Origin: Methanomicrobia archaeon
Lineage (GTDB): Archaea; Methanobacteriota_B; Thermococci; Methanofastidiosales; NM3
DNA: 64,000 nucleotides
Direction of reading: 5' to 3'
NCBI GenBank assembly: GCA_030603445.1
Contig: JAUVXU010000004.1
Location: forward strand, 42,656-106,655
In this document: positions 1-64,000 of the stretch, piece by piece
Layout: each line of letters opens with the position of its first letter
How positions within the stretch are numbered: the first letter of the stretch is position 1
The notes under the pieces: generated by a model
Database searches by the model: none
Told to the model about the DNA's origin: nothing
The model's input: only the letters and a program-made list of their open reading frames with translations
Position numbers and translations under genes: made by a program

Positions 1-108
1 AACATGCGAAGCATCATTTTACAACTGGCAAGATTATACTACACAAGCCTTGTTGATATAGCAGGCAAGTACGGCGTGTCAGAAAATGACATAAATAAGG
101 AAATAGGC

Positions 109-1296
109 CTAACGGGCAGCTGAGGCAATCTTGATTATATCGCCGGACTTGATCTCATAATCCTCAGATATCCTTCGGCCGGTTCTCACATTTAGCGCAT
201 ATATGTAGTTATTTGCAATATCTGAGTGTATCTTTTTAGCAAGATCCATCGGTGTAGAGCCTCGTTTTAACAAGTATGCATCAGGAAGTACAGCACCCTT
301 TCCATCGCAAAACTTCTTCTCGTTTTCCACAGGATAGACAACAATGCGATCAAGTATATCAAAGATTGCGGTGTTGATGCAGCGCTGCACCCCTGTTGCC
401 CCGTATTTTTGTATAATGTGCCTCACGCGCTCAAGGGCATCAAGCTGCTTTGGGGACAAGTCCCCCACAACATCGAAGTCCGCTGCCCCTGGTATATATG
501 ATATCAAGTTCGCAGAAGCTGCCTTTTTTAGGAGAAACTCCGCCTCAGCACTTACAGGAAACACGTTAGGCACCTCTTTTACCAATCTCTTCACCAAATC
601 ATCGTCGGCAACGTCTATCTTGTTTGCTGCAACAACAATAGGGCGCGTGTTCCTTCGAAGCTCCATGGAAAATTCACAAATGTCATCCAAAGACCATTTT
701 TTAGGTTTTTCAGAATCCAGGCCAAGCTTGCGAACAGCAACATACACGTCATCCTCCCCGATACCTATGCCGGAGAAATGGTCTGCTATCACGTGATAGA
801 TGTTCTTATTGGTAAGGGCTATCTTGCGCGAGAACTTCTCCCAGTTCTTTGAAAATAGGCCTGTAAACCACATATCTATCTCCTTTTCCAAAAAAGCAAC
901 GTCAAGGAGGGGATCATGGCTGCCTCTTTTCACAGGATTGCCGCTATCATCCACAGACCCAGAGGCATCCACCACATGGATAAGAACGTTTGCCCTGCGA
1001 ATATCGTCCAGGAACTGGTTGCCCAATCCTTTTCCCATATGCGCACCCGGGACTATGCCGGCAACATCTATTATCGTTGTCGGGACAAGCCTTGTGCCAT
1101 GGTCGCATTTAGCGTTTTTTGGGTTGCAGGTAAGAGAGTACTCTTTACAGGGGCAAGGCACGGTAACGTAAGTGACGCCAGTGTTTGACTCTATTGTTGT
1201 GAAAGGATAATTAGCAACTTCGGCAGCGCCATGCGTGCAGGCGTTAAAGAAGGTAGATTTACCAACATTGGGTTTTCCAACAATTCCTATCTCCAT
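109..1296 (-). CDS. Obg-like ATPase/GTPase (YchF/Ola1-type) with Cys-rich insert and C-terminal TGS domain
   Basis: N-terminal P-loop 'GIVGKPNVGKSTFFNA' matches the YchF G1 motif. A CxC...C...C insert follows. The C-terminal TGS-like segment reads 'SGDIIKIAS'. Confidence 0.6.
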   Translation of the reverse strand: MEIGIVGKPNVGKSTFFNACTHGAAEVANYPFTTIESNTGVTYVTVPCPCKEYSLTCNPKNAKCDHGTRLVPTTIIDVAGIVPGAHMGKGLGNQFLDDIRRANVLIHVVDASGSVDDSGNPVKRGSHDPLLDVAFLEKEIDMWFTGLFSKNWEKFSRKIALTNKNIYHVIADHFSGIGIGEDDVYVAVRKLGLDSEKPKKWSLDDICEFSMELRRNTRPIVVAANKIDVADDDLVKRLVKEVPNVFPVSAEAEFLLKKAASANLISYIPGAADFDVVGDLSPKQLDALERVRHIIQKYGATGVQRCINTAIFDILDRIVVYPVENEKKFCDGKGAVLPDAYLLKRGSTPMDLAKKIHSDIANNYIYALNVRTGRRISEDYEIKSGDIIKIASAAR

Positions 1297-1508
1297 ACAG
1301 ATACCTCTATTTTCAACTACTCAGGTATTCTTTAAATACATTATCTTTTTATAAACAAACCGTTAAATGAGATATACATGATTTTAGCATGTAAAATCTT
1401 AAAGATTATAAAAATAGATATATACTAGGATATAATCCTACTTATAGTTGAGAGGGCTGCCGGATAAGTGAAGCATGCCCTTGGTGGCGCCAATATATAT
1501 GAGGTGAA

Positions 1509-2672
1509 GTGATGAAAAAGCTACCTGTTGATGCATGGCATCAAAAACATGGAAAGATGGTGGAGTTTGCAGGATGGGAAATGCCATTATGGTATGAAGG
1601 GATACGTGAAGAACACTTGGCCGTAAGAAACGGTATCGGGGCGTTTGATGTTTCCCATATGGGGGAAATAATTGTATCTGGAAAGGACGCTTTGTCGTTC
1701 CTGCAGTGGACCACTACAAACGATATCAAAAAGCCGCCCCCAATATCGGGAACATACGCCCTAGTGCTTAATGAGAGGGGAGCAATAAAAGATGAGACCC
1801 TTGTGTACAACATGGGGGATGACACTTACATGGTGGTGTGTGATGCAGTTGCAGTTCCAAAGCTTGTTGCACACTTCACTACACTAAAAAATACAATTGA
1901 ACAGTTCTCAACAGTAGATCTAACTATCACTGATAAAACAGAACATATGTGCCTATTTTCCATCCAGGGCCCCAAGGCCCAGCAGCTCTGCATCAGCTTA
2001 TTTGGTGTAGACATAATGGATATGTGGTGGTTTCAGGCCAAAAAGATAAAGCACAACGGCGCCTCAATAATACTTTCAAAATCAGGCTATACGGGAGAGA
2101 ACGGTTTTGAACTCTTCTTCGATGTAATTAAGGATAAAAGCGATGTGGCAACTTCGCTATGGGAAGAGATCCTAAAGAAGGGTGAGCCATACGGCATAAA
2201 ACCTTGCGGCCTTGGTGCAAGGGACACGCTACGTATAGAGTCTGGATACACCCTCTATGGACATGAAACCCAAGAAAAGCAGGTGTTATCAGAAGATGTG
2301 GATGAAGTAACACCACTTGAAGCCGGGCTTGATTTTGCAATATCCTTTGACAAGGATTTTATCGGAAAACAAGCACTGCTAATACAAAAAGAAAGAGGTG
2401 TGACCTACCATCTAGCACATTTCACCCTTCTGGACAAGGCAATACCCAGGGAAGGGGACAAAATAATAAAACATGGGAACGTGATCGGAGAGATCACAAG
2501 CGGCACTAAGTCTCCCCTAACAGGATCTGCAATAGCAATAGGCAGGATAAAATCCGGTGTGACGGGAATGGTATCTATAGAAGTAAGGGGAACCCCGCGC
2601 AAGGCACGTATAGTATCCCCCCCGTTCTATGATCCAAAGAAGTACGGTGCATGTAGGGAAGTGGAAATATGA
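1509..2672 (+). CDS. gcvT: glycine cleavage system T protein (aminomethyltransferase)
   Basis: 387 aa. N-terminal '[16 protein letters not shown]...[18 protein letters not shown]' is the GcvT signature. Its stop overlaps the start of the downstream H-protein gene. Confidence 0.85.
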
Positions 2673-3064
2673 GCAAAGGAAAATATGAGGTACGAGAAGG
2701 TCTTATGTATACCAAAGACCACGAATGGATAATGATTAAAGATGATGTCTTTACAGTGGGTATCACAGATTATGCCTCCCGTGAAATGGGCGATATCGCA
2801 TTTGTAGAGCTCCCTGAAGTGGGAAAGGCCATGAAAAAAGGGGACCTACTATGCGAGATAGAATCCGTAAAAGCGGTTTCGGAGATAAGAAGCCCCTTTG
2901 ATTGTACCATCAAAGAAGTTAATAAAGAAGTTGAGGATGCTCCAGAGGCGCTTAGTGAAGACCCATTCGGGACCTGGATAGTGCGCCTTGAGAACGTAGT
3001 AGATCAGATGAATCTGCTAAATGACAAAGAGTATGCAAAGCTTTTAGATTCCCTGGATGACTGA
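2669..3064 (+). CDS. gcvH: glycine cleavage system H protein (lipoyl carrier)
   Basis: 131 aa. Lipoyl-lysine motif '[10 protein letters not shown]' is present. Translationally coupled to gcvT by a 4-nt overlap. Confidence 0.85.
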
Positions 3065-3087
3065 CGCCCAATTTTCCTGGTGCTCTC

Positions 3088-5277
3088 ATGACATACGTCT
3101 CACACCCCCTGATACGTGAAAGATCAATAGAGCAGCGCGCTTACCAGGAAAAGATATTTGCTGCAATATCCTCCAAAAGCTCGATGGTCGTTCTCCCGAC
3201 CGGCCTTGGAAAGACTTACATAGCCGCCATGCTTACTGCACACACAATTGCAAATCTTGGGGGAAAAGTATTATTCATGGCCCCAACAAAACCCCTTGTC
3301 CTTCAACACAAAGACACATTTGATGCTGTCATGAAAATTGATAGGTCTAAGATGGTCTGTTTTACAGGGGCAACCCCCCCGTCCAAAAGGGAAGCGGGAT
3401 ACGAGGATGCCACGATAATATTTGCAACACCCCAGGTCATAGAAAATGACATCATATCTAAAAGGCTGAAGCTTGATGACATCAATCTGCTAATCTTTGA
3501 TGAGGCGCATCGCGCAACAGGTGATTATGCATACGTCTACATCGCACAGACGTACAACTCTGCTAAAAAAGATGGAATGGTGCTAGGCATCACAGCATCC
3601 CCCGGATACGATAGGTCCCGCATAAAGGACATAATAAAAAATCTGGGCATAACGAATCTTCATATAGAGAACGAGGACTCGCATGACGTCGCCCCGTATG
3701 TGCATGACATAAAAACAGAGTGGATAAGGCTAACATTTCCGCCTGAGCTTGAACAAAGCAGGGCACTGCTTAGGAAAGTATACGATGAAAAACTAGAAAT
3801 TGTGCTTAGATTCCGTCTAACTACAAAACCCAAGAAGTACATAAACAAGCGGGACCTGCTTGGTTTTGGTGAACAGCTTAGAAAAATGCTTTTCAAAAAA
3901 CCTGTTGCAGGGGAGATATACACAGGCATAAAGGCCCAATCAATAGCAATCAAGGTATCCCATGCCATCGAACTGCTCGAGACGCAGGGGCCCCATGCAA
4001 TGCTATCTTATTTTGAGAAAGTAAAAAAGCAAAAATCCAAATCTGCAAGGGAAATGCTACTTGATGTGCGCATTAGCCGCGCCGTTTCCTTGGCCAGAAA
4101 ATATGAAAACGAGCACCCAAAGATAATCAAGCTAAAAGAGATATTACAAACGATAGGAGAAGGGCAAAACGCCATTGTGTTTTCGCAGTACCGCGATAGC
4201 GTAATGCAGATTGCTAAATCTCTTGAAACTATAGAAGGCATACGCCCTGTTAGATTCGTTGGGCAGTCTAGCAGAGAAAATGATGAGGGGCTAACCCAAA
4301 AGAAGCAAAAAGAGCTCCTGGATGCCTTCAAGAAAGGGACATACAACGTACTAGTTGCAACATCTGTTGCAGAGGAGGGGCTAGACATACCTAACGTAGA
4401 TCTGGTCGTGTTCTTTGAACCAATACCTTCTGAGATTCGCACGATACAGCGAAGGGGAAGAACAGGAAGGCGCCGTACAGGGCGCCTGGTAGTGCTAATT
4501 ATGGAAGACACAATTGACGAGGCATACTACAATGTTGCAAAAGGGAAGGAAAAGAAGATGCATAGCGTCCTATCTAAGATGGGGACGAAAACCTCTGTAA
4601 AAAATGACGGGCAAATCAAGCTGGATAGCTTCGATTCCCCGAACATAAAGATAATCTGTGACGGGCGCGAGAATCCTTCCATTATAAAACAGCTTGCCCA
4701 AAAGGCTGCAATAGAGATGAGGACGCTTGAGGTAGGGGACTATATCCTCTCAGAGCGAATAGGCATAGAGCGCAAATCCACAGAGGACTTTTTGCGTTCG
4801 CTGTTTGACAATAAATTATTTGAACAGGTGCGCAATCTGCGTGACAGCTTCGAGATACCCCTCCTGTTAATAGAAGGGGAAAATATATTCACAAAACACG
4901 ATGCCAACTCAGCTGCGGTGCGTAGCGCTCTTTTAGCCATACTCGTTGACTTCAATGTTGGGATCATCTTCTCACATGACATTTCTGAATCAGCAGAGTA
5001 CCTGTACCATCTGGCAAGAAGGGAGCAGACAGAACAAAAAGGCATCCCAAAACTAAGGGGCGATAAGAGGGCAATGACGCTGCAGGAGACGCAGATATAC
5101 TTACTTGAGGGGCTTCCAAACATCTCCGCAACCCTTGCCAGGCGCCTGCTATCGCATTTCGATTCTGTAGAACGCGTCATTGCGGCATCAGAAGAAGAAC
5201 TAAAAGAAGTAGAAGGAATAGGAGAAAAAACAGCGAAAAAAATAAAGGAGATAGTTAGCGCAAAATATGTTCACTAA
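3088..5277 (+). CDS. hef: Hef helicase-nuclease (SF2 helicase fused to ERCC4/XPF nuclease and HhH2)
   Basis: Walker A 'PTGLGKT', motif II 'DEAH', motif VI 'QRRGRTGR'. C-terminal ERCC4 core 'GDYILSERIGIERK'. Terminal HhH segment 'LPNISATLARRLLSHF'. Confidence 0.85.
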   Translation: MTYVSHPLIRERSIEQRAYQEKIFAAISSKSSMVVLPTGLGKTYIAAMLTAHTIANLGGKVLFMAPTKPLVLQHKDTFDAVMKIDRSKMVCFTGATPPSKREAGYEDATIIFATPQVIENDIISKRLKLDDINLLIFDEAHRATGDYAYVYIAQTYNSAKKDGMVLGITASPGYDRSRIKDIIKNLGITNLHIENEDSHDVAPYVHDIKTEWIRLTFPPELEQSRALLRKVYDEKLEIVLRFRLTTKPKKYINKRDLLGFGEQLRKMLFKKPVAGEIYTGIKAQSIAIKVSHAIELLETQGPHAMLSYFEKVKKQKSKSAREMLLDVRISRAVSLARKYENEHPKIIKLKEILQTIGEGQNAIVFSQYRDSVMQIAKSLETIEGIRPVRFVGQSSRENDEGLTQKKQKELLDAFKKGTYNVLVATSVAEEGLDIPNVDLVVFFEPIPSEIRTIQRRGRTGRRRTGRLVVLIMEDTIDEAYYNVAKGKEKKMHSVLSKMGTKTSVKNDGQIKLDSFDSPNIKIICDGRENPSIIKQLAQKAAIEMRTLEVGDYILSERIGIERKSTEDFLRSLFDNKLFEQVRNLRDSFEIPLLLIEGENIFTKHDANSAAVRSALLAILVDFNVGIIFSHDISESAEYLYHLARREQTEQKGIPKLRGDKRAMTLQETQIYLLEGLPNISATLARRLLSHFDSVERVIAASEEELKEVEGIGEKTAKKIKEIVSAKYVH

Positions 5278-6371
5278 ATTTCCAAGAACTCTTTGTTAGC
5301 AGTTGTTAAAATCTCTATGCCATTCTTTTTCACAAGCACATCATCCTCTATGCGAACGCCGCCATAACCTGGGAGGTATATTCCCGGCTCCACCGTAAGC
5401 ACCATCCCTGGTTCAATTGCCCCCTCTTCCAAGGGGGACAAGCGAAGCATCTCATGAACAGATAATCCTATGCCATGCCCCAAGCTGTGGATAAATCTGC
5501 CCTTATATGGCGTGTCGTTTATGAACTTTGCAACCTTGATATGCGGCTCATTTAACGGGATGCCTGCCTGGATGGTATCAAAACCTAGTTGTTGTGCCTC
5601 AAAAACGGTCTCATAAATTGCCTTGTCCTTCTTGGACGCCTTTCCAAAAAAGAATGTACGGGTAATGTCCGAGACGTACCTGCTGTAAATTGCCCCAAAA
5701 TCAAATAGTGTGAACACGTTGTCAGTAAGCGTGTCCTTTCCTCCAATATAATGCGGCTCAGCAGAGTTCTTTCCAAATGATGAGATGGTGGTAAAAGAGG
5801 GGCCGTCTGCACCAAGCTTCTTCATATTGTACTCTATCTCTGCTGCAACCTCATCTTCACGCACGCCGTCATGCAGCATTTCAGGTATCATGTCCGCCAC
5901 CTTCGATGCTATGTTGCACGATTTCCTTATACGTTCTATCTCATTTTTATCCTTTATGGAGCGAGCAGATATTATAGCCTTTGAACAATCTACGAAAGTG
6001 GAGTTTGGCGCAATCTTTTGTAAAAGTTCGAACTTCTTGTAGACGAGCTCCTCTGCATTGATCCCGATGCGCTTTTTGTCATTTAGCCTTTCAGAGATAA
6101 TAGAGTTGTACTCATCGCGCGATCTGAACACTATAAACTCATCGCTGCCCTTACACGCGCTAGTCTCCTCTAACAATGATACCAGCACCACGCAGCTTCC
6201 ATCTGGATACAAGAATGCTACGCTGCCCTCAAAAAGGCCAGTTTCATACCCTGTAACATAAAAAAAAGAGGAGTCTATCATAGGATCGATATGATTTGCA
6301 ATCACTATAACATCCACATCCCTGGAAATAGAATCAAATATCTTTTTTACACGCCCTTTCATAAATACCAC
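5274..6371 (-). CDS. Xaa-Pro aminopeptidase / M24 family metallopeptidase
   Basis: M24 'pita-bread' fold motifs 'HSLGHGIGLSVHE' and 'GMVLTVEPGIY', with 'RIED' at the C-terminus. Confidence 0.8.
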   Translation of the reverse strand: MVFMKGRVKKIFDSISRDVDVIVIANHIDPMIDSSFFYVTGYETGLFEGSVAFLYPDGSCVVLVSLLEETSACKGSDEFIVFRSRDEYNSIISERLNDKKRIGINAEELVYKKFELLQKIAPNSTFVDCSKAIISARSIKDKNEIERIRKSCNIASKVADMIPEMLHDGVREDEVAAEIEYNMKKLGADGPSFTTISSFGKNSAEPHYIGGKDTLTDNVFTLFDFGAIYSRYVSDITRTFFFGKASKKDKAIYETVFEAQQLGFDTIQAGIPLNEPHIKVAKFINDTPYKGRFIHSLGHGIGLSVHEMLRLSPLEEGAIEPGMVLTVEPGIYLPGYGGVRIEDDVLVKKNGIEILTTANKEFLEI

Positions 6372-6429
6372 TTTTATAAGAATTAGTCAACAAACTTTTT
6401 TAACCTTTTGTAATGCAAATAGTATCACG

Positions 6430-6852
6430 ATGCACATGGAAATTATTGATCATCCTGCAGACATAGGGTTTAAGGTAGTTGGATCGAGCCTGGAAGAGAC
6501 TTATAGGAACGCCGGAAAAGCGTTATATAGTCTCCTAGTTACCTCACCTAAAAGAGATTCGGATACTGAATTAAATCTCGAGATAAGGTCTGAAGACCTC
6601 CTGTCGCTGACCTATGACTATCTCGAACAGCTTCTTATCCTATTTGAGACCGACTGCTTTGTACCAAACAAGATACATATTGGCCTTAAAGAAGAGGAAG
6701 AAGGATACCTGATGCATGTACGATTAGAAGGATTTACTGTCAATCTGGTTGAGGCAGAACTCAATTACAAAATAAAGGCCGTTACATATCACCAGATGGA
6801 AGTAGAACCCTGTGACAAGGGATGGTACATAAAGGTTATATTAGATATATAA
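6430..6852 (+). CDS. archease (RtcB ligase cofactor)
   Basis: 140 aa. N-terminal 'IDHPADIGFKV' matches the archease family. Confidence 0.75.
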   Translation: MHMEIIDHPADIGFKVVGSSLEETYRNAGKALYSLLVTSPKRDSDTELNLEIRSEDLLSLTYDYLEQLLILFETDCFVPNKIHIGLKEEEEGYLMHVRLEGFTVNLVEAELNYKIKAVTYHQMEVEPCDKGWYIKVILDI

Positions 6853-6902
6853 AATCAATATCTTTAAAAATCAATCTTACCATGGAATGCAAAGGTGTGA
6901 CG

Positions 6903-8153
6903 ATGGACAGCAAGACAAGACATCATTTCAAGAAGCAACTAGACTTCCTAAAAAAGATAAGAGGAAGACATACAGAGCTAGTGTCAGTTTACATTCCGGC
7001 AGGATATGAGATATCAAAGGTGGCACAGCAGCTGCGCGATGAACAGGGCACTGCTACGAACATCAAGTCTAAATCGACTAAAAAAAATGTGCTTGGGGCA
7101 CTTGAGAAAGTCATGTCCCACTTAAGATTATTCCCGCGAACTCCAGAAAAGGGGCTTGTCATATTTTCTGGCAATGTCTCACAAAAAGATGGTGTTTCAG
7201 ACCTGCAGCTCTTCTCCATAGAAACCCCTGAACCGATCAATATACGGATTTATCGCTGTGACCAGGAATTCGTGCTCGATCCGCTTTACGATATGATAGA
7301 GGAAAAGGATGTGTACGGCCTCCTCATAGTAGAAAGGAACGAGGCCACAATAGGCATGCTGCGCGGCAAGCATATTGAGGTACTTGAGCACTTAACGTCC
7401 GGTGTTCCGGGTAAAACCCGTGCAGGAGGACAATCGTCTGTGCGTTTCGCACGATTAAGAGAAGAGGCTGCAAAACAGTTCAATGAAAGGATAGGGGAAC
7501 ACTTCAACAGGCACTTTATTGGAATAGAAAACCTAAAAGGCATAATAGTGGGTGGGCCTGGTATGACAAAACAGGTCTTTGTTGACGGTGAGTATCTCCA
7601 TTATGAACTTCAGAAAAAGATACTTGGGACACTAGATACTGTATATACAGAAGAATATGGGTTAAGGGAGCTTATAGAAAAAGCGGAGGATCTCCTGTCA
7701 AACCTTGAAATAATCGCCGAGAAGCGCATCATGGCAAGATTTTTCAATGAGCTTATCCATGAAACAGGCCTTGCTTCATATGGGGAAAAAGAAGTTCGCC
7801 ACCAGTTGATGATGGGAAGCGTGGATACGCTGCTGCTCTCAGACGACCTAGACAAAAGCAGAGTGAAGGTAGAATGCGGGAACTGTGAATACGTAAAAGG
7901 GGTCACACTAGACTCCCTCTCCGTTCTCAAGCTGCGTGAAGAGCTTTCCACAGGAAAATGCCCCGGCTGCAGCAACATACGCCTTAAAATCGTGGAAGAG
8001 GTAGACCTCGTGGATGAGCTGTCTGCACTGGCAGAGTCCATGAACTCAAATGTCTACATAGTCTCAGGCGAGACGGAAGAAGGCGCTCAGCTCATACAGG
8101 CCTTTGGCGGCCTTGCAGCGATCTTACGCTATGCAGGAGAGAAGTCCGCATGA
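6903..8153 (+). CDS. prf1: peptide chain release factor aRF1
   Basis: The eRF1/aRF1 GGQ motif appears as 'KTRAGGQSSVRFARLREE'. Domains 1-3 architecture is present. The ORF is open from 6822, but the ATG at 6903 has a GGTG RBS-like element upstream and avoids overlap with archease. Confidence 0.8.
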   Translation: MDSKTRHHFKKQLDFLKKIRGRHTELVSVYIPAGYEISKVAQQLRDEQGTATNIKSKSTKKNVLGALEKVMSHLRLFPRTPEKGLVIFSGNVSQKDGVSDLQLFSIETPEPINIRIYRCDQEFVLDPLYDMIEEKDVYGLLIVERNEATIGMLRGKHIEVLEHLTSGVPGKTRAGGQSSVRFARLREEAAKQFNERIGEHFNRHFIGIENLKGIIVGGPGMTKQVFVDGEYLHYELQKKILGTLDTVYTEEYGLRELIEKAEDLLSNLEIIAEKRIMARFFNELIHETGLASYGEKEVRHQLMMGSVDTLLLSDDLDKSRVKVECGNCEYVKGVTLDSLSVLKLREELSTGKCPGCSNIRLKIVEEVDLVDELSALAESMNSNVYIVSGETEEGAQLIQAFGGLAAILRYAGEKSA

Positions 8154-9934
8154 TGAAGAAGTACCTTAAAGATTATTTGAAAAAAATAACAGGGCGCGAC
8201 GACATAATAATTGATATGCCTCCAAATCCCAATATGGGGGACTACTCATCAGCAGTAGCGTTCCAGATAGCTAAAGAAAGAGGGGATAATCCAGTTAACG
8301 TTGCAAAAGGCATTGTCGCAGAATGCAACAAATGCCTGCCAGAGAGAATAGACAAGATCACTACCATGGGCCCATATATCAACTTCTTTATTAACACAGA
8401 ACTCTATGCCAAATCTGTTTTACAGATGATATTTGAACAAGACGAAAGTTATGGCATGTTAGAATCAAAGAATCAAAGGGTAATAGTTGAGCACACATCG
8501 GTAAATCCAAATAAGCCCCTGCATATGGGCGCAGCCCGAAACTCGATCCTCGGTGACTGTATTGCTCGCGTGCTACGCGTGGCCGGGTACGAGGTGGAGG
8601 TGGAAAACTACATCGACGACCTCGGCATCCAGTTCGCTGAAGTATTCTGGGGAATTATAAAAGAGGGCGACAATGCCGATGAAAAATATGACCATTTTCT
8701 TGGGAAGCTCTATATCCGCGTGCATGAGCAGATGAATCCTGAAATTGAGGAAGATATCAAAAAGTTAAACAAAGAACTCGAGGACCCTTCTTCTAAGAAT
8801 GCGAAGCTTGCACGAAGTGTTGTTGAGCGCTGCGTGGCAAGCCATCTTGAGTCTTTAAATGCGCTAAACATCGGCTACGATGTTTTGGTGTGGGAAAGCG
8901 GCATCGTGCATGCAGGGCTTTTTGATGAGACGTTTAGGCGCCTTCGCAAAAGCAAAGACATAGTTCTTGAAAAGGACGGGCCGCTAGAAGGATGCCTTGT
9001 TATGAAGCTTGGGAGGATATTCCCGAATATGAAAAACCCAGACAAGGTGCTTATCCGCTCAGATGGCACCCCCACCTACACCGCCAAGGACATAGCGCTG
9101 CAGATGTGGAAGTTCGGCCTCCTTGACAAAGACCTAAAATACAGGAAATGGGACGAGAACACCATGACATCCAGCCTAGACGGAGAGGCATTTGACTTTG
9201 GCAATGCGGATATTGTTATCAATGTTATCGGTTCAGAACAGTCATACCCGCAAGAGGTCGTGAAACTCTCACTAAAGCTTCTTGGATACGATAAGCAGTC
9301 CGAGAACTCGTTTCATATGGCCTATGAGTTCGTCACGCTGCCAAACGACTCATTCTCAGGAAGAAGGGGCACATGGATTGGTTACACGCTTGATGATGTC
9401 ATAAATGCAGGGAGAGAAAAAGCAATAGATGAGCTAGATCGCCGAAGACCAGAACTTTCTGATATCATGAAACAGAAGATAGGAAATGCACTGGCCATTG
9501 GATCCATTCGCTACAACATAGTACGATACGCACCAGAGAAAAAGATAGTATTTCGCTGGGAAGACGCCCTCAACTTCGAGGGGGACTCGTGCCCATATAT
9601 TGAATATGCGCATGCGCGCTGCTGCTCCATATTAAAACGTGCAAAGGGAAAGAGAACACCTTCATACAGGTACGAACACCAAAAGGAAAGGGAGCTTATC
9701 AAAACACTATCCCAGCTGTCAGGTGTTGTGGAGCTTGCCGCACGGGACAAAAGGCCGCATTACATAACAAAATATGCCAATGAGACCGCCATAGCATTCA
9801 ACTCGTTTTACAACGAGCTTCCTGTCTTAAAATCTGAGCAGGTGGATGACAGGTTAGCCTTAGTTGATGCAACAAGGATAGTCCTTGCAAACTGCATGCG
9901 GCTTATCGGTATAGAACCACTTGAAGAGATGTGA
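8150..9934 (+). CDS. argS: arginyl-tRNA synthetase
   Basis: 594 aa class I aaRS. HIGH-type motif 'PNKPLHMGAARN'. DALR anticodon-binding C-terminus. Start overlaps the prf1 stop. Confidence 0.85.
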   Translation: MMKKYLKDYLKKITGRDDIIIDMPPNPNMGDYSSAVAFQIAKERGDNPVNVAKGIVAECNKCLPERIDKITTMGPYINFFINTELYAKSVLQMIFEQDESYGMLESKNQRVIVEHTSVNPNKPLHMGAARNSILGDCIARVLRVAGYEVEVENYIDDLGIQFAEVFWGIIKEGDNADEKYDHFLGKLYIRVHEQMNPEIEEDIKKLNKELEDPSSKNAKLARSVVERCVASHLESLNALNIGYDVLVWESGIVHAGLFDETFRRLRKSKDIVLEKDGPLEGCLVMKLGRIFPNMKNPDKVLIRSDGTPTYTAKDIALQMWKFGLLDKDLKYRKWDENTMTSSLDGEAFDFGNADIVINVIGSEQSYPQEVVKLSLKLLGYDKQSENSFHMAYEFVTLPNDSFSGRRGTWIGYTLDDVINAGREKAIDELDRRRPELSDIMKQKIGNALAIGSIRYNIVRYAPEKKIVFRWEDALNFEGDSCPYIEYAHARCCSILKRAKGKRTPSYRYEHQKERELIKTLSQLSGVVELAARDKRPHYITKYANETAIAFNSFYNELPVLKSEQVDDRLALVDATRIVLANCMRLIGIEPLEEM

Positions 9935-9984
9935 TGGCATTAAAAGCGATTTCTCTGAGAGGATAAAATAAAAAAAACTAAAGA

Positions 9985-10221
9985 ATGAAAACGTTCTTTT
10001 TAAAACAAGAAGGTGAGATCATAAGCAAAGAAAGTGACCTGTATAAAAAGATAAAGGACCCTTACCAAGAAGACGAAGATAGACTAAGCGCAGTTGATGA
10101 ACTCGGAAAAATGAACACAAAGAACGCGAAGGAGTATCTCTACAAGCTTGCTAATGACGGGTATCTTAGAGAGACCTTCAGGCTCCGGGCATATGATCAT
10201 GTTGCAGAGCAGCCAAAGTAA
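9985..10221 (+). CDS. small hypothetical protein (78 aa)
   Basis: ORF only. No recognisable motif. Sits between argS and a convergent PHP gene. Confidence 0.25.
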   Translation: MKTFFLKQEGEIISKESDLYKKIKDPYQEDEDRLSAVDELGKMNTKNAKEYLYKLANDGYLRETFRLRAYDHVAEQPK

Positions 10222-10245
10222 AATTCCAGCGCCCAGTAAAAGGCG

Positions 10246-10893
10246 CTAGCGCATGCCTTGACGCAGTATATGCGTCCTTACCCATTTTTCCATTATGTCT
10301 TTAGGAGAAACGCTGTGCCCTTTAACAACAGTGCGATTTGATATAATCTCGTCCTTGAAGTTGTCAATATCGCTAAATAGTGTGTAGCATGACCCCACCT
10401 CTTTTGCCATATGGGCATCACTTCCCGCAATCATTGGCACATTTCGCTCTTTGCATAGCGCCTCGGTTTTCCCATTGCTATAGATGTTATGCCCGTTCCT
10501 GGCCTCTACTGCATCAAACGGCAATGAAAATGCAAGTTCCCCGATGCCTTTTCGAAATCTATCAAGAGGGTGGGCAGCCACTGCTATTCCCCCTTGCTTA
10601 TGTATAAGCCCTATTGTTTGGGATGCTGGTAGCCCCCGTGATACGGGCCCCTCTATGCCATAAGCTAGTATGTGCCCCTCCTTTGATGATATCTCGCATC
10701 CTTTGATTATGAGTATGCTGCTTTTTACTGCAAGCGCCTCTTCTATGCCATCCATGTTGTTGTGATCTGTTATAGCTATACCGCTAAGCCCAATGCGTTC
10801 TGCAGCGCGTATCATGGCCTTCGGGCTGTCTAGGCCATCGCTATAGGAATAATAGGTATGGATATGCATGTCTACCTTGAACATAACAAACAT
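10246..10893 (-). CDS. PHP-domain metal-dependent phosphoesterase
   Basis: 'VDMHIHTYYSYSDG' and 'AITDHNNMDG' are PHP histidine motifs. 'AHP' and 'GSDAHM' also present. Confidence 0.75.
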   Translation of the reverse strand: MFVMFKVDMHIHTYYSYSDGLDSPKAMIRAAERIGLSGIAITDHNNMDGIEEALAVKSSILIIKGCEISSKEGHILAYGIEGPVSRGLPASQTIGLIHKQGGIAVAAHPLDRFRKGIGELAFSLPFDAVEARNGHNIYSNGKTEALCKERNVPMIAGSDAHMAKEVGSCYTLFSDIDNFKDEIISNRTVVKGHSVSPKDIMEKWVRTHILRQGMR

Positions 10894-11047
10894 CTAGGAG
10901 AAAAGAGTTAAAAAGCATTGCTGTTTTCAACCCATACCAGCAGCATCGCAAAAATATACATGACAATATCTGGGGAAAATATGCCACAAAATTTTTATGT
11001 AGTATTTTATTACTGTAAAACACTTAGTTTAAGGAATTGGTGTAATT

Positions 11048-12163
11048 ATGGAAGAAAAAATCACTGTATCAATAATCAAGGCAGATGTAGGCGGATGGCC
11101 AGGACACGCACTAGTCCATCCGGAACTTATGTCTGTTGCCCGAAAAGAACTAGAAAAAGTAAAGGGCAAGCTACTTATTGACTATCACGTGGCCAACTGC
11201 GGTGACGACCTCGAGCTCATAATGACGCACCGCAGGGGTACTGATGACGAGGAGGTCCACCGACTTGCATGGGAAACATTTGAGACGGCCACTAAAAAAG
11301 CAGAAGAATTAAAATTATACGGTGCAGGACAGGACCTGTTATCTGATGCATTTTCCGGCAACATAAAAGGGATGGGGCCAGGAGTTGCAGAACTTGAGTT
11401 TATCGAGAGAAGGGGCGAACCCATCGTGGCTTTTCTCATGGACAAGACCGAGCCAGGGGCATTTAATCTCCCTATATTCAAAATGTTTGGCGACCCTTTC
11501 AATACCATCGGCCTCGTGATAGACCCAAGTGCCCATGCAGGATTCAGATTCGAGGTATGGGACATCTATGAGCACAAGCGAGTCTTTATGGACTGCCCAG
11601 AGGAGATGTACTCACTTCTTGCATTAATAGGGGCAAAATCCCGTTATGTCATAAAGAGGATATTCCCAAAACCGGGAGGAAGTCTCCCAGACAACGAAGC
11701 AGTTGCGGCCATCTCAACTGAGAAGCTCTATGAGATAGCTGGCGATTATGTTGGAAAGGATGATCCCGTGGCACTCGTACGTGCACAATCCGGTCTGCCG
11801 GCTCTTGGTGAGGTCCTAGAACCATTCTCATTCCCGCACCTTGTTTCAGGGTGGATGAGGGGAAGCCACAACGGACCGATAATGCCTGTTGCACAGCGTA
11901 ATGCCGTATGCACAAGATTCGACGGGCCGCCACGCGTGGTAGCTCTTGGATTCCAGATTGCAAACGGCAGGCTTGTAGGGCCAGTAGACCTATTTGACGA
12001 CCCGGGATTTGACAATGCCAGGAGTTTAGCAAAGGATGCAGCAGACTACATGCGCCGACACGGCCCATTTGAACCCCACAGGCTTCCGCTCTCTGAGATG
12101 GAATACACCACCATGCCAAAAGTGCTTGGAAAACTAAAAAATAGGTTCAAGTCTGTAAAGTAG
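11048..12163 (+). CDS. fbp: fructose-1,6-bisphosphate aldolase/phosphatase (class V FBPase, archaeal type)
   Basis: N-terminal 'ITVSIIKADVGGWPGH' is the hallmark of the bifunctional FBP aldolase/phosphatase family. 371 aa. Confidence 0.85.
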   Translation: MEEKITVSIIKADVGGWPGHALVHPELMSVARKELEKVKGKLLIDYHVANCGDDLELIMTHRRGTDDEEVHRLAWETFETATKKAEELKLYGAGQDLLSDAFSGNIKGMGPGVAELEFIERRGEPIVAFLMDKTEPGAFNLPIFKMFGDPFNTIGLVIDPSAHAGFRFEVWDIYEHKRVFMDCPEEMYSLLALIGAKSRYVIKRIFPKPGGSLPDNEAVAAISTEKLYEIAGDYVGKDDPVALVRAQSGLPALGEVLEPFSFPHLVSGWMRGSHNGPIMPVAQRNAVCTRFDGPPRVVALGFQIANGRLVGPVDLFDDPGFDNARSLAKDAADYMRRHGPFEPHRLPLSEMEYTTMPKVLGKLKNRFKSVK

Positions 12164-12173
12164 GTGAATTTAC

Positions 12174-12842
12174 TTGAAAGGGCCTCTTATCATAGTGAAC
12201 TTCAAGGCATACGAAAATGTATGCGGTGCACAAGGGCTCGCCCTTGCCGCAACTTGCGAGAAGGTAGGAAAAGAGACAGGGATAACAATAGTTGCCTGTC
12301 CGCAGATGGTTGATCTCGCCCTTACCGTAACGCACGTCACATCTCCGGTATGGGCGCAGGGATTAAATTCTGTTTCCCCGGGAGGACGCACAGGCCACAC
12401 CACCATAGAAGCACTAGTAGGTGCAGGGGCAAAAGGCACGCTAATAAATCACAGCGAGAATCGGGAAATGCTCTTTGACATAGACGCAATCGTAAAATCC
12501 TGCAAAAAAAACAATATCGCCTCTTGTGTATGCACAAACAACATTGACGTATCATGCTCCGCTGCCATGCTGGGCCCAGATTTTGTTGCAATAGAACCGC
12601 CGGAGCTTATAGGGGGCGACATTTCCGTAACAACAGCCGACCCGAAGATAGTATCTGCCACAGTAAAACGTGTAAAAGAGATAAACAAGAATGTGGAAGT
12701 GCTTTGTGGTGCTGGTGTCAAGAACGCCCAGGACGTTAAAGCTGCTCTCGAACTTGGGGCAAAAGGCGTGCTGCTCGCATCTGGTGTTGTAAAAGCAAAA
12801 GACCCCAAAACCGTGCTGCGTGACCTAGCCTCAGCGATGTAA
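12174..12842 (+). CDS. tpiA: triosephosphate isomerase (archaeal short type)
   Basis: 222 aa. 'IIVNFKAYE', 'INHSENR' and 'VAIEPPELIGG' are TIM active-site region motifs. Immediately downstream of fbp. Confidence 0.85.
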   Translation: MKGPLIIVNFKAYENVCGAQGLALAATCEKVGKETGITIVACPQMVDLALTVTHVTSPVWAQGLNSVSPGGRTGHTTIEALVGAGAKGTLINHSENREMLFDIDAIVKSCKKNNIASCVCTNNIDVSCSAAMLGPDFVAIEPPELIGGDISVTTADPKIVSATVKRVKEINKNVEVLCGAGVKNAQDVKAALELGAKGVLLASGVVKAKDPKTVLRDLASAM

Positions 12843-13334
12843 GCACGAATAGATCGTTGCAGGAATAAAGCCAATTGCACTGCATGTTTCAAATGGTATC
12901 CCTTGGCCGGTTATGTCAAGATGGTACCTGCCCTTTTTCTTTATCTTATTTGGAAGGCCCTTTCTCCCAAGGCCAACGATAAAGTTAGCCTTTAGCCTCC
13001 CATTCCTTATCATTTCTATAAGTTCCCCTACCTCGATACGCTTGTCGCTATCTGGTTTGGATGTTGTTATGATGGTCTCCTGGGGAAGCGTGATATCATT
13101 ACTATAGAAGAATTCCTGGCGGGAAGCTAAAATCTCAAGAAAACGCCCTCCCTCACCTATAGTGGTGTTTCCCACGACCTCTTTTAGCGGGTCCTTAAAA
13201 GGAAATCCAAGAAGGCACAGATTAAAGCCTGTGGCATAGCACACTGGTGCTGCGCGAGCAATGCTTCTTAGGTGTATATCATGGGGCCTGTTCTTATCAT
13301 AAGAATTGTACAATGACAAAGTAAAATTTTTCAT
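12831..13334 (-). CDS. SPOUT-class RNA methyltransferase-like protein (possibly aTrm56, tRNA Cm56)
   Basis: C-terminal 'FIVGLGRKGLP...HLDITGQGIPFETCSAIGFI' resembles the SPOUT knot region of archaeal Trm56 ('IIVGAEKVP...GNQPHSEVAALAVLL'). Assignment is tentative. Confidence 0.4.
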   Translation of the reverse strand: MKNFTLSLYNSYDKNRPHDIHLRSIARAAPVCYATGFNLCLLGFPFKDPLKEVVGNTTIGEGGRFLEILASRQEFFYSNDITLPQETIITTSKPDSDKRIEVGELIEMIRNGRLKANFIVGLGRKGLPNKIKKKGRYHLDITGQGIPFETCSAIGFIPATIYSCLHR

Positions 13335-13503
13335 AACAATATTCCATTTATCTCATATTTATATAATAATGGGTAACGTATAAAGGGACAATGACAAATA
13401 TTACGGAAGAAAATAGATAATTTATCTTCTCCAAAACAAATGGGTTCTGTGTTCAGCAATCAAAAAAATAGAGAAGTAAAAAAGAATAGAAAGTAAAGCT
13501 AGA

Positions 13504-15042
13504 TCAGACGCATTCGCATCCTAATGCTTCGCTTATGTTCTCCATTAGTTTTATTGCCTTTACAAGCTCGCCGTTAGAGTAGATCGGGTTTGAAAGAGAT
13601 GCTGCGTTTGCCATGTGTTCTTGTGCTTGCCCAATCATTTCCTGGACGTCTTCAGGTATCTCTTCGGGGAGGTTTTCAGCAATGCAGCTCCATATTGTGT
13701 TTGCCTGTATCAGATGATAGTTCATTAATGGTTTGAATGTCATTACCGAGACACCTGCACTTCTCACCTCATCAACGCCCATGTCAAATCCCCCTCTCAA
13801 GGGCCTTATGTCTCCTTCCATGTCTGTGTAGACCCCTGCATCCGTGCCAGTATCGATGCACGGGGAGCCTTTCTGAAGATGGACATCTCCAGTCGCCGCA
13901 TCAACGAACAGAGGATCAGCGTCGATGTTGCCTGTCCCAATGTAACCTCCCTCTACGTCGGAGTAAGTGACATTTGGAGAAGAGTAGTAGTCGTAAAATT
14001 CATTAGATAAATCCCCCCACAGGATGCAGTTGGTGACTATTGGCGATGAGTAGTCGTTGAACATTCCGCCGCCGGCATTAGCTGAATTGCCGGTGAAAGT
14101 GCAGTTGGTGAGGGTTGGGGAGGACATGGCAGCGTTGTACATTCCGCCGCCGGTGTAGGCTAAATTATCGCTGAAGATGCAGTTGGTGAGGGTTGGGGAG
14201 GAGTCCCCGTTGTACATTCCGCCGCCGTTGTAGGCTGAATTGCCGCTGAAGATGCAGTTGGTGAGGGTTGGGGAAGATTCGTAGTTGCGCATTCCGCCGC
14301 CTTCATAAATGGCTGTATTGCCTGTGAAGGTGCAGTTGGTGAGGGTTGTGGATGAGTCATCGTCGTTGCGCATTCCGCCGCCTTCATCAAAGGCTTCATT
14401 GCCTGTGAAGGTGCAGTTGGTGAGGGTTGTGGATGAGTCATCGTCATTGTACATTCCGCCGCCATCGTCATAAGCTGTATTACTGCTGAAAGTGCAGTTG
14501 GTGAGGGTTGTGGATGAGTCATTGTCATTGTACATTCCGCCGCCATCTTCATAGGCTTCATTGCCTGTGAAGGTGCAGTTGGTGAGGGTTGGGGAGGAGT
14601 AGTTGTTGTTGTACATTCCGCCGCCATGACCATCAGCCTCATTACCGCTGAAAGTGCAGTTAGTGATTGTTGGAGATGAATTGTCGTTGTACATTCCGCC
14701 GCCGTCGCTGATAGTGACTGATCCGTTTGTGATTTTAAAGCCGCTTAGCACCGTCGTGCTGCCTACGCCAGTAGCTGTCACCACAGTACCGCTTCCGCCG
14801 CCGTCAATTGTAGTTACGGACGCGCCATCTCCTATAAGCGCCACTCCGTCCTCAAGCTCGATGTTCTCATAGTACGTTCCTGCATGCACATAGATTGTAT
14901 CTCCACTAGAAGCTGCATCTATTGCATCTTGGATGGAACCACCTGAATATACATGGTAGTCTACTGCACTCACAGTATTGACTGCAGATAGTAAAGAGAA
15001 CAAAAACATGATTGCTATAATTAGAACTTTAATTTTTTTCAT
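13504..15042 (-). CDS. secreted right-handed beta-helix protein with about 10 PMP-type repeats (FxxN...GGGMYN)
   Basis: N-terminal signal peptide/TM 'KKIKVLIIAIMFLFSLLSAVNTVSA'. Ten or more 26-27-aa repeats of 'TLTNCTFTGNEAxxxGGGMYNDxDSS' (Chlam_PMP / PbH1-like). C-terminal non-repeat domain carries a CxC motif. Confidence 0.7.
   Translation of the reverse strand: MKKIKVLIIAIMFLFSLLSAVNTVSAVDYHVYSGGSIQDAIDAASSGDTIYVHAGTYYENIELEDGVALIGDGASVTTIDGGGSGTVVTATGVGSTTVLSGFKITNGSVTISDGGGMYNDNSSPTITNCTFSGNEADGHGGGMYNNNYSSPTLTNCTFTGNEAYEDGGGMYNDNDSSTTLTNCTFSSNTAYDDGGGMYNDDDSSTTLTNCTFTGNEAFDEGGGMRNDDDSSTTLTNCTFTGNTAIYEGGGMRNYESSPTLTNCIFSGNSAYNGGGMYNGDSSPTLTNCIFSDNLAYTGGGMYNAAMSSPTLTNCTFTGNSANAGGGMFNDYSSPIVTNCILWGDLSNEFYDYYSSPNVTYSDVEGGYIGTGNIDADPLFVDAATGDVHLQKGSPCIDTGTDAGVYTDMEGDIRPLRGGFDMGVDEVRSAGVSVMTFKPLMNYHLIQANTIWSCIAENLPEEIPEDVQEMIGQAQEHMANAASLSNPIYSNGELVKAIKLMENISEALGCECV
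14050..14760. repeat. about 9 tandem ~81-bp DNA repeats encoding the beta-helix rungs
   Basis: Motif 'cattccgccgcc' recurs at ~14066, 14146, 14216, 14290, 14372, 14450, 14527, 14614 and 14692 with 74-87 bp spacing. Flanks are near-identical, e.g. 'gtgcagttggtgagggttg'. Confidence 0.8.
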
Positions 15043-15293
15043 ATTACTCTCTCCCCATTTTTGGATTTGTATAACATTAAATAAATGTTTCTAATGAAAA
15101 GGAGAATTTGTACAATATAGTATGTGATATCTTTAATATAAAATTCATGTTTAAATAAGAATATATGGTTTAAAAGAACTATATTTATTATTTATCGCTT
15201 TGAATCCTTTATACAATATTCAAAAAAGGAATTACAAAAATTATTTAAATAACAGTTCCCCGCTAAAACTAATGATATATAGGAGAATTTCTA

Positions 15294-16856
15294 ATGCCAG
15301 AAGTGAAGAACGCCGATGAGCTTTTTAAAGATTTCAAAGCACAAAGCGTCTCGGAATTTTTTAAGAAAAACGCCGCGATGTTAGGTTACACTGGAAAAAT
15401 CCGCAGCCTTACCACAATAGTCCATGAAGGCATTACAAACGCCCTTGACGCATGCGAGGAAGCAGGGATACTGCCAGACCTATACGTAAAGATAGACGAA
15501 CTCGGACAAGAGCATTACAAAGTTACCATAGAAGACAATGCATCCGGGATACCCCTGGTGTATATCCCTCAGGTGTTTGGACGCATGCTTGCAGGTTCAA
15601 AAGCGCACCGTAACGTCCAATCGAGAGGACAGCAGGGAATTGGCGTTTCCGGTGCAGTTATGTTTTCCCAAGTCACTACTGGAAAATCAACCAAGGTGCT
15701 AACATCCACAGGAAATAAATATATCTTTAAAGGGCGCGTTCAGCTTAACGTCAAGCAAAATGTGGGGGAAATAGTAGAGAAGGAAAAGATCCAAAACAAA
15801 TGGAAATGGACCGGCACGATAATCTCATTAGAGGCAAAGAGAGTCTTGTATAACAAGTCACGCTATTCGCCATTTAATTATTTGCGCATGACTTCTATAG
15901 CAAATCCGCATGCACGAATCACCTTTATAGAACCAGACGGAACACGCATCGTGTTTGATAGGGGTACGGACATTATGCCAAAACCCCCTCAGCCAATCAA
16001 ACCCCACCCCTATGGCATCACTCCTGATGACTTAATAACAATGTCTGAAAATTCCAGCAAAGCCAATCTATCACAATTCTTGGAGAAGGATTTTGTTCGC
16101 ATCTCCTCTGGAAAAGTGGCAGAAATAGGGCGCCAATCCGGCATATCCATGAAAACGAGCACAAAGCGCCTCTCATGGGGCGATGCAGAAAAAATAGTAA
16201 ATGCATTTAACAATATCAAGTTCTTCGCACCACCAACAGGGGGCCTTTGCCCAATAGGTGGCGATGAAATAAGAAAAGGACTGGAAACAACCCTTGTCCC
16301 GGAGTTTTGCTATACGATTACTCGGCCCCCCCAAACGTATCATGGAGGGATACTCTTCATAGCAGAGGTGGGGATAGCCTACGGGGGAAATGCTGGCAGG
16401 CAGGGCATAGAGATAATACGCTATGCGAACAGGGCCCCGCTCATATTTGACCAGGGAGGATGCGGAATAACCGAGGCAATAAAAAGCATCGACTGGAAAA
16501 GATATGGCATACGCGACCTTGAAAAAGTTCCCCTGACGATCTTTATCAACATAGTCTCAACACACGTGCCGTATACCTCTGCAGGAAAGCAGGCCATAGC
16601 TTACAAAGAGGAGATATACAATGAAATCCGCAATGCACTAATGGATGGGGGAAGGGCACTTTCCCGGCACTTGGCCGGAAAAAGAAGGCTTTATGAGAAA
16701 AAATCCAAGATGAACACCTTGCTTAAGTATGTGCCAGAGACCGCAGCGGCACTAGCCCACCTAACAACTGGCGATAAAGCCCGTATAGAGGAAAAATTAG
16801 CATCCATCATCACAGAAAAATATGTGGTGCCTGAAGTGGAGGAAGAAGATGAATAA
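15294..16856 (+). CDS. top6B: DNA topoisomerase VI subunit B
   Basis: GHKL/Bergerat ATPase motifs 'EDNASGIP' and 'GQQGIGVSG', plus a transducer domain. 520 aa. Confidence 0.85.
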
Positions 16857-17922
16857 GACTGACAAAAAGCTGCAGAATATGGCCAAAAAAGTGGTGAAGC
16901 AGATAGAAAACAAGAACGCCCCTTCAATAGATATACCCCAGCGAGGCTTATCAAACGTCTTCTTCGATGAAAATGAACGCATCCTGAAAATAGGGGATAA
17001 GACATCAAAACGGACGTTTATCAACATCGCCCACACTAAAAAGTTTATGCAGACCATGCTTGTAAGCTCATACGCACAGCGCCTGGTGCGCGACGAGAAG
17101 CATGCAGGAATAAGGGAGCTGTACTATGCACTCAAACACTCCGTAGGGACAGGAAAGGAGAACACATTTGAGGACCAGTCAGAATCCAACATGGTAATAG
17201 AGGACCTGGAGCGTATGCTTGATGTTTTACGCGAACAGCTTAACCTCACGGCCGACAGGAGGGGGTTTATCTACGGCGATATAGTGATAGTTGATAACGG
17301 CGACAGATTCAACGCATCGAAACTTGGAAGAGGGGGCTGGTCGGTCCCTGGAAACATAGAAGACATAAAGTTCAAGAAATCAAACGTTGACTACATTTTG
17401 TGTGTAGAAACGGCGGCCATGTCCGATCGCCTAATAGAAGAAAAATTCCCGACAAAAAACAACTGCCTGTTGATTGCCTGTCAGGGGCAGGCACCGCGCG
17501 GCATACGCAGATTACTATCGCGACTTCATACAGAAAACGACCTGCCGGTAGTGGTATTCACAGATGGCGACCCATATGGTTGGTACATCTACTCCACAAT
17601 CAAGCAAGGCTCCATAAATCTCGCATACTTATCAAACACCCTTAGCGTGCCTAAAGCCAAGTTCGTGGGCATGACAATGGATGATATAGAAACGTATGAT
17701 TTAAGAGGAGTGACGGAAAAATTAAAAGACCTTGACAAGAAGAGAATCGAGGAAGAATTAAAATATCCGTGGTTTAAGCATAAGAAATGGCAAAAACAGC
17801 TCAATAAATGCAAGAAGATGGGCGTAAGGATCGAACAGCAGGCACTTGCAAATAAATCACTCGATTTTGTTGCAAGAGAGTACCTGCCAGAAAAAATAGA
17901 AGCAAAGGACTTCCTTCCATAA
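16849..17922 (+). CDS. top6A: DNA topoisomerase VI subunit A (Spo11 homologue)
   Basis: Toprim motif '[10 protein letters not shown]'. Catalytic-Tyr region 'RELYYALK'. ORF open from 16822. The ATG at 16849 is preceded by GGAGG and overlaps the top6B stop by 8 nt. Confidence 0.8.
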
Positions 17923-17931
17923 GGTGTAAAC

Positions 17932-20900
17932 ATGAAGCAGATCAAAGAAGGCTACAATTCAGATACCGTTGAGAAAAACGTTATGACCTATTGGGAAGAC
18001 CATGACATCATTAACAAGTACATGGCCAAGAAAGGCAAGACCTGGTATTGGTGCGACGGGCCGCCCTATGTTACAGGGGCCATACACCTAGGCACGGCAT
18101 GGAACAAGATGATAAAGGACACGGTGCTAAGATACAAGACCATGAAGGGGTACTCCCCCACGCTGCAACCAGGTTTTGATATGCATGGGCTTCCAATAGA
18201 AGTAAAAGTAGAAGAAATGCTAAATCTTGAAACAAAAAAAGACATTGAGGACAAGATAGGCACCGACGCGTTTATTAAAAAATGCAAAGAGTTCGCAATA
18301 GAAAACATGAATAGGATGATTACGCAGTTCAAGGACATTGGCTGCTGGATGGAATGGGACAGGCCGTACATGCCCATCAAGGATGAGTATATAGAATCCG
18401 GATGGTACACCCTTAAGAAAGCATGGGAAAAAGACCTCTTCTTTAGGGACAAGCGTGTGACGCACTGGTGCCCCCGTTGTGAGACCGCACTTGCCGAACA
18501 CGAGGTGCGAGGCGAACACAAGATGGTTGAAGACCCGTCCATATTCGTGAAGTTCAAGCTTTATGACAGAGAGAACGAATACCTGCTGATATGGACCACC
18601 ACCCCATGGACGCTTCCTGCAAACCTGGCAGTTGCGGTTCATCCGGACTTTGACTATGTGGAGGTCATGGTAGAAGACGAAACATGGATTGTTGCAGAAA
18701 GCCTTCTAAAGCAAGTTTTCTCCCAGCTTAAACTAGACTATACTGTCGTAGGCTACCTCAAAGGAAAAGATATGGAAGGGTGGCGCTACGAACACCCCTT
18801 ACTGGATGAGAATCCCACACAAAAGAAGTTCTTTGATGAAAACAAAGCGTACCACTCTGTGATACTTGGCGAGCATGTGACTCTAGAAGATGGTACAGGG
18901 TGTGTGCATACTGCACCTGGTTTTGGTGCTGAAGACCACGAGATGGGTAAAAAGTACGGCTTGACGGCCTACTCGCCCATAGATGACCTCGGAAAGCTTA
19001 CAGACTCCAAGTACGAGGGACTGTTCATAAAGGATGCAGACCCCCTCATAATTACAGACTTAACAAAGAAAGGACTTATGGTAAGGTCATCAACAATTAC
19101 CCACAAATACCCATTCTGCTGGCGCTGCAAAAGCCCGCTTATATTCAAGGCAACTAAACAGTGGTTTTTGGATATAACAAAGATAAAGCCCCAAATAATA
19201 GAAAAGAACAAGAAAGTTGAGTGGATCCCTGGCTGGGTGCACAAGCGCTACGAGAACGGCGTGGACAACGTAGGCGACTGGTGCATCTCAAGACAGCGTT
19301 ACTGGGGCATGCCCCTGCCTATATGGATGTGTGAGAAAGGGCACTACATATGTGTTGGTTCAAGGGAGGAAATGGAAGAGCGGACGATAAACGACGCCAA
19401 GGTACCTGAGCTTCACCGCCCATATGTGGATGAGGTGATCATGGCCTGTCCAGAATGCGGCAAAGATATGCACCGCGTAAAGGACATAGTCGATGTCTGG
19501 TTTGACTCCTCGATTGCATCCTGGGCCTCGCTCCACTATCCCCATGACAAAAAGCTTTTTGAAAAAATATGGCCTGCAGAATATATTGTGGAAGGAAACG
19601 ATCAGGTGACCAAGTGGTTCTATGCACAGCAGGCGGCATCTGTGATAACGTTTGGGGAAGTTCCATACAAACGCGTTCAGATGCATGGATTTGTCTATGA
19701 TGCATGCGGGGACGCAATGCACAAGTCCACAGGAAACGCAATAGCGCCAGAAGATGCAGTTGAGAGGGAAGGCAGGGACATATTCAGATTCTTCTCGCTC
19801 TGGCACCAGCAGCCTTCTGACGACCTTAAATTTTCATGGGAGGATATTTCCAGCGTGCGCAGGATGGCAACAATCCTTTGGAACGTTTACAAATTCACAA
19901 CAACGTACATGGCCCTTGACAACTATGATGTCTCGACCAAGTATGATGCGATAAAAGGTGCGCTGCGCATGGAGGACAGATGGCTGATATCACGCATTAA
20001 CAGCGTTAATGCCCAGGTTGGGTCTGCCATGGAGGAATACATGTTCCACAAAGCGGCAAGACCGATAATGGACTTCATCGTAGAGGACCTCTCCAGGTGG
20101 TATGTACGCTTGGTCCGATCACGCACATGGAAGGAGGGAGACGATTCGGACAAGCTGGCAGCATACTTCACGCTCCACTATGCACTTGTAAAACTTTCAA
20201 AGATCGGGGCCCCGCTCATGCCCTACTTAAGCGAGGAGATATACCGGAATTTTTCCAGTGAAAAGGAATCCGTGCATCTTGAGTCTTTTCCTATAGAGGA
20301 TGCGACGCTTATCAACACGCAGCTTGAAGAAGAGATGGCCTATGCAAGGAAGATAGTTGATGCATGCGCCAACGCCCGCCAAAAAGGCGAGATAAAACAG
20401 CGCTGGCCTGTCTCAGAGATAATAGTTGAAAGCGATAACGTCGTTGTTGAGAAAGCGATAAACGATTTGGGGAATGTGCTAAAGGAGCAGATAAACACCA
20501 AGATAATAAAAATAGGGCACGTGAAACGCGCATTTGACGCAAAGCCAAACTACAAGAAACTTGGCCCAAAGTTCAAGGGCGATGCAAAGAACGTGGCAGA
20601 TGCCATAATAGCTGCCGACCAGAACGCCATGATAAGGGACATTCAGACCGCAGGCACATCAACTGTAGGGAAGTTTACCATCGATTCTGATGACATTACT
20701 TTGGAGGAGTGCGTCCCTAGCGGATGGCAGGCTTCAGAGACGGACTTTGGAACGGTGTTTATAAATACTGTGATAACAGATGATCTTCGCTCCGAAGCAA
20801 TGGCAAGAGAGCTCATAAGAAGGATACAGGAAATGCGAAAAGAACAAAATCTCAACGTCGAGGATATGATAACTACTCATATTGATTGCGACTTCGCAGA

Positions 20901-21042
20901 TATGGTGCGCACGCAGATAGACCACATGGCAAACGAAACACGCTCAAGCACCATCACACTTGGAGAAGGCAACAATGGCTACTTCAAGGAGTGGAGCATC
21001 GATAAAAACATCGCAAGGATATGGATTGAAAAGAGAGCATGA
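17932..21042 (+). CDS. ileS: isoleucyl-tRNA synthetase
   Basis: 1036 aa. HIGH-class motif 'PPYVTGAIHLGTAWN'. KMSKS equivalent 'AMHKSTGN'. Zinc-binding Cys pairs 'CPRCET' and 'CPECGK'. Confidence 0.9.
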   Translation: MKQIKEGYNSDTVEKNVMTYWEDHDIINKYMAKKGKTWYWCDGPPYVTGAIHLGTAWNKMIKDTVLRYKTMKGYSPTLQPGFDMHGLPIEVKVEEMLNLETKKDIEDKIGTDAFIKKCKEFAIENMNRMITQFKDIGCWMEWDRPYMPIKDEYIESGWYTLKKAWEKDLFFRDKRVTHWCPRCETALAEHEVRGEHKMVEDPSIFVKFKLYDRENEYLLIWTTTPWTLPANLAVAVHPDFDYVEVMVEDETWIVAESLLKQVFSQLKLDYTVVGYLKGKDMEGWRYEHPLLDENPTQKKFFDENKAYHSVILGEHVTLEDGTGCVHTAPGFGAEDHEMGKKYGLTAYSPIDDLGKLTDSKYEGLFIKDADPLIITDLTKKGLMVRSSTITHKYPFCWRCKSPLIFKATKQWFLDITKIKPQIIEKNKKVEWIPGWVHKRYENGVDNVGDWCISRQRYWGMPLPIWMCEKGHYICVGSREEMEERTINDAKVPELHRPYVDEVIMACPECGKDMHRVKDIVDVWFDSSIASWASLHYPHDKKLFEKIWPAEYIVEGNDQVTKWFYAQQAASVITFGEVPYKRVQMHGFVYDACGDAMHKSTGNAIAPEDAVEREGRDIFRFFSLWHQQPSDDLKFSWEDISSVRRMATILWNVYKFTTTYMALDNYDVSTKYDAIKGALRMEDRWLISRINSVNAQVGSAMEEYMFHKAARPIMDFIVEDLSRWYVRLVRSRTWKEGDDSDKLAAYFTLHYALVKLSKIGAPLMPYLSEEIYRNFSSEKESVHLESFPIEDATLINTQLEEEMAYARKIVDACANARQKGEIKQRWPVSEIIVESDNVVVEKAINDLGNVLKEQINTKIIKIGHVKRAFDAKPNYKKLGPKFKGDAKNVADAIIAADQNAMIRDIQTAGTSTVGKFTIDSDDITLEECVPSGWQASETDFGTVFINTVITDDLRSEAMARELIRRIQEMRKEQNLNVEDMITTHIDCDFADMVRTQIDHMANETRSSTITLGEGNNGYFKEWSIDKNIARIWIEKRA

Positions 21043-21049
21043 TCTTTTT

Positions 21050-22150
21050 TCATCTTTTTCTTCTTTTATCCCCTGATTTAGAGGGAGGATTAAATATTTT
21101 CTCATCGACCGCCACCCCCAACCCAGGTTCGTAAGCTGGCTGGATAATACCTTTTTTTATCTTTATGCCTGTTGCAGGCTGATGCTTAAGGAATATAAAC
21201 GTGTCAAGGTCGGCAAACTTCACGTTGCTGCATGCAAGTGCGACATGAAGCGATGCTGCTATTGATATGGCGGTCTCGGCCATGCAACCCATCATGCATG
21301 GTACGCCATATGCCTGTGCCATTGCGACCATCTTAATAGCAGAGGATATTCCTCCGAACCGATTCATCTTGATGTTTGCAATATGCATTGCCTTTTTCTG
21401 CAGCACTTCAGGGAACTGATCGAAGCTATGTATAACTTCGTCTCCTGCAATGCGAAGCGGTGAGGATAATGTTACCTTGGCCATCTCATCAAGGGTCTGT
21501 ACAGGCTGTTCGATAAACTCTATTCCCAGGGAATTTATATCATTGGCAAGCTTTATGGCATCAGCCGTTCCCATGGCGCCGTTGGCATCGCACCTTATCG
21601 TGATGTCGCTTCCGACCTGGTCGCGAACCCCCTGGAGCACCTCTAGACTTAAGGCAGGGTCGCTGTCCAATTTTACCTTTAGTATATCAAAACCCTTTCT
21701 GACCCAAAATGCCGCATCCTTGTACATTGCCTCAGGTTGTGCCAAACCAATTGTCACAGATGTTGCAATCTTCGGCTTGTCATAACCCCAAAGCTCATAG
21801 AGGGGTGCATTGTATTTTTTCCCCAGTATGTCCCACAATGCAATGTTAAAAGCAGACTTTACTGAAGGATTGTGGTAGGTAAGTGATGAAAATGCGGCAT
21901 CCAGATGCTCAATTCGTGCAGGATTTTTCCCAATAATCGCTTTTGAAAACAGTTCTGCGCACTGCATGGAGCTCCTATTGTCCTCGTTGGTAAGGGATGT
22001 TGGGTGGCCGCAGCCGTATCCTGTTATGTCAGTATCTGTCTTTATGCGCACAAAAAGGCATGTGGAATTTGATACACCGCCGCTGGCCGTCTTGAATGCG
22101 GCGTCCAAAGGGACCTTGCGGTATATATAATCTACACTTTCTATCTTCAC
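21050..22150 (-). CDS. enolase-superfamily MR/MLE protein (dipeptide epimerase / o-succinylbenzoate synthase-like)
   Basis: KxK motif 'ILKVKLD'. Metal ligands in 'IRCDANG', 'IEQP' and 'ADLD'. 366 aa. Confidence 0.7.
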   Translation of the reverse strand: MKIESVDYIYRKVPLDAAFKTASGGVSNSTCLFVRIKTDTDITGYGCGHPTSLTNEDNRSSMQCAELFSKAIIGKNPARIEHLDAAFSSLTYHNPSVKSAFNIALWDILGKKYNAPLYELWGYDKPKIATSVTIGLAQPEAMYKDAAFWVRKGFDILKVKLDSDPALSLEVLQGVRDQVGSDITIRCDANGAMGTADAIKLANDINSLGIEFIEQPVQTLDEMAKVTLSSPLRIAGDEVIHSFDQFPEVLQKKAMHIANIKMNRFGGISSAIKMVAMAQAYGVPCMMGCMAETAISIAASLHVALACSNVKFADLDTFIFLKHQPATGIKIKKGIIQPAYEPGLGVAVDEKIFNPPSKSGDKRRKR

Positions 22151-22188
22151 ATGAGGGGATACTATGTGCAGATTTAAAACATTTTGCG

Positions 22189-23079
22189 TTACTTAAGCCT
22201 CTTTATTATGTTCTTGTTTTTATATTTCTCCCGCACTATCGCACCGCGTTCCTCCATCTCTTGGAGCATTCGGGATATCTTGGCCTTTGAAAACTCGGTA
22301 CTGTCCACAATTTCCTTTTGTGTGATGGGGCCGTTTTTTATGAGTTTCCATATCTTGGCCTCATCAGTAGTAAAGCTTATGGAACCTTCTTTTGGTCTTC
22401 TGCTGTAACCAATATACAGCCCTATGGGTAAAAGCAATGCAAATGCTATAAAATAGTAGACAGGCGTCCCTTCATCCCTGCATTCCTTAATGCCAAGAAT
22501 GATATAAAATCCCCTTTCAACAAAAAGGCGTTCCCATCCCACAATAAACGAATCTCCGCTAGAGTAAATATCCGTCGGTGTCGGGACCATGGGCGCAACG
22601 ATGCACATATCTTCAGGGACGATGACGCGAATGCCAAACTTTTCCACTTCCGAGATAAAGTTAAAAGTAGGGGAGAACACGTACTTTTCACTATCTACCC
22701 TTGTTAGCACGGGAGCGATTAATTTAAGCATGACAACGTGCTCTCCCTCTTCTTCTATGACAAAAGAAAGGCGCGATACCTTGCCGATTTCTTCATAGTC
22801 ATGGCTGATCAAGACGTCATCAACGGTCACGGCAACATCCGACAGATGATAAGCGAATGAGAATGAGATGTCCCCGCTAGCAAATACATTTACTTTTGCG
22901 ATGATTACCTCTTCTGCATAACCATCTGAAAGGGGATATATGGTCGAGTCATAACTATTGATGGCATAACTCTCTTCTGCACTAACAAAAGGGAATGATA
23001 AAAATAATACCATCAAAATGAAAGCTGCATAAAAGCATTTCTTAATTGAGCCCACAGTTAATCTTTTAGATCCATTCAT
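22189..23079 (-). CDS. membrane-anchored winged-helix (MarR-like) transcriptional regulator with N-terminal extracytoplasmic domain
   Basis: Signal/TM at N-terminus. ~190-aa extracellular segment. TM 'VYYFIAFALLLPIGLYIGY'. Cytoplasmic wHTH 'IWKLIKNGPITQKEIVDSTEFSKAKISRMLQEMEERGAIVRE'. Confidence 0.55.
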   Translation of the reverse strand: MNGSKRLTVGSIKKCFYAAFILMVLFLSFPFVSAEESYAINSYDSTIYPLSDGYAEEVIIAKVNVFASGDISFSFAYHLSDVAVTVDDVLISHDYEEIGKVSRLSFVIEEEGEHVVMLKLIAPVLTRVDSEKYVFSPTFNFISEVEKFGIRVIVPEDMCIVAPMVPTPTDIYSSGDSFIVGWERLFVERGFYIILGIKECRDEGTPVYYFIAFALLLPIGLYIGYSRRPKEGSISFTTDEAKIWKLIKNGPITQKEIVDSTEFSKAKISRMLQEMEERGAIVREKYKNKNIIKRLK

Positions 23080-23280
23080 ACACTCAACTGTTTTTATCTT
23101 TTATTTTCATCTGTTTACTATGGCACATTATTACTATCAAGTTAAACACAAGAATCGTGATATTTGAATATTAATATACTTTTCTATTCACTGTTAGGAC
23201 AGAACTAAGTTGCGATTCTTATCATAAATTCCCAAACGTTACCTTGGTAGAAGAGCATATGTTGTCATTATAAAAGACGA

Positions 23281-23299
23281 TTAGGTGTTTTGTCCCAAC
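23281..23299. repeat. direct repeat copy 1 (TTAGGTGTTTTGTCCCAAC) upstream of the ASCH gene
   Basis: Matches 23919..23936 at 18/19 positions (one extra G). Found by eye. Confidence 0.7.
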
Positions 23300-23412
23300 A
23301 TATTCAAGCCCCAAATTTTAAATTAATCTGAAAATAATTTAGTAACTCTTAAATATACTTACCTACGTATTTAGACGAAATAGTACCGCAAGAAATGAGG
23401 TGAGAAAAGAAT

Positions 23413-23880
23413 ATGGGGTATGAATCTGTTAAAAAAATGTGGTCAGACTATCTTCTTTCACTTAGTGAAGATTCAGAAAACACTATCAAGGAATACTCTG
23501 TATGGCATTTCTGTAATGACGAAAAATCTGCGAATGAACTTGCAAAATTAGTAAAACTAGGAATTAAAAGAGCTACAACTTCTTCTTTATGGGCGCTTGA
23601 ACACGATAATGAATCAATTCCACATGTTGGAGAATATAGTGTAATCATTGATTGGAATGGTAAAGCACAATGTATTATACAAACAACTAAGGTAGATATT
23701 ATCCCATTTAGTGAAGTATCATCAGAATTCGCAGAAATGGAGGGGGAGGGAGATAAGTCTTTATTTTACTGGAGAGAAGTTCACAAAAAGTTTTTTGCTG
23801 AAGAATTAGAAAGTATTGGGCTTAAATTTTCTGAAGAAATGCCTGTTGTTTGTGAGGAGTTTAAAGTAATATTTCAATAG
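23413..23880 (+). CDS. ASCH-domain protein (YqfB-like)
   Basis: 155 aa. Pattern of beta-barrel residues ('VWHFCND...EL..LV..G.KRAT') is typical of the ASCH/PUA-like fold. The gene and its flanks are markedly AT-rich compared with neighbours. Confidence 0.55.
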   Translation: MGYESVKKMWSDYLLSLSEDSENTIKEYSVWHFCNDEKSANELAKLVKLGIKRATTSSLWALEHDNESIPHVGEYSVIIDWNGKAQCIIQTTKVDIIPFSEVSSEFAEMEGEGDKSLFYWREVHKKFFAEELESIGLKFSEEMPVVCEEFKVIFQ

Positions 23881-23918
23881 AAAATGCAGTATTATCTTGT
23901 CTAGCAGACAATATGCTA

Positions 23919-23936
23919 TTAGGTTTTTGTCCCAAC
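23919..23936. repeat. direct repeat copy 2 (TTAGGTTTTTGTCCCAAC) downstream of the ASCH gene
   Basis: See copy 1. The two copies bracket the ASCH gene, ~640 bp apart. Confidence 0.7.
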
Positions 23937-24094
23937 GCCTTTCTATTTAATAGGCATTAAGGCATAATTATTCTTCACAACAGTTTGCTATTATAGAATT
24001 AAAGCTAATATCGGGCTTTCTTGTAAAAGAGAAGCTGACGAAAAATAGTGCGAATTATTCTTAAATTTTTAATAATAAAAAAAGAAAAGGGATA

Positions 24095-25327
24095 TTAAGG
24101 TTTCCCTTTTCCGTTGTTTTCCTTGTCCGTATTGCCCTTGCCCTTTCCGTTGTTTTCCTTGTCGTTACCGCCATTAGAATCATTAGTGCTAACATTGTGC
24201 AGTATTTCTTTTGCCTTGATAAGCTCATTTAGTGCGGACTCGTAATCGCCTGCATCATAGTACTGCTGGGCGTTTGTGATAAGCCCATCTACCTGGGACA
24301 GCATATCTGCTACTTCCGGATAATCTACTAAAGTATCTCCATATGATTCATAAGCTGCGTCACGCTTATCTGAAACTTCGGCTATCCAGTCAAGTGCCTT
24401 TTGTGCAAGATTTCCTAGCATAGTCCCAGAGGAATCTCCCTCTTCAGAACTTGAATCAAGTATCCTAATAGCGTTGTTTGCCAATGTGTTTGCAGCGTTT
24501 GAAAGACCATACGCCCTACCGTATTTTCCTTCCTCCATAGCGGCAATAGCACGTTCGAGTTTATTAACTGCATTTGCAGATAGAACCATTACGGCCGTTG
24601 ATGGGTTGTCTGTAATGCTTGCTAGAAGCGCATTAATAGATTCCTCTGCAAGAGAGATCATCTCCTGTGCACGGGCCATGACATCTACATCGACTACATC
24701 CTCTTCTTCTGGCTCGTCTTCTGGATCTTCAGGCTCTTCCTCGTCTTCGCCATCAGCGCCTAGTGCAAGCGAATACGACGTGATGCCCTCTTTTTTAAGC
24801 TTTCCTTTCGTCTCATTCGAAACTTCATTTCCGTTTATGAAAATGATTGGGCACCCTGCCTTGAAGCTCTCGTTTAAAGCTGTGGCAATCGCATTCTCGT
24901 CTCCCCCGTTTGCTACAACAACTTTATTTTTCAATGAGTATCTATTAATCAGCCCTTCCATTGCCATGAAGCTTGTTTCCTTGCGATCTTCGCCGCCAAT
25001 TCGTACCACGTCCAAGCCTGCTAATGCGCTTTCATACTCAGAAACCACAGCCATTGGCCCCCCCAATATAAGAACTTGTGAAGGGCATAGCTGCGCGATT
25101 GCATCAGCCACGCTGGGTACAAACTGGCCCCATTCTGTATAAAATATGATTACATCTTCAATCTGATTCGCTATACTTTCAGCTACAGCGGAATCTGCAA
25201 GATTATTTGAAACCAATAAAACAGTAGTTTCGGATGAATCATCAGCAAAAGCTACAGGAATAGTGCTTCCAAGTAATAATACCATAAACACCAATGAAAT
25301 AATCAATTTTCTTATTTTTATCACCAA
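24095..25327 (-). CDS. secreted protein with two CWB2-like (cell-wall-binding repeat 2) modules, an acidic linker and a Lys/Gly/Asn-rich C-terminal repeat
   Basis: Signal peptide 'KLIISLVFMVLLLGSTIPVAFA'. 'VLILGGPMAVVS...VVRIGGEDRKETS' matches the CWB2 'RIxGxDRYxTS' signature. Poly-E/D tract 'EDEEEPEDPEDEPEEED'. C-terminal 'KENNGKGKG' tandem repeat encoded by a 23-bp DNA direct repeat at 24104..24163. Confidence 0.55.
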   Translation of the reverse strand: MVIKIRKLIISLVFMVLLLGSTIPVAFADDSSETTVLLVSNNLADSAVAESIANQIEDVIIFYTEWGQFVPSVADAIAQLCPSQVLILGGPMAVVSEYESALAGLDVVRIGGEDRKETSFMAMEGLINRYSLKNKVVVANGGDENAIATALNESFKAGCPIIFINGNEVSNETKGKLKKEGITSYSLALGADGEDEEEPEDPEDEPEEEDVVDVDVMARAQEMISLAEESINALLASITDNPSTAVMVLSANAVNKLERAIAAMEEGKYGRAYGLSNAANTLANNAIRILDSSSEEGDSSGTMLGNLAQKALDWIAEVSDKRDAAYESYGDTLVDYPEVADMLSQVDGLITNAQQYYDAGDYESALNELIKAKEILHNVSTNDSNGGNDKENNGKGKGNTDKENNGKGKP

Positions 25328-25586
25328 ATACCAATAAATAAATTGTTGTATTTAAGATTTTTCGTTGAAACAATCATGTATTCTAAAAAAAATAAAAATT
25401 ATTAATATTTAAATAATTTTACAATAGTTTTAACTTGTTTCAAGTTGTTCATACCACATAAATACTAGTTATTTTTGGATATATGGGCCATATTATGTTT
25501 TATTTATAATATGGTATAATATCTGCACGTTTCTTGTTCGAAAAAGAGAATCATAAGAAATCAATGTTATTTAATGAGCAACGCCG

Positions 25587-26891
25587 CTAATCCTTTTCGA
25601 TCAAGGGGGCGGTAAAATAAAAGGTTGCTCCCTTTCCCATTTCACTTTCCACCCACAGTTTTCCATCTATCTTTTCGACCATCTTCTTGACCGTTGCCAG
25701 CCCGATCCCGGTTCCTTTTTCCTTCTTGTCGCCCAATCTCTCAAACAACATGAATATCTTGTCAACATAGCGCATATCAATGCCTATCCCATTATCCTTT
25801 ATAGAGAATAGGTATCCCGATGGTTCCTCTTCTATAGTGACCGTGATTTGTACATCGTCGTCGTCTTTCGAAAACTTTATAGCGTTTGTCAACAGATTGC
25901 CTATAATAAGTGAAAAAACAAGTTTTGAGTTGTATATTGTAGATATATCGCTCTCTATATTGAACTTGACATTCTTGTAAGGAAACATATCACGTGCGCG
26001 ATTGTACTCCTCTGTAATCAAATTGCATATGTCGAACTCTTCCTTTCTTGTAGAGCTTTTCTGGATATTGTAGTAGGATACCAGATCATTTAACAGCCGA
26101 TTCATCTTGTTAGCATTGCCTATCAGGCGTTTTATTACTTCTTTCGTATCCTCAGACAATTCAAAACCAATATCTTCCACAAGAATTTCAATTAATGCCC
26201 TAATCGATACAAGTGGCGTCTTGAGATCGTGCGTTAACGAGGAGATATATGTTTGGAGCTCAAAGTTTTGTTCCTCAAGCTGCTTTGTCTTGTGCTCTAT
26301 CTCAATTGCCAGGCGTTTGTTAAAGTCCTTTTGTTTCCCAAATACCTGGGCATTTCGTATGGCAATGGATACTTGATTGGCAAAAAGCTCTAACATCCTT
26401 ATGTCTTCGATATCAGGGGCTTTTCCATCAATGGGATTATCCACATTGAGAATGCCCAACCATCTGTTCTTTGCGCGTATTGGGATCATGAGAAAATCAT
26501 CGCCCTGCCATTTAGACAGGTCCTCATAAACACCATTTCCTATAAGCATCCTCTCTTTAATTTGCTTTGGAACGATGTCCATATGATTGGACATCTCCCG
26601 CGCATAAAAAGAATTGGATATCTTAAACTCAGGTATCTTATACCACTGCGTCCATGCAGAAGGAGAGGACTTTAATATTTTCTCCCTGATATTGTCCGGC
26701 ATGCCCCTTGCAGCCATAGGGCGCGATATCTTCGTTCCCTCGCTGCGAAGCACAATAACTGCCTGCCCCCATCCAAGATTCTTTGTAACAGCAAGGCATA
26801 TTATATCCAATAGTTCGCTAATATCAAGATTAGCACGCATTTTTTCAGAGATTTCTAATATCTTAAGTAAAAGATCTTGGTAATTTCTCAC
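25587..26891 (-). CDS. sensor histidine kinase (GAF-type N-terminal sensor + HisKA + HATPase_c)
   Basis: H-box 'SLTHDLKTPL'. N, G1 and G2 boxes 'NLLTNAIKFS', 'DNGIGI' and 'GTGIGLA'. No TM segment. No cognate receiver gene adjacent. Confidence 0.8.
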   Translation of the reverse strand: MRNYQDLLLKILEISEKMRANLDISELLDIICLAVTKNLGWGQAVIVLRSEGTKISRPMAARGMPDNIREKILKSSPSAWTQWYKIPEFKISNSFYAREMSNHMDIVPKQIKERMLIGNGVYEDLSKWQGDDFLMIPIRAKNRWLGILNVDNPIDGKAPDIEDIRMLELFANQVSIAIRNAQVFGKQKDFNKRLAIEIEHKTKQLEEQNFELQTYISSLTHDLKTPLVSIRALIEILVEDIGFELSEDTKEVIKRLIGNANKMNRLLNDLVSYYNIQKSSTRKEEFDICNLITEEYNRARDMFPYKNVKFNIESDISTIYNSKLVFSLIIGNLLTNAIKFSKDDDDVQITVTIEEEPSGYLFSIKDNGIGIDMRYVDKIFMLFERLGDKKEKGTGIGLATVKKMVEKIDGKLWVESEMGKGATFYFTAPLIEKD

Positions 26892-27017
26892 AATATTTGT
26901 TTTGTAATCTTACATATATACTTTTCTGCATAATAGTTTAGTATATTAATACCAAAAAACAAATATATTTTAATATAATAAAATATATAAAATATTTCCG
27001 TTTATTCATCAAAATTA

Positions 27018-29117
27018 TTATATCAATGTGGAATTCCCTGTAGTGCGCAAATCATCCTTCTCTGAGACCATTATGCCAACTTCCTTTTTTATATTAACAG
27101 CGGTTTTTCTGCCCAATATTCTCTCAAGTCGGCCAAGAGGAGCTTTTCTTATGTCGCCTTTTGTACGTATATTCAAGTTATAGAGTTTTCGAGCACGCAC
27201 ACGCCCTATCCCTTTTATCAGTGTTAGCTCCAGAAGGTCGGGGCCAACACCATTTTTTATCCTGAACACAATTTTATACAAATCATCATGGGAGTAATTG
27301 AACGTTTTTGCGATCTCCTTGAACGCATATGATATCCACTCAGCATTTTCGCGTATCCTTATCAAATCGCCTGGCCCAATATCATACTTTTCACATATAT
27401 TGCGCTCCGGCACCTCAGATATCCAGTCCAGCAAAACTGAGGCTGTCTTCACTTCAGAAAGGAAGAACTCATACTTATCTGGTTCATACCAGGAGTCGGG
27501 GACCTCAATTAGAAAATCATCTTTCATCTCGTGCACTAAAAAGTCATAATCCTCAAACTCCCCTTTTCTCAAATAGAACGTGGGCATGTCGGGTGTATGA
27601 CAAATAGCATGAAGCATTCCGAGAATCTGCATGTTTTCTTTTAATGCACCCTTAAGGCATATTCCTGAAAGCGGATCTATATACAGGTCATTTACCCTTT
27701 TTCCAAATAGCGTTGACCTAATTATTTCTTCACCCTCCACCAAGGCATGTTCCTGGAGAAATTCTAACGTTAAGGCAACCTTTTCCATAACAGTATCTGT
27801 GCCAAACTGATGCGAATAGAACGTCTTTTCAAAAAATGCATATAGGTCCTTGGATGTCGTTTCAGGGTTGCACAAAGAAAGAACATGTCTGCGAAGGGCG
27901 TCTTCTGAGGAAAGCTTGGAAGTTATACGCTCGGTCGGGGCGTTGATATACGTATCAAATAGCATTGTGCACTGGGACGGGGACTTTGCCATTAGTATGG
28001 CCTCCCCATATGTATCAAAGCGCGGCCTTCCTGCACGACCCATCATCTGCTGTATTTCAAGATTTGAAATAGGTCTATTTCCAAGATTTATATCAAATCG
28101 CCGCCAATCCCTAACGACAACCCTTCGTGCAGGGAGATTTATGCCTGCTGCAAGTGTTGGTGTGGCAACGATTACGCGTATCACGCCCTTTTTAAAAAGC
28201 TCCTCGACAAGCGCCCTATCCTCTCGAGCCATTCCCGCATGATGAAATGCAACACCGCCACTTAAACACTCCACAAGCTTATCTCCCAGCTGGGAATCAG
28301 ACGCCGAATGCGCATCGCAGCTTTCGCCTTGTTTCTTATTGTAGAGTGCTATACGTCTTGCCACAGCCTGTGTGGAACGGCGCGAGTTCACAAAGACCAA
28401 CACCTGCCCGTCATCGCGCATACCGTCTGCCACAAGGGACAGGGTATCATCAACCAAAGGCTTAATGGCATGCAGAGAATTGTCATCATATGTTATGCTG
28501 TTTTCGGAAAAAACACCTTTTTTCAGCGTGACCGGACGCCAGTCCGAAACCACAAGCTCTGCACCAAGCCACTCTGCAATTTCAGAAGCATTTGATATTG
28601 TAGCAGATAGTGCCACTATCTGCTTATGCTTCATCTTTACCATCACGACTTCAAGAGTAGGGCCGCGATTAACGGAATGAAGCAAATGGACCTCGTCTAC
28701 GACAAACAAAGATACATCATCAAACATACGCATCTGATGGCGCATAAGAGAATCAAACTTCTCCGAAGTTGTCACGACAACATCAAAATCCCTGAGCCAT
28801 GTGCCGCCTGAATCATAGTCCCCTAAGGAGAGGGCCACATTCAGTCCTATCTGCTTGAGCTCCCTAAACTTCTCCTCTGCCAAAGCCTTGAGAGGAACTA
28901 CATATATTGCCTTTTTACCGCGCTGTATGCAGCGAATTATCGCAAGATAAGCAAGCAGTGTCTTGCCGGATGCCGTAGGGATTGCCACCACAATATTTTT
29001 CCCCTCTAAAAAACCAGTCTTAAGCGCATCCTCCTGGGGGGGAAAGAACGAGGTATATCCCATCTTTTCAAATCGCGAAATGAATTCTTGTGATAGGCCA
29101 ATATCCCTCATATCCAT
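27018..29117 (-). CDS. hel308: Hel308/Hjm Ski2-like DNA helicase
   Basis: Walker A 'PTASGKT'. DExH 'VVDEVH'. Motif VI 'QMMGRAGR'. C-terminal wH, ratchet and HLH domains. 699 aa. Confidence 0.85.
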   Translation of the reverse strand: MDMRDIGLSQEFISRFEKMGYTSFFPPQEDALKTGFLEGKNIVVAIPTASGKTLLAYLAIIRCIQRGKKAIYVVPLKALAEEKFRELKQIGLNVALSLGDYDSGGTWLRDFDVVVTTSEKFDSLMRHQMRMFDDVSLFVVDEVHLLHSVNRGPTLEVVMVKMKHKQIVALSATISNASEIAEWLGAELVVSDWRPVTLKKGVFSENSITYDDNSLHAIKPLVDDTLSLVADGMRDDGQVLVFVNSRRSTQAVARRIALYNKKQGESCDAHSASDSQLGDKLVECLSGGVAFHHAGMAREDRALVEELFKKGVIRVIVATPTLAAGINLPARRVVVRDWRRFDINLGNRPISNLEIQQMMGRAGRPRFDTYGEAILMAKSPSQCTMLFDTYINAPTERITSKLSSEDALRRHVLSLCNPETTSKDLYAFFEKTFYSHQFGTDTVMEKVALTLEFLQEHALVEGEEIIRSTLFGKRVNDLYIDPLSGICLKGALKENMQILGMLHAICHTPDMPTFYLRKGEFEDYDFLVHEMKDDFLIEVPDSWYEPDKYEFFLSEVKTASVLLDWISEVPERNICEKYDIGPGDLIRIRENAEWISYAFKEIAKTFNYSHDDLYKIVFRIKNGVGPDLLELTLIKGIGRVRARKLYNLNIRTKGDIRKAPLGRLERILGRKTAVNIKKEVGIMVSEKDDLRTTGNSTLI

Positions 29118-29163
29118 ACATAAATTTAAATAATGAATATTAAAAACATTTGCAGGGATTTTT

Positions 29164-30465
29164 ATGTTGCAATATGAATATGAGGATTACGAAATACGTG
29201 ATCTCTGGGCTCGTGAGGTCCTTGACTCTAGAGGCAACCCCACCGTAGAGGTGGAAGTGGCTACAGAAGAGGGCCACGGAAAGGCCATAGTGCCCTCAGG
29301 TGCATCCACAGGAACGTATGAAGCACTAGAACTGCGCGACGGAGGGACACGCTTTAGAGGATACGGCGTACTTGACGCTGTTGCCAACGTCAATGATATA
29401 CTCTCAGATGTTGTAATAGGGCTAGATGTCACGAATCAGCAGGAGATAGACTCAAAAATTATTGCCAAAGATAACACGGACGACAAGTCACGCCTTGGTG
29501 CAAACGCCATACTAAGTGTTTCAATGGCATGTGCAGCATGTGCAGCTGACACCACAAAAACCCATCTTTACCAGTACCTTGGCGGAGGGCAAGCACACAT
29601 CTTGCCAGTTCCGATGGCAAACGTGCTAAATGCCGGGAAGCATGGCGCATCAGAACTTGAGATACAGGAGTTCATGATCATGCCGACAGGCACCAAATCT
29701 TTCTCAAAGGCCGTGCGTGCAATATCTGAAACCTACCATCAATTGAAGATTATCGTTGCAAAAAAATATGGGAAAATAAGCACTTGTGTTGGCGATGAAG
29801 GAGGATACTCCCCCCCACTGACATCTGTTGAAGAACCACTTGACATGCTAGTTGAAGCCATCAATGCATCAGGATACAAAAACACTATGAAAATAGCAAT
29901 AGACGCTGCTGCAAACGAGTTTTATAACAAGGAAAAAGGAACCTACACATTAGAAGGAAAAGATGTGTCAAAGGAAGACCTAATAGAAAGGTACATCAGC
30001 CTGACCAGGTCATACCCCCTGGTATCTATAGAAGACCCATTTGCTGAAGACGACTTCGAAAGCTTCATCACCCTCACAAAAGAAATAGGAAAAAAGGTGC
30101 AAATCGTCGGCGATGACATCTTTGTTACCAATCCGGAGAGGATACGAAGAGGCATAAGGGATAATGCAGCAAACGCGCTGTTGCTAAAAGTAAACCAGAT
30201 AGGCACTGTCACCGAAACGCTTGATGCAGCCACAATGGCAATGCGCAGTGGGTGGGGCGTCGTAGTATCCCACAGGTCAGGCGAAACTGAGGACACTTTC
30301 ATTGCAGACCTTTCAGTTGCAATTAACTGCGGGCAGATAAAGACGGGTGCGCCGTGCAGGGGAGAGCGAACTGCAAAATACAATCGTCTGCTTCGTATCG
30401 AGGAGCACTTAGGGGACAAAGCACGCTATGCGGGGAAAAACTTCAGGAACCCATTAGGGGTCTGA
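29164..30465 (+). CDS. eno: enolase (phosphopyruvate hydratase)
   Basis: 433 aa. Signature 'SHRSGETED' and 'LLLKVNQIGT' present. Confidence 0.9.
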   Translation: MLQYEYEDYEIRDLWAREVLDSRGNPTVEVEVATEEGHGKAIVPSGASTGTYEALELRDGGTRFRGYGVLDAVANVNDILSDVVIGLDVTNQQEIDSKIIAKDNTDDKSRLGANAILSVSMACAACAADTTKTHLYQYLGGGQAHILPVPMANVLNAGKHGASELEIQEFMIMPTGTKSFSKAVRAISETYHQLKIIVAKKYGKISTCVGDEGGYSPPLTSVEEPLDMLVEAINASGYKNTMKIAIDAAANEFYNKEKGTYTLEGKDVSKEDLIERYISLTRSYPLVSIEDPFAEDDFESFITLTKEIGKKVQIVGDDIFVTNPERIRRGIRDNAANALLLKVNQIGTVTETLDAATMAMRSGWGVVVSHRSGETEDTFIADLSVAINCGQIKTGAPCRGERTAKYNRLLRIEEHLGDKARYAGKNFRNPLGV

Positions 30466-30757
30466 ATGTTTTTATTTTTTGTGCCAACATAATATTTTTA
30501 AAGTATATCCAAGAACTTTGGATGATGGATGATGATATCGACAGCGTCTGATAGATGATGAGAGATGGGCGGTCTGACATCATATACAATTAAAACTTGA
30601 AAATAAGCAATAATTAAATACAAAATAATGTCTATAATTATCATATAATATATTATTATAGGCACATTGACATATATATAAGGAAAATATTTATAAAATG
30701 AATATTTTTCCTTATTAAATATATATCTTAATATAATTTAAAGAGAGGAGACATGAA

Positions 30758-32140
30758 ATGAACGAAAATAGGGTTGTCCTAAAATTCGGCGGGACATCAG
30801 TAGGCAACTCTGAGAATATGGGCAAGGCAATTGATAAGATACTCAAAGCCAAGACACAGTATGAAGAAGTGGTAGTGGTGCTCTCAGCAATTACTGGCGT
30901 GACAAATCTATTGATACATGCCGGAAGAAGCGCCCTATACAAAAAACCACAAGACACCCTACTAAAACTAAAAGAAAAGCACTATGAGGCCTGTGAAATA
31001 ATACCTGACACCAAAATAAAGATGCAGACCATATTAGAGATAGATGATAAGCTCTCAGAACTTGAGAAGATACTCACAGGGATTTATTATGTAGGGGAGG
31101 TCACACCTCGCTCACTCGATTACATCGTTTCATTTGGCGAACGCCTATCAACACTCATAGTTTCTCGTGCGATTAAAGCAAGAAGCGTGAAAAGCGAACA
31201 TATAGATTCTGCAGAAATCGTTATCACGGACGAAAACTTCGTGAACGCAAATGTGGATTTTGAGAAAACACAAGAAAGGGCAAACGGAAGAATAGAACCC
31301 TTGCTAAAACAAGACATCATCCCAATTATAACTGGATTTATAGGGGCCAGCAAGAACGGGCAGCGCACAACGCTAGGAAGGGGCGGCTCAGACTATTCTG
31401 CAGCCATCTTCGCAGACGTGCTAAATGCAAAAGAGATATGGATAATGACAGATGTCGATGGCGTCATGTCCTGTGACCCGCGCCTTGTAAAAGATGCCTA
31501 CCTTCTCCATGATCTTTCCTACTTGGAAGCTATGGAACTGGCCTACTTCGGCGCAAAGGTAATCCACCCTAAAACGCTGGAAGCGGCCATGCGCAAAAAT
31601 ATACCAATCTATATAAAAAACACATTCTCCAACTCAAAAGGGACCCTTGTCACATCTGCTAAAGAAGGACAAGAACGCAAGGTAAAATCAATATCCCTCC
31701 TAACGGATGCATCGATAATTGAGATAAAGGGATACGGCCTTGGAAAGACAACAAAGGTCATGAAGGAGATTTTCAGGGAAATGGAGGAGGAACAGATAAA
31801 CATTATGATGGTAACACAAGGATCGTCCCAAGCAAACGTCTCATTTGTTGTACCATCAGAGGAAGTGAAGAACGTCAAGAATCTCCTAGCAAAAGAATAT
31901 TATGATAGATTCAACGTCATAAACAACGTTGCGCTGGTAAGCATCGTTGGTGAAGGCATGAGCCAGACCGCCGGTATGGCTGCACGATTCTTCAATGCTG
32001 TTGCAGATAAGGGCGTGAACAATCTCATGATCTCGCAAGGCTCCTCAGAAGTCGCCATAAATGTCGCTGTGCGAGCAGAGGACATGCAAAAGGCCGTGCA
32101 GGCCATACACAGCGAGTTCTTGTCGGCGGAGAATGAATGA
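30758..32140 (+). CDS. lysC: aspartate kinase (with C-terminal ACT domains)
   Basis: 'VLKFGGTSVG' amino-acid-kinase motif. C-terminal tandem ACT. First gene of a five-gene operon. Confidence 0.85.
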   Translation: MNENRVVLKFGGTSVGNSENMGKAIDKILKAKTQYEEVVVVLSAITGVTNLLIHAGRSALYKKPQDTLLKLKEKHYEACEIIPDTKIKMQTILEIDDKLSELEKILTGIYYVGEVTPRSLDYIVSFGERLSTLIVSRAIKARSVKSEHIDSAEIVITDENFVNANVDFEKTQERANGRIEPLLKQDIIPIITGFIGASKNGQRTTLGRGGSDYSAAIFADVLNAKEIWIMTDVDGVMSCDPRLVKDAYLLHDLSYLEAMELAYFGAKVIHPKTLEAAMRKNIPIYIKNTFSNSKGTLVTSAKEGQERKVKSISLLTDASIIEIKGYGLGKTTKVMKEIFREMEEEQINIMMVTQGSSQANVSFVVPSEEVKNVKNLLAKEYYDRFNVINNVALVSIVGEGMSQTAGMAARFFNAVADKGVNNLMISQGSSEVAINVAVRAEDMQKAVQAIHSEFLSAENE

Positions 32141-33054
32141 GCATGAACACGTATGTTAAGATAAAGAGCCCGGCAACACTGGCGAACTTCGGCCCAGGCT
32201 TCGATGTATTTGGCATCGCTCTAGAAAAACCATATGACATAGTGGAACTGGAGATCTCTAGTGGTCCTTCAACAATTACTACAAAGAACTATGATTTGCC
32301 TACAAACATACACAAAAACGTTGCATCGTATGCCGCACTAAAGCTTTTTGAAAAAAATGGGAAAAACACCAGCTTCTCCATGGCCCTTGAAAAAGGAATT
32401 CGCCCGGCAAGCGGTATGGGGAGCTCAGGCGCATCTAGTGTTGGCGGCGCATATGCGGCCGCCGCGCTTTGCGGCACTGTAAATGACAAGGACGTTATCA
32501 TGGCCGCCGCAGAAGGGGAAAGGATATCATCAGGCAATGCACACGCAGACAATGTTGTCCCCTGCTATATGGGGGGTTTTACTTCGATCGTCTCCATAGA
32601 CCCATTAAATGTCATTAATATCTTTCCTGAGGGCCTAAATATAGTTGCGGTGCTCCCAGACATCAAGGTAAGCACCAAGAAGGCACGAGCGATACTACCG
32701 GACAAGGTCCCGATGGCAGATGCAGTATCAAATGTGGCCATGGCATCATGCGTTGTGCACAGCCTTATGAAAAAAGACTATAAGGCACTCGGTATAGCTC
32801 TTGAGGACCGCCTCTCAATACCATATAGGAAAACGCTAGTTACAGGATATGACGATGCACGAAAAGCTGCACTTGACAGCGGAGCCATGGCGTTCTCACT
32901 TGGCGGTTCTGGACCAGCGGTGTTCGCAATAGTTGATAATAACAAGAAAGAGGTAGCTGATGCCATTGGAGATGCGTTCGCAGACAAAGGCATAGGCTGC
33001 ACAAAATATATGACCAAGATAGGGGATGGCGCCCAGATCCTGGCATTAGAATAG
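32137..33054 (+). CDS. thrB: homoserine kinase
   Basis: GHMP kinase motif 'PASGMGSSGAS'. Start overlaps the lysC stop by 4 nt. Confidence 0.85.
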   Translation: MSMNTYVKIKSPATLANFGPGFDVFGIALEKPYDIVELEISSGPSTITTKNYDLPTNIHKNVASYAALKLFEKNGKNTSFSMALEKGIRPASGMGSSGASSVGGAYAAAALCGTVNDKDVIMAAAEGERISSGNAHADNVVPCYMGGFTSIVSIDPLNVINIFPEGLNIVAVLPDIKVSTKKARAILPDKVPMADAVSNVAMASCVVHSLMKKDYKALGIALEDRLSIPYRKTLVTGYDDARKAALDSGAMAFSLGGSGPAVFAIVDNNKKEVADAIGDAFADKGIGCTKYMTKIGDGAQILALE

Positions 33055-34254
33055 GTGATTATTATGCATTACTTACGTTGTATAACTTGTGGAAAGCGCT
33101 ATGAACCTGATGATATAGTGTACAACTGCTCATGCGGGTCCATCCTTGAGGCTGTAATAGACCTTAGCGAAGTTGAAAATATATTTGATGGTGTGAATCC
33201 TTCTGTATGGAAGTACAGCTCGTTTCTTCCTGTCGAAAAAAAAGCATCGCTGCATGAGGGGGGAACCCCCCTATATGAATCAATAAATCTTAAAAAAGAC
33301 ATAGGTTACAAAAGATTGTTTATAAAAAATGAAGGCGAGAACCCCACCTGCTCATTCAAAGACAGAGGAATGACAGTAGGTGTCAGCAAGGCACTGGAAC
33401 TGGGGATGAAAAAAGTTGCATGCGCTTCTACAGGGAACACGTCTGCATCTCTTGCAGCCTACTCTGCCCACGCAAATCTAGAATGCTTCGTGATGATCCC
33501 GTCAGGAAAAATAGCACTCGGGAAACTTGCACAGGCAATAATTTATGGTGCAAAGGTAATCCCCATAAACGGGAACTTCGACCAGGCACTTGAAGCTGTT
33601 ATGTCTGCCTCTAAAGCGTTTGGCATCTACTTGCTAAACTCCATAAATCCCTATAGGCTTGAAGGCCAAAAAACTATAGCATTTGAGATATACGACCAGC
33701 TTGGGGAAGTGCCAGACAGGATAATACTTCCCGTAGGAAATGCAGGGAACATATCCGCCATATGGAAGGGATTCAAGGAACTAAAAGGAGCAGGGATAAC
33801 GGATGCTCTCCCAAAAATGTCCGGTATCCAGGCGCAGGGATCCATGCCTATGGTAAACATGTATATTAAAGGAGAAGAAACGCTTGTCCCAGAAAAGAAT
33901 CCTGACACCTTGGCAACAGCCATTCGTATCGGAAATCCTGTCAGCTGGCAAAAAGCAATAAATGCGGTGCGTGAGTCAAAAGGCCTAATGGAGTCCGTTA
34001 CCGACGAGGAGATACTTGCAGCGCAAAGAAAGCTGTCCTCACGCGAGGGCATCTTTGTCGAACCTGCATCGGCCTCATCCGTTGCAGGCCTTATGAAGTT
34101 GCATGAGAATGGAGATATTGATGAAGATGAGACTACGGTCCTCATCACAACAGGACACGGCCTAAAGGACCCTAATGCCGTGACCGAGTCGATTAAAATA
34201 ATGGATCCTATTGATTGTGATATGGATACTTTGAGAAAAATACTAGGTGAATGA
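33055..34254 (+). CDS. thrC: threonine synthase
   Basis: PLP-lysine motif 'NPTCSFKDRG'. 399 aa. Confidence 0.85.
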   Translation: MIIMHYLRCITCGKRYEPDDIVYNCSCGSILEAVIDLSEVENIFDGVNPSVWKYSSFLPVEKKASLHEGGTPLYESINLKKDIGYKRLFIKNEGENPTCSFKDRGMTVGVSKALELGMKKVACASTGNTSASLAAYSAHANLECFVMIPSGKIALGKLAQAIIYGAKVIPINGNFDQALEAVMSASKAFGIYLLNSINPYRLEGQKTIAFEIYDQLGEVPDRIILPVGNAGNISAIWKGFKELKGAGITDALPKMSGIQAQGSMPMVNMYIKGEETLVPEKNPDTLATAIRIGNPVSWQKAINAVRESKGLMESVTDEEILAAQRKLSSREGIFVEPASASSVAGLMKLHENGDIDEDETTVLITTGHGLKDPNAVTESIKIMDPIDCDMDTLRKILGE

Positions 34255-35287
34255 AATGAAACTAAACGCAGCAGTCCTAGGAGCGACCGGAATGGTTGGA
34301 CAGCGATTTGTGAAAATGTTGAGTGAAAGCAATTGGTTTGAAGTAGAGTGTATTAGCGCCTCAAAGAGAACAGCAGGAACACGATATAGAGACAACGCTC
34401 TTGGATTCGAATATTCGGACGATATACTTGACATGACCATTGAAGACACCACCAAGAATATCCTAAAAGACCACGATATTGATATTGCATTCTCTGCAAT
34501 TCCTGCCGACATTGCAGGCAAGGTAGAAGCGGATCTTGCAGAAAAAGTTGCTGTTGCCACAAACTCTGCAGCACACCGCATGGATGATGATGTCCCACTA
34601 CTGATACCTGAAGTGAATCCGGACCATTTGGGATTAATAGATGTCCAACGAAAGAAAGGGTGGGAAGGAAGCCTTGTTACAAACCCCAACTGTTCAACTA
34701 TAGTAATGGTGCTATCACTAAAACCCTTGTACGATGCCTTCGGGATAAAAGATATAAAAGTAGCCACGATGCAGGCGGTATCTGGCGCAGGATTTACTGG
34801 CGTATCCTCCATGGGAATACTTGATAATGTCATCCCCTATATCGGAAATGAGGAACACAAGATGCAGACAGAGCCAAAAAAGCTTTTGGGAAGCCTAGAA
34901 GGCGGGAAGATCATCGATGCAAGCTTCAACGTTACTGCACTTTGTACACGTGTGCCGGTCATAGACGGCCACACCGAATCCATATTTGTTGAATTGGAAA
35001 GCGACCCAACAGCAGATGAGTTCACCGAGGCACTGCGTACGTTCAAAGGGTTGCCACAAGAACTAAATTTGCCGTCAGCACCAAAAAATCCTATCGAGAT
35101 ACGCCCTGTCCCGCAACCACGGATGCACCGTGATTTGGGAAATGGTATGGCAGTGACTGCTGGGCGCATCGAGAAGGTGGCGCCTAACAAGTTCAAATAT
35201 GTTGTAATGGGGCATAATACTATTAGAGGCGCTGTTGGCGCATCCATCCTAAATGCAGAGCTTATGGCAGAGAAAAAGTACCTATAA
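34247..35287 (+). CDS. asd: aspartate-semialdehyde dehydrogenase
   Basis: 'AVLGATGMVGQ' NAD(P) fold. Active-site 'NPNCSTI'. Confidence 0.85.
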   Translation: MNEMKLNAAVLGATGMVGQRFVKMLSESNWFEVECISASKRTAGTRYRDNALGFEYSDDILDMTIEDTTKNILKDHDIDIAFSAIPADIAGKVEADLAEKVAVATNSAAHRMDDDVPLLIPEVNPDHLGLIDVQRKKGWEGSLVTNPNCSTIVMVLSLKPLYDAFGIKDIKVATMQAVSGAGFTGVSSMGILDNVIPYIGNEEHKMQTEPKKLLGSLEGGKIIDASFNVTALCTRVPVIDGHTESIFVELESDPTADEFTEALRTFKGLPQELNLPSAPKNPIEIRPVPQPRMHRDLGNGMAVTAGRIEKVAPNKFKYVVMGHNTIRGAVGASILNAELMAEKKYL

Positions 35288-35293
35288 GGAGCA

Positions 35294-36337
35294 GTGAACA
35301 TGAAAAAGTTACGAATCGCAGTAATAGGCCTTGGCGTGGTCGGTACAGGCTTTCTTACTTTGCTTGACGAGAAAAAGGAAGTATTGGAAGACAAATACGA
35401 CCTTACATATGATGTCGTGGCGGTCTGCGACAAAATGCGAGGCTCAATTTATAATCCGGATGGTTTGGATGTTTCCCTCATCCTTAAGGAATCTCCTATG
35501 GCTGATGGACTGGAAGGAACACGAGGCCTTTCCTCTTTTGATATAATAAAGAAACCCGAGGTGGATGTGGTAATAGAAGCAACACCTACAAACCTCAAGA
35601 CAGGAGGAGTCGGGCTTGAGCATGCCAGACGCGCGCTAAGTGCTGGCAAACACTTCATATCAACTAACAAAGCCCCGCCTGCCATAGCATACAAAGAGCT
35701 TACAGACATTGCAAAAAACAATAATGTCTACTACGGATTTGAGGGCACGATACTCTCTGGCACACCAGCAATATCCTTGGCAATACACGGCCTTCCTGCA
35801 AGCGAATTTAAGTCCATAAGGGGTGTTTTAAACGGCACTACGAACTTCATTCTAGAGCGCATGGAAAATGATGGCATGGACTTTGATGAAGCGCTTTTGC
35901 TCGCACAGTCCAAAGGCTATGCTGAGGCAGATCCCTCAAGCGACATTGATGGGTGGGATGTATGTGCAAAGGTCGTTATCATGGCAAACAACATGCTAGG
36001 CTCCAACATGACCCCGGATGATGTCGAGGTAAGGGGATTGCGCAATATAGGCTTATCAGATGTTGAAGCTGCAAAGAAAAAGAAAATGAGGATCAAGATG
36101 GTAGGTTCACTCACCCGCAAGGATAATGGCGGCATCAAAGCGTGTGTTGTGCCCGAATTAGTTGACAGGAGCGACCCGCTCTATCATGTGCACGGGGTGA
36201 CAAATGCTCTTGTATTTGATACAGACACAACTGACACTGTCACTGTCATGGGACCAGGAGCAGGAGGGCGCAGTGCCGGATACGCCATGCTCTACGACCT
36301 TGTTGAAATGCACCGCCACCGCAAACGCCTCTACTGA
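35294..36337 (+). CDS. hom: homoserine dehydrogenase
   Basis: 'IAVIGLGVVGTG' Rossmann fold. Homoserine-DH catalytic domain. Last gene of the lysC-thrB-thrC-asd-hom operon. Confidence 0.8.
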   Translation: MNMKKLRIAVIGLGVVGTGFLTLLDEKKEVLEDKYDLTYDVVAVCDKMRGSIYNPDGLDVSLILKESPMADGLEGTRGLSSFDIIKKPEVDVVIEATPTNLKTGGVGLEHARRALSAGKHFISTNKAPPAIAYKELTDIAKNNNVYYGFEGTILSGTPAISLAIHGLPASEFKSIRGVLNGTTNFILERMENDGMDFDEALLLAQSKGYAEADPSSDIDGWDVCAKVVIMANNMLGSNMTPDDVEVRGLRNIGLSDVEAAKKKKMRIKMVGSLTRKDNGGIKACVVPELVDRSDPLYHVHGVTNALVFDTDTTDTVTVMGPGAGGRSAGYAMLYDLVEMHRHRKRLY

Positions 36338-36373
36338 CGCTATATTTTTATTCTTCTTTTCCTTTCTTTTATT

Positions 36374-37012
36374 GTGAAGGCTAATTCTAGGAACAACACT
36401 TGGCAGCAGCTGGCAGGGATTTGTGGCATGTTGTCCCCGTTTGTTGCCTTTGTGGCAATATCTATTGCAATTTCAAATGCGCCGCCTTTTGTGTGGAAGG
36501 AGAACTGGCTTAGCGACCTTGGGGTCTACGAAGGAGCGTCATATTACTTCAATACGGGGATTTTTTTTACAGGCATCCTGGGAATAGGGCTTGGCAGCGG
36601 GTTGTACCGCAAGTATATGAAATCACGAACTTCAAGAATAGGGGCCGCACTATTTATTTCTGGTTCAGTAGCATTGTGCGGAGTAGGGGTGTTTACAGAA
36701 AACGCAGGTGATATCCACTTCTACACCTCCGCCCTCTTCTTCATTCTTGTACCATTATCCATAATTATTATGGGTGTTTATGATATAGTGCACTACCATA
36801 TTAAGCAAGCGTACCTAACGACTGCATGCGCCACTGGCGCCTATATCGCGTGGCTATTGCCATGGCCTGGAACAGGTGGCGCGCTTCCAGAAGCTGCTGC
36901 CGCAATACTACTTAGTATCGTATCGTTCATATACGGCATGACACTTGCTGCACCATATTGTCCCCTTAAAAACAAACAATGCATATCTACCAAAAAACAG
37001 GAACAGGCCTAA
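36374..37012 (+). CDS. integral membrane protein (about 6 TM, DUF998-like)
   Basis: Hydrophobic helices throughout. No catalytic motif recognised. Confidence 0.4.
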   Translation: MKANSRNNTWQQLAGICGMLSPFVAFVAISIAISNAPPFVWKENWLSDLGVYEGASYYFNTGIFFTGILGIGLGSGLYRKYMKSRTSRIGAALFISGSVALCGVGVFTENAGDIHFYTSALFFILVPLSIIIMGVYDIVHYHIKQAYLTTACATGAYIAWLLPWPGTGGALPEAAAAILLSIVSFIYGMTLAAPYCPLKNKQCISTKKQEQA

Positions 37013-37440
37013 AGGTCCACAAGGATATTTTCCTTAAAGGTGTTTAGAACAATAGACGTGTTTGTGCGCTCAATGTACTTCATCGTATGCAGCTCCTTTA
37101 CAAATCTGTTAAGATGGTCTCTGTTCTCGAATCGTCCTATGATCACTGCGTCATAATCTCCCGTAACATCATACACCCCGACCACGTTTGGATATTCAAC
37201 TATCTTTTCCTCTATAAAACGAAGCTTTCCCTTCGAGATGTTAAGGTATATTATTGCCCGAAAGTCAAAACCCACCTTCTCTACATCTACGACAGGTATG
37301 TATCCTTTGATGATTCCGTTATCTTCCATGCGCTTTATGCGATGCGATACCGTACCAACAGAAAGATGAATAATTTGTGCAATCTCCCTAAACGAAAGCC
37401 GTGCATCCTTGTTTAGGACGCGTATTATCTGCTTATCCAC
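37009..37440 (-). CDS. Lrp/AsnC family transcriptional regulator
   Basis: N-terminal HTH 'ARLSFREIAQIIHLSVGTVSHRIKRME'. C-terminal RAM/AsnC_trans domain. 143 aa. Confidence 0.85.
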   Translation of the reverse strand: MDKQIIRVLNKDARLSFREIAQIIHLSVGTVSHRIKRMEDNGIIKGYIPVVDVEKVGFDFRAIIYLNISKGKLRFIEEKIVEYPNVVGVYDVTGDYDAVIIGRFENRDHLNRFVKELHTMKYIERTNTSIVLNTFKENILVDL

Positions 37441-37601
37441 CTCGTCTATATTTTCCCCTATAATACCATCTCCATTTATCAGTACTCAAGATCCTCATCA
37501 CAGCTGTCGCTCAGTCGGGATTTTTCATCACCTGCATACATTTGAACAAAGTGATAAAAATGTTTCCAAAAAAAAGGAATAAAAAGAAAGGATGGGAAAG
37601 C

Positions 37602-38822
37602 TTATTTTACAGGCTGACCCTGTTCACGGGTCCATCGCTGCGATTCACCACGCACCACCATATCTATGGCGCCAACAGGGCATACAACAGCGCAGAGTGC
37701 GCATCCAAGGCACTCCTCGTCATCAATGTCGTTTATCTTCGGGACCTTTATTGCCCCTCCGCCAGTATCGCCGCATGCCACCGTGCACCTATTGCAGTGA
37801 AGGCATTTTCCAACGTCCACTTCAGGGTATAGGTGGTCCTCGACCTCGAGATCCTCATATGATGTCACCGCGTCAAGTGCGACTCCCACCATATCAGCGA
37901 CGGTATCATACCCCTGCCCATCCATAAACTCAAGTGTCTTTCGCTTCCATTTCTCCACAATCCCAAAGCCATACCACATGGCTGCTGTGACATTCTGGGT
38001 CGTTGCTGCGCCAAGCATTATGTGCTCTACAGCATTTTTCCAGCTGTCAATGCCGCCTACCCCGGAAATTGGCAGCTTCACCTCTTTTGCAAGCTCGGCA
38101 ACTATGCGAAGGGCTATAGGGCGTACCTGCGGGCCGCTGTTGCCTGAGACCAGTCCCCTTCCAAGAACGTTTGGCGCCACCACCTTTTGGTAGATATCAA
38201 CATCTATTATCCCTGCAACAGTGTTAATGGCTGCAAGCGCATCTGCGCCCCCCTTCTTTGCGGCCTTTCCCATCTGCACTATATCTGTGACGTTTGGCGT
38301 AAGCTTTGTCATCACAGGTATTGACACCTCGTCCTTTACCGCTTTTGTCACCCCGTGGACTAGCTGCGGGTCCTGCCCTATGAACATGCCCATATGCTCC
38401 TCCGGGCATCCGTGGGGGCAGGATACGTTTAGCTCTATTATGCTTGCGCCATGCTCCTCGCACCATCTTCCAAGTGCTGCCCAATCGTCAAGATCGGGTG
38501 TTGCCATTATCGATACTATAAACGGCGCCTTGGTATCCTGCAGCACCTTTATCTCCTTATCCCACCACTCAAGGCCATGTGTTGTTATAAGCTCGCAGTT
38601 CTGCAGACCGTAAAGTGAGTTATGGCGCCTTGCGCCCATAAGGCGCGGCCTGACATCCGGCCTGACGTTCTTGTCAAAAGACAGTGTCTTGACGACGCAA
38701 GAGCCCCATCCCTTATCAATTATCTTACGCATATGCTCCCCAGTAAGTGTCGGAGACGCAGACCCTATAAAGAACGGATTGTCAAATTCTATTCCTAAAA
38801 ACTCTGTTCGTAATGATGCCAT
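37602..38822 (-). CDS. PreA-like dihydropyrimidine dehydrogenase catalytic subunit paralog 1 (DHOD-family TIM barrel + C-terminal 2x[4Fe-4S])
   Basis: 'NVSCPHGCPEEHMGMFIGQDPQLVH...IPVMTKLTPNVTD...GGADALAAINT' aligns with E. coli PreA from memory ('NFSCPQM...MGSDVGQSPELVE...LPMLAKMTPNIGD...GGADGIAAINT'). C-terminal 'CLGCALCAVVCPVGAI' is a ferredoxin motif. The ORF is open to 38885, but M22 at 38822 gives the conserved N-terminus 'MASLRTEFLGIEFDNP'. Confidence 0.75.
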   Translation of the reverse strand: MASLRTEFLGIEFDNPFFIGSASPTLTGEHMRKIIDKGWGSCVVKTLSFDKNVRPDVRPRLMGARRHNSLYGLQNCELITTHGLEWWDKEIKVLQDTKAPFIVSIMATPDLDDWAALGRWCEEHGASIIELNVSCPHGCPEEHMGMFIGQDPQLVHGVTKAVKDEVSIPVMTKLTPNVTDIVQMGKAAKKGGADALAAINTVAGIIDVDIYQKVVAPNVLGRGLVSGNSGPQVRPIALRIVAELAKEVKLPISGVGGIDSWKNAVEHIMLGAATTQNVTAAMWYGFGIVEKWKRKTLEFMDGQGYDTVADMVGVALDAVTSYEDLEVEDHLYPEVDVGKCLHCNRCTVACGDTGGGAIKVPKINDIDDEECLGCALCAVVCPVGAIDMVVRGESQRWTREQGQPVK

Positions 38823-38826
38823 TTCC

Positions 38827-40056
38827 TCACACCCCCTTCTCCACTGGCGGCCCTTGTTCACGGGTCCATCGCTGCGATTCACCACGCACCACCATATCTA
38901 TGGCGCCAACAGGGCATACAACGGCGCAGAGTGCGCACCCAAGGCATTTCTCATCATCTATGTCGTTTAGATAAGGGGTTGTTATGGCGCCTCCTCCCGT
39001 GTCCCCACAGGCTATCTTGCATCTCTGGCATTGCACGCACACATCGTCGTTTACTTCAGGATACAGATGGTCCTCGACCTCAAGATCCTCATAACTGCTA
39101 AGAGACGGCAGTGCAAGGCCAATTAGCTCGTCTACCGATTCGTAGCCTTCCTCGTGCATGAACTCAAGCATACGGCGCTTCCATTCCTGGACAAATCCAA
39201 ATCCCTCAAACATCGCCTCCGTTACCACCTGAACAGTGGATGCGCCAAGCATCATCATCCCGATAGCTGCCTGCCAGCTGTCAATGCCGCCTATTCCTGA
39301 AATTGGCAGCTTTACGTTTTGTGCAAGGTCTGCAACCCACTTGTACGCAATCATACGCACAGACGCTCCGCTGTTGCCGGAGATGGTGCCATGTGTTAGC
39401 ACCATTGGCGCAGGAAGCCTTTTGTATATGTCAACAGCATTTATGCCTGCAATAGTATTAATGGTGGATAGCGCATCTGCGCCCCCTTTCTTTGCAGCCT
39501 TTCCCATCTGCACTATATCTGTGACGTTTGGCGTAAGCTTTGTCATCACAGGTATTGACACCTCGTCCTTTACCGCTTTTGTCACGTCATGGACTAGCTG
39601 CGGGTCCTGGCCTATGAACATGCCCATATGCTCCTCCGGGCATCCGTGGGGGCAGGATACGTTTAGCTCTATTATGCTTGCGCCATGCTCCTCGCACCAT
39701 CTTCCAAGTGCTGCCCAATCGTCAAGATCGGGTGTTGCCATAATGGAGACCATCATCGGGGCATCAAGCCCTTTTAGCATCCTCAACTGCCCTTCCCACC
39801 AATCAAGATTGTGTGTGGTGATAAGCTCGCAGTTCTGCAGATTTATTATATTAGAATAACGGCCAATACCATTTAGGCGCGGCCTGACATCCGGCCTGAC
39901 GTTCTTGTCAAGGGACAGTGTCTTAACGACATAGGACCCCCATCCGGCATCGACTATCTTTCGCATATGTGCTCCGTCAACAGTAGGGGATGCGGAGCCT
40001 ATGATTAGTGGATTATCCATCTCAAATCCCAAAAACTCAGTTCTTAAATCTGTCAT
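38827..40056 (-). CDS. PreA-like dihydropyrimidine dehydrogenase catalytic subunit paralog 2
   Basis: Same architecture as paralog 1. A ~95-aa central block and the last ~30 aa are identical to paralog 1, while other regions are ~50-60% identical. Confidence 0.75.
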   Translation of the reverse strand: MTDLRTEFLGFEMDNPLIIGSASPTVDGAHMRKIVDAGWGSYVVKTLSLDKNVRPDVRPRLNGIGRYSNIINLQNCELITTHNLDWWEGQLRMLKGLDAPMMVSIMATPDLDDWAALGRWCEEHGASIIELNVSCPHGCPEEHMGMFIGQDPQLVHDVTKAVKDEVSIPVMTKLTPNVTDIVQMGKAAKKGGADALSTINTIAGINAVDIYKRLPAPMVLTHGTISGNSGASVRMIAYKWVADLAQNVKLPISGIGGIDSWQAAIGMMMLGASTVQVVTEAMFEGFGFVQEWKRRMLEFMHEEGYESVDELIGLALPSLSSYEDLEVEDHLYPEVNDDVCVQCQRCKIACGDTGGGAITTPYLNDIDDEKCLGCALCAVVCPVGAIDMVVRGESQRWTREQGPPVEKGV

Positions 40057-40062
40057 TCCTAA

Positions 40063-41229
40063 TCACCTAGCCGCCCTCAGTCCCATCACAGATGGCGTTA
40101 CTGAATACTTTGACCCTGCTGCAGCACGCACCTGCTCTATATCGTTTGTTGTTAGTACCACGGGCTTCTGGTGTTCATCTCCCCTATTGATGGTCACGGT
40201 CTCAAAGAAACCTCGCTTGAGCCCAAACTCCAACAGGGCGGATACAACTCCCCCATCCTGAACATTTCCCTCAACGCGTTTTGCCCTCGCAGAAAAGAAC
40301 ATGACATCTTTTGTGTTTGCCCACTGTTTATGAAATGCTGTTGTCCTTGGGCATACCATGTAACAATAGCCGCATGCAACATCCGGGCATCTGTTGATGC
40401 CATATGGGCGATCGTTGTCAAATTTTATATTATTATCAGGGCATACGAGCCCGCAAGCGCCGCAGTCCACACACTGCCCTTGAAGTATCACATCCTCTTC
40501 AAGCTCTGTGAAGATGTTTTTTTCGTTGACATTGTGCATGAATTTCTCAGGTTCTTCCTCCTTGTCCCATGTGTCAAGGAAATTAATTTTAAATCCTTTT
40601 TTCTTGCGCTTTTTCCCATTCTTATATGCCTGATTCTTGTTAAACTCATATAGCTTGCCAAGTGCATCCTTATCATGGATATCCTCTACTTCTATTACTC
40701 CTGTGACAAGCGCTTTTTTGAAAAATATCTTTCCGGGATCTGTGCGAAGGACAACTGTTGAATAACCTTCTGAAGAACCGATTCCTCCAACAGATATATC
40801 TGAAAAATCAGCCATAAGGTCGGGGCACAGCTTGCAATTTCCCCGTGCATAAGGCGCAAACTCTTTTATTTGGCATGAAAGGACATCCTCAGGCGTATGC
40901 ACATATAGCCTGCCGCCTGATATGTTCACCTTCTTCACCATATCCATAGGGACGCCCCACTTGTGTCTGATAAACTCTTCAACACTATTATAGGCGAAGT
41001 TCTCTGTACAAAATAATCCTATGACAAACTGTTTTCCTCTTGGCCAAAATGGATAATCGAAGTAAACACGTTCCTCCACCTTTGGAAGCGCCCTTAATAC
41101 CTTGGTCATCTTCTCGATTTTTCGAACTGCGTTGGCTTGGCAACCCACACCGACAAAACAGTTCTTGGCCAATAGGCATCCGTTGGTGCCGGATGCATTG
41201 GCTTTAACTATCCTCATTACATCTGCCAT
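40063..41229 (-). CDS. FrhB/FdhB-family flavo-iron-sulfur protein (coenzyme F420 hydrogenase/dehydrogenase beta-subunit-like)
   Basis: FrhB N- and C-domain pattern. 4Fe-4S 'CVDCGACGLVCPDN'. Second Cys cluster 'CPDVACGYCYMVCP'. 388 aa. Confidence 0.6.
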   Translation of the reverse strand: MADVMRIVKANASGTNGCLLAKNCFVGVGCQANAVRKIEKMTKVLRALPKVEERVYFDYPFWPRGKQFVIGLFCTENFAYNSVEEFIRHKWGVPMDMVKKVNISGGRLYVHTPEDVLSCQIKEFAPYARGNCKLCPDLMADFSDISVGGIGSSEGYSTVVLRTDPGKIFFKKALVTGVIEVEDIHDKDALGKLYEFNKNQAYKNGKKRKKKGFKINFLDTWDKEEEPEKFMHNVNEKNIFTELEEDVILQGQCVDCGACGLVCPDNNIKFDNDRPYGINRCPDVACGYCYMVCPRTTAFHKQWANTKDVMFFSARAKRVEGNVQDGGVVSALLEFGLKRGFFETVTINRGDEHQKPVVLTTNDIEQVRAAAGSKYSVTPSVMGLRAAR

Positions 41230-41244
41230 GCAGACCCCTTCAGC

Positions 41245-42576
41245 TTATCTGCATTCCTTATCGCTTATAACAAGGGCATTATCAATAACATCAAGGGCGT
41301 TGAGTACCTCTTCCTTGCTAACAATAAGGGGCGGGGCTAAAAGGAGTGTAGTTATCATCTGTAAGAAAAATGTGCCATTTTTGAAGCATTCCGCCTGTAC
41401 CTTCGCAGGGATCGTCTGTATTGGCCTAAACTTATCGTCACGCACCGATGAAGCCTCCTGGGTCTTGGAATCCTTTATAAGTTCTATTCCCCAGAAACAT
41501 CCTTTTCCACGAACATCCCCCACAGACTTGTGGTCCTCTTTTATCTCTTCGAGGCGTTTCTTAAACACTGGTTCTAGTGATGCTGCGCGTTCCACAAGCT
41601 TCTCATCCTCATAAAGTTTTATAGACGCAATACCAGCAGCGCACGCAAGCGCATGTCCTGAGTACGTATGGCCATGAACAAATAGGTTATCTTCAAAGAA
41701 ATCAGATATCTTCTCGCTCATCATTGTTGCCCCAAGGGGAACGTATGTTCCTGAAAGGCCCTTTGCCATAGCCACGATGTCTGGTGATGCCTTCCAGTGC
41801 TCTATTCCGAACATCTTTCCAGTCCTTCCAAATCCGACCATCACCTCGTCATCTATCCACACGACCTCAAGCTCGTCGCATATCTCCCTTATGCGCTCAT
41901 AGTAACCAGGGGGCGGGACAATGACGCCGTTTGACCCAACTATAGGCTCTAGCACAATAGCGGCAACTGTATTTTTCCCTTCCATGATTATCTGGTCCCT
42001 TATAGACTCTGCACATTGCAATCCACAAGAAGGATATGTCATCTTGAAAGGACAGCGGTAGCAGTATGGGTCCACTGCGTGTAAGATGCCTGGATATCCC
42101 GGTTCATTGAAAGTGTATCGTCGCGGGTCTCCAGTAAGTGAGATCGATATTCCCAAAGAACCATGATAAGACGTGTATCTAGAGATAACCTTGAACTTTC
42201 CGGTATAGTATTTGGCCGCCTTTACTGCAGCTTCTACAGCTTCTGCCCCTGCAACAGAAAAGAAGGTCTTCCTAAACTTGCCTGGTGCTATCTCTGCAAG
42301 CTTCTTTGCCAATGCGGCGCGAGGGGGACACCCCAAAGCTGGAGCCACATAGGCATAAGTGTTCAACTGATCTATTATAGCTTTGTTCACTACAGGATTT
42401 TTATGCCCATAGTTAGTAGATATAAGCTGTGAAGAAAAATCGATATACTTTTTCCCATTGACATCAGTCAAGTATGCGCCATCTGCATCAACGATTGGAA
42501 GAACGTTCACATTACGTTGTGCAGACCAAGTCCTTACTACATATTTTTTTTCCATTTCTGCAAAATTCTCATCCAT
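41245..42576 (-). CDS. class III (omega) aminotransferase, beta-alanine/omega-amino acid:pyruvate type
   Basis: 'SGAEAVEAAVKAAK', 'DEVMVGFGRTGKMF' (PLP-Lys) and 'TYSGHALACAAG' motifs. ORF open to 42636. ATG at 42576 is preceded by GGGAGG. Confidence 0.75.
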   Translation of the reverse strand: MDENFAEMEKKYVVRTWSAQRNVNVLPIVDADGAYLTDVNGKKYIDFSSQLISTNYGHKNPVVNKAIIDQLNTYAYVAPALGCPPRAALAKKLAEIAPGKFRKTFFSVAGAEAVEAAVKAAKYYTGKFKVISRYTSYHGSLGISISLTGDPRRYTFNEPGYPGILHAVDPYCYRCPFKMTYPSCGLQCAESIRDQIIMEGKNTVAAIVLEPIVGSNGVIVPPPGYYERIREICDELEVVWIDDEVMVGFGRTGKMFGIEHWKASPDIVAMAKGLSGTYVPLGATMMSEKISDFFEDNLFVHGHTYSGHALACAAGIASIKLYEDEKLVERAASLEPVFKKRLEEIKEDHKSVGDVRGKGCFWGIELIKDSKTQEASSVRDDKFRPIQTIPAKVQAECFKNGTFFLQMITTLLLAPPLIVSKEEVLNALDVIDNALVISDKECR

Positions 42577-42819
42577 ACAGAATCCTCCCAGTATTCTGTT
42601 TGTCCTATTACAAAAGAACACAAACAATGCTCCCATATAGTGATTGTCTAATCAGCACTGAATAATAGAACTAATATATTTAATTATTCGGCATATTTAA
42701 TATTTTCGGTGTTATCAATTTTTAATGTTAGTATTACGTTTTTTTTAAAAAATAATCTAAAATTATGAAATATAAAGCATATCTTACCCATTTTCATACC
42801 GTAATGCTTAATACGGAGG

Positions 42820-43770
42820 TTATTTATATACAATGCGAGTTCCTGTCCTACCCTCTAAAGAACCAATAATCGATCCTATTGAAGAAATAATAGCAACGTC
42901 CCCTCCTGCTTTGATAAATTCCATGGCTGCTGAGACTTTTGGCCCCATACTTCCTGGAGGGAAGTGCCCTTCTCTTGTGTACTGCTGCGCCTCGCTAAGT
43001 GTCATAACATCTATCTTTTCCTCCTTATGCGCTCCGAAATGTTTGCTAACATGCTCAACATCCGTCATTAACATTAGTATACTAGCGCCTATGTCCGTTG
43101 CAAGCAGCTTGGCAGATAGATCTTTATCAATTACCGCCTCAACGCCAATTAGTTCCCCATCCGCTTCATGCACGGGGATTCCTCCGCCCCCGGAAGCTAT
43201 GACAATTACCCCGTTATCAGCAAGCAGTTTAACAGTGCTTGCTTCAACATTTCTTTTTGGTATTGGTGAAGGGACCACGCGCCGGTACCCATCTTTTACG
43301 GACTGCGCAACATATTTTATAGGCCATCCTTTGAGTACAGAGAGTTTCTGGGCCTCCTTTTGGGTATAGAAGGGTCCGACAGGCTTTATAGGGTGCTTAA
43401 ATGCCTCATCAGAGATGTCCACCACAACTTGATTAACAATCGCCACCACTGGGACAAAAAGCCCCTCGCAGGCTAATCTGTTATGGAGGGCCTGTTGAAT
43501 CATGTACCCCACCTGTCCTTGCGTCATTGCACCAAGCACATCTAAGGGCTGTTGAGGCACGTGGTCCTTTGCCTCCTCTTGTTGGATTAAGAGAGAACCC
43601 ACCTGCGGGCCATTTCCATGTGTTAATACGATGCGATGCCCTGCCTTGACTAATTGCACTAGCTGTTCAGATATAAGAGATATATTAGAGAGCTGTTCCT
43701 TGAGAGTTCCTTTCTGATCAGCTCGTTTTATCGCATTTCCGCCCAATGCAACAACGATAGTGCTGACCAT
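42820..43770 (-). CDS. arcC: carbamate kinase
   Basis: 'VVALGGNAI' and 'VLTHGNGPQVG' amino-acid-kinase motifs. 316 aa, typical CK length. Confidence 0.8.
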   Translation of the reverse strand: MVSTIVVALGGNAIKRADQKGTLKEQLSNISLISEQLVQLVKAGHRIVLTHGNGPQVGSLLIQQEEAKDHVPQQPLDVLGAMTQGQVGYMIQQALHNRLACEGLFVPVVAIVNQVVVDISDEAFKHPIKPVGPFYTQKEAQKLSVLKGWPIKYVAQSVKDGYRRVVPSPIPKRNVEASTVKLLADNGVIVIASGGGGIPVHEADGELIGVEAVIDKDLSAKLLATDIGASILMLMTDVEHVSKHFGAHKEEKIDVMTLSEAQQYTREGHFPPGSMGPKVSAAMEFIKAGGDVAIISSIGSIIGSLEGRTGTRIVYK

Positions 43771-43803
43771 AAAATCACCGATATCCTAAAAGAAAAATGA
43801 AAG

Positions 43804-44652
43804 CTACGGCAGCAGCTTGCACATATCCGTGTATGTCTCTGGCCGCCTGTCCCTGAAGAACTGCCAGTCGTTTCGAACATCGCGTATCATGTCAATATCA
43901 ATATCTGCGATCACGACCTCATCCTTGTCCTCCGAACCTTGTGATAGTAGTTGCCCTCTTGGATCGCACACATAAGTGCTTCCAAAGAATCTGCCAAACT
44001 TCCAAGGTTTCTCTATCCCGACCCTATTTATTGCAATTGTGAAGAACTGATTAGCCACACAATGTGCGCGCTGTTCCAACTCCCATAAATATTGTGACTT
44101 GCCAGCCACTGTTGCCGACGGGTTGTAAGTTATCTCTGCTCCTGCAAGACCCAAGAGGCGCGCTGATTCGGGGAAATGGCGGTCATAGCAGGTGTATATC
44201 CCGACTCGACCATACTTGGTCGGGAATACAGGATATCCCAAGTTTCCTGGCTTAAAGTAGAACTTCTCCCAAAAACCTGGTTTTGTATGTGGAATATGTA
44301 TCTTCCTAAACTTTCCCAGATACGTTCCATCTGCATCATACACAGCTGTCGTGTTGTAGTAGACTCCTTCCATTGCCTCCTCATAGACAGGTATGACGGT
44401 GACCATATCATACTGTTTGCCAATCTCTGCTATATTGTCTGTTGTTGGTCCCGGTACAGGTTCAGCGAGATCATACCACTTCGGCTCCTGTTCTGCGCAG
44501 AAGTAAGGGCCGTTAAAGAGTTCCTGAAGCCCTATTATCTGTACGCCTTTATCTCCTGCCTCATCAAGCAGCTTCTCATGTTTCTTGACCATGCCCTCGA
44601 TTGTTCCAGGGTATGAGCATTGAATTCCTCCCACTTTCACAATTCTTGTCAA
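43804..44652 (-). CDS. carbon-nitrogen hydrolase, beta-ureidopropionase-like (N-carbamoyl amidohydrolase)
   Basis: 'RKIHIPH', 'TCYDRHFPE' (catalytic Cys) and 'NPSATVAGKSQYLWELEQRAHCVANQFFTIAINRVG' closely parallel eukaryotic/bacterial beta-alanine synthase, as recalled. Confidence 0.65.
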   Translation of the reverse strand: MTRIVKVGGIQCSYPGTIEGMVKKHEKLLDEAGDKGVQIIGLQELFNGPYFCAEQEPKWYDLAEPVPGPTTDNIAEIGKQYDMVTVIPVYEEAMEGVYYNTTAVYDADGTYLGKFRKIHIPHTKPGFWEKFYFKPGNLGYPVFPTKYGRVGIYTCYDRHFPESARLLGLAGAEITYNPSATVAGKSQYLWELEQRAHCVANQFFTIAINRVGIEKPWKFGRFFGSTYVCDPRGQLLSQGSEDKDEVVIADIDIDMIRDVRNDWQFFRDRRPETYTDMCKLLP

Positions 44653-44729
44653 TCAATCCACCCCATAAAAAGCAAAAAATATATGTTGTAAAATATATAT
44701 AATTGTTTCGGTAATTTATAAACGATATG

Positions 44730-44779
44730 AATAATTTTTATATAAAATTAGAATGTTTTAATAATTTTTATATAAAATT
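44730..44779. repeat. two copies of 20-bp direct repeat AATAATTTTTATATAAAATT (44730..44749 and 44760..44779) in a divergent promoter region
   Basis: Perfect 20/20 identity with a 30-bp period. Each copy contains a TATA-like core. Confidence 0.7.
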
Positions 44780-44954
44780 GTAGTATATATATAGGTATTA
44801 AACAAATATTTGCATATATTCTTCTAATTCATCCTTAAAAAAGAGAAATCATCATATTCTATTTTTATAATCAATATATAAAATATATAGAATATTGTGC
44901 TAGACGTATACTATATAGATTAAGTATTTATATGGATGTGCTAACGTTCGTTGC

Positions 44955-46223
44955 ATGCTTGATTGGATTATTGCATTAAGCATTGCTGAAAAGGCGATAA
45001 TTGCTCTTGCCCTGGCTTCAGGATTCTACATGGCTTGGACAATTGGTGCAAACGACGTGGCAAATTCTATGGGCACATCTGTAGGAAGCGGTGCGCTTAC
45101 TTTGAAGAGAGCCGTGATTGTAGCAGGCATTTTCGAGTTCTTAGGGGCGGTCCTTGTAGGGCGTCATGTATCGGCAACCATCAAGTCAGGAATAATAACC
45201 CCCGGGCTAATAAACGATCCAAAAGTGTATATGCTTGCGATGCTATCATGCCTAATAGCAGCTGCCTTTTGGGTGTTTGTTGCAACATACTACTCCCTTC
45301 CAATCTCCACCACCCATTCAATAGTTGGGGCTGTGATAGGGGTTGGGCTGTTAATATCATACCAAATGGTAAATTTTTCCATTGTCAACAGCATTGTGCT
45401 CTCATGGGTTTTCTCGCCTTTGTTAGGGGCGCTCTTAGCATTTATATTTTTCAAACTTATCGTTCGCTCAATCTTCTCTAAGAAGGAACCACTTCACGCA
45501 CTGCGAAACGTTGGTCCAGTGCTTGTATTCTTCAACATTTTTATCATATGCCTGTCAGTCTTGTATAAGGGGCTTGCAAAAATTGGGCTTTCTTTTGGGG
45601 CCCTCCAGGCTATAGAACTTTCTGCTGTGATTGCCATTACCGTTGCAATGGCATCTGCATACATATTCCTTAATATGGATTACAGAAAGCCGCGAAGCGA
45701 CTCCGAGAAATACAGGCAAGTAGAAAGAATATTTGGATATTTGCAAATAATGACAGCATGTTCTGTTGCATTTGCGCACGGGGCAAACGATGTTGCAAAC
45801 GCCATAGGTCCATTAGCGGCCATAATGCACACGATGGAGGCAGGAACTATAGATGCAACTTCTGGCATACCGCTCTACATCCTGTTTATAGGGGGTGCAG
45901 GGATTGTTATTGGGATCTCGACATGGGGCTACAAGGTCATCGACACTGTCGGTAAGAAAATAACTGAGATAACGCCTTCAAGGGGTTTTTGTGCTGAGCT
46001 TAGTACATGCATAACAGTGCTCTTATGCTCAAAGATAGGCCTTCCGATATCAACAACGCAAGTATTGATAGGATCCGTAATAGGGGTAGGATTCGCCAGA
46101 GGTATATCAGCCATAGATTTTAGCATTATTAGAAAGATAATAACCTCATGGCTTCTGACGCTTCCCATATCTGCATTAAGCAGTATGCTTATATATATCG
46201 TATTGAAAGGAATAATACTATGA
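44955..46223 (+). CDS. inorganic phosphate transporter, PiT family
   Basis: Duplicated 'GANDVAN' signature at both N- and C-half ('GANDVANSMG' and 'GANDVANAIGP'). 422 aa. Confidence 0.85.
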   Translation: MLDWIIALSIAEKAIIALALASGFYMAWTIGANDVANSMGTSVGSGALTLKRAVIVAGIFEFLGAVLVGRHVSATIKSGIITPGLINDPKVYMLAMLSCLIAAAFWVFVATYYSLPISTTHSIVGAVIGVGLLISYQMVNFSIVNSIVLSWVFSPLLGALLAFIFFKLIVRSIFSKKEPLHALRNVGPVLVFFNIFIICLSVLYKGLAKIGLSFGALQAIELSAVIAITVAMASAYIFLNMDYRKPRSDSEKYRQVERIFGYLQIMTACSVAFAHGANDVANAIGPLAAIMHTMEAGTIDATSGIPLYILFIGGAGIVIGISTWGYKVIDTVGKKITEITPSRGFCAELSTCITVLLCSKIGLPISTTQVLIGSVIGVGFARGISAIDFSIIRKIITSWLLTLPISALSSMLIYIVLKGIIL

Positions 46224-46226
46224 GGG

Positions 46227-46928
46227 ATGTGGATGGTAAGATGGAAAGACAGGATTAGGGTGCCCTTGCTAGGTGCCCTTCGGAGCGACCCGTTCGAAAA
46301 GTTGAACGAGCACGCAAAGATGGTGAAAGTATGCACAGAATCTCTGAAGCACGCCATGAAGGCCTACTTTGAAGGGGATTTTGATACGTTTGATAAGTAC
46401 AGGCTTAAGGTTATAAAAGACGAGGAGAAGGCCGATATCATCAAGAGAAACATACGAAATCACCTGCCTAAAAGCATACATATGTCTGTTGACAAGAGAA
46501 ATTTCCTCCTTCTTTTGACACAGCAGGATAATATACTCGATTATGAAGAGGATCTGGTACAATGGTTGCATATGCGAATCAAGACGTATAATAATGATAT
46601 CAGTGCCGACTTCATGCATCTCACCGACAAGGTGATAGAAACAATTGGTTATTTCGAGAAAGCCATCTTCAATCTTCCTGATGTCCTAGAGTCGTCTTTT
46701 GCAGATGACGAGAGAAATGAGACAAAAAAATACATAAAGAAAGTGAGCTTAGGGGAGCATGAATCTGATGTCCTTGAACAAGCCTTGTCCAAGAAGATAT
46801 TCTCTTTGGAAGATCAGCTGACGCCAATAGACATCTACCACTTATTACGGGCTGTACAGATACTTGGAGAAATATCAAATCACGCAGAAAACGCCTCGGA
46901 CAGGATAAGAAACCTGCTTGCAAGGTGA
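46227..46928 (+). CDS. DUF47/PhoU-like phosphate transport regulator (PiT-associated)
   Basis: 233 aa helical protein. Conserved pairing with PiT. Start is 4 nt after the PiT stop. Confidence 0.65.
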   Translation: MWMVRWKDRIRVPLLGALRSDPFEKLNEHAKMVKVCTESLKHAMKAYFEGDFDTFDKYRLKVIKDEEKADIIKRNIRNHLPKSIHMSVDKRNFLLLLTQQDNILDYEEDLVQWLHMRIKTYNNDISADFMHLTDKVIETIGYFEKAIFNLPDVLESSFADDERNETKKYIKKVSLGEHESDVLEQALSKKIFSLEDQLTPIDIYHLLRAVQILGEISNHAENASDRIRNLLAR

Positions 46929-47817
46929 TGCTATTCTAAGTATTATTGTTCACGGCGGGGCCTGGAACATGCCAAAAAAACTTGAGGCCGCGCATCTAAA
47001 AGGCGTCTGTGAGGCATGCAAGGCGGGCCGTGATGCATTGCTTGATGGCAATGGGAGTGTTAATGCAATAGCTGATGCCCTTGTCATATTAGAAGATGAC
47101 GAGACGTTTGATGCAGGCGTCGGTTCCTTCCTAAACAGTGTGGGCGATGTAGAGCTAGATGCGGGGATTATGACTGGAGACAGCGGAGACTTTGCCTGCT
47201 GTGGTGCAGTATCACGCCTGCGCAACCCGATTCTTGCATGCAAGAAGCTGCTTGAGATTGCCCCAAACAGGTTGCTCGTCTGTGAGGGAATGCACAAGTT
47301 TGCCGAAGAGAACGGTTTTGAGTTAATAGACAACGATGAATTGAAAATCTCAAGAGAGATAGAGCGCTACAAGAACAAGTCCGCCCCTGTTGAAAAATAT
47401 TTCTTGCCGTCAGACACTGTTGGTGCGGTGGCACTAGATGAATATGGGCAAATCGCGGCTGCAAACACCACAGGAGGAACTCCTGGAAAACTTCCCGGTC
47501 GCGTCGGCGACTCCCCCATCGTTGGTTGTGGCATCTACGCAGGCCCGAACGCAGGCATTGCTGCTACAGGATATGGGGAACCAATAATCAAGACCGTGCT
47601 TTGCAAGTGCGTTTATGATGAATATTCTAAGTGCAAAGACATCGACCTTGCAACAAATCACGGCATTGGCATTCTCTCTTTATACGGGTGGGGCGGGGTA
47701 ATTGCCCTAGACAAAGAAGGAAACAGCGCCGCGCGCCACAACACCACAAAAATGCCGTTTGCAAGATGGGATGAGAAAAATAATAAAATTGAAAAAAAGA
47801 TAAGCAACCCCCTTTAA
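46918..47817 (+). CDS. isoaspartyl peptidase / L-asparaginase (Ntn-hydrolase, plant-type)
   Basis: Autoproteolytic nucleophile context 'SDTVGAVALD'. 'HGGAW' N-terminus. Confidence 0.8.
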   Translation: MQGDAILSIIVHGGAWNMPKKLEAAHLKGVCEACKAGRDALLDGNGSVNAIADALVILEDDETFDAGVGSFLNSVGDVELDAGIMTGDSGDFACCGAVSRLRNPILACKKLLEIAPNRLLVCEGMHKFAEENGFELIDNDELKISREIERYKNKSAPVEKYFLPSDTVGAVALDEYGQIAAANTTGGTPGKLPGRVGDSPIVGCGIYAGPNAGIAATGYGEPIIKTVLCKCVYDEYSKCKDIDLATNHGIGILSLYGWGGVIALDKEGNSAARHNTTKMPFARWDEKNNKIEKKISNPL

Positions 47818-47826
47818 AGAGGGGGA
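47806..47826. terminator. GC hairpin (CCCCC-tttaaaga-GGGGG) between convergent asparaginase and AOR genes
   Basis: Stem 47808-47812 pairs with 47821-47825. Overlaps the asparaginase stop codon. T-rich on both strands. Confidence 0.4.
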
Positions 47827-47869
47827 GCATTTATTGCCAGAAGCGACAAGCGCCCCTTTGTATCATTCT

Positions 47870-49696
47870 TTAGTCCTGCATCTGTTCATAGGCATAGCCT
47901 ATGCCAAGCTGCTCCAAACGCTCTTTAGTTGGAACGCCGTCCTTGCCCCATCCGCGAAGCTCGTAATACATGTCAAGCATCTTGTCAAGCTCTTCTTGCG
48001 GGCAGTACATGCCTTTTAGCGGTCCGTCTGGTATGGGTTCGTTCATGAATCTCCATGGAAGCTTGTCATCCTTTCTCCTTATGCCCTCACGGCAGTTGAA
48101 GCAGCGCTCCATGGTGTAGATACGATCGGATATCTCTGTTAGTTCTTCTAAAGTGATGTTCCATCCTACTACATCGTTCACCCATCTGACATAGTTGTCG
48201 GTAAGTACGAGACCAGCTGATTTCTCACAAAGGTGGCATATGACCGCCGCATCCCCGAATGTCGTCCAGTTTGCAGTATCAAATGCAAGTGCAGGCTTAT
48301 CAGAGATGTCCTCGCGCTTCTCGCGTGGTATACCATACTCTATTGAAGGGCGTGCATCGTGGTGGCTTCCTCCCCTATTGGACACGGAGTAACCTATGCT
48401 CATCGTCTTTAGTCCCCTGCCGGAGTGCCCCGCTGGCTCAAGGCCCTTTATGTTGATTGCAATCTTGTAAGCCTCGCCTCCAAGCCGATTTGCCATCTCC
48501 CTTGTCCCAAGGCCGATGAATGCGCCAATGCCCTCTGCGTTTCCAGTAAGCTCCACTGCCTTAAGGAGGGTCTCCCTATTGCCCCAGCTAAAGTCAAGAC
48601 CTGAAAGGTCCATATCCTTTAAGAGCCCTTTCTCCTGCGCCTCCATCATGAAGGAAACAGAAAGGCCAAATGATATGGTGTCTATACCGTATTCATCGCA
48701 TTTAGCATCGGCAATGATGAGTGTGTCTAGGTCATTTATACCACACATGCTGCCCATAGCATACAGGGATTCATACTCAGGCCCTTCTGATATTGAAGGA
48801 TCTGATTTTGCAGCATCTATCTTCGTACAGGCCAAACGGCAGGCAAAACATGCGTCGTTACGCTTCCAGTGCTCTGCCTTGAGCTTCTCGCCGGATATAT
48901 CCTCGGCATGCTCGAACTGTTCCTGCTTGTAGTTGTACGTGCCTAAACAACCCTGTTTATTTATGATGTTCACAAGGATCGGGGTCCCGAAGTCTGTTAG
49001 GCCTTTTCCCTTCGTCTCATACTCGGGGATCAATTCATTGTAATGCTTGAACATGTTGTCAAGATTTGCCACCTCAACATCTTTTGTCCCGCGCACTGTT
49101 ATGGCCTTAAGCTTCTTAGCGCCAAAAACCGCTCCGATTCCGCCGCGTCCGCATGCCCTGACATCATGAATAACACATGCATAACGCGCCATGTTCTCTC
49201 CTGCTGGCCCAATGCACAGAGTTGAGAAGTCGCTTGATGTTATCTCCTCTATCTTCTTTTGTACCTTCTTAGTGTCAAGCCCAGAAAGCTCGCTTGCATC
49301 TCGTATCTCCACTGTATCGTTATCTATTAAGACATATTTGAGAGAATCTGCCTGTCCGGTCACTATTATGCTATCGTACCCTGCGTACTTTAGCTTGGCT
49401 GCAAAGTCGCCGCCGAACGCACCGCGCATGTAACCTCCTGTCAAAGGAGACTTCGTAACTATCGTGCCCCTTCCTGCGCCGTGTAGGAACGTGCCGGATA
49501 TAGGGCCTGCGCCAACAGCAATGATATTCTCAGGACCTAGCGGATCTACACCCTTTGGCGTCATGTCAAAGAGGTATTTTGCACCAAATCCGACGCCGCC
49601 AAGGAACTTCTTGGCAAGGTCCTCAGAGGTATTCTCCTTTTTTATCTCGCCGGTAGTAAGATTGACAAATAGTATCTTTCCTGCATATCCTTTCAT
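47870..49696 (-). CDS. aor: tungsten-containing aldehyde:ferredoxin oxidoreductase (AOR family)
   Basis: N-terminal 'GKILFVNLTTGEIK' is the AOR signature. 608 aa. Cys ligands for the [4Fe-4S] cluster present. Confidence 0.85.
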   Translation of the reverse strand: MKGYAGKILFVNLTTGEIKKENTSEDLAKKFLGGVGFGAKYLFDMTPKGVDPLGPENIIAVGAGPISGTFLHGAGRGTIVTKSPLTGGYMRGAFGGDFAAKLKYAGYDSIIVTGQADSLKYVLIDNDTVEIRDASELSGLDTKKVQKKIEEITSSDFSTLCIGPAGENMARYACVIHDVRACGRGGIGAVFGAKKLKAITVRGTKDVEVANLDNMFKHYNELIPEYETKGKGLTDFGTPILVNIINKQGCLGTYNYKQEQFEHAEDISGEKLKAEHWKRNDACFACRLACTKIDAAKSDPSISEGPEYESLYAMGSMCGINDLDTLIIADAKCDEYGIDTISFGLSVSFMMEAQEKGLLKDMDLSGLDFSWGNRETLLKAVELTGNAEGIGAFIGLGTREMANRLGGEAYKIAINIKGLEPAGHSGRGLKTMSIGYSVSNRGGSHHDARPSIEYGIPREKREDISDKPALAFDTANWTTFGDAAVICHLCEKSAGLVLTDNYVRWVNDVVGWNITLEELTEISDRIYTMERCFNCREGIRRKDDKLPWRFMNEPIPDGPLKGMYCPQEELDKMLDMYYELRGWGKDGVPTKERLEQLGIGYAYEQMQD

Positions 49697-49698
49697 TT

Positions 49699-50100
49699 TT
49701 AATCCTCCTCCACGAACAAAGCATCAAACGGGCAGTAACGAATACAGTTCATTTCACCGTTGCAGAAATCACACTTCAGGATATATTCAAGATCTGGGTG
49801 GGTAAACATAGCGTCATAAGGGCATGCATCCACACATACCATGCAGCCTATGCACTCCTCTTTATTGAACTTGACCTCGTTATCTTCAATGTAAAGCGCT
49901 TCAGTTGGGCAAACATCGATACATTCGGGTTCCTCACAATGTTTGCATGTAAGCTGGTTAAACTTTCCATAGAACTCGTCGCGCCATAAGCGGATTCTTG
50001 ATTTGTTTGGGTTGAAGACACCTTCGTGTGTAGCCGAGCATACTAGCTCGCAGGTTTTGCAACCACTACACTTCTCGGTGTCGAAACCTATTCTTTTCAT
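49699..50100 (-). CDS. polyferredoxin (four CxxCxxC(x)nCP motifs)
   Basis: 'CSGCKTCELVC', 'CKHCEEPECIDVCP', 'CIGCMVCVDACP' and 'CDFCNGEMNCIRYCP'. Overlaps the AOR stop, so probably the AOR electron acceptor. Confidence 0.8.
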   Translation of the reverse strand: MKRIGFDTEKCSGCKTCELVCSATHEGVFNPNKSRIRLWRDEFYGKFNQLTCKHCEEPECIDVCPTEALYIEDNEVKFNKEECIGCMVCVDACPYDAMFTHPDLEYILKCDFCNGEMNCIRYCPFDALFVEED

Positions 50101-50176
50101 GATAAGTCACCGGGTAAAAATAAAAATGGAAAAATTTAAAGGTTTCGATAGGTTATAATAAAACAATCGAGGTTTT

Positions 50177-50734
50177 TCACAACGACATATCGGAGAATTC
50201 GCGGTCCTTGCGTTCCTTGTTTATCTTCTCAAGGTAACGGTATACGCCAGAGTGGGGTTTTCCCTCAAGCAGCATATCCACTGCCTTTTTGGCATCATGG
50301 ACCTCTTGGAACGTGCCAAGAATGGAGATGGTCTTGCCATATACCGAGAGATGTACGCCGGTCATGGTCTCAATTATGCGCCTTGTCTTGCCTTCCTTTC
50401 CGATTATGCGGCCTCTGATACGCAGCATGCTGCTGCGAGAGTGCCCCACATATTCTGATATGTCTATTATCTCAACTATTACTCCGTCTTCTTGAAGACG
50501 CATCGCCTTTTGCGGGGAAAATCCCCTGGCTATGGCCTTTACCATATCGCGCGCCTTCCAGACTGCAAGGGGGTCCTTGGTATCTGAAGTATCGGATATA
50601 TAAACTGCAGAGTTATCCGAATCGATCTTAAGGCAAACATGGAGTACCTCCTCTATCATCTCCCTTGTTTCCCCTTTCTTGCCTATTACAATGCCCAATC
50701 TATCATAGGGTATCTTCATGTACTCCTCATTCAT
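50177..50734 (-). CDS. KH-domain RNA-binding protein (Dim2/Pno1-like)
   Basis: Two KH GxxG loops 'IGKKGETR' and 'IGKEGKTR'. ORF open to 50812. ATG at 50734 gives a typical aDim2 N-terminus and an 8-nt overlap with the upstream rio1 stop. Confidence 0.7.
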   Translation of the reverse strand: MNEEYMKIPYDRLGIVIGKKGETREMIEEVLHVCLKIDSDNSAVYISDTSDTKDPLAVWKARDMVKAIARGFSPQKAMRLQEDGVIVEIIDISEYVGHSRSSMLRIRGRIIGKEGKTRRIIETMTGVHLSVYGKTISILGTFQEVHDAKKAVDMLLEGKPHSGVYRYLEKINKERKDREFSDMSL

Positions 50735-51500
50735 TCTTCTCACCTGTAACTTGCCCCAACAATATGTCCATATCCGGCACCTCAATGAACTTTGAGAAAT
50801 ACCTTTTAACATTTTCTATATCCCTTATAAGAAACTGGCGCGCCATTGGATTTCTCATAACAGTCCCCTGGGAGTAGTCTATCGGGTGCAGCTTCTTAGG
50901 CCCAACAAGGATGTTGTACTCGCTTAGGTCCGCGTGCACAATGCCTTCCTTATACATCCCTTTCACATACGACATGACAGTGCGAAAGTCTTTCTCTGGA
51001 TCGTCCGGGCCAGCGATTCGCAGCTGTGGGTATGCTATGCCCCCTTCACCAAGAAACTCCATAATAAGCACATTGTTTAGGATAATATGTGGTTTTGGGA
51101 CTGGAAGGTATTCTTCAAGGCGCTTTAGATTCTTAAACTCCCTCCTCCCCCATGCAAATACAACCTGGCGGTACTGCTTTTTTATGTCACTAAATCTTGG
51201 GTCTTGAACAATGTACTGCCACATATTGCGAAACGTGGCTGCGGAAATGCGATAGATCTTTATGGCCACTTCCTTTCCATCAGGGGCGTATCCCCAAAAT
51301 ACATTTGCCTCCTTTCCTGTAGATACTATGCCTTGCACCGTATCAAGCTTTCCGGCCTTTATAAGGTCGTATAGCGTCATAAGAGTTGACTTGTCAAATA
51401 CTCCGTCTCGCACCTTGAGCGTTTCAGTGCCTTTTCTCATCTTCTCTTGCTTGAGCCCTTTTTTGAACTCACGCTCGTAGAATTTGTCGACACTATTCAT
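50727..51500 (-). CDS. rio1: RIO-type serine/threonine protein kinase (Rio1)
   Basis: RIO domain with 'ISTGKEANVF', catalytic 'VHADLSEYNILV' and 'IDYSQ'. Confidence 0.85.
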   Translation of the reverse strand: MNSVDKFYEREFKKGLKQEKMRKGTETLKVRDGVFDKSTLMTLYDLIKAGKLDTVQGIVSTGKEANVFWGYAPDGKEVAIKIYRISAATFRNMWQYIVQDPRFSDIKKQYRQVVFAWGRREFKNLKRLEEYLPVPKPHIILNNVLIMEFLGEGGIAYPQLRIAGPDDPEKDFRTVMSYVKGMYKEGIVHADLSEYNILVGPKKLHPIDYSQGTVMRNPMARQFLIRDIENVKRYFSKFIEVPDMDILLGQVTGEKNE

Positions 51501-51823
51501 TTCTCGGCCTCTATGAATCCATTCTTTTTAAGATATTCAGACTCTTCCCAGCTATAGCGGTATATAACATCGAGGCGTTTGTTATCGCCAGGAATCATCT
51601 GTCTTAGCAGAACATAACTATTAACACGAAACAATACGTGGTCCCTGAACTTTCCGGGGATGCGAACAATAACATCATTTCTATTAGAGAGTGAAACTAG
51701 CAGCCTGTCGCCCCCTAACAGTTTTTCCACCCTGCCTATTATCTGCCCTTCTTTTGGCAGCATCATGCTATCTCCAACTGATAATGCTATCTTAGGGGAT
51801 AATTTTGATTTTTTCCGTGCCAT
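51497..51823 (-). CDS. eif1a: translation initiation factor aIF-1A
   Basis: 108 aa S1/OB fold 'GQIIGRVEKLLGGDRLLV'. Cluster eIF1A-Rio1-KH is conserved in archaea. Confidence 0.8.
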   Translation of the reverse strand: MARKKSKLSPKIALSVGDSMMLPKEGQIIGRVEKLLGGDRLLVSLSNRNDVIVRIPGKFRDHVLFRVNSYVLLRQMIPGDNKRLDVIYRYSWEESEYLKKNGFIEAEK

Positions 51824-51910
51824 ATTATCTATAAGTTTGATGCACCCACTTAAAAACGTTGCTTAGTGGCACAAAATAAGTATCTTTTTAAATAAAATAA
51901 AGTCTTTATA

Positions 51911-52600
51911 ATGTATATGAAGAATCTAACATCTTACCAGGAAGATATGATACGTGTTCTAGTCGAATCACGGGCACTGTCATTTGGCGAGTTCACACTT
52001 AAGAGCGGACGCATCTCACCATATTTTTTCAATATGGGAAGAGCAATATCCAATGGGATGTATCTTGCGACCGTGTCGCGATGCTACTGCGAGAAGCTTA
52101 TAGACTGCGTAGGCAATGATTTCACTTTCATCTTTGGTCCCGCATACAAGGGCATCCCGCTTGCATGCGCAATAGCGCACACTCTCTGGAGGGAGTTTGA
52201 AGTGGCTGTCAGGTGGGGATATGACAGAAAGGAGGAAAAGACATATGGTGACACCCGCGATGCCGCACTTGTAGGGAAGCTTTGCAGCAAGGACAAGGTG
52301 ATCATGGTGGATGATGTCATCACCACCGGCGACACCAAGATAGAGTCATGGAAAAAGCTTCTTGCGTTAGATAGTACATTAATCCCAAAAGGCGTTCTTG
52401 TTGCCGTTGATCGTGAGGAAAAGGACAAAAATGGCAAAATGCCAGTAAAAATACTAAAAGAAGCCGGGCTGGATTTTTTCTCCATACTAAAGGCTTCTGT
52501 TATCTTCGACTATTTGCACGATGTGAAAATAGACGGAAAGATCATCGTGAACGATGACCTATACGAACGATACCAAGACTACAGGCGCCGCTACAATTAG
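51911..52600 (+). CDS. pyrE: orotate phosphoribosyltransferase
   Basis: PRPP-binding motif 'VIMVDDVITTGDT'. 229 aa. Confidence 0.75.
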   Translation: MYMKNLTSYQEDMIRVLVESRALSFGEFTLKSGRISPYFFNMGRAISNGMYLATVSRCYCEKLIDCVGNDFTFIFGPAYKGIPLACAIAHTLWREFEVAVRWGYDRKEEKTYGDTRDAALVGKLCSKDKVIMVDDVITTGDTKIESWKKLLALDSTLIPKGVLVAVDREEKDKNGKMPVKILKEAGLDFFSILKASVIFDYLHDVKIDGKIIVNDDLYERYQDYRRRYN

Positions 52601-54072
52601 AATCTAAAGACATCAAGTATTCCGTAAAGGAAGCTTACTATGCCTTGAGTACCCCCATTGATACGGTGCTGTATCACTGATGACACCTGGCCCCTCATAG
52701 TATCGATTGGCCATGTTACCTTCCATTCCTGGGGTTCTTTAAAGACTGCTAGGTAACCTGACATCCTGAAGTAAAACACCAAGAGACGATACATTGGGAG
52801 TAGCAGCACATACTGGAAGCTATCGCTTATTGCGCCCCGCGTGTCCTTATCCGAGATAGTGTATGCTGCTAGTGTCTGTGCTACATCAAAAATCACATAA
52901 AACACGAACAGCACTACGAAAAACAGCGCTATTACGCTTTGTGAGTATCCAAATAGCGGGAATAGCAGCAATAGGAATGTCCATATGATACGAGGGAATG
53001 CAAGCGTATGGTCTATCATTAGCATCGAAGGAAGCCCAAACCTTCCAATAGTTCCATACTTATTAGAACCTATCATGTTCTTGTGTACGCCTGCGACCTC
53101 TAGTTGCCCCCGCCTCCAGCGTACGCGCTGGGCATATAAGGCCCCAGTTTCAATGACCGGTTCCACCCATACCTTTGCATCAGGGGCGAATCCGACCCCA
53201 ATGCCATGCTGATGGAGATCAAGGGAGATGTCAAAATCCTCTGACACTGTTAGATCGGAGTAAATGTGCGTCTTCTCCAAGGCTTCTTTTCTAAACGCAC
53301 TAAAAGCGCCTGAAAGCATATACTCCGAGTTCACGGCGCTTTGGTAATGGCGGCCAAGCCTAAATGAGTTCAAGTATTCAAGGAACTGGCTCTTTGCAAG
53401 AATAGATTCAAAAAACGACATCTTCTTCTCTATAGGGTTGCCGTCCTCATCCAAGATAAGGTCTCCTTCCTCATCGCGCGCCTCTAATAAGTGCCAGTTT
53501 ACCTCTATAACACCGCATGCGGCCCCTTTATCGGGATTTTCCAGCAAGTATACGACCATTTTGCGAATTGCGTTTAAGTCAAGCACGACATCTGAGTCTA
53601 TTGTCATTACTATATCGCCGTGCGCGTGGCGAATTCCCGTATTTAAGGCATGCGCCTTTCCCCTATTTGACCCATTGGAAAACAGGCGAATTGAACCTTT
53701 AAACTCTGATACTGACATGAAGTCGCCGTTGATCTTTACCTTGTTGTTGCCGTTGCCCTCTATGTTTGCAAGCGTTATGTCTGATGTAAGGTCTATTGAA
53801 CCATCATCAACCACGAGTATCTCCATCTTGTGCTGCGGATAGTCTTGCAGCTTTAGGGAGTTGAGGCAGCGCTCAATTATCTTCTCCTCATTATAAGCAG
53901 GGATGATAATAGACACGTTTGGCATGTCGTCGTCTGTATATTTGTCAGTTGATGTCTTGTTCTTTGAGAATATCACGGCGCCTACCCTAAGCATTGCGCC
54001 AACACCATCAAGGGCAAGAGGTATGAGGATCCATACACCCCATATCAAAAGCGAACGTATTAGAGGTGACAT
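52597..54072 (-). CDS. processive family-2 glycosyltransferase (cellulose/chitin/PNAG-synthase-like), membrane-embedded
   Basis: 'VSIIIPAYNEE', 'VDDGS', 'DSD' and 'QRVRWRRGQLE' (QxxRW). N- and C-terminal TM helices. Confidence 0.8.
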   Translation of the reverse strand: MSPLIRSLLIWGVWILIPLALDGVGAMLRVGAVIFSKNKTSTDKYTDDDMPNVSIIIPAYNEEKIIERCLNSLKLQDYPQHKMEILVVDDGSIDLTSDITLANIEGNGNNKVKINGDFMSVSEFKGSIRLFSNGSNRGKAHALNTGIRHAHGDIVMTIDSDVVLDLNAIRKMVVYLLENPDKGAACGVIEVNWHLLEARDEEGDLILDEDGNPIEKKMSFFESILAKSQFLEYLNSFRLGRHYQSAVNSEYMLSGAFSAFRKEALEKTHIYSDLTVSEDFDISLDLHQHGIGVGFAPDAKVWVEPVIETGALYAQRVRWRRGQLEVAGVHKNMIGSNKYGTIGRFGLPSMLMIDHTLAFPRIIWTFLLLLFPLFGYSQSVIALFFVVLFVFYVIFDVAQTLAAYTISDKDTRGAISDSFQYVLLLPMYRLLVFYFRMSGYLAVFKEPQEWKVTWPIDTMRGQVSSVIQHRINGGTQGIVSFLYGILDVFRF

Positions 54073-54684
54073 TTATTCTCCCCCCTTTCCTCGGGCAATT
54101 GCATCATTTACCACTTTCTTGCCCACTATGTTAATAGTTGGTTTAGTTATTATATACCAATATATGAACAGGACGAACACGAAAAACACCATTCTAGATA
54201 TCACAGAATGAGCCAGGTATGTGTACTCCTCTCCATAATTATGCGTGACACCAGCAATTATGCAAAGACGAATTATGTTTGCAACATACGTCAGTGCTAC
54301 ACCTAGCACTGCTGAAAAGACCTTCCTCTTGGCAACAAATCCCACATAGAAGAATATCAGCGAGAAGATAACGGAAAGCTCCAGAAGCGCCGAGCACTCT
54401 ATAGAGCATATCAGCACAGCCCATCCTGTAGGTGATGGGATAAATAGCTGATTGCTTTGGACATATCCATCAAATCCGAACTGTTGCAATAGGAAAACGG
54501 TGTGATTTAGCTCTATGTTGGCCAGTTTCGTATCATATCCTAAATTCATAAAAGCAAGGATGATAAAAAGTGTGAGTCCAAATGATCCTACTAGGTAGTA
54601 CAAAAGCCACTGCCTCTTTGAGTGAAGATATACAGTGACCAGCCCCCAAATAATCAGTAGTACAAACAGGAACATCCAGTTCAT
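54073..54684 (-). CDS. archaeosortase/exosortase-family membrane protein (short form)
   Basis: 203 aa polytopic. Candidate catalytic Cys in 'LICSIECSALLE'. Conserved Asn/Arg 'VANIIRLCIIAG' (NxxR). Stop abuts the GT2 start and its start overlaps the upstream gene by 4 nt. Confidence 0.5.
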   Translation of the reverse strand: MNWMFLFVLLIIWGLVTVYLHSKRQWLLYYLVGSFGLTLFIILAFMNLGYDTKLANIELNHTVFLLQQFGFDGYVQSNQLFIPSPTGWAVLICSIECSALLELSVIFSLIFFYVGFVAKRKVFSAVLGVALTYVANIIRLCIIAGVTHNYGEEYTYLAHSVISRMVFFVFVLFIYWYIITKPTINIVGKKVVNDAIARGKGGE

Positions 54685-55829
54685 TTGCCATCACATCCTT
54701 TTAGATTCAACACGCCATTCTTTCTCATGGAGTATCCTACTATTAACAGCAGCATGGCCAATAGCCCGATAAATCCAAGCGTGCCTAGGGAAGGGATGTA
54801 GTAAAAAGAAGCACATGACGGTCCTGCGATTATATGTGAAGGCTCGCCTGAATTGACATTTGTCTTTTGCCAGTACACACAGACCCGAAAGTCCTTTCGT
54901 AGATCGTCAGGTGTAAGGTAGAACGAGAAGTACTCGGTTGTGGTATCTCCTGGCTTCATAGTCTGTACGCCGACATTCTTGTACCTATGGTAAGGATATC
55001 CATCGTCGGTAGGATACGTTGCAACAAAATTGTTATTCTCATCATACACGTACAAGAACAGGCTGGTGTTTGACTGGGTGTTTGCCGCCGCCAGGTCGAC
55101 GCGCACAGTAATTCCGCCTGTATCTGTGTTGACAGATACTGAAGTGAAGATGACGTCGCTTTGTGTGCCTGTTGCAAATGAGTAAGTAGGACTTGTGTAA
55201 CTGCCTGTGCTATCTGTTGCAACAACGTACCATGAATATGTCGTATTGCTCTCCAGATAGCTCCATACCGTAGTAGCGGTTCCACTGCCGGTCACGGTAT
55301 CGGTGCCAATAGGTGTGTTGCCTTCCAAGTTGTAGAAGTTCACAGTGACAGTTCCTGTACCTCCTGCAATGTCTATACTAAGTGTAGTACTAGGCCCTAT
55401 TCCAGAAACTCCCGATGGCGCGGGATTTGAAAAGTCTATGCCTGGGGCACGGGTTGTGAAAGACCAGGTACCACTCGTAAGAAGAACTGTATTTGGATCG
55501 GCGTTATCTGCTACTGTGACGTACCAGGAGTAAGAGGTTGAGGGGCTTCTTCCTGGCCACTGCACGGTCGCAACGTCTACTGAATTTTGCTTTGTGGTGA
55601 CTACAGCAGAACCTAATAATGTTGATTCGCCATAAAATTTTACTAGATACTCCTTATTGTTAGCTCCATCCACTTCCACCACAAGATCCGGTGTTAAGCT
55701 GACATCTGTAGCACCATTTGCCGGTGATGGGTTCAAAACCTCAACTGTTGGTACGGCCGCTACCATCGCAATCCCAAAAGATCCAAGTAACAAACCGACT
55801 ATAATTATTACAAACACTTTATACTTCAC
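54681..55829 (-). CDS. secreted Ig-like/fibronectin-like repeat surface protein with C-terminal TM anchor + basic tail (putative sortase target)
   Basis: Signal peptide. Repeated 'SYSWYV(T/V)' beta-sandwich units rich in T/S/G. C-terminus 'YIPSLGTLGFIGLLAMLLLIVGYSMRKN'. Confidence 0.6.
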   Translation of the reverse strand: MKYKVFVIIIVGLLLGSFGIAMVAAVPTVEVLNPSPANGATDVSLTPDLVVEVDGANNKEYLVKFYGESTLLGSAVVTTKQNSVDVATVQWPGRSPSTSYSWYVTVADNADPNTVLLTSGTWSFTTRAPGIDFSNPAPSGVSGIGPSTTLSIDIAGGTGTVTVNFYNLEGNTPIGTDTVTGSGTATTVWSYLESNTTYSWYVVATDSTGSYTSPTYSFATGTQSDVIFTSVSVNTDTGGITVRVDLAAANTQSNTSLFLYVYDENNNFVATYPTDDGYPYHRYKNVGVQTMKPGDTTTEYFSFYLTPDDLRKDFRVCVYWQKTNVNSGEPSHIIAGPSCASFYYIPSLGTLGFIGLLAMLLLIVGYSMRKNGVLNLKGCDGK

Positions 55830-56056
55830 AGTAATCGCCCCAATGCAGGCATGTGTTTCTTGGAAGCCATATATAAAATATAAGAAACAGAGTTCTTTTA
55901 ATTACTAGTAACAGTTAATAAAAAAATTTATAATATTTTGTTTAGATTAATTAATTGATAAAAATAACGCTCTAAAATACCATTCAAATAAAGTATAACC
56001 TGTATAAAAGAAAATAATAAAAAAATAGGAACTTAAAAATAAAAAAAAGCAATATT

Positions 56057-57364
56057 TTATTTATTTAACACGCGCTCTACTATTCGCTTCGCCTCTCCAA
56101 GATATTTCTCTGGTTTAAGAAGGGTGTTTATCTCTTCACCAGTAAGATATTTTCCAACATCCTTATTAGAACGTACTGTCTCCACAAAGTCATCGCCATC
56201 CTGAGAAAGAGTTCGCAGCATCTCATGCGCATCCTGGCGTGAGGCGCCTTTCTTCGTAAGGGCTATCATTATTGCCTCTGCCATGTTCTTTCCCTTGCTC
56301 ATTTGAAGATTCCTCTTTATGTTTTCTGGAAAGAACACAAGGTTGTCATATACGTTGATGATTGATTTTATCATCTCATCGATAAGGATGAACGATTCAG
56401 GGATGATTGCACGCTCAGGTGCCGAATTTGTAAGATCCCTCTCATGCCACAAATTGTTGTTAAGCAGTGCAGGAATAACATTTCCATAGAGTATGCGCGC
56501 AAGACCGCACGTCTTCTCTGAATTTATTGGATTTTTCTTATGCGGCATTGTGGATGAGCCGACCTGATCTTTCTTAAACCCCTCTGCCACCTCACTTATC
56601 TCTGTTCGCTGCAGATTGCGCACCTCGGTCGCCATCTTATCCAGTAAACTTCCAAGCAGGGCAATGTTTAGGATAATTTCTGCATATATGTCACGAGGCA
56701 CTACTTGATTGGTTATATCTGCCATTTTTATGCTAAGGACCTCGCCAACGCGCTCTGCCATTTTAAGCCCATCGTCATATGATGCCATTGTTCCAACTGC
56801 CCCTGCTATCTTGCCGCAGTTGCGCTTGTGGGATACCTTAAGTCTCTCCTCACTACGCTTGAGCTCATCAAGGAAAAGTGCGAACTTCATGCCATACGTT
56901 GTTGGTATTGCATGTTGTGCATGTGTCCTTCCAACGCAGACAGTTCCGATATGCTCCCTTGCCTGCCTGGCAAGGATTGTATCTAATATTTCTATATCTG
57001 CAAGCAGTATATCCAAAGCGTCACGAAACTGCAGTGCTGATGCGGTGTCATTTATATCGTTTGATGTCGCGCCAAAGTGAACGAAACGCCCCCATTTTCC
57101 ACACTGCGCGGCAAGGACCTTTACCATGGCCATTATGTCATGATTTATCTTTTTCTCCTCTTCTAGGATAGCTTCCTTCTTGACTATCCCTAACTTTGCC
57201 TTGGCCGTTATCTCTTTTGCAGCCTCGATAGGGACGTGTCCAAGGTCGGCATGTGCTTGGGCAATTGCCGCTTCGACATCAAGCAGTAGCTGTATGCGGC
57301 TGTCCTCTTCAAAGACCGCTCTCATCTCCTTTGAGCCGTACCTGTAATCTATGGGGTGAATCAT
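56057..57364 (-). CDS. purB: adenylosuccinate lyase
   Basis: Fumarase/ASL family. 'GSSTMPHKKNP' signature. 435 aa. Confidence 0.9.
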   Translation of the reverse strand: MIHPIDYRYGSKEMRAVFEEDSRIQLLLDVEAAIAQAHADLGHVPIEAAKEITAKAKLGIVKKEAILEEEKKINHDIMAMVKVLAAQCGKWGRFVHFGATSNDINDTASALQFRDALDILLADIEILDTILARQAREHIGTVCVGRTHAQHAIPTTYGMKFALFLDELKRSEERLKVSHKRNCGKIAGAVGTMASYDDGLKMAERVGEVLSIKMADITNQVVPRDIYAEIILNIALLGSLLDKMATEVRNLQRTEISEVAEGFKKDQVGSSTMPHKKNPINSEKTCGLARILYGNVIPALLNNNLWHERDLTNSAPERAIIPESFILIDEMIKSIINVYDNLVFFPENIKRNLQMSKGKNMAEAIMIALTKKGASRQDAHEMLRTLSQDGDDFVETVRSNKDVGKYLTGEEINTLLKPEKYLGEAKRIVERVLNK

Positions 57365-57476
57365 CTTCTCGTCTCCTAATGAATGCTTTTCATTCGCTAC
57401 GTAACTTTATATGTTTTTTTGATGATTGCCCCTTATACAAAAGTGAGCAGGCAAAAAGACCGTTAATTTTAAATAC

Positions 57477-57486
57477 CTATTTATAT
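57477..57486 (+). promoter_or_regulatory. TATA box (tttatatgca) ~24 nt upstream of tRNA-Val, with A-rich BRE-like element upstream
   Basis: Position and sequence fit an archaeal TATA/BRE promoter for the tRNA start at 57506. Confidence 0.4.
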
Positions 57487-57505
57487 GCACATAAAATGCA
57501 TAAAA

Positions 57506-57583
57506 GGGCTCTTGGTCTAGCTTGGTTATGACGTCGCCTTCACACGGCGGAGGTCCTGGGTTCGATTCCCAGAGAGCCCACCA
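57506..57583 (+). tRNA. tRNA-Val (anticodon CAC), genomically encoded CCA
   Basis: Manual fold. Acceptor GGGCTCT/AGAGCCC. D-arm GTCT..TGAC. Anticodon stem TCGCC/GGCGG with loop TTCACAC. T-arm CTGGG-TTCGATT-CCCAG. Discriminator A followed by CCA. Confidence 0.9.
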
Positions 57584-57668
57584 TAACTCTTTTTATCTGG
57601 TATTATTTGTGAATATTCATTTTTTTAGAGCGGGAAGCATTGCCACTGGCTATTATATGAAAAAGATA

Positions 57669-59078
57669 TTACTTTCCAACGCCTTTCTTCTCCATCTTTC
57701 CCCATCCCCTAGAACCAAACGCATATTCTATTGTAGCACGAAAGCGCCACCATGTCTGTAATTGGCGATAACCGATATTTTCCAAAAAAGCGGCGCAAAA
57801 AAGGTGCAGGAGATGCGACGTCTTCGGGTATTTCTTAAATGACAGCTCCTCCAGTATAACAGATGTGATAGAAAGCACCATCCCGTAAAGAACTGCAACA
57901 GTCAGAAACATGATGGCAAAAGGCAAGCTAACAATACCAAACAATGCTGACAAAATAAACACAATGTACCCGCTAAATTCGACAAACGGCCCGAGCATCT
58001 CAAATATCACAAAGTAGGGGAATGCAAAAAATCCCACCCAGCCATAATCGGTGTTTAGGAACATATCTTTATGTAGCATTATTGATTGTATCGTTCCCTT
58101 CTGCCAACGAACGCGTTGGCTCCTAAGCACTTTCAACGTTTCTGGTGCCTCTGTCCAGCACACCGGATCTGGGACAAATGTGATGCGTGTATTTGGGTTT
58201 TGACGCCTGAGTATCTTATGCATCCTAACCACTAGTTCCATATCCTCCCCGATACAGCCTGCCCTATATCCGCCCACCTTCAGAACAGCATCTTTTGAGA
58301 AGCACCCAAACGCGCCGGAAATAATAAGCATGGCATTAACCGCATCAAATCCTGTCCTGCCGAACAAAAATGCCCTGAGGTACTCCACGACCTGGAACTT
58401 TCCTATAAATTTTTTTGGTGGGGCAATTTCTAGTACTCTGCCCTGTTCCACTTTGCACCCATTTGCTATACGGACAATTCCTCCTACTGCAATGACATTT
58501 TCGTCCTCTACGAAAGGCCGGACCACCTTTAAAAGACAGTCGCGCTCGAGGATGGAATCCGCATCTATGACACATATCAATGGATCCTTAGATGCGTTTA
58601 TGCCTGTGTTTATGGCATCTGCCTTTCCTCCATTCTCCTTATCTATTACCAAAAGAGACGGATGCTCTTTTGATCTGTAAAATCCCCTCACAGGCATTGT
58701 ATCAATACTATCCACCATGCCATACGGGACCCGCTTCATGGAGAAGTGGGATATTAAATTATTTAAGGTATCATCTTTTGAACCGTCGTTGACGACTATT
58801 ACGTGAAAATCAGGGTACTCAAGCTGTAAAAAAGCGCTGGTGCTATTAATTATGCTATTGCCTTCATTATATGCTGGCACTATAACAGAGACAGCTTTTG
58901 TATTTCCATAACGAAACAGGTCCTTTATATCTATGTAAGAGACCTTTGCCGAATATTTTCTTATTGTCTTAAATGAAACAAAGCATAGGACAAAATAAAT
59001 CGTGCCTATTGTAAGCAGATATGTAAGCGCAAAATAATTGTAGATGTATAAAGCTCCTATTATGCTTATATTAACCAC
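57669..59078 (-). CDS. processive family-2 glycosyltransferase (PgaC/cellulose-synthase-like) with N- and C-terminal TM helices
   Basis: 'VSVIVPAYNEG', 'VVNDGS', 'DAD' and 'QRVRWQKGTIQ' (QxxRW). Confidence 0.8.
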   Translation of the reverse strand: MVNISIIGALYIYNYFALTYLLTIGTIYFVLCFVSFKTIRKYSAKVSYIDIKDLFRYGNTKAVSVIVPAYNEGNSIINSTSAFLQLEYPDFHVIVVNDGSKDDTLNNLISHFSMKRVPYGMVDSIDTMPVRGFYRSKEHPSLLVIDKENGGKADAINTGINASKDPLICVIDADSILERDCLLKVVRPFVEDENVIAVGGIVRIANGCKVEQGRVLEIAPPKKFIGKFQVVEYLRAFLFGRTGFDAVNAMLIISGAFGCFSKDAVLKVGGYRAGCIGEDMELVVRMHKILRRQNPNTRITFVPDPVCWTEAPETLKVLRSQRVRWQKGTIQSIMLHKDMFLNTDYGWVGFFAFPYFVIFEMLGPFVEFSGYIVFILSALFGIVSLPFAIMFLTVAVLYGMVLSITSVILEELSFKKYPKTSHLLHLFCAAFLENIGYRQLQTWWRFRATIEYAFGSRGWGKMEKKGVGK

Positions 59079-60147
59079 CTACCTTCATGTCTGTGAGCAG
59101 GATTCTTGTAACAGAGGCCGCCTTTTTGTTCTTTGAATGTTGTGCAATTACTGAAAGTGCCTCCCTTCCTTTCCTTGACAAGCTAAACAGCGCCTCTGCT
59201 GCACGGTAGCGCACCCACCAGTTTTCGTCGCCAAGATATACTACAAGCTCTTCCTCTACTGAATCATCACCAATCCTTCCCAAGGCCCATATTGCAAGGC
59301 TGCGAACACGCCAGTCTGCATCATTCATGCATTCCCTTAAAGATGGCATGGCGCCCAAATACTCTATTTTACCCACGGCCCTTATACAATTAATGCGGAC
59401 ATCATACCCTGGTGTCGCATCCAGGATGCATAATATCTCCTCGCCTGCAGGATAGTATCTGTAGTGCCCTAGCGCGTCCACGATAAGTGAGATGGAAAAC
59501 GCATCTGGCTCCCCTTTCAGATACCATAACAACGGCTGGCAAGCGTCAGTGCCAAACTCGAACAATATCGATAGCAAAAGATCCCTGCTTGGTTTTTTTC
59601 TGATGCGAAACTGCCCCAGGATTATTCCAAGCGTATCTATGGCCCCGATTTTCGCTAAGCTAAGGGCGCAGTTAAAATATACCCCTTCGTCCTTATCCTC
59701 CAAGCCCCGTATTAGGTGTTCTTTCGCCTGGCGGGCCCTTACCAACCCGATAAAGAAAGCGGACTCGCTACGGACCTGTTCGTCTCCGTGTACAAGCTGA
59801 TCTATTAAACATGAAAAAAGGTCTGTATTAGTGACTAGTGCAGATAACTTCTCAAAATCATCTCCCTTCAGCGCGAGCAGATAGCTTTTCAAAAAGTGCT
59901 GGAAGTAAGCATAACGGGCCCTTGGAACGAGAGCCATGATCTCTTGGGTGGTTTTTTCACCTTCAAGGTACTGAAAAACCATCTTCTCCCATCCCGCGTA
60001 AAGCTTAAACTGCTTTTTTTTAGAACTGTTGCTTACGAATCGCAAGAAGAAGCAGTACAGTATCAACATCCCTACAACAAACAAGAGCGCAAGTACTGCC
60101 ATTGTGGTGGTCCAAAGAGCCCCTTGATTGAAGAACTTCCCTATCAT
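59071..60147 (-). CDS. HEAT/PBS-lyase repeat protein with N-terminal TM anchor
   Basis: N-terminal TM 'ALWTTTMAVLALLFVVGMLILYCFFL'. Repeated 'VRxxAxxALGxIG' HEAT-like units. Overlaps the GT2 start by 8 nt. Confidence 0.6.
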   Translation of the reverse strand: MIGKFFNQGALWTTTMAVLALLFVVGMLILYCFFLRFVSNSSKKKQFKLYAGWEKMVFQYLEGEKTTQEIMALVPRARYAYFQHFLKSYLLALKGDDFEKLSALVTNTDLFSCLIDQLVHGDEQVRSESAFFIGLVRARQAKEHLIRGLEDKDEGVYFNCALSLAKIGAIDTLGIILGQFRIRKKPSRDLLLSILFEFGTDACQPLLWYLKGEPDAFSISLIVDALGHYRYYPAGEEILCILDATPGYDVRINCIRAVGKIEYLGAMPSLRECMNDADWRVRSLAIWALGRIGDDSVEEELVVYLGDENWWVRYRAAEALFSLSRKGREALSVIAQHSKNKKAASVTRILLTDMKVGG

Positions 60148-60184
60148 TTTACCCCTTCTTTAGCGATTATTTGTTCTTGAAAAT

Positions 60185-60583
60185 TTACTGCAAAAACTGC
60201 CATGAGATAGCCTTATTCACTCTTGCCACCAGTTCAGAAGGGGCGAATGGTTTTGTCAAGTAGTCTGTTGCCCCATCCCCCAAGCCTTTCACGACGTCGC
60301 TCTCCTGGCCCTTGGCAGAAAGTATTATTGTGGGAATAGATACTGTTTTTGGATTTGCCCTTATATCCCTTAAAATACTGATGCCATCTCGCAAAGGCAT
60401 CATTACATCTAACAAAACGATGTCTGGGATCGTCTCAATGATAGCCTCTATAACACCCTCCCCATCAGGGAAGTGGGTGACCTTAAATTCCTCCCGTTCC
60501 AGCTTGAATTTGACCAAACGAGCAATATCCAGGTCATCTTCTGCATAGATTATCGTCTTTTGTACCTTATTACCTTTGCTCAT
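60185..60583 (-). CDS. stand-alone CheY-like response regulator receiver
   Basis: 'IIYAEDD', phospho-acceptor 'VLLDVMMP', 'SAKG' and 'YLTKPF'. No output domain. Confidence 0.85.
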   Translation of the reverse strand: MSKGNKVQKTIIYAEDDLDIARLVKFKLEREEFKVTHFPDGEGVIEAIIETIPDIVLLDVMMPLRDGISILRDIRANPKTVSIPTIILSAKGQESDVVKGLGDGATDYLTKPFAPSELVARVNKAISWQFLQ

Positions 60584-60639
60584 GATATATTCTCCTTGAA
60601 TTGAGTAGATTATAAACTTTTTCTTGTTTAATGATATTA

Positions 60640-61869
60640 TTATTCATTTTTCATGTTTGGACGCCCTAGTGGCAACCTAATTGTGAATTTTGAACCTTTC
60701 TCAAATTCGCTACTAACATCTATTGTTCCGTTGTGTGCAGCGACTATCTCTTTTACAATAGCTAAGCCAAGGCCTGTTCCCCCTGCATCCCTGACGACCT
60801 TGTTGTCTGCACGGAAAAACTTTGAAAAAAGCTTTTTCTGGTCACTTTCGCTCATGCCAACACCAGTATCCTCCAAAGATATGATTGCGTTATCCCCTTC
60901 TGTATCAAGAATCAGATATATGGAACCTGACTCGGTGTACTTAATAGAATTTGTAAACAGATTCCATAGAACCTGACTTATTCTATCTCCATCGACCCAC
61001 GCCAGTATATCGGGCTTGATGTTCTTGTGAAAGGCAAGCCCTTTCTTCTTGATAAGCAGTTCTGTTCCCTTTGCAGTTGCCTCAACTATTTCTGAAAGTG
61101 ATATATGTGTCAAATTCATAGTAAGCCTTTTTGACTCCATCTTTTGAACATCTAAGAACTCATTTATGAGTGATGCAAGTCTATCGGTGTTTCTCTTGAC
61201 TATTCCTAAAAAATCACGTTGTATATCGTTTATTTCCCCTGTATCCTCATCCAGGATAATATCGATATAACCCTTAATAGACGTCAACGGCGTCCTGAGC
61301 TCATGGGAAACTGTCGAAACAAGATCGGACTTTATCTTGTCCACGCTCTTTAGCTCCTCAAGCATTATATCGATCTTTGCCTTTTCGTTTTTTAGGTCAT
61401 CAAATAATGCCAACAGTTCGTCATTTTTTCTCTTAAGCTCACTTACCATCTCTGCTCTTGATAAACGAATTAACCTTTCCCTCTCCAAGGATATGAATTC
61501 CTCGGTTGGGATGAATTTTACTGGGGGATACTTAAAAGCATTGACATTTAGCATATTTCCATTAGTACTAGATATGAAAATATCATCAAAAAACGCCTCT
61601 GTCCATTTTATATCCGGATCCTCTGTGCGGCCTTTAAACAAAATATCTAGTCCAAAGCCCTTTTCCCTCTCATCAAAGCCAACTGCAACGCTTGCTGCAT
61701 TGCCGTTAGAGTACATTTGGCGGCTTAATTCAGAAGTTGCTGTAGCAAGCTTTGTGGCACCGATTGTGTCAAATCCCACATCCTCTGCCAACATGCGGAC
61801 CTTGTTCCTGGCCTCAACGATAGAAGAAGCCTCTTTGATAGAGATCTCTCCAAGATGCATCTTGTTCAT
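60640..61869 (-). CDS. histidine kinase (N-terminal RsbT/RsbW-like partner-binding domain + coiled coil + HisKA + HATPase_c)
   Basis: H-box 'SHELRTPL'. N box 'NLFTNSIKYT'. G boxes 'DTGVGM' and 'GTGLGLA'. N-terminal ~100 aa resembles the RsbT N-terminal region. Start overlaps the PP2C stop by 4 nt. Confidence 0.75.
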   Translation of the reverse strand: MNKMHLGEISIKEASSIVEARNKVRMLAEDVGFDTIGATKLATATSELSRQMYSNGNAASVAVGFDEREKGFGLDILFKGRTEDPDIKWTEAFFDDIFISSTNGNMLNVNAFKYPPVKFIPTEEFISLERERLIRLSRAEMVSELKRKNDELLALFDDLKNEKAKIDIMLEELKSVDKIKSDLVSTVSHELRTPLTSIKGYIDIILDEDTGEINDIQRDFLGIVKRNTDRLASLINEFLDVQKMESKRLTMNLTHISLSEIVEATAKGTELLIKKKGLAFHKNIKPDILAWVDGDRISQVLWNLFTNSIKYTESGSIYLILDTEGDNAIISLEDTGVGMSESDQKKLFSKFFRADNKVVRDAGGTGLGLAIVKEIVAAHNGTIDVSSEFEKGSKFTIRLPLGRPNMKNE

Positions 61870-62411
61870 CTATATCTCACCGCCATGCAAGCCGCGTCAT
61901 CGCTCTTCTTTCCAAACATGTGAATTATTTTCTTAGCCATGGTCTTGGCGTCGTCTGTTAAAATCTCCGGATAGTCTCCCAGTTCGAAATGCTCCTTTAC
62001 ACCATCCGTATACAGCACGACAACATCTGCGCGAGAAAACGGCCTTTCCATCGCCTTTAATGTTGGAAGAACGTACCCAACAACGCCAGGCAGTGATATA
62101 AACCTCATAGTGTCTGGGCCAAACACCCTTGCAGTTATATTGCCTACTCCAACGTATCTTAGCTCCATTAATTGCAAATCAAGAAGACACAATCCTACAA
62201 CTGCCCCTCTAGAACCTCTTATCTCCTCATGCAATCCCCTCATTATCTTGATAATGTCTTTTTGATGGTTCTCATCCAGATACTCTTTGCATGTGATTGC
62301 GATTTCGTGTGCTTTTTTTCCATGTCCAAGCACATCGACTAGCCCCATGAACACTTTTTTGTCAAACGCCTTGATAACTCCGATGTCTCCACATTCGCTA
62401 TCCTTTATCAA
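61866..62411 (-). CDS. RsbX-like PP2C/SpoIIE-family phosphatase
   Basis: 'CGD', 'VDVLGHG', 'RGAVVG', 'VGVGNI' and 'YTDGV' align with B. subtilis RsbX ('CGD', 'ADGLGSG', 'RGATAS', 'VGNV', 'HTDGL') as recalled. 181 aa. Confidence 0.65.
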   Translation of the reverse strand: MIKDSECGDIGVIKAFDKKVFMGLVDVLGHGKKAHEIAITCKEYLDENHQKDIIKIMRGLHEEIRGSRGAVVGLCLLDLQLMELRYVGVGNITARVFGPDTMRFISLPGVVGYVLPTLKAMERPFSRADVVVLYTDGVKEHFELGDYPEILTDDAKTMAKKIIHMFGKKSDDAACMAVRYR

Positions 62412-62451
62412 GGGCCTTGTGGCAATATAAAAATCAGATGTACCGTTTTTC

Positions 62452-62925
62452 CTACAACCACCGCCTCACTGTAATCTTCGTGCCTTTTGTCCTGGATGGG
62501 TCCATCAAGAATTCGTGCATCAGGCGCTTTATTCCTGGCAGACCAACGCCTAGTCCTTTGGATGTGCTATAATTCTCTTTTAGCGCAAGATTTATGTCTT
62601 TTATTCCTGGGCCGTTGTCCTCTGCAACAACTTCAATACCTTTTTTTCCCCTCTTTATAATAGGCTTTAGGATAAGTTCTCCTTCTCCCGCATAACGGAC
62701 TATATTTGTTCCAAGCTCGGAAACGGCAGTTGATATCATGCACTGCTCATTTGGTTTGAATCCAATGGACTTTGCAATTATCCTTGATTCCATGATCGTT
62801 TTTGAAACATCTACTATGCTTCGTACACTAATCCTCTTCTCCGCTAGCTTCTTCTCCGCTATCAGGCTCGCCCTCCTGCTCCTCTTCAAGATCATCTTCA
62901 GGCAACTCATCAAAATTCTCGACAA
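62452..62925 (-). CDS. RsbT-like GHKL serine kinase (stressosome switch kinase)
   Basis: 'ISTAVSELGTNIVRYAGEGEL...KRGKKGIEVVAEDNGPGIKDI...STSKGLGVGLPGIKRLMHEF' is near-colinear with B. subtilis RsbT as recalled. True start is uncertain: the ORF open from 62925 overlaps the upstream STAS gene by 98 nt, so a later or non-ATG start is possible. Confidence 0.75.
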   Translation of the reverse strand: MSRILMSCLKMILKRSRRASLIAEKKLAEKRISVRSIVDVSKTIMESRIIAKSIGFKPNEQCMISTAVSELGTNIVRYAGEGELILKPIIKRGKKGIEVVAEDNGPGIKDINLALKENYSTSKGLGVGLPGIKRLMHEFLMDPSRTKGTKITVRRWL

Positions 62926-63298
62926 GCTCTGTTGCCGGAGCTACCTTCTGAATGCCGTCTTCAACTGTTGTAGATATGAGGATATCTTCAAAATCGATTC
63001 CTAGGTCTACGATGGATGCTACCACCTCCGGCCTGAACCCCGTAATTACTGTCTTTGCACCTAACAAGGATGCCATCCTTGCAGTGTCAAAAGCAGTTTT
63101 GCACAAAAAAGAGTCCATTACTGTAACACCGGAAAAATCTATTACAACGCCCTTCACATCTGTTGCTTCTATCCTCTTCAAAATCTCCTTTTGGATATGC
63201 AACATTGCCTCATCGTAAAGCTCAATCTGGATAGGAACTATGAGGCATCCGCTTGTGATATGCATTTCCACGTTAAACAGGGTATTTTCATCATCCAT
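62828..63298 (-). CDS. RsbS-like STAS-domain protein with unusual acidic C-terminal tail
   Basis: 'GVVIDFSGVTVMDSFLCK...LLGAKTVITGFRPEVVASIVDLGIDF' matches RsbS, including the phosphorylatable Ser in 'MDSF'. C-terminal 'EDDLEEEQEGEPDSGEEASGEED' tail is not present in RsbS as I recall it. Confidence 0.75.
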   Translation of the reverse strand: MDDENTLFNVEMHITSGCLIVPIQIELYDEAMLHIQKEILKRIEATDVKGVVIDFSGVTVMDSFLCKTAFDTARMASLLGAKTVITGFRPEVVASIVDLGIDFEDILISTTVEDGIQKVAPATELVENFDELPEDDLEEEQEGEPDSGEEASGEED

Positions 63299-63320
63299 GA
63301 AACAATGGCTCCCTTGAATA

Positions 63321-64000
63321 TCACTTGCCTTTTCTTGATATGTCCTTGTCTTCTTTTACAGCAAGCCCCAATTCTTCAAACGAGAGCAGCAAAGCATCCT
63401 TTAAAGTCGTTGCAGTGTTTAACCCGGAAAAATCAATTCCAAGATGCACTATTGTCTGAGCTATCTCTGATGACATGCCGGATAGTATGCAATCTGCACC
63501 TACGAGTTTGGTTGCTTTAGTTATCTTTATTATATGATTTGCCACAGCCGTGTCTACACTTGCTACACCAGATATGTCCAGTATGCACATCTTTGACTCA
63601 GTCTCGGTGATCTTTTTTAAACAGGCTTCCATGACATTTTGTGCACGTACTGAATCTATTATCCCGACAAGAGGCAGCATTATTATGTTTTCCCAAACTG
63701 TTATGACTGGTGTTGACATCTCTGACATTGCCTGTATTTGCGCTGATATGGTATCTTCGTTTCTTTTTACATATTCATCAACTATGCAAAAATTTAATTC
63801 AAAGATCAGCTCGCTCATTGCTACTGCTTCTTTAATTAAAACATCGCGGTCCTGATCTAATAATCCCTCGTCAAGGATAGCGACAATAGCATGTTTTAGC
63901 TCAAAGATGCAAGATGCTGTTTGTGAAGGCGTAAACCCACCCTGAATGTATGAGATTGCTATTTCTTTGACAGCCTCAATGAGTGGCTCATACTCCGGGT
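63321..64000 (-). CDS. RsbR-like stressosome scaffold protein (C-terminal STAS; N-terminal sensor domain runs off the window end)
   Basis: 'EMSTPVITVWENIIMLPLVGIIDSVRAQNVMEACL...ILDISGVASVDTAVANHII...LVGADCILSGMSSEIAQTIVHLGIDFS' is highly similar to the B. subtilis RsbRA C-terminus. The reading frame stays open upstream of M at 63818 to the window edge. Confidence 0.75.
   Translation of the reverse strand, partial: PEYEPLIEAVKEIAISYIQGGFTPSQTASCIFELKHAIVAILDEGLLDQDRDVLIKEAVAMSELIFELNFCIVDEYVKRNEDTISAQIQAMSEMSTPVITVWENIIMLPLVGIIDSVRAQNVMEACLKKITETESKMCILDISGVASVDTAVANHIIKITKATKLVGADCILSGMSSEIAQTIVHLGIDFSGLNTATTLKDALLLSFEELGLAVKEDKDISRKGK

Follow-up and report, generated by a model that had tools for sequence, protein, structure and literature searches.

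A circularly permuted FrhB-family protein paired with PreA in a candidate pyrimidine-catabolism cluster of a Methanofastidiosales archaeon

Introduction

How could a dihydropyrimidine dehydrogenase (DPD) be powered where its catalytic subunit PreA is encoded beside an FrhB-type protein instead of PreT? This question is raised by seven co-directional genes (37009-44652, minus strand) in a 64 kb stretch of DNA from a Methanofastidiosales archaeon, the whole of which is referred to here as the window. The NAD-dependent PreT-PreA of E. coli and mammalian DPD (pig, 1H7W/1GT8) have the same catalytic subunit as the archaeal cluster, an FMN-containing DHOD fold followed by a C-terminal 2x[4Fe-4S] domain. 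E. coli PreT, a GltD homologue, is the FAD/NAD(P)H subunit and carries two Fe-S clusters at its N terminus. Neither the window nor the related loci gave a PreT/GltD homologue, in line with an earlier note on this DNA, which saw an FrhB-type partner in place of PreT; in contrast to PreT-PreA, the neighbour here is a flavoprotein of the FrhB fold, unrelated to PreT and containing three Fe-S clusters, and PreA is present as two paralogues. A PreA beside a rearranged F420-type flavo-FeS protein points to an undescribed way of powering uracil reduction, and a literature search returned no paper connecting FrhB with DPD. The best explanation, given a probability of about 60%, is that DPD is fed through the permuted FrhB module, probably by F420H2, in an anaerobic route from uracil via beta-alanine to malonate semialdehyde. 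The cluster as a whole would probably represent anaerobic archaeal reductive pyrimidine catabolism in which the first enzyme is wired differently.

Organization of the gene cluster

All the genes named in the earlier note were found on the one strand by Pfam/NCBIfam profile matches (Table 1). The six-gene set is also present in two related genomes, and three more lineages have the FrhB-PreA pair; therefore, the arrangement is not due to chance.

Table 1. Features of the cluster and its surroundings (window coordinates)
Feature	Coordinates	Strand	Evidence
CN-hydrolase, candidate beta-ureidopropionase (PydC-like)	43804..44652	-	PF00795, 205 bits, E 1e-60
Carbamate kinase	42820..43770	-	TIGR00746, 387 bits, cut-off 358
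Class-III (omega-amino acid) aminotransferase, putative beta-alanine aminotransferase (PydD-like)	41245..42576 (corrected start)	-	PF00202, 304 bits, E 1e-90
cpFrhB, circularly permuted FrhB-family flavo-FeS protein	40063..41229	-	PF04432, E 1.5e-35; PF04422, E 2e-11; 2x[4Fe-4S] stretch
PreA-1, DPD catalytic subunit, FMN/DHOD fold with C-terminal 2x[4Fe-4S]	38827..40056	-	NF006183; DHO_dh + Fer4_21
PreA-2, paralogue of PreA-1	37602..38822 (corrected start)	-	NF006183; DHO_dh + Fer4_21
Lrp/AsnC-family regulator, candidate regulator of the cluster	37009..37440	-	PF01037 + HTH_24
AT-rich divergent promoter region	44653..44954	.	BRE/TATA-like element and direct repeats
Aldehyde:ferredoxin oxidoreductase (AFOR)	47870-49696	-	Pfam AFOR_N/AFOR_C
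Polyferredoxin	49699-50100	-	Pfam Fer4

Identity of PreA-1 and PreA-2

In agreement with their first assignment, both PreA-like proteins side with PreA/DPD and not with PyrD. On NF006183, the NCBI equivalog model for PreA (cut-off 335 bits), PreA-1 and PreA-2 score 393 and 420 bits, whereas every PyrD model failed, the best giving 195-203 bits against cut-offs of 269-270. PreA-1 aligns to residues 531-841 and 912-1007 of pig DPD, which are the FMN and C-terminal Fe-S domains, and PreA residue 2 aligns to pig residue 531, so that the protein begins directly at the FMN domain. The PreA copies keep the residues equivalent to Lys574, Asn609, Glu611, Ile613, Asn668, Ser670, Cys671, Lys709, Asn736 and Thr737 of pig DPD, including the catalytic cysteine of SCPHG and the Asn, Thr and Lys residues that contact the pyrimidine and FMN, and both CxxCxxCxxxC motifs are conserved. 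Identity to E. coli PreA is 36-37% (36% for PreA-1), and the two copies are 73% identical to each other at the amino acid level, with common gene-conversion tracts. PreA-2 most likely starts at 38822 (MASLRTEF), 4 nt past the PreA-1 stop; this start is preferred because the alternative GTG at 38885 would overlap PreA-1 by 59 nt.

The permuted FrhB protein and its relatives

The adjacency of the FrhB-type partner proposed earlier is borne out, and the protein itself can be refined to a circularly permuted FrhB (cpFrhB) of the glutamate synthase operon type. Its domain order is FrhB_C (residues 1-215, with the [4Fe-4S] ligands C30, C74, C132 and C135), a Lys-rich helical linker, a 2x[4Fe-4S] ferredoxin (236-300) and FrhB_N (301-388, carrying QDGG), whereas the order in 110 of 120 relatives is ferredoxin, N, C. 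The reversed order of the two Pfam domains had been missed in the earlier note. FrhB (3ZFS) and Fsr (7NP8/9TN7) can each be aligned to the protein as two segments in exchanged order, and its cluster-1 motif Cx43Cx57CxxC matches the Fsr motif PCX40CX54CX2C. In structural comparison of its AF2 model (pLDDT 84, pTM 0.88), the top matches (E 1e-11 to 1e-6) are without exception FrhB modules that depend on F420, whereas the ferredoxin-dependent HCAR is matched at E 2e-3. Among the conserved parts of cpFrhB are the flavin region with QDGG and the DISVGxxGS loop, which faces F420 in FrhB; the 163-IGKGK turn of FrhB reads ISGGR in cpFrhB, which therefore lacks one of the two lysines believed to contact F420.

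FrhB, the N-terminal half of Fsr, FpoF and the F420-reducing CODH/Fmd subunits (3ZFS/4OMF, 7NP8, 8RIU, 8RJA) are the best sequence and structure matches of cpFrhB and have the same fold, FAD and non-canonical four-Cys [4Fe-4S] cluster, with an added 2x[4Fe-4S] ferredoxin in Fsr and FpoF as in cpFrhB. These proteins show that FrhB modules have been reused to couple diverse enzymes to F420. They differ from cpFrhB in domain order, in partner and in the lost lysine. Approximately 27 Methanobacteriaceae loci carry the same kind of permuted FrhB inside GATase-GXGXG-cpFrhB-GltS(FMN) operons, described as a putative F420-dependent glutamate synthase (PMC3448663, PMC3087415, PMC3591093); the legend of Fig. 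9 in PMC3591093 already pointed out the permutation. cpFrhB is colinear over its full length with the Methanobacterium ferruginis member of this operon (31% identity, E 1e-49). FGltS(II)-alpha of Methanobacteriales (MTH193 / MTBMA_c06440) has the same permuted architecture and shares the logic of an FrhB module in place of a GltD/PreT-type subunit, feeding a partner with a 2x[4Fe-4S] domain and FMN, but the partner here is PreA and not glutamate synthase. The cpFrhB family is small, and the only role described for it hitherto was that of the putative F420-oxidising subunit of glutamate synthase in methanogens, in which it takes the place of GltD, the PreT homologue; another member adjoins the F420-dependent Mtd.

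Five divergent archaeal cluster types (the window type with L001, NM3 (L002), Theionarchaea (L004), L091 and L093) have cpFrhB and PreA genes in the same direction with 4-6 nt between them, consistent with the earlier claim that an FrhB-like gene adjoins PreA in place of PreT; across these types, identity drops to 44-47% for PreA and 37-40% for cpFrhB. A cpFrhB search of 1.84 billion cluster representatives gave 841 bits for its own cluster, 282-304 bits for the next three and then 190 bits, and the four best-scoring clusters are PreA-adjacent wherever checked. Judged by these scores, the PreA-linked proteins constitute a high-scoring subgroup of their own.

Proposed electron path

PreA-1 and PreA-2, each with FMN and two [4Fe-4S] clusters, would reduce the C5=C6 bond of uracil or thymine, and electrons would reach them through a physical complex with the adjacent cpFrhB rather than from the NADH/FAD subunit PreT. 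A hydride of F420H2 would pass to the FAD of cpFrhB and electrons on to its intrinsic four-Cys [4Fe-4S] cluster, to the two clusters of its own ferredoxin segment, to the two C-terminal clusters of PreA, and finally via FMN to the pyrimidine, with the SCPHG cysteine as the probable proton donor. Such a path would involve the same swap of an FrhB-type for a GltD/PreT-type module as has been proposed for the glutamate synthase of methanogens. F420 is hypothesized as the donor of cpFrhB, and even for the glutamate synthase subunit its use is only putative.

A precedent for DPD operating without NAD(P)H is the ferredoxin-dependent PydAc of Clostridium chromiireducens (PMC7332683). PydAc and the present system are both DPDs of strict anaerobes in a Pyd-type cluster and both lack the NAD(P)H/FAD module. 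PydAc retains an N-terminal Fdx1 domain in one chain with its FMN and Fdx2 domains and has no flavoprotein partner, whereas PreA here begins at the FMN domain and the gene 6 nt upstream encodes a separate FAD/Fe-S protein. In the PydAc survey, which was limited to bacteria, a PydB neighbour was a requirement, so that clusters of the present type fell outside it (PMC7332683).

Downstream steps of the pathway

The CN-hydrolase, which has a TTG start and a Glu44-Lys117-Cys155 triad, may cleave N-carbamoyl-beta-alanine. Its triad and a gap-free NPSAT..LW..E.R stretch align with Drosophila beta-ureidopropionase (2VHH), and it is 61-71% identical to the PreA-adjacent CN-hydrolases of L004, L006, L008 and L091, the 61% being shared with that of Hodarchaeales (L008), whose cluster includes dihydropyrimidinase, PreA, aminotransferase and aldehyde dehydrogenase genes. 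In this Hodarchaeales Pyd cluster, PydA (PreA), the PydC-like CN-hydrolase and the PydD-like aminotransferase are orthologous to the window genes; the Thorarchaeota cluster contains the same gene types. The class-III aminotransferase would convert beta-alanine to malonate semialdehyde. Its best PDB match is taurine:2-oxoglutarate aminotransferase (6JIX), and it shares 42-56% identity with its counterparts in the L008 and L091 clusters (42% for L008). Its start was moved from 42636 to 42576 (M21); the resulting 443-aa product exactly matches the gene called in public records, and GGAGG precedes the start. The nearby AFOR may oxidise malonate semialdehyde, and the carbamate kinase, encoded 33 nt downstream of the CN-hydrolase (best solved relative 1E19 of Pyrococcus furiosus, 324 bits), may trap released carbamate as carbamoyl phosphate. 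This kinase has no established role in the pathway, because the hydrolase yields carbamate and not carbamoyl phosphate, and among the related clusters compared it occurs only in the window lineage, L001 and L002.

As the earlier note had stated, no dihydropyrimidinase is encoded in the window: Pfam scans covering 55 ORFs found no amidohydrolase, and tblastn with a bona fide archaeal dihydropyrimidinase (E<=0.01) found nothing. The enzyme is also missing from every cpFrhB-PreA cluster examined, which leaves the proposed pathway one step short. In Hodarchaeales, Thorarchaeota and Anaerolineae, the closest outside relatives of PreA (38-44% identical) share their cluster with a dihydropyrimidinase gene. 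Additional genes of related clusters encode nucleobase permeases (Xan_ur_permease in L004 and L006, NCS1 in L091, flanking the archaeal clusters), AFOR, CoA-transferase or a biotin-dependent membrane decarboxylase, and AFOR and polyferredoxin are found together next to the L001, L006/L007 and L091 PreA clusters (48-78% identity). Bacterial and Asgard Pyd clusters encode PydA/B/C/D and malonate-semialdehyde dehydrogenase; in contrast, PydB is missing here, AFOR is encoded nearby in place of an NAD-dependent aldehyde dehydrogenase, and carbamate kinase is added.

Alternative interpretations

The same pathway could operate with PreA coupled to ferredoxin, for example from the neighbouring AFOR, cpFrhB being a mere Fe-S/FAD wire or a ferredoxin-accepting adaptor and F420 having no role. 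This is regarded as rather unlikely, but several observations favour it. PydAc demonstrates ferredoxin use by a DPD (PMC7332683), the F420-using H4MPT pathway has been lost in Methanofastidiosales (PMC9635834), HCAR is an FrhB-family member that uses ferredoxin, AFOR and polyferredoxin recur beside PreA clusters, and the IGKGK turn is degenerate. In addition, short PreA proteins of the same family have no adjacent redox partner in Asgard archaea and Anaerolineae, where this form is common, and in other Methanofastidiosia, suggesting that PreA may also take electrons straight from ferredoxin. On the other side, cpFrhB retains the flavin region and the F420-facing loop, a pure one-electron wire needs no flavin hydride site, the matches to F420 enzymes are far stronger than those to HCAR, and members of the family sit with F420-linked enzymes.

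Other readings concern the purpose or the identity of the enzymes. With the enzymes as proposed, the aim could be beta-alanine supply for coenzyme A or nitrogen scavenging instead of carbon and energy catabolism. Aminotransferases are reversible, and this one could convert malonate semialdehyde to beta-alanine; E. coli PreTA is found outside any full catabolic pathway, and scans of the window ORFs found no CoA-acylating dehydrogenase in addition to the missing dihydropyrimidinase. This purpose is judged improbable, as the permeases, AFOR, CoA-transferase or decarboxylase of related clusters suit catabolism of the carbon skeleton. A polyamine (agmatine) route composed of N-carbamoylputrescine amidase, carbamate kinase and putrescine aminotransferase, with the redox genes as mere neighbours, has a very small chance of being correct. 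Carbamate kinase is typical of agmatine deiminase operons, the IMG name of the CN-hydrolase is N-carbamoylputrescine amidase, AguB is its best NCBIfam match, and it is equally similar to the Medicago enzyme 5H8I and to beta-ureidopropionase. Against this, the AguB score of 232 bits is far under the cut-off of 410, so that the profile check agrees with the beta-ureidopropionase-like label of the earlier note; the indels after NPSAT fit beta-ureidopropionase and not the amidase; Pfam scans of the window ORFs found neither agmatine deiminase nor putrescine carbamoyltransferase; and most related clusters have no carbamate kinase. Orthologues of the CN-hydrolase (61-71%) are PreA-linked in at least four lineages and dihydropyrimidinase-linked in Hodarchaeales, and, in a comparison by gene type, CN-hydrolase genes also cluster with PreA and dihydropyrimidinase in Thorarchaeota and Anaerolineae. 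It is similarly very doubtful that PreA-1 and PreA-2 act as biosynthetic dihydroorotate dehydrogenases that pass electrons to cpFrhB instead of PyrK. Their Pfam fold is DHO_dh, and class 1B DHODs require a separate Fe-S flavoprotein partner, but the PyrD scores, the C-terminal 2x[4Fe-4S] domain and SCPHG loop typical of DPD, and the catabolic neighbour genes argue against this function.

Candidate regulation

The Lrp/AsnC protein, earlier proposed as a candidate regulator, may regulate the cluster. Such a gene is found together with PreA in all but one of the six related archaeal cluster types compared; it lies next to or near PreA in L002, L004, L006 and L091, and none was found in the stretch of L093 examined. 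The divergent promoter region contains a BRE/TATA-like element, TTACCGAAACAATTATATATA, which precedes the CN-hydrolase start by approximately 40-60 nt, as well as two perfect 20-bp direct repeats (44730-44749 and 44760-44779; two matches versus 0.06 expected by chance). The promoter element TACCGAAACA.TTA.ATAT is common to the window and the NM3 locus.

Gene organization of the cluster

The one-strand gene set described in the earlier note was recovered as seven co-directional genes on the minus strand at 37009-44652, comprising the six metabolic genes and the regulator listed in the table. From the CN-hydrolase gene to the regulator gene the intergenic gaps are 33, about 243, 15, 6, 4 and 161 nt. 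These sizes suggest two transcription units followed by the regulator, the first consisting of the CN-hydrolase and carbamate kinase genes and the second of the genes for the aminotransferase, the circularly permuted FrhB-family flavo-FeS protein (cpFrhB) and two tandem paralogues of the dihydropyrimidine dehydrogenase (DPD) catalytic subunit (PreA-1 and PreA-2). The aminotransferase starts at M21 and not at the longest-ORF start, with GGAGG located 8 nt upstream, and the resulting product of 443 aa agrees exactly with the gene as called in public records. The start of PreA-2 (MASLRTEF) also differs from that of the longest ORF. A PreA protein with 98% identity, together with near-identical neighbor genes, carries the NCBI label Candidatus Methanofastidiosia, and the gene set of the isolate NM3 (GCA_004212155) is 71-78% identical to that of the window; the host thus belongs to the Methanofastidiosales.

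Features of the cluster and of the nearby oxidoreductase genes, in window positions
Feature	Position	Strand	Model match or remark
CN-hydrolase	43804-44652	-	PF00795
Carbamate kinase	42820-43770	-	TIGR00746, 387 bits (cut-off 358.25)
Class-III aminotransferase	41245-42576	-	PF00202
FrhB/FdhB-family protein (cpFrhB)	40063-41229	-	PF04432, PF04422
PreA-1	38827-40056	-	NF006183, 393.5 bits (cut-off 335)
PreA-2	37602-38822	-	NF006183, 420.5 bits (cut-off 335)
Lrp/AsnC regulator	37009-37440	-	PF01037, HTH_24
Aldehyde:ferredoxin oxidoreductase (AFOR) and polyferredoxin	47870-50100	-	3 kb from cluster

Identity of the PreA paralogues

Both PreA paralogues pass the PreA equivalog cut-off, in agreement with their earlier description as PreA-like subunits, and every PyrD model fails. 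The competing identity, dihydroorotate dehydrogenase (DHOD/PyrD), was rejected because the PyrD scores fall far below the cut-offs (195-203 bits against cut-offs of 269-270, and 141-144 bits against 330 for the archaeal PyrD model). Each paralogue consists of an FMN-binding DHOD-fold domain (PF01180) followed by a C-terminal PF14697 domain, and the motif table shows that both paralogues and all the orthologues carry two complete CxxCxxCxxxC motifs. The proteins are 36-37% identical to E. coli PreA, and their alignment to pig DPD (1GT8) covers residues 531-841, its FMN domain, and 912-1007, its C-terminal Fe-S domain. They keep pig DPD Lys574, Asn609, Glu611, Ile613, Asn668, Ser670, Lys709, Asn736 and Thr737, and the equivalent of Cys671 is conserved in an S-C-P-H-G loop; from the published pig DPD structures, we take Cys671 to be catalytic and the other residues to be pyrimidine/FMN contacts. 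Judged by these scores and alignments, PreA-1 and PreA-2 are PreA proteins, predicted to be uracil/thymine reductase subunits, and not PyrD. The ferredoxin-dependent DPD PydAc fuses an N-terminal Fdx1 to FMN and Fdx2 domains (PMC7332683), whereas PreA-1 (409 aa) and PreA-2 (406 aa) start at the FMN domain, their residue 2 aligning to pig DPD 531.

PreT, the usual NADH/FAD partner of PreA, had been thought not to be the partner here, and a tblastn search with E. coli PreT bore this out, finding no homologue in the window or in the surveyed loci L001-L003 and L006-L010 and only a weak generic Pyr_redox match in the Theionarchaea locus L004. Pfam scans gave no Pyr_redox_2 protein among the window ORFs.

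Both paralogues are catalytically intact by motif, and both copies, which predate the divergence of NM3 from the window lineage, have been retained. A PreA-1/PreA-2 heterodimer is possible, as is a division of labor between uracil and thymine. Two near-identical DNA tracts are common to the genes, one at gene nt 316-560 and the other at about 1100-1202; they include exact runs of 131, 89 and 68 nt, against a background identity of about 60-70%. Because the same blocks have diverged between the NM3 paralogues (only 85% and 69% aa identity), the tracts are attributed to recent lineage-specific gene conversion.

A circularly permuted FrhB-family protein

In cpFrhB, the FrhB_FdhB_C domain (PF04432, 122.8 bits) occupies residues 22-186, a two-cluster ferredoxin segment residues 248-295 and the FrhB_FdhB_N domain (PF04422, 44.1 bits) residues 312-381, an order that reverses the canonical N-before-C arrangement. 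A search of 5.8 billion proteins revealed the order ferredoxin, N, C in 110 of the 120 best homologues; apart from the window protein itself, only two relatives among them, at 73% and 71% identity, have the C-ferredoxin-N order. HMMER aligned cpFrhB to FrhB (3ZFS_C) in two swapped pieces, with query residues 309-387 matching FrhB 9-88 and residues 57-214 matching FrhB 113-278, and to Fsr likewise in swapped pieces. The intrinsic [4Fe-4S] cysteines C30, C74, C132 and C135 (spacing x43, x57, x2) are the counterparts of FrhB C104, C134, C192 and C195, match the Fsr pattern PCX40CX54CX2C and are conserved across 16 permuted members. A profile search run exhaustively over 1.84 billion cluster representatives gave about 15 clusters that match colinearly and are thus permuted. 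An origin of the reversed order as a gene-fusion or frameshift artefact was rejected, since 16 diverged proteins share the order and it recurs at about 35 genome loci. The best structural neighbors of the AF2 model (pLDDT 84, pTM 0.88) in a Foldseek search of the PDB were all F420-dependent FrhB modules, namely those of Frh, Fsr, FdhB, and F420-reducing CODH and Fmd (E 1e-11 to 1e-6), with the ferredoxin-dependent HCAR reaching only E 2e-3. As a permutation is beyond sequential aligners, these alignments extend over only about 200 columns, and the two-piece HMMER alignments were therefore used as the basis.

The permutation itself has been noted before, in the legend to Fig. 9 of Mills et al. 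2013 (PMC3591093), for the FrhB-like subunit of the Methanothermobacter putative F420-dependent glutamate synthase, designated FGltS(II)-alpha by Susanti and Mukhopadhyay and MTH193 by Kaster et al. The window cpFrhB is colinear over residues 25-379 with the glutamate synthase operon member of Methanobacterium ferruginis (BLASTP E 1e-49), the HMM matches forming a single stretch. A context survey of 80 loci, with one genome per species and mapping by tblastn, placed the permuted gene inside GATase-GXGXG-cpFrhB-GltS(FMN) operons at about 27 Methanobacteriaceae loci. The window gene, in contrast, is found without a GATase-GXGXG-GltS operon and has PreA as its neighbor, and glutamate synthase genes are absent from the window and from the related loci L001-L005, L091 and L093.

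Among the contexts mapped, PreA-adjacent permuted FrhB occurs only in the Methanofastidiosales and Theionarchaea group. The adjacency of the FrhB-like gene and PreA, originally remarked on in the window, recurs in five architectures, in which the pair is always co-directional and 4-6 nt apart. The window and L001 share a six-gene cluster, which is also present in NM3 (L002). The Theionarchaea locus combines genes for a uracil/xanthine permease, a CoA-transferase, an aminotransferase, a CN-hydrolase, cpFrhB, PreA and AsnC, and L091 combines biotin-dependent membrane decarboxylase genes with those for an aminotransferase, a CN-hydrolase, cpFrhB, PreA, AsnC, AFOR with polyferredoxin, and an NCS1 nucleobase permease. 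L093 consists of the cpFrhB-PreA pair alone. Across these architectures identity drops to 37-40% for cpFrhB and 44-47% for PreA. In the cpFrhB profile search the window cluster came first at 841 bits. Three representative clusters followed at 282-304 bits, PreA-linked like the window cluster wherever their neighbors were inspected, and the match after them scored 190 bits.

Permuted FrhB genes also have other neighbors. At five loci from Hydrothermarchaeota and related MAGs (L020, L026, L032, L040 and L042), the gene lies immediately upstream of 2-oxoacid:ferredoxin oxidoreductase gamma/alpha genes, and at the metagenomic locus L095 it adjoins Mtd, the F420-dependent methylene-H4MPT dehydrogenase. 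These linkages hint at further enzymes coupled via the same module.

Proposed electron path and its donor

The PreT-like part of DPD is a homologue of the small glutamate synthase subunit, GltD, and known DPD enzymes draw electrons from NADPH in animals and many bacteria or from NADH in E. coli PreTA. A third known donor is ferredoxin, used by clostridial PydAc (PMC7332683). In DPD and PreTA, NAD(P)H delivers electrons to FAD, and these then cross two Fe-S clusters in the PreT-like part and two in the PreA part before reaching FMN and finally uracil (PMC7332683). In the Methanobacteriales, GltD appears to have been replaced by a permuted FrhB, and in the window lineage PreT appears to have been replaced by the same module. 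GltS(FMN) and PreA share a 2x[4Fe-4S] domain beside an FMN site, which is what such a module would need in a partner, and the proposed path from cpFrhB to PreA builds on this shared feature. Electrons from F420H2 would enter at the FAD of cpFrhB and move through its cluster 1 to the two clusters of the ferredoxin segment, from which they would pass to the two PreA clusters, FMN and uracil or thymine. As in Fsr, the proposed relay would contain five clusters.

The electron donor is the weakest link of this path. In favor of F420, the F420-facing loop of FrhB (S209-V210) is kept in cpFrhB as DISVGGIGS, but the 163-IGKGK turn of FrhB reads ISGGR, the first Lys being lost and the second replaced by Arg. 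F420 dependence is unproven even for the putative glutamate synthase, and Methanofastidiosales have lost the F420-using H4MPT C1 pathway that Theionarchaea keep (PMC9635834), both of which count against F420 as well. The literature searched is silent on F420 biosynthesis in Methanofastidiosales and documents only the loss of the H4MPT pathway. Ferredoxin is the rival donor, and PydAc shows that it can drive a DPD (PMC7332683). Short PreA proteins of about 390-405 aa, with an FMN domain and one Fe-S domain, also speak against F420, as they are encoded without an adjacent redox partner in other Methanofastidiosia (L006/L007), in Hodarchaeales (L008) and at L096 and L097. Such partnerless proteins sit in otherwise complete clusters for the reductive pyrimidine (Pyd) pathway in Asgard archaea and Anaerolineae, and their donor is possibly ferredoxin.

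CN-hydrolase and the remaining pathway steps

The CN-hydrolase had been called beta-ureidopropionase-like, with N-carbamoylputrescine amidase (AguB) as the alternative. The AguB equivalog identity was rejected because the score against TIGR03381 (231.7 bits) is far below the cut-off of 410.25, but sequence scores favor neither enzyme, with 186.2 bits against Drosophila beta-ureidopropionase and 186.1 bits against Medicago N-carbamoylputrescine amidase. Residues E44, K117 and C155 fall in the Glu-Lys-Cys triad columns of an alignment with 2VHH, 5H8I and 6MG6, and the indel pattern after the NPSAT motif follows beta-ureidopropionase. Sequence alone is equidistant; gene context tips the assignment away from AguB, towards a candidate beta-ureidopropionase. 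With the CN-hydrolase of a Hodarchaeales cluster the protein shares 61% identity, and that cluster also encodes a dihydropyrimidinase (so named by PGAP), an aldehyde dehydrogenase, an aminotransferase (42% identical) and PreA (44% identical). The same gene set, plus cytidine deaminase, occurs in Thorarchaeota, and an Anaerolineae bacterium has a CN-hydrolase-PreA-dihydropyrimidinase trio. The CN-hydrolase is encoded with PreA (PydA) in the window, L004, L006 and L091, and with dihydropyrimidinase (PydB) only in the relatives at L008, L096 and L097. The CN-hydrolase and the aminotransferase fit PydC (beta-ureidopropionase) and PydD, respectively.

No dihydropyrimidinase was found in the window by Pfam ORF scans and tblastn, as the earlier note had stated, and none is present in the related Methanofastidiosales/Theionarchaea loci, that is, in any cluster of the clade, whereas the Asgard and Anaerolineae clusters have one. 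With the Hodarchaeales dihydropyrimidinase as query, the best 120 matches were all at least 57% identical and came from Asgard archaea, Thermoplasmatota and bacteria, a result that is uninformative for Methanofastidiosia. An Asparaginase_2 protein (46918-47817) was considered as a ring-opening candidate and dropped, because it is not conserved beside the cluster in L001 or L002.

The closest solved relative of the carbamate kinase is that of Pyrococcus furiosus (1E19, 324 bits). There is no classical role for a carbamate kinase downstream of a hydrolase; the P. furiosus enzyme has been described to function as a carbamoyl-phosphate synthetase, which makes carbamate capture the most economical guess for its role here. 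AFOR with polyferredoxin also stands beside PreA clusters in L006/L007 and L091 (48-49% identical) and in L001 (78%), and the polyferredoxin partner is found at the edge of L004. The Asgard clusters, by comparison, contain an NAD-type aldehyde dehydrogenase in place of AFOR. We infer that AFOR is a candidate oxidizer of malonate semialdehyde, a reaction whose two electrons would be recovered as reduced ferredoxin, rendering the route redox-neutral. Judging from synteny, the CoA-transferase of L004 and the biotin-dependent decarboxylase of L091 would fit further malonate metabolism.

Taken jointly, an F420H2-dependent PreA-1/PreA-2/cpFrhB heteromer, a non-canonical ring opening and conservation of the ureido group form a reading, that of an anaerobic uracil pathway not described before, to which we give a probability of only about one in eight. 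The ring would be opened without a canonical dihydropyrimidinase, the gene for which is missing from all five architectures of the clade, yet is present in the Asgard and Anaerolineae clusters. The co-transcribed carbamate kinase would then handle carbamate, or carbamoyl phosphate if phosphate cleaved the CN-hydrolase thioester, and the tungsten-type AFOR would oxidize malonate semialdehyde, leaving the whole route redox-balanced.

Novelty and implications

In the literature searched, no paper combines FrhB with dihydropyrimidine dehydrogenase, and none treats this dehydrogenase in these archaeal groups. The components and the idea of FrhB-module swapping are already known, but the cpFrhB-PreA pairing has no precedent in that literature. 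Public annotation names the proteins 'NAD-dependent dihydropyrimidine dehydrogenase subunit PreA', 'Coenzyme F420 hydrogenase/dehydrogenase beta subunit C-terminal domain' (cpFrhB) and 'N-carbamoylputrescine amidase / acyltransferase / nitrilase-related' (CN-hydrolase); for this clade, 'NAD-dependent' is probably a misnomer. An FrhB-fed DPD, if true, would represent a fourth coupling mode and, with F420H2 as the donor, a new F420-dependent enzyme. The permuted FrhB family would also gain a second, easily assayed partner, and a simple uracil-reduction assay could settle whether the family oxidizes F420H2, a question that the 'F420-dependent glutamate synthase' has posed since 2011-2013. The apparent replacement of the homologues GltD and PreT by the same permuted FrhB would be a clean modular exchange of electron-input units. 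The clusters further suggest that nucleobases serve the uncultured Methanofastidiosales and Theionarchaea as a source of carbon or nitrogen, which bears on the nutrition of these 'fastidious' organisms and on cultivation efforts.

Promoter region and wider window

The divergent promoter region that separates the CN-hydrolase gene from the phosphate transporter gene contains a perfect 20-bp direct repeat, AATTTTATATAAAAATTATT, at 44730-44749 and 44760-44779. Its period is 30 bp, and chance alone would give 0.06 matches where 2 are present. The repeat is a possible Lrp/AsnC site or a possible duplicated TATA element. A BRE/TATA-like sequence, TACCGAAACA.TTA.ATAT, lies just downstream of the repeats and is shared with NM3. 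The genes divergent from the cluster (44955-46928, plus strand) encode a PHO4 phosphate transporter and a PhoU-like (DUF47) protein, neighbors that are also present in L001 and absent in NM3.

On the plus strand at 30758-36337 lies an ordinary threonine-pathway operon with overlapping genes for aspartokinase, homoserine kinase, threonine synthase, aspartate-semialdehyde dehydrogenase and homoserine dehydrogenase. Next after this operon comes a gene for a DUF998 membrane protein, which in NM3 also adjoins the AsnC gene. The stretch at 22000-28000 has a low GC content (0.37-0.40 against 0.44-0.48 around it) and may be acquired DNA; its genes encode a DUF7343 protein, an ASCH protein and a histidine kinase, and it contains a 410-aa ORF without a Pfam match (24095-25327). 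Finally, a partner-switching-like set on the minus strand at 60640-63818 comprises a HisKA/HATPase kinase, a SpoIIE-type phosphatase, an RsbW-like HATPase_c_2 kinase and two STAS-domain proteins.

Follow-up and report, generated by a model that had tools for sequence, protein, structure and literature searches.

We investigated whether three tightly packed genes in a 64-kb stretch of DNA, hereafter the window, constitute a dedicated protein-sorting system and whether such a system represents a new kind of machine or one already known. The host lineage is Candidatus Methanofastidiosia, an uncultured methanogen-related archaeon. The XrtG protein-sorting system of Gram-positive bacteria, to which the locus is compared here, is little studied; exosortase chemistry is an extrapolation from ArtA of Haloferax, and we know of no XrtG-type enzyme that has been shown to cleave anything. 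Combined, our results indicate that the locus probably encodes a dedicated, co-transcribed XrtG-type module of sortase, substrate and glycan synthase. The interpretation given in a preliminary description of this DNA is supported overall, with three refinements concerning the identity of the system, its catalytic triad and the use of tail sharing as a test.

Organization of the three-gene cassette

Three minus-strand ORFs, at 54681..55829, 54073..54684 and 52597..54072, coordinates identical to those of the preliminary description, encode proteins of 382 (GTG start), 203 and 491 aa, respectively. The tight coupling reported earlier, a 4-nt overlap followed by zero gap, was borne out by both the ORF coordinates and the junction sequences: at the gene 1/gene 2 junction, AAATGAAC, ATG and TGA share 4 nt (ATGA), while at the gene 2/gene 3 junction TAA and ATG directly abut, preceded by a GGGGGAG purine run. 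The observation of the three-gene cassette is confirmed. Public MAGs and metagenomes contain copies of its genes that are exact or at least 83% identical, and other archaeal contigs show the cassette in synteny, so the genes are real and not chance ORFs. The intergenic stretch 5' of gene 1 (55830..56056, minus strand), very AT-rich and with TATA-like runs near the gene 1 start codon, is a putative promoter of the three-gene unit; the promoter scan searched for bacterial sigma-70 sites and, the host being an archaeon, is uninformative here.

Gene 2 encodes an XrtG-like exosortase-family protein

Gene 2 (54073..54684, minus strand) is predicted to encode an intramembrane cysteine protease/transpeptidase with five TM helices (structure model pLDDT 88). 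This polytopic protein, previously likened to exosortases and archaeosortases, passed the profile check proposed for it, scoring 45.9 bits against TIGR04178 (cutoff 23) and 31.9 bits against PF09721 (cutoff 25.7). Among the subfamily models TIGR03110 XrtG leads by 47 bits, yet its 78.4 bits fall under the cutoff of 102.75; ArtD, ArtC and ArtF give 22.5, 21.3 and 19.1 bits (cutoffs 100-150) and XrtA/EpsH models 18-20 bits (cutoffs 105-208). A Methanofastidiosia paralog-type relative, P0112, scores above the XrtG cutoff (105.9 vs 102.75).

The family is 32-60% identical overall, with Cys/Arg/His and Asn essentially invariant. Of the two cysteines in the candidate segment 'ICSIEC', the second, Cys97 (in IECSALLE, codon 54394..54396), is conserved and is the likely nucleophile, its position being Cys in 48 and Ser in 8 of 56 homologs; the first is not conserved. 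The Asn and Arg of 'NIIRL', also nominated earlier, are invariant (Asn136 and Arg139 of NIIR in TM4, 54268..54279, each 56/56), but Asn does not hold as a member of the triad, the third member being His159 (56/56) at the start of TM5 in HSVISR (54193..54210). The triad inferred for the exosortase family is Cys/Arg/His (Haft 2023, bioRxiv 10.1101/2023.06.07.544157). Arg164 of the same TM5 motif is invariant in the 56-sequence family alignment and replaced by Lys in genome-scan loci L026, L030 and L031; annotated Firmicutes XrtG also carry an H..IGR motif. From charge distribution and the structure model, Cys97, Arg139 and His159 are placed at the membrane boundary on the extracytoplasmic side, where the substrate motif would also sit.

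Gene 1 encodes a surface protein with a sortase-type tail

Gene 1 (54681..55829, minus strand) encodes the precursor of an FN3/Ig-like surface protein, which would be the dedicated substrate of the sortase. A signal-peptide-like N-terminus (residues 1-25, (M)KYKVFVIIIVGLLLGSFGIAMVAA, 55755..55829), in which hydropathy peaks at 2.82 over residues 5-23, suggests Sec export. Two tandem FN3/Ig-like beta-sandwich repeats follow (residues ~30-125 and ~130-220, 55170..55742), as recognised from AlphaFold and an internal repeat alignment. The model is all-beta, with two confident domains (pLDDT 80-93 over residues ~30-220) and a third, less confident one, and the Foldseek matches are tandem FN3/Ig-like arrays (E 1e-9 to 1e-7). 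These matches, a Ser+Thr content of 25.7% in the ectodomain and the signal-peptide-like segment support the earlier picture of a secreted, T/S-rich Ig-like repeat protein. A C-terminal beta domain of lower AlphaFold confidence (residues 226-341, 54807..55154) lies N-terminal to the tail and contains Cys317 and Cys339, a pair kept in archaeal substrates; domain and tail together align with the substrate of Methanofastidiosia locus L001 (BLASTP, E 5e-10). An NCBI MAG encodes an exact match to the protein, and the tail is retained in orthologs that are 83-86% identical; no NCBIfam family matched the gene 1 protein at E<=1. Its repeat is also present in other archaeal surface proteins with different C-terminal anchors. 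More distant passenger homologs bear other anchors as well, the pattern listed as criterion 8 for a sorting signal (Haft 2023).

The tail begins with the signature motif FYYIPSLG (residues 342-349, 54783..54806), which the tail alignment suggests is the recognition/cleavage region. The motif abuts, spacer-free, a transmembrane helix (residues 350-368, TLGFIGLLAMLLLIVGYSM, 54726..54782; hydropathy 2.27-2.61; helix at 351-370 in the model), an arrangement shared with PEP-, PGF- and GlyGly-CTERM signals (Haft 2023). The basic cluster RKN (369-371) is followed by a predicted cytoplasmic extension of 11 residues, GVLNLKGCDGK (together 54684..54725), and the gene 1 stop codon shares nucleotides with the start of the sortase gene. 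Thus, the tripartite layout of motif, TM helix and basic cluster described previously stands, but the protein does not terminate at RKN; the substrate of locus L002 carries a comparable extension, GLSFKGGERK, after its tail.

The gene 1 tail gave zero matches, even at E<=10, to the curated PGF-, PEF-, PEP-, IPTL-, VPXXXP- and Firmicu-CTERM models or to the PIP, GlyGly, MYXO and other CTERM models, in keeping with the claim that its P-S-L-G/GF signal differs from the named PGF-, PEF- and PEP-CTERM variants. The Firmicu-CTERM model (TIGR04145) gave 0 bits for the gene 1 protein vs 94-154 bits in positive controls. A second FYYIPSLG-like motif with a TM helix was found nowhere else in the window. 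The preliminary description had treated the lack of a shared tail in the genome as a refuting test, for which this system is unsuited because a single tail is the expected pattern in dedicated one-enzyme/one-target systems, which are recognised via gene adjacency (Haft 2023).

Sortase and tail co-vary across related loci

About 21 distinct related loci were found; in 20 of them a motif-TM-basic protein is encoded immediately 5' of the sortase gene in the same orientation, usually with a 4-nt overlap. The exception is L005, whose contig ends 450 nt upstream of the sortase and contains no tailed protein in those 450 nt; at L017 the substrate-sortase gap is about 215 nt. Tails of the class [FY][YF](S)[IV]P-x-[LM]-G lie directly upstream at 17 of the loci, in Archaea and Actinomycetota, and a WSPA..LG variant is present in a further four (Chloroflexota and unclassified). 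Among the 17 Cys-type tails, P, I/V(-1) and L/M(+2) are each conserved in 17/17 and G(+3) and Y/F(-3) in 16/17. ECS sortases pair with [IV]P-x-[LM]-G tails (17/17), whereas ESSG (Ser) sortases pair with WSPA[NS][AV]LG tails (4/4). Archaeal and actinobacterial substrates have unrelated passenger domains and align in the tail alone. At L020, a single uninterrupted ORF encodes both the tail-bearing protein and the sortase; this Rosetta-stone-type fusion may be an assembly artefact and would invert the topology proposed below for the enzyme.

Gene 3 (52597..54072, minus strand) is predicted to encode a membrane-embedded, processive-type GT2 glycan synthase, with the motifs VVDDGS (89), DSD (159), SED (277) and QRVRW (315-319), the last of which bears out its earlier assignment as a processive QxxRW glycosyltransferase. 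Its best NCBIfam match is TIGR03111, the XrtG-associated glycosyltransferase (273.9 bits, under the cutoff of 363.95), ahead of PgaC/IcaA (130.7 bits); PF00535 gives 101.9. A GT2 ortholog adjoins and follows the sortase in all loci with enough flank except L020, where sortase and tailed proteins are present and GT2 is absent, so the link with glycan synthesis is not without exception. This near-strict adjacency extends across two domains and no fewer than four phyla, and a second, GT-C-like enzyme is usually present as well. The whole window contains neither a QueD-like gene nor the GT-C-like large membrane protein (PTPS_related/PMT_2/TIGR03766) present at most XrtG loci.

Relation to known sortase systems

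The XrtG system of Bacillota comprises NCBIfam families TIGR03110 (XrtG), TIGR04145 (Firmicu-CTERM) and the XrtG-associated glycosyltransferases TIGR03111 and TIGR03766, and such an operon set has been termed 'a complete Exosortase G system' (PMC12854382). Annotated operons of Lactococcus pBV60 and Lachnospira eligens encode the CTERM protein, XrtG and the TIGR03111 glycosyltransferase in order; in Aneurinibacillus xrtG is preceded by a gene for an unannotated hypothetical protein without a hit to the Firmicu-CTERM model. The window cassette shares with these the order of tailed protein, ~200-aa five-TM exosortase and multi-TM GT2, the ECS(G/A)..E, N..R and H..(I/V)(G/S)R motifs, and a dedicated layout with one target per locus. 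It differs in its archaeal host, in an enzyme and GT2 that score under the curated XrtG and TIGR03111 cutoffs, in a substrate that is not a Firmicu-CTERM protein, in a tail of aromatic-[IV]-P-x-L-G type where those of Firmicutes are Gly/Ser/Thr-rich (ITGGSTGG, INTAGASSG), and in lacking the QueD-like gene and the GT-C-like second glycosyltransferase. In an NJ tree, Firmicutes XrtG fall outside the clade of archaeal, actinobacterial and Chloroflexota enzymes. Because XrtG and its associated glycosyltransferase are the best matches and the gene order is that of Firmicutes, the cassette is a compact archaeal version of a known system and, on sequence grounds, a divergent member of it and not a new kind of machine. 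Of the proposed 'compact archaeal analogue' with an undescribed motif, compactness and the uncatalogued motif hold, but the system already has a name in Firmicutes.

Uncharacterised XrtG-like counterparts occur in Actinomycetota/Coriobacteriia MAGs (for example L006/L027, JAQIBK010000266.1; L021, OY968780.1), with sortases 33-42% and GT2 orthologs 43-48% identical to those of the window, tails of the same class (F[YF]SIP[TAV][LM]GW-TM-RRR) and the same 4-nt substrate/sortase overlap. Their substrates, ~900 aa long, have an 'ITIDGNFDDW' module at the N-terminus and bear no relation to the FN3/Ig repeats, and the GT2 is in every case followed by a PMT_2-type GT-C protein; NCBI labels them only 'archaeosortase/exosortase family protein' or 'hypothetical'. 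ArtA/PGF-CTERM of Haloferax volcanii and ArtB-ArtF share with the window enzyme superfamily TIGR04178, the inferred Cys/Arg/His chemistry and the tripartite tail logic with the motif abutting the helix, but ArtA, a larger protein, has many substrates, whereas the window enzyme belongs to another subfamily with a dedicated operonic layout including GT2, and its substrate tail has no PGF/PEF motif. The previously noted tie of bacterial exosortases to exopolysaccharide loci agrees with Haft (2023); the Gram-negative PEP-CTERM/exosortase (XrtA, EpsH) systems, set amid exopolysaccharide biosynthesis genes, resemble the cassette in this respect and differ in being one-to-many, in needing an outer membrane context and in their PEP motif.

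Discussion

In the favored scheme, the N-terminal signal peptide would direct the gene 1 protein to Sec for export, and the C-terminal helix would keep it transiently in the membrane, with RKN in the cytoplasm and FYYIPSLG thereby positioned at the outer membrane face. Cys97, Asn136/Arg139 and His159/Arg164 would sit where TM3, TM4 and TM5, respectively, end on the outer side, and the XrtG-like enzyme would recognise [FY]Y-[IV]-P-x-[LM]-G, remove the helix via a Cys-acyl intermediate and then transfer or release the mature protein. Our preferred guess for the acceptor is a glycan or lipid-linked glycan from the co-encoded processive GT2. That sortase and substrate form a dedicated pair, and that this pair is coupled to polysaccharide synthesis, is suggested by gene order, profile matches, tail adjacency, sortase-tail co-variation, the L020 fusion, the other anchors of passenger homologs, residue placement and GT2 adjacency; this reading is weakened by sub-cutoff scores, failure of the Firmicu-CTERM model, the lack of a GT-C-like protein, the exceptions at L005, L017 and L020, and chemistry extrapolated from ArtA.

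An ArtA-like outcome, in which the sortase swaps the C-terminal helix for a membrane (archaeal prenyl) lipid and the anchored protein binds or organises the GT2 polysaccharide non-covalently, is the less probable course. Haloferax ArtA, the sole superfamily member studied experimentally, couples cleavage to lipid attachment (PMC6098224; Haft 2023), and L020 retains sortase and tailed proteins with GT2 missing; however, a generic lipid acceptor leaves the near-strict GT2 adjacency across domains and phyla unexplained, and bacterial members would require a lipid other than the archaeal one. That same adjacency is also compatible with a non-proteolytic role, the 203-aa protein being an EpsH-like scaffold of polysaccharide synthesis or export while its neighbor stays helix-anchored and the motif is structural. 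Archaeal surface proteins commonly have C-terminal TM anchors, but the near-invariance of Cys/Arg/His and Asn in so divergent a family, conservation of the tail motif despite unrelated passengers, co-variation of nucleophile and motif, and spacer-free abutment as in PEP-, PGF- and GlyGly-CTERM make such a role improbable.

Processing of the tail by another enzyme encoded elsewhere (an archaeosortase, rhombosortase or Rce1-like protease), with the XrtG-like adjacency a coincidence, is very improbable. Our view of the genome is 64 kb only and many methanogen-lineage archaea have several archaeosortases (PMC6098224); against this, the tail matches no PGF, PEF, PIP, VPXXXP, GlyGly, MYXO or other CTERM model at E<=10, the same adjacency is found in bacteria without archaeosortases, and sortase and tail co-vary and are fused at L020.

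The new element of the XrtG-type module is thus its substrate, an FN3/Ig-like surface protein whose sorting tag no curated model recognises. If the GT2 glycan is the acceptor, the surface protein would be tied to an exopolysaccharide layer and, more speculatively, might serve in a cell-surface matrix or in aggregation.

Results

Genomic context of the cassette

The cassette is encoded entirely on the minus strand and, in the ORF list, consists of gene 1 (window 54681..55829) coding for a 382-aa surface protein, the putative substrate, gene 2 (54073..54684) coding for a 203-aa putative sortase, and gene 3 (52597..54072) coding for a 491-aa glycosyltransferase, GT2. The tight coupling claimed in the preliminary description is borne out, as genes 1 and 2 overlap by ATGA and genes 2 and 3 abut as TAA-ATG, with a purine-rich GGGGGAG ahead of the abutment. 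A 227-bp AT-rich spacer is located 5' of gene 1 and a convergent phosphoribosyltransferase gene follows gene 3, and the three genes thus constitute a compact unit. Promoter and terminator scanning, performed with a bacterial model on an archaeal host, returned no more hits than expected from shuffled sequence.

Archaeal housekeeping genes border the cassette, coding for aIF-1A, a RIO kinase, a KH/Pno1-like protein, aldehyde:ferredoxin oxidoreductase, adenylosuccinate lyase, Hel308, Hef and IleRS. The same neighbourhood, containing the same cassette, is observed in four other archaeal contigs, in which the sortases are 51-60% identical to that of the window. The archaeal flanking genes and this synteny rule out bacterial contamination of the MAG, and indicate that the cassette is not an obvious mobile island.

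Other features of the window were recorded. A tRNA-Val gene (anticodon CAC; 57506-57583, plus strand), the sole RNA gene found in the window, is located between the adenylosuccinate lyase gene and a second, multi-TM GT2 of 469 aa, the best match of which is PgaC/IcaA (144 bits) and which also matches Chitin_synth_2. This second GT2 overlaps by 8 nt a 358-aa protein with a TM segment at its N-terminus and HEAT/PBS-lyase-type repeats at its C-terminus (both at 57669-60147, minus strand). The pair was considered as part of the cassette and rejected, since it adjoins the cassette in none of the syntenic loci (L001, L002, L005); it therefore seems to be a separate polysaccharide module. At 37602-40056 (minus strand), the highest-GC stretch of the window (0.52), two tandem paralogous ORFs of 427 and 409 aa overlap by 59 nt as listed, each coding for a dihydroorotate-dehydrogenase-like domain and a C-terminal 4Fe-4S dicluster, similar to dihydropyrimidine dehydrogenase PreA, with nearly identical C-termini. 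The GC content of 22000-28000 is 0.37-0.40, versus ∼0.45 elsewhere; this region, possibly of lateral origin or related to the cell surface, encodes a protein of 410 aa weakly matching cell-wall-binding CWB2, a GAF-domain histidine kinase and a DUF7343/TrmB-type regulator.

The sortase belongs to the exosortase family and most resembles XrtG

The preliminary description proposed gene 2 to be archaeosortase/exosortase-like, and the family profiles agree, the protein scoring 45.9 bits on TIGR04178 (cutoff 23) and 31.9 bits on PF09721 (cutoff 25.7). The best subfamily model is XrtG (TIGR03110) at 78.4 bits, a score which does not reach the cutoff of 102.75, with the next model, XrtX, 47 bits behind at 31.1. 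Relatives score 69-95 bits on the XrtG model and one Methanofastidiosia protein, P0112, exceeds the cutoff at 105.9. The window sortase is below cutoff for the named archaeosortases ArtA-ArtF (ArtD, 22.5 vs 125; ArtC, 21.3 vs 100; ArtF, 19.1 vs 150). Some archaeal copies are already labelled 'XrtG' or 'archaeosortase/exosortase family protein' by annotation pipelines. In locus L011 (7001-8308), the 302-aa P0112 is extended by ∼100 aa at its C-terminus, an ORF of 116 aa, highly charged and coiled-coil-like, is situated between P0112 and the GT2, and a PTPS_related GT-C protein directly follows the GT2.

Glu96, Ser98, Glu102, Asn136, Arg139, His159 and Arg164 are invariant in an alignment of 56 family members. 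Position 97 is Cys in 48/56 homologs and Ser in the other 8. The candidate catalytic residues noted originally thus require revision: of the two Cys in 'ICSIEC' only the second, Cys97, is conserved while the first, Cys93, is not, and of the proposed Cys/Arg/Asn triad, Cys97 and Arg139 are retained but the third member should be His159, which, like Arg139, is present in 56/56 sequences, because the published inferred triad of the exosortase/archaeosortase superfamily is Cys/Arg/His (Haft 2023, bioRxiv 10.1101/2023.06.07.544157). The Cys/Arg/His motifs are also present in annotated XrtG.

Modelling with AlphaFold from the family alignment (pLDDT 88, pTM 0.77) gives five TM helices, in agreement with hydropathy, and a three-stranded sheet just ahead of Cys97. 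No solved structure was matched in a profile search of PDB sequences, and Foldseek with the pLDDT-88 model returned nothing better than E 0.33. By the positive-inside rule, which alone sets the orientation, HSKRQ, AKRK and the Lys-rich C-terminus would be inside and acidic loops outside. Cys97, Asn136/Arg139 and His159/Arg164 would consequently lie at the extracytoplasmic boundary, the same boundary as predicted for the substrate motif.

The GT2 resembles processive polysaccharide synthases

The best match of the GT2 is TIGR03111, 'XrtG-associated glycosyltransferase', at 273.9 bits, below the cutoff of 363.95; PF00535 (101.9 bits) and PF13632 (64.4 bits) are also matched. The four motifs expected in a processive beta-glycan synthase are all present, VVDDGS 89, DSD 159, SED 277 and QRVRW 315, the last corroborating the earlier designation as a QxxRW glycosyltransferase, along with TM segments at 3-21 and 357-398. 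This combination of motifs and flanking TM helices fits a predicted processive, synthase-type enzyme of the PgaC/NodC/cellulose-synthase-like GT2 group.

The putative substrate ends in a probable sorting signal absent from curated models

The substrate begins with a signal-peptide-like N-terminus. Its structural model comprises two confident all-beta domains and a third at lower confidence, Foldseek matching these to tandem FN3/Ig-like arrays (E 1e-9 to 1e-7), and Ser and Thr make up 25.7% of the ectodomain. The tripartite anchor recognised originally is present, as FYYIPSLG (342-349), a 19-residue hydrophobic helix and RKN; the protein does not, however, end at the basic cluster as had been stated, 11 further residues, GVLNLKGCDGK, following RKN. 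The motif abuts the TM helix, the basic cluster is near the C-terminus and a signal peptide is predicted, the layout of a putative sorting signal as described by Haft (2023).

Cys317 and Cys339 are present in the domain ahead of the tail (window 54807-55154). The archaeal substrates (window, L001, L002, L011, L017 and L018) keep a Cys in an 'xCVYW' strand and a second Cys 1-5 residues before the tail motif, in the contexts SCASFYY, ACCYF, SCNTYYY, SCYY, QCTDCH and VCTTDY. Bacterial substrates lack Cys at both positions (NVTATW … TTQFY). The archaeal pair may form an extracellular disulfide beside the cleavage site, in an anaerobe.

The Firmicu-CTERM model (TIGR04145, 191 positions), representing the canonical XrtG sorting domain, matches none of the window, archaeal, actinobacterial or Chloroflexota targets at E<=10, while canonical Firmicu-CTERM proteins, run as positive controls, reach 154.5 and 94.4 bits. 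The preliminary description also considered the tail distinct from the named CTERM variants. This view was upheld when NCBIfam (E<=10) was searched with the tail of the window substrate, with five further tails from archaea, and with both the tails and the complete sequences of actinobacterial and Chloroflexota proteins, no meaningful above-cutoff match to a CTERM model being obtained. LPXTG_anchor matches the isolated L001 tail at 18.3 bits through its TM/basic part only (model positions 10-33), with the full-length protein below cutoff at 14.0; IPTL-CTERM reaches 12.6 bits vs a cutoff of 20.5; and the substrate tail matches no cognate model that would make it a PGF-, PEF-, PIP- or VPXXXP-CTERM target.

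The tail is conserved beside the sortase and varies with its predicted nucleophile

Approximately 30 loci were collected via exact-protein look-ups, a genome scan and a plasmid collection. In all distinct non-Firmicutes loci except L005 (∼20 loci), the ORF ending at the sortase start terminates in a motif, TM helix and basic cluster, is encoded on the same strand as the sortase, the two genes in most cases sharing 4 nt. The archaeal tails are CASFYYIPSLG, CCYFVPSLG, YYYVPVMG, SCYYVPTLG, DYSVPSLG and CHSIPTLD, those of Actinomycetota/Coriobacteriia conform to (Q/E)F[YF]SIP[TAV][LM]GWPLF, and those of Chloroflexota and one unclassified genome to QWSPA[NS][AV]LG. Among the proline-anchored tails associated with Cys-type sortases, P, I/V at -1 and L/M at +2 are each present in 17/17, and G at +3 and Y/F at -3 in 16/17. 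When all loci and the window were scanned in six frames with a hydropathy criterion for the TM helix, the motif and helix were confined to the pre-sortase position, occurring once per locus with the exception of two in L020 and none in L005. Upstream of the sortase, the L005 contig extends for only 450 nt, and this stretch (1-450) encodes the end of an unrelated protein lacking a tail. In L017 (4786-5001) the tailed protein (…CHSIPTLD…, Asp replacing Gly) stops ∼215 nt before the sortase.

The window substrate and an actinobacterial target are alignable over the tail only, the passengers not being conserved, and more distant homologs of the window FN3/Ig repeat (P0129-P0137) terminate in different anchors, PGF-like in some cases. 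Because the tails are adjacent to the enzyme and passenger homologs carry other anchors, the arrangement corresponds to dedicated one-to-one sorting in the sense of Haft (2023).

The tail varies together with the enzyme. The four loci with a WSPA..LG tail (L013 5757-7615; L026 ∼4000-5600; L030 ∼4250-5579; L031 ∼4000-5519) are exactly the four in which Ser replaces Cys97, and Cys is kept throughout the 17 loci whose tails are [IV]P-x-[LM]-G. In the eight Ser-type sortases (P0014, P0113, P0115, P0117, P0118 and P0121-P0123) VESSGLLE replaces IECSALLE, and the equivalent of Arg164 is Lys in L026, L030 and L031. The Ser-type subclade may represent a serine-nucleophile exosortase lineage in which the tail has changed alongside the enzyme.

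L020 (15-1676, 3056-4390), a MAG contig labelled Saccharibacteria with a GC content of 0.38, differs in that a single reading frame joins a tail-bearing protein (…NTFYSVPTFLG followed by a TM helix) to the sortase domain, with neither basic cluster nor stop between them, an observation that, beside the co-variation, connects the tail to the enzyme. The contig also encodes a second tailed protein, which stands alone and has the C-terminus …FTSVPTLGW-TM-KK, and no GT2 is present within 5 kb. The fusion, which would invert the topology inferred for the stand-alone sortase, may be real or an assembly artefact.

Relationship to the XrtG system of Firmicutes

According to the literature (PMC12854382), a 'complete Exosortase G system' combines XrtG with a Firmicu-CTERM protein and a pair of XrtG-associated glycosyltransferases. 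The annotated loci of Lactococcus lactis pBV60 and Lachnospira eligens have the gene order Firmicu-CTERM protein, xrtG and TIGR03111 glycosyltransferase, and also contain a gene resembling QueD and one for a large membrane protein of GT-C-like type. In Aneurinibacillus, xrtG and the glycosyltransferase are present and the upstream gene codes for an unannotated hypothetical protein without a Firmicu-CTERM match. The first three genes of the canonical system and their order are therefore the same as in the window (for Aneurinibacillus, xrtG and GT2 only), so that the cassette described originally as a compact archaeal analogue is indeed compact and archaeal but is a homolog of a named bacterial system. 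We know of no experimental study of the XrtG system.

The two forms differ in their targets, the canonical one bearing Firmicu-CTERM, which the window substrate lacks, and a Gly/Ser/Thr-rich tail devoid of the aromatic-Pro-x-Leu-Gly signature of the window tail. A GT-C-like membrane protein (PTPS_related or PMT_2) is encoded in most related loci, although not near the cassette in the window and its closest relatives. Searching the 64-kb window by tblastn with five GT-C proteins and a QueD-like query, and its large ORFs with Pfam, detected neither GT-C-like (TIGR03766/PTPS_related) nor QueD-like genes, both of which most of the related loci possess. With no GT-C-like gene nearby or within 64 kb, the window contains a minimal three-gene form.

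In an NJ tree the Firmicutes XrtG fall outside a clade of Ser-type, actinobacterial and archaeal enzymes. The archaeal core clade containing the window sortase has a bootstrap of 100/100, while monophyly of all archaeal copies receives only 35/100. An '(I/V)xIDGxFDDW…YLY' module is common to actinobacterial/Ser-type substrates (L006 864-3584, L008 3224-6004, L010 3380-6004, L013 5757-7010) and canonical Firmicu-CTERM proteins (L015 5261-5923, L016 5046-6791). In the actinobacterial/Ser-type substrates it is N-terminal, far from the tail, and undetected by TIGR04145; archaeal substrates lack it entirely.

Discussion

We take as established the family membership and the retained catalytic-type residues, the gene order and the conserved motif, the joint variation of enzyme and tail, and the linkage to a GT2. 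We propose that the substrate precursor would be exported by Sec and held transiently in the membrane by its tail helix, that FYYIPSLG would be recognised by the sortase at the outer membrane face, and that cleavage would proceed via an acyl intermediate on Cys97. The acceptor is more speculative. A glycan or lipid-linked glycan produced by the partner GT2 is favoured on account of the almost universal adjacency of sortase and GT2 genes in the two domains of life represented. The main alternative is a lipid acceptor, as for the Haloferax archaeosortase ArtA, an outcome we regard as unlikely given this adjacency.

Two further alternatives concern the enzyme itself. That the sortase is a non-proteolytic scaffold is improbable. 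Processing of the tail by another enzyme is the most remote of the alternatives. The favoured glycan-acceptor scheme can be extended to a joint proposal, in which an IPxLG-CTERM class, unmodelled and interdomain, with a WSPA..LG sister class, is served by a non-Firmicutes XrtG branch, Ser enzymes included, covalently joining a surface protein to GT2 polysaccharide; taken together, these parts are rather unlikely all to hold.

The kind of machine, an exosortase of the XrtG type, is already known. The archaeal setting and conserved core-genome location are new, as are the substrate family and its tail motif, absent from curated libraries but also present in uncultured Actinomycetota, and the link between nucleophile and motif. 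The 'Gram-positive' type of exosortase is thereby extended to Archaea, in Methanofastidiosia and two other archaeal MAG lineages, and the ∼20 tail sequences could seed a new sorting-domain model, such that the targets need no longer be 'hypothetical protein' in annotation pipelines.

Exosortases have reportedly been linked to exopolysaccharide loci by genomics since 2006, and to our knowledge the attachment target of their substrates is still unknown. The cassette is a minimal version of such a locus, with one substrate, one enzyme and one synthase. This minimal form, its tractable Firmicutes homologs (Lactococcus plasmid pBV60 and L. plantarum) and a Cys/Ser switch tracking the tail motif combine to make the acceptor question approachable. 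The cassette overturns nothing, and is useful to specialists as a clean minimal system in which to address the exosortase acceptor. If the joint proposal is correct, it would represent protein-to-glycan transpeptidation in Archaea, with a logic like that of sortase A and peptidoglycan, and the Cys-to-Ser subclade would show that members of the exosortase family can also function as serine proteases whose nucleophile is matched to the tail.

Follow-up and report, generated by a model that had tools for sequence, protein, structure and literature searches.

Gene content and setting of the cluster

The window analysed here is a stretch of 64,000 nucleotides whose minus strand carries, from 57669 to beyond 64000, eight co-directional genes. 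All eight are present in the order given by an earlier sequence-only reading, and every gene assignment made there was borne out by profile searches and by searches against the sequences of solved structures. The genes, the two parts of the kinase and the adjacent tRNA are as follows.

63321..64000, minus strand: RsbR-like sensor/scaffold, 5′-truncated by the window edge, 225 of ~299 codons (RsbRD_N tail, linker helix, STAS)
62828..63298, minus strand: RsbS-like single-STAS protein, 156 aa (STAS profile, RsbS PDB match)
62452..62895, minus strand: RsbT-like GHKL Ser/Thr kinase, ~147 aa (HATPase_c_2, motifs; alternative starts 62910, 62925)
61866..62411, minus strand: RsbX-like PP2C feedback phosphatase, 181 aa (SpoIIE profile; Asp motifs for metal binding kept)
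60640..61869, minus strand: histidine kinase, whole gene (HisKA, HATPase_c)
61474..61869, minus strand: histidine kinase N-terminal domain, aa 1–132, predicted pseudokinase (RsbW/SpoIIAB/RsbT-like GHKL fold)
60640..61473, minus strand: histidine kinase coiled-coil linker, DHp (HisKA) and catalytic ATP-binding domain (HisKA, HATPase_c)
60185..60583, minus strand: receiver-only response regulator, 132 aa (Response_reg)
59071..60147, minus strand: single-pass membrane HEAT-repeat protein, 358 aa (HEAT_2, hydropathy)
57669..59078, minus strand: PgaC/IcaA-like membrane-embedded, putatively processive GT2, 469 aa (Glyco_tranf_2_3, QRVRW motif)
57506..57583, plus strand: tRNA-Val(CAC), convergent with the GT2 gene

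From RsbR to the GT2 the successive spacings are +22, −68, +40, −4, +56, +37 and −8 nt. The cluster had been described as joined by 4–8 nt overlaps or short gaps. This holds for the short gaps and for the overlaps of 4 nt (rsbX/kinase) and 8 nt (HEAT/GT2), but rsbS and rsbT overlap by at least 68 nt, the start of RsbT being uncertain (62895, 62910 or 62925).

The window also encodes Hef, aRF1, a KRR1-type KH protein and a Hel308-type helicase that has the archaeal domain 4, which confirms the archaeal context. Among homologues, the closest bear the name Ca. Methanofastidiosia archaeon. Relatives outside this group are all bacterial, and 85 nt separate the tRNA-Val gene from the stop codon of the GT2 gene, an adjacency that had been taken to fit horizontal acquisition; these points could indicate that the cluster is a recent tRNA-targeted genomic island, or that assembly wrongly linked a bacterial contig with archaeal DNA. 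While the adjacency is real, neither a duplicate of the tRNA 3′ terminus (att repeat) nor a long direct repeat nor an integrase was found, and composition shows no shift (GC 42.8% against 44.6% in the rest of the window, with GC3 inside the range of housekeeping genes). Moreover, the same junctions, flanked to left and right by archaeal genes, recur in three independent metagenome assemblies (L001–L003), and the cluster of locus L010 is set between different neighbours and lacks the tRNA. We therefore regard an island or a mis-join as extremely improbable.

The Rsb proteins and a histidine kinase with a pseudokinase domain

The RsbR reading frame is still open at the window end; within the window it matches STAS (about 2.8e-15 to 5.5e-15) and part of RsbRD_N (9.6e-5), and the full-length orthologue in locus L001 consists of RsbRD_N (7e-15) and STAS. 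Both phosphorylatable threonines are kept (VDT at 63543–63557, IAQTIV at 63447–63464), and searches of PDB sequences matched Vibrio vulnificus RsbR (7o0i_B, 5e-45 over ~155 aligned residues in the STAS domain) and Listeria/Bacillus RsbR (7b0u_A, 1.3e-26). RsbS (STAS 1.2e-12; B. subtilis RsbS 6qcm_A, 2.9e-21) retains the conserved phospho-serine (MDSF, 63107–63118) and ends in an acidic tail of ~40 aa, which an alignment showed to be common to all kinase-linked RsbS homologues; the RsbS proteins of B. subtilis and V. vulnificus lack it. The RsbT motifs are intact (HATPase_c_2 2.9e-8; N box SELGTN, G1 EDNGPGI, G2 GLGVGLPG), and the closest homologues, at 45–57% identity, carry the JGI name ‘serine/threonine-protein kinase RsbT’; as a lead only, the protein is 48% identical to what we take to be the B. 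subtilis RsbT sequence. RsbX (SpoIIE/PP2C 3.5e-8) matched Moorella RsbX (3zt9_A, 1.2e-16) and B. subtilis RsbX (3w40_A, 4.6e-11).

The histidine kinase (HisKA 1.9e-18, HATPase_c 1.9e-29; H-box SHELRTP at 61288–61308) yielded no transmembrane, PAS or GAF domain and no hydrophobic segment in profile searches and hydropathy analysis. It is predicted to be soluble, with the N-terminal RsbW/RsbT-like domain as its sole input domain. This domain retains neither the Asn of the N box nor the G1 and G2 boxes, indicating that it is catalytically dead, and its closest structural relatives are RsbW, UsfX and SpoIIAB, each crystallised with a bound STAS antagonist. Wherever upstream DNA exists, the pseudokinase domain is always found 3′ of RsbR-RsbS-RsbT(-PP2C) (archaeal loci L001–L004 and L010, bacterial loci L006–L009 and 19 more metagenome loci). 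We propose that it acts as a docking domain coupling the Rsb module to the kinase. The genes that follow the Rsb-kinase module in bacteria encode REC-HD-GYP or GGDEF proteins or hybrid kinases. Judged by these neighbourhoods, the module would feed c-di-GMP enzymes in bacteria and the synthase's own receiver in the archaeal cluster.

The receiver, the HEAT protein and the glycosyltransferase

The receiver (Response_reg 3.8e-25) has the acidic pocket EDD, the phospho-acceptor Asp59 (LLDVMMP), Ser89 and Lys111. The HEAT protein (HEAT_2 8e-25) has a transmembrane segment at aa 17–35 followed by a Lys-rich stretch, as judged by hydropathy, and a family alignment identified the invariant motif D..WWVRYRAAEAL (59188–59220). 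The sequence-only reading had likened this partner to PgaD or BcsB; since the HEAT-repeat solenoid is predicted to be cytoplasmic, it would be a regulatory partner of PgaD or PilZ type rather than a periplasmic one like BcsB. The GT2 (Glyco_tranf_2_3 4e-25; C-terminal part of Chitin_synth_2 1.9e-14) carries the motifs NDGS, DADS, GEDME and QRVRW, with one N-terminal transmembrane segment and a C-terminal transmembrane bundle. It missed the cut-off of every NCBIfam equivalog model, the best being PgaC_IcaA (144 bits where 422 are required), and in the PDB it matched BcsA and hyaluronan synthase weakly.

Neighbourhoods were counted in 80 bacterial loci, each with a HEAT homologue. A GT2 40–51% identical to that of the window adjoins downstream in 74, a receiver lies upstream in 53, and 49 have both; a receiver adjoining HEAT is absent from the other 27, mostly in Firmicutes. 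The window receiver is ~40% identical (E ~1e-25) to the receiver just 5′ of HEAT-GT2 in those 53 loci, compared with 25–34% for other receivers in the HEAT-GT2 loci and 26–36% for receivers 3′ of the kinase in bacterial Rsb loci. The arrangement is spread over many bacterial phyla, and 44 of the 80 loci also contain a gene for a TPR/YaiO outer-membrane barrel, some of the loci having a polysaccharide-deacetylase-like gene as well. By its gene neighbourhoods, REC-HEAT-GT2 is thus a conserved bacterial module of probable export-system character. The archaeal locus has neither a deacetylase nor any other Pga component. None of the 80 loci contained a STAS or RsbT gene, suggesting that the archaeal cluster is a fusion of two bacterial modules.

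A candidate pathway and its relation to known systems

On balance, and with moderate confidence, we favour the reading that two bacterial-type modules, fixed in a methanogen-related Ca. Methanofastidiosia archaeon, together make up a full pathway from signal to effector at this locus. The interactions, stimulus, sign of regulation and polymer in this scheme are predicted from the observed gene content and order, motifs, folds and conserved neighbourhoods. RsbR (RsbRD_N sensor and STAS) and RsbS (STAS) would form a stressosome-type scaffold holding RsbT; upon a stimulus, RsbT would phosphorylate the RsbS serine and RsbR threonines, and RsbX would reset both. The signal would pass to the soluble histidine kinase through its dead N-terminal domain, which may dock released RsbT, pairing with it as a GHKL heterodimer, or else bind a STAS domain in its unphosphorylated state, as a partner switch. 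The kinase would then transfer phosphate onto Asp59 of the receiver, and the phosphorylated receiver would bind the cytoplasmic HEAT solenoid, the putative partner subunit of the PgaC-like GT2, thereby acting at the protein level as an on/off switch for synthesis and extrusion. That a receiver-only protein cannot bind DNA argues for such a link. The c-di-GMP step of bacterial Rsb-kinase loci would be replaced by direct phospho-control of the synthase. The product may be a β-linked, possibly PNAG-like, exopolysaccharide, although the score of the GT2 lies so far below the PgaC equivalog cut-off that this model does not assign the polymer. The gene set suggests stress-dependent on/off control of slime or matrix production, with transcription unchanged. 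The wiring from Rsb proteins through kinase and receiver to synthase, as claimed from the sequence alone, gains support from the invariable position of the pseudokinase domain after RsbRST(X) and from the receiver being the conserved HEAT-GT2 partner in bacteria; overlaps of 4–8 nt between genes also speak for the link between receiver and synthase.

It is quite possible, if less than probable, that signal flow is the same but coupling is by classical partner switching, the pseudokinase domain binding unphosphorylated RsbS or RsbR STAS domains and being freed upon phosphorylation by RsbT, with no need for a large stressosome particle. The STAS-bound relatives of the N-domain and the acidic tail confined to kinase-linked RsbS agree with this, as do the bacterial members of the subfamily, whose ‘RsbR’ is a sensorless STAS-only protein of 135–142 aa. 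In V. vulnificus, an interaction between RsbT and the downstream kinase could not be demonstrated (PMC9237108), which counts against the proposed pathway and is also compatible with partner switching. However, the archaeal RsbR STAS domain matches that of a stressosome-forming RsbR, RsbT is a fully intact RsbT-type kinase, and GHKL anti-sigma kinases dimerise, making an RsbT/pseudokinase heterodimer equally plausible.

We consider it unlikely that the Rsb/two-component genes and HEAT-GT2 lie side by side with no regulation connecting them; in that case the receiver would have another target or serve as a phosphate sink, and the synthase would be constitutive or otherwise controlled. A TATA-like TTTATAAT at 60609–60616, within the 56-nt kinase-receiver gap and 26–33 nt 5′ of the receiver start, could be an internal promoter element giving REC-HEAT-GT2 its own transcription as well, which counts against a single pathway; the other outputs of bacterial Rsb-kinase modules and the HEAT-GT2 pairs lacking a receiver point the same way. 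Against this, the receiver is of the HEAT-GT2-associated type rather than the bacterial Rsb-kinase type, two Methanofastidiosia lineages, ~50% identical and with different flanks, share the eight-gene order, and the 37–56 nt spacers carry Shine-Dalgarno-like sites. Even less probably, the GT2 makes no exopolysaccharide and instead works non-processively on a glycolipid or lipid carrier, for instance in S-layer glycosylation or on envelope lipids. The missed equivalog cut-offs would allow this, and nucleotide-sugar genes a few kb upstream in L001 could serve protein glycosylation; QxxRW, the C-terminal transmembrane bundle and best matches to PgaC/IcaA, BcsA, hyaluronan synthase and the chitin-synthase C-terminal region argue otherwise, and the bacterial orthologues lie beside the outer-membrane TPR/β-barrel and deacetylase-like genes that are a hallmark of synthase-dependent secretion.

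The stressosome of B. subtilis and Listeria (RsbRA-RsbS-RsbT, RsbX) controls sigma-B via RsbU-RsbV-RsbW. The archaeal cluster shares the R-S-T(-X) proteins and order, the RsbS phospho-serine, both RsbR phospho-threonines and an intact RsbT. It differs in lacking RsbU, RsbV, RsbW and a sigma factor, in its putative histidine kinase output, in the position of RsbX directly after RsbT, in its acidic-tailed RsbS and in its archaeal host. V. vulnificus rsbRSTX likewise precedes a two-component system, VvD1/VvD2 (PMC9237108, PMC10014275), and its RsbR STAS domain is our best PDB match. Its RsbR sensor, however, is a haem globin rather than RsbRD_N, and VvD1 is a large kinase with no recognised coupling domain and a presumed output in c-di-GMP turnover, whereas the small archaeal kinase carries an RsbW-like pseudokinase domain and would feed a synthase-tied receiver. 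In Moorella thermoacetica, as the work is cited, the stressosome controls a diguanylate cyclase (Quin et al, 2012, cited in PMC4976288). On that account it too has a non-sigma output bearing ultimately on biofilm polysaccharide, and its RsbX is our best PP2C match, but its output is c-di-GMP synthesis. The archaeal cluster contains no GGDEF, EAL or HD-GYP gene, and we know of no c-di-GMP signalling in archaea.

The GT2 resembles PgaCD/IcaAD in size, transmembrane layout, the D,D,D,QxxRW signature and a small membrane partner encoded alongside, and the loci of its bacterial relatives additionally hold genes for a TPR/barrel protein of the outer membrane and for a deacetylase-like product. Apart from its low score, it differs in that the partner is a HEAT protein instead of PgaD/IcaD, the relatives' porin is YaiO-type instead of PgaA, and the predicted regulator is a phospho-receiver instead of c-di-GMP. 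Partner switching by SypA (STAS) and SypE controls the Syp polysaccharide of Vibrio fischeri; the archaeal kinase N-domain has the RsbW/SpoIIAB fold and STAS phosphorylation would similarly gate a polysaccharide, but the domain is catalytically dead, fused to a histidine kinase and accompanied by no sigma factor. A precedent comes from Myxococcus xanthus, where phosphorylated EpsW activates the glycosyl-phosphate transferase EpsZ post-translationally (PMC12802240). The archaeal receiver would likewise be a single-domain regulator controlling polysaccharide synthesis through enzyme binding, but EpsW binds a monotopic PGT of a Wzx/Wzy pathway directly, whereas a synthase-dependent GT2 with a HEAT adaptor is predicted here. 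The claim that a stressosome-gated synthase in archaea is new stands for the synthase output and the archaeal combination, but not for rsbRSTX in some archaea or two-component stressosome outputs, both of which have been published before (PMC9237108, PMC10014275). No earlier description appears to exist of the synthase output, of the pseudokinase coupling domain or of the REC-HEAT-GT2 module.

The eight-gene cluster and its archaeal setting

From 57669 to the window end, eight open reading frames follow one another in tandem on the minus strand, and gene calls, together with profile matches and sequence matches to solved structures, confirmed the cluster and the gene order that the sequence-only reading had proposed.

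Genes of the cluster and the adjacent tRNA gene (window positions)
63321 to beyond 64000, minus: RsbR (partial)
62828-63298, minus: RsbS
62452-62895, minus: RsbT
61866-62411, minus: RsbX (PP2C)
60640-61869, minus: histidine kinase
60185-60583, minus: receiver (REC)
59071-60147, minus: HEAT protein
57669-59078, minus: glycosyltransferase (GT2), last gene
57506-57583, plus: tRNA-Val(CAC), convergent with the GT2 gene

Spacings in gene order are +22, -68, +40, -4, +56, +37 and -8 nt, with Shine-Dalgarno-like sites upstream of rsbS, the receiver gene and the HEAT gene. The first frame, rsbR, is open through 63998 and its start codon therefore lies outside the window; the missing N-terminus was read from orthologous contigs that are 89-92% identical.

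Pfam detected a STAS domain in both RsbR and RsbS. The partial RsbR retains the last 40 positions of an RsbRD_N domain plus STAS, and full-length orthologues on metagenome contigs (299 aa, 90% identical) carry RsbRD_N (7e-15) and STAS. Compared with all PDB sequences, RsbR matched best the RsbR of the V. vulnificus stressosome (7o0i_B, 5e-45, ~155 aligned residues), followed by Listeria and Bacillus RsbR (~1e-26). Both threonines phosphorylated by RsbT are kept (VDT and IAQTIV, aligned to Listeria RsbR; Thr150 and Thr182 of the partial frame), giving the N-terminal sensor domain, C-terminal STAS and two phosphorylatable threonines of an RsbR-type protein. In bacterial Rsb-kinase loci and in the archaeal locus L004, the 'RsbR' slot holds a STAS-only protein of 135-142 aa that has no sensor domain (L004 554-961; bacterial loci L008 2243-2671 and L009 6031-6450).

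RsbS is a single STAS domain with the conserved phospho-serine; it matches B. subtilis RsbS (6qcm_A, 2.9e-21), and the serine of its DSF motif (Ser63) aligns with B. subtilis Ser59. All RsbS proteins of the subfamily linked to the pseudokinase-bearing kinases described below share an acidic tail of 35-55 residues, whereas B. subtilis and V. vulnificus RsbS have no such tail. Here the overlap of rsbS with rsbT is at least 68 nt long (62828-62925), and in it one frame encodes the acidic RsbS C-terminal tail and another the basic RsbT N-terminus. RsbT is a small GHKL Ser/Thr kinase following rsbS, with intact N, G1 and G2 boxes and a HATPase_c_2 domain (Pfam). No solved structure was matched by RsbT among PDB sequences, and the assignment is made from motifs, context and the source names of homologues, those 45-57% identical in databases bearing the JGI name 'serine/threonine-protein kinase RsbT'; comparison with what we take to be the B. 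subtilis RsbT sequence served as a lead only. For RsbX, a PP2C feedback phosphatase, PDB matches included Moorella stressosome RsbX (3zt9_A, 1.2e-16) and B. subtilis RsbX (3w40_A, 4.6e-11). With Pfam domains, PDB-sequence matches, phospho-sites and motifs all bearing out the earlier Rsb assignments, the four genes are an rsbRSTX module. In a stressosome, RsbR and RsbS build a pseudo-icosahedral cage of roughly 1.5-1.8 MDa that sequesters RsbT; to our knowledge, functional studies have covered only a handful of bacteria. Published accounts have the four-gene module widespread among bacteria 'and even some archaeal species' (PMC9237108; also PMC8942246, PMC10014275).

The remainder of the window is archaeal, as had been proposed: it encodes Hef (helicase, ERCC4 and HhH), aRF1, a Hel308-type helicase with the archaeal domain 4 and a KRR1-type KH protein. 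A kinase homologue 89% identical to that of the cluster is named Candidatus Methanofastidiosia archaeon, a class within Methanobacteriota. A gene at 13504-15042 (minus), unrelated to the cluster, probably encodes a surface protein; its 512-aa product has a right-handed beta-helix and repeats of the Chlamydia-PMP type.

A bacterial contig mis-joined to archaeal DNA is an unlikely source of the cluster, because three independent assemblies share the same archaeal genes on both sides. A bacterial origin of the cluster itself is likely, judged from its relatives, which beyond the group are all bacterial; to this argument the tRNA contributes nothing. The tRNA-Val adjacency had been thought to fit horizontal acquisition, but gives it no support. 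The tRNA 3' end is single copy in the orthologous contig L001, the cluster surroundings yielded no long direct repeats, the called genes include no integrase, cluster GC is 42.8% against 44.6% for the rest of the window, and GC3 matches that of housekeeping genes. An integrative island targeted to tRNA-Val, which would show the tRNA 3' end repeated at its far border together with an integrase and an atypical composition, was rejected on these grounds, and the related cluster of the archaeal locus L010 has no tRNA nearby. A defence-system reading was also rejected: PADLOC returned only generic HATPase and HEAT overlaps and no anti-phage system protein.

The 56-nt spacer that separates the kinase gene from the receiver gene contains TTTATAAT at 60609-60616, preceded by AAAAAG and 26-33 nt upstream of the receiver ATG. 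This may be an internal archaeal BRE/TATA element producing a near-leaderless transcript of the receiver, HEAT and GT2 genes, or it could be a chance match in AT-rich DNA. An internal promoter here would weaken the claim of one operon and would leave a protein-level link between the gene products unbroken.

A pseudokinase domain on the histidine kinase

The fifth and sixth genes encode a two-component system. The 409-aa kinase has a standard HisKA/HATPase core (SHELRTP, NLFTNS, DTGVGM, GGTGLGL), and the receiver, which carries no output domain, keeps all phospho-acceptor residues (EDD, D59, S89, K111). Neither a TM segment nor a PAS/GAF domain was found in the kinase by Pfam and hydropathy. 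Its first ~130 aa (the N-domain) are well conserved among full-length homologues and gave nothing meaningful in Pfam or a PDB profile search; their identity was resolved only by profile-profile comparison and structure prediction. The N-domain aligned with the RsbT family over its first 72 columns (88.8% probability, E 2.5e-6), and an AlphaFold2 model built from 16 homologues (mean pLDDT 91) has the GHKL fold of the anti-sigma-kinase subtype (RsbW/SpoIIAB type). The ATP-binding N-box Asn and the G1/G2 glycine boxes are missing from it: the position four residues past the N-box Glu is Q, S, R, Y or I across homologues, and DxGxG is absent. With neither the Mg-ATP-binding Asn nor the glycine boxes conserved, the N-domain is a pseudokinase and falls outside the family in the enzymatic sense.

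Wherever upstream DNA was present, the N-domain followed RsbR-RsbS-RsbT, usually with the PP2C gene as well, in five archaeal loci (L001-L004 and L010), four bacterial ones (L006-L009) and 19 more from metagenomes; the metagenome scan used a 6-sequence alignment as query. In four metagenome loci (L110, L111, L113 and L114) the pseudokinase domain is followed by an HD-GYP-like sequence (33-35%) and then a kinase core; if these share a reading frame, the domain could be a portable module fused to outputs beyond a plain histidine kinase.

We infer that the N-domain couples the Rsb module to the kinase. It would provide the link for signalling either as the partner of released RsbT or through an unphosphorylated STAS domain that it binds, and an RsbW-like pseudokinase domain on histidine kinases would then be a dedicated physical receiver of stressosome output. 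The domain travels strictly with RsbRST(X) and offers a concrete and directly testable binding hypothesis. According to Heinz et al. most stressosome-linked outputs have no RsbU_N domain and their coupling is unresolved (PMC9237108). For one class of these outputs the RsbW-like pseudokinase domain is a candidate for the coupling element and, if the coupling is real, would explain how stressosomes whose target has no RsbU_N relay their signal.

The receiver, HEAT protein and glycosyltransferase as a module

The GT2 carries the motifs NDGS, DADS, GEDME and QRVRW and a C-terminal TM bundle, which place it among the processive membrane GT2 synthases (BcsA, HAS, Chs and PgaC class; D, DxD, ED, QxxRW plus C-terminal TM bundle). 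It matched BcsA and hyaluronan synthase weakly in the PDB and Chitin_synth_2 in Pfam; profile matches and motifs thus agree with the histidine kinase, receiver and QxxRW glycosyltransferase assignments of the sequence-only reading. Its best NCBIfam model, the PNAG synthase equivalog PgaC_IcaA, was reached at 144 bits against a cut-off of 422, and the orthologous GT2 of a bacterial locus of the same type (L029) scored 156 bits. The suggestion that the polymer is PNAG-like has two grounds: this family match, the best one but below threshold, and the deacetylase-like genes found nearby in some bacteria.

In the HEAT protein a Lys-rich stretch comes after a single strong hydrophobic segment at the N-terminus, and by the positive-inside rule the solenoid is predicted to be cytoplasmic. 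The protein had been likened to PgaD or BcsB; on this prediction a BcsB-like role was rejected in favour of a partner of regulatory type. In L001 the receiver gene (11287-11630) is broken into an 85-aa and a 29-aa ORF and is intact in the orthologous contigs L002 and L003, the break being either a frameshift variant or an assembly error.

HEAT homologues, ~350 aa long, make up a well-defined family in which a D..WWVRYRAAEAL motif is invariant. Scanning a single genome from each GTDB species yielded 468 confirmed relatives, a reach of hundreds of bacterial species; a representative-library search with the HEAT alignment was dominated by giant HEAT-repeat proteins and gives no measure of family size. 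The taxa include Massilia, Noviherbaspirillum, Lysobacter, Methylobacter, Nitrospira, Acidobacteriota, Verrucomicrobiota, Nitrospinota and Christensenellaceae.

Genes near the HEAT gene in the best 80 of the 468 loci
GT2 on the same strand downstream, 40-51% identical to that of the window: 74 of 80
Receiver at most 2.6 kb upstream, ~40% identical to that of the window (E ~1e-25): 53 of 80
Both GT2 and receiver: 49 of 80
TPR plus beta-barrel outer-membrane protein, YaiO type: 44 of 80
Polysaccharide-deacetylase-like gene: 9 of 80
STAS or RsbT homologue: 0 of 80

Other receivers in these 80 loci are only 25-34% identical to that of the window. Genes for kinases, Hpt proteins and hybrid kinases often lie close to the bacterial HEAT-GT2 pairs. 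The shared arrangement, to which the window's genes belong, is a single-TM HEAT protein with the invariant motif whose gene is followed directly by a GT2 gene and preceded, on that strand, by a receiver-only gene; it is unnamed, and annotated records of it (Mesorhizobium and Devosia plasmids) carry generic gene names only. Such conserved neighbourhoods argue for a synthase-dependent exopolysaccharide unit with a built-in phospho-receiver regulator. Literature searches on HEAT with PgaC/GT2 and response regulator, on YaiO, and on RsbT with Methanosarcina returned no description of this module or of an archaeal stressosome output, and the module appears to be uncharacterised so far; a paper on EmbRS in Rubrivivax proved unrelated to it.

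The distribution suggests that many bacteria control synthase-type exopolysaccharide by phosphorylation, not c-di-GMP. Carriers include the culturable Massilia, Lysobacter, Mesorhizobium and Methylobacter, and also Nitrospira, so that the module bears on biofilm and floc formation. A complete cluster with, in order, kinase, two receiver, YaiO-type outer-membrane barrel, HEAT protein, GT2 and Hpt genes on rhizobial plasmids (Mesorhizobium ciceri pMESCI01, 384387-392367, and a Devosia plasmid) offers a culturable system for testing the proposed regulation.

Joining of the two modules and comparison with known systems

Downstream of the bacterial Rsb-pseudokinase-kinase module come receivers of a different type (26-36% identical to that of the window) and HD-GYP or GGDEF proteins; judged by these genes, its output there is c-di-GMP turnover. 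The HEAT-GT2 pair follows an Rsb-kinase module only in Methanofastidiosia-type loci. The eight-gene order is kept in two lineages (L001 and L010) whose proteins are ~50% identical and whose flanks differ, so the junction is an old one, kept by selection. The closest receiver, HEAT and GT2 genes outside the group (60%, 51% and 67% identity) are on short contigs from oil-associated samples, binned as Atribacterota or 'TA06', such binning being uncertain. We know of no c-di-GMP signalling in archaea. A natural reading is that the sensor-kinase module was fused straight onto the synthase receiver: an archaeon without c-di-GMP signalling would have coupled it directly to the synthase's own receiver.

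In the mechanism that we propose, the phosphorylated receiver-only protein would bind the cytoplasmic HEAT-solenoid subunit of a PgaC-like synthase, a c-di-GMP-independent gating of a synthase-dependent exopolysaccharide machine. That two undescribed mechanisms meet here, this gating and a pseudokinase domain taking stressosome output, is a tentative proposal to which we give a little less than even weight. If true, the archaeon would hold the first stressosome directly controlling matrix production without a transcription factor or second messenger. The locus would represent a rare, fully specified post-translational route from stress sensor to surface polymer. Its host belongs to an uncultured, methanogen-related lineage from digesters and oil reservoirs, where aggregation is relevant.

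The overall interpretation of the sequence-only reading is thus supported with three corrections, namely that the HEAT protein is predicted to be cytoplasmic and regulatory, that there is no evidence of an island, and that archaeal rsbRSTX modules and two-component outputs were already known. Of the novelty it had claimed, the synthase output stands; to this the comparative evidence would add the RsbW-like pseudokinase coupling domain and the widespread REC-HEAT-GT2 module as new elements.

A second polysaccharide-type cluster lies on the minus strand ~3.6 kb from the HEAT-linked GT2 (nearest gene end 55829) and is conserved in L001 and L003.

Genes of the second cluster (all within 52597-55829, minus)
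382-aa secreted protein with a C-terminal TM-plus-basic, sorting-signal-like tail
XrtG-like exosortase: TIGR03110 at 78 bits, below cut-off; exosortase/archaeosortase signature above cut-off
TIGR03111-like 'XrtG-associated' GT2: 274 bits where the cut-off is 364; shares only 29% identity with the HEAT-linked GT2

XrtG systems are known from Gram-positive bacteria, whereas the host here is archaeal. The HEAT-linked synthase differs from PgaCD/IcaAD in that its partner is the HEAT protein in place of PgaD/IcaD and that the archaeal locus has neither the PgaB/IcaB deacetylase nor the PgaA porin. In the bacterial relatives the porin is a YaiO-type barrel, which matches PgaA at only 2.9e-4. The nearest experimental precedent for the proposed gating is found in Myxococcus, where EpsW~P activates the transferase EpsZ post-translationally (PMC12802240).
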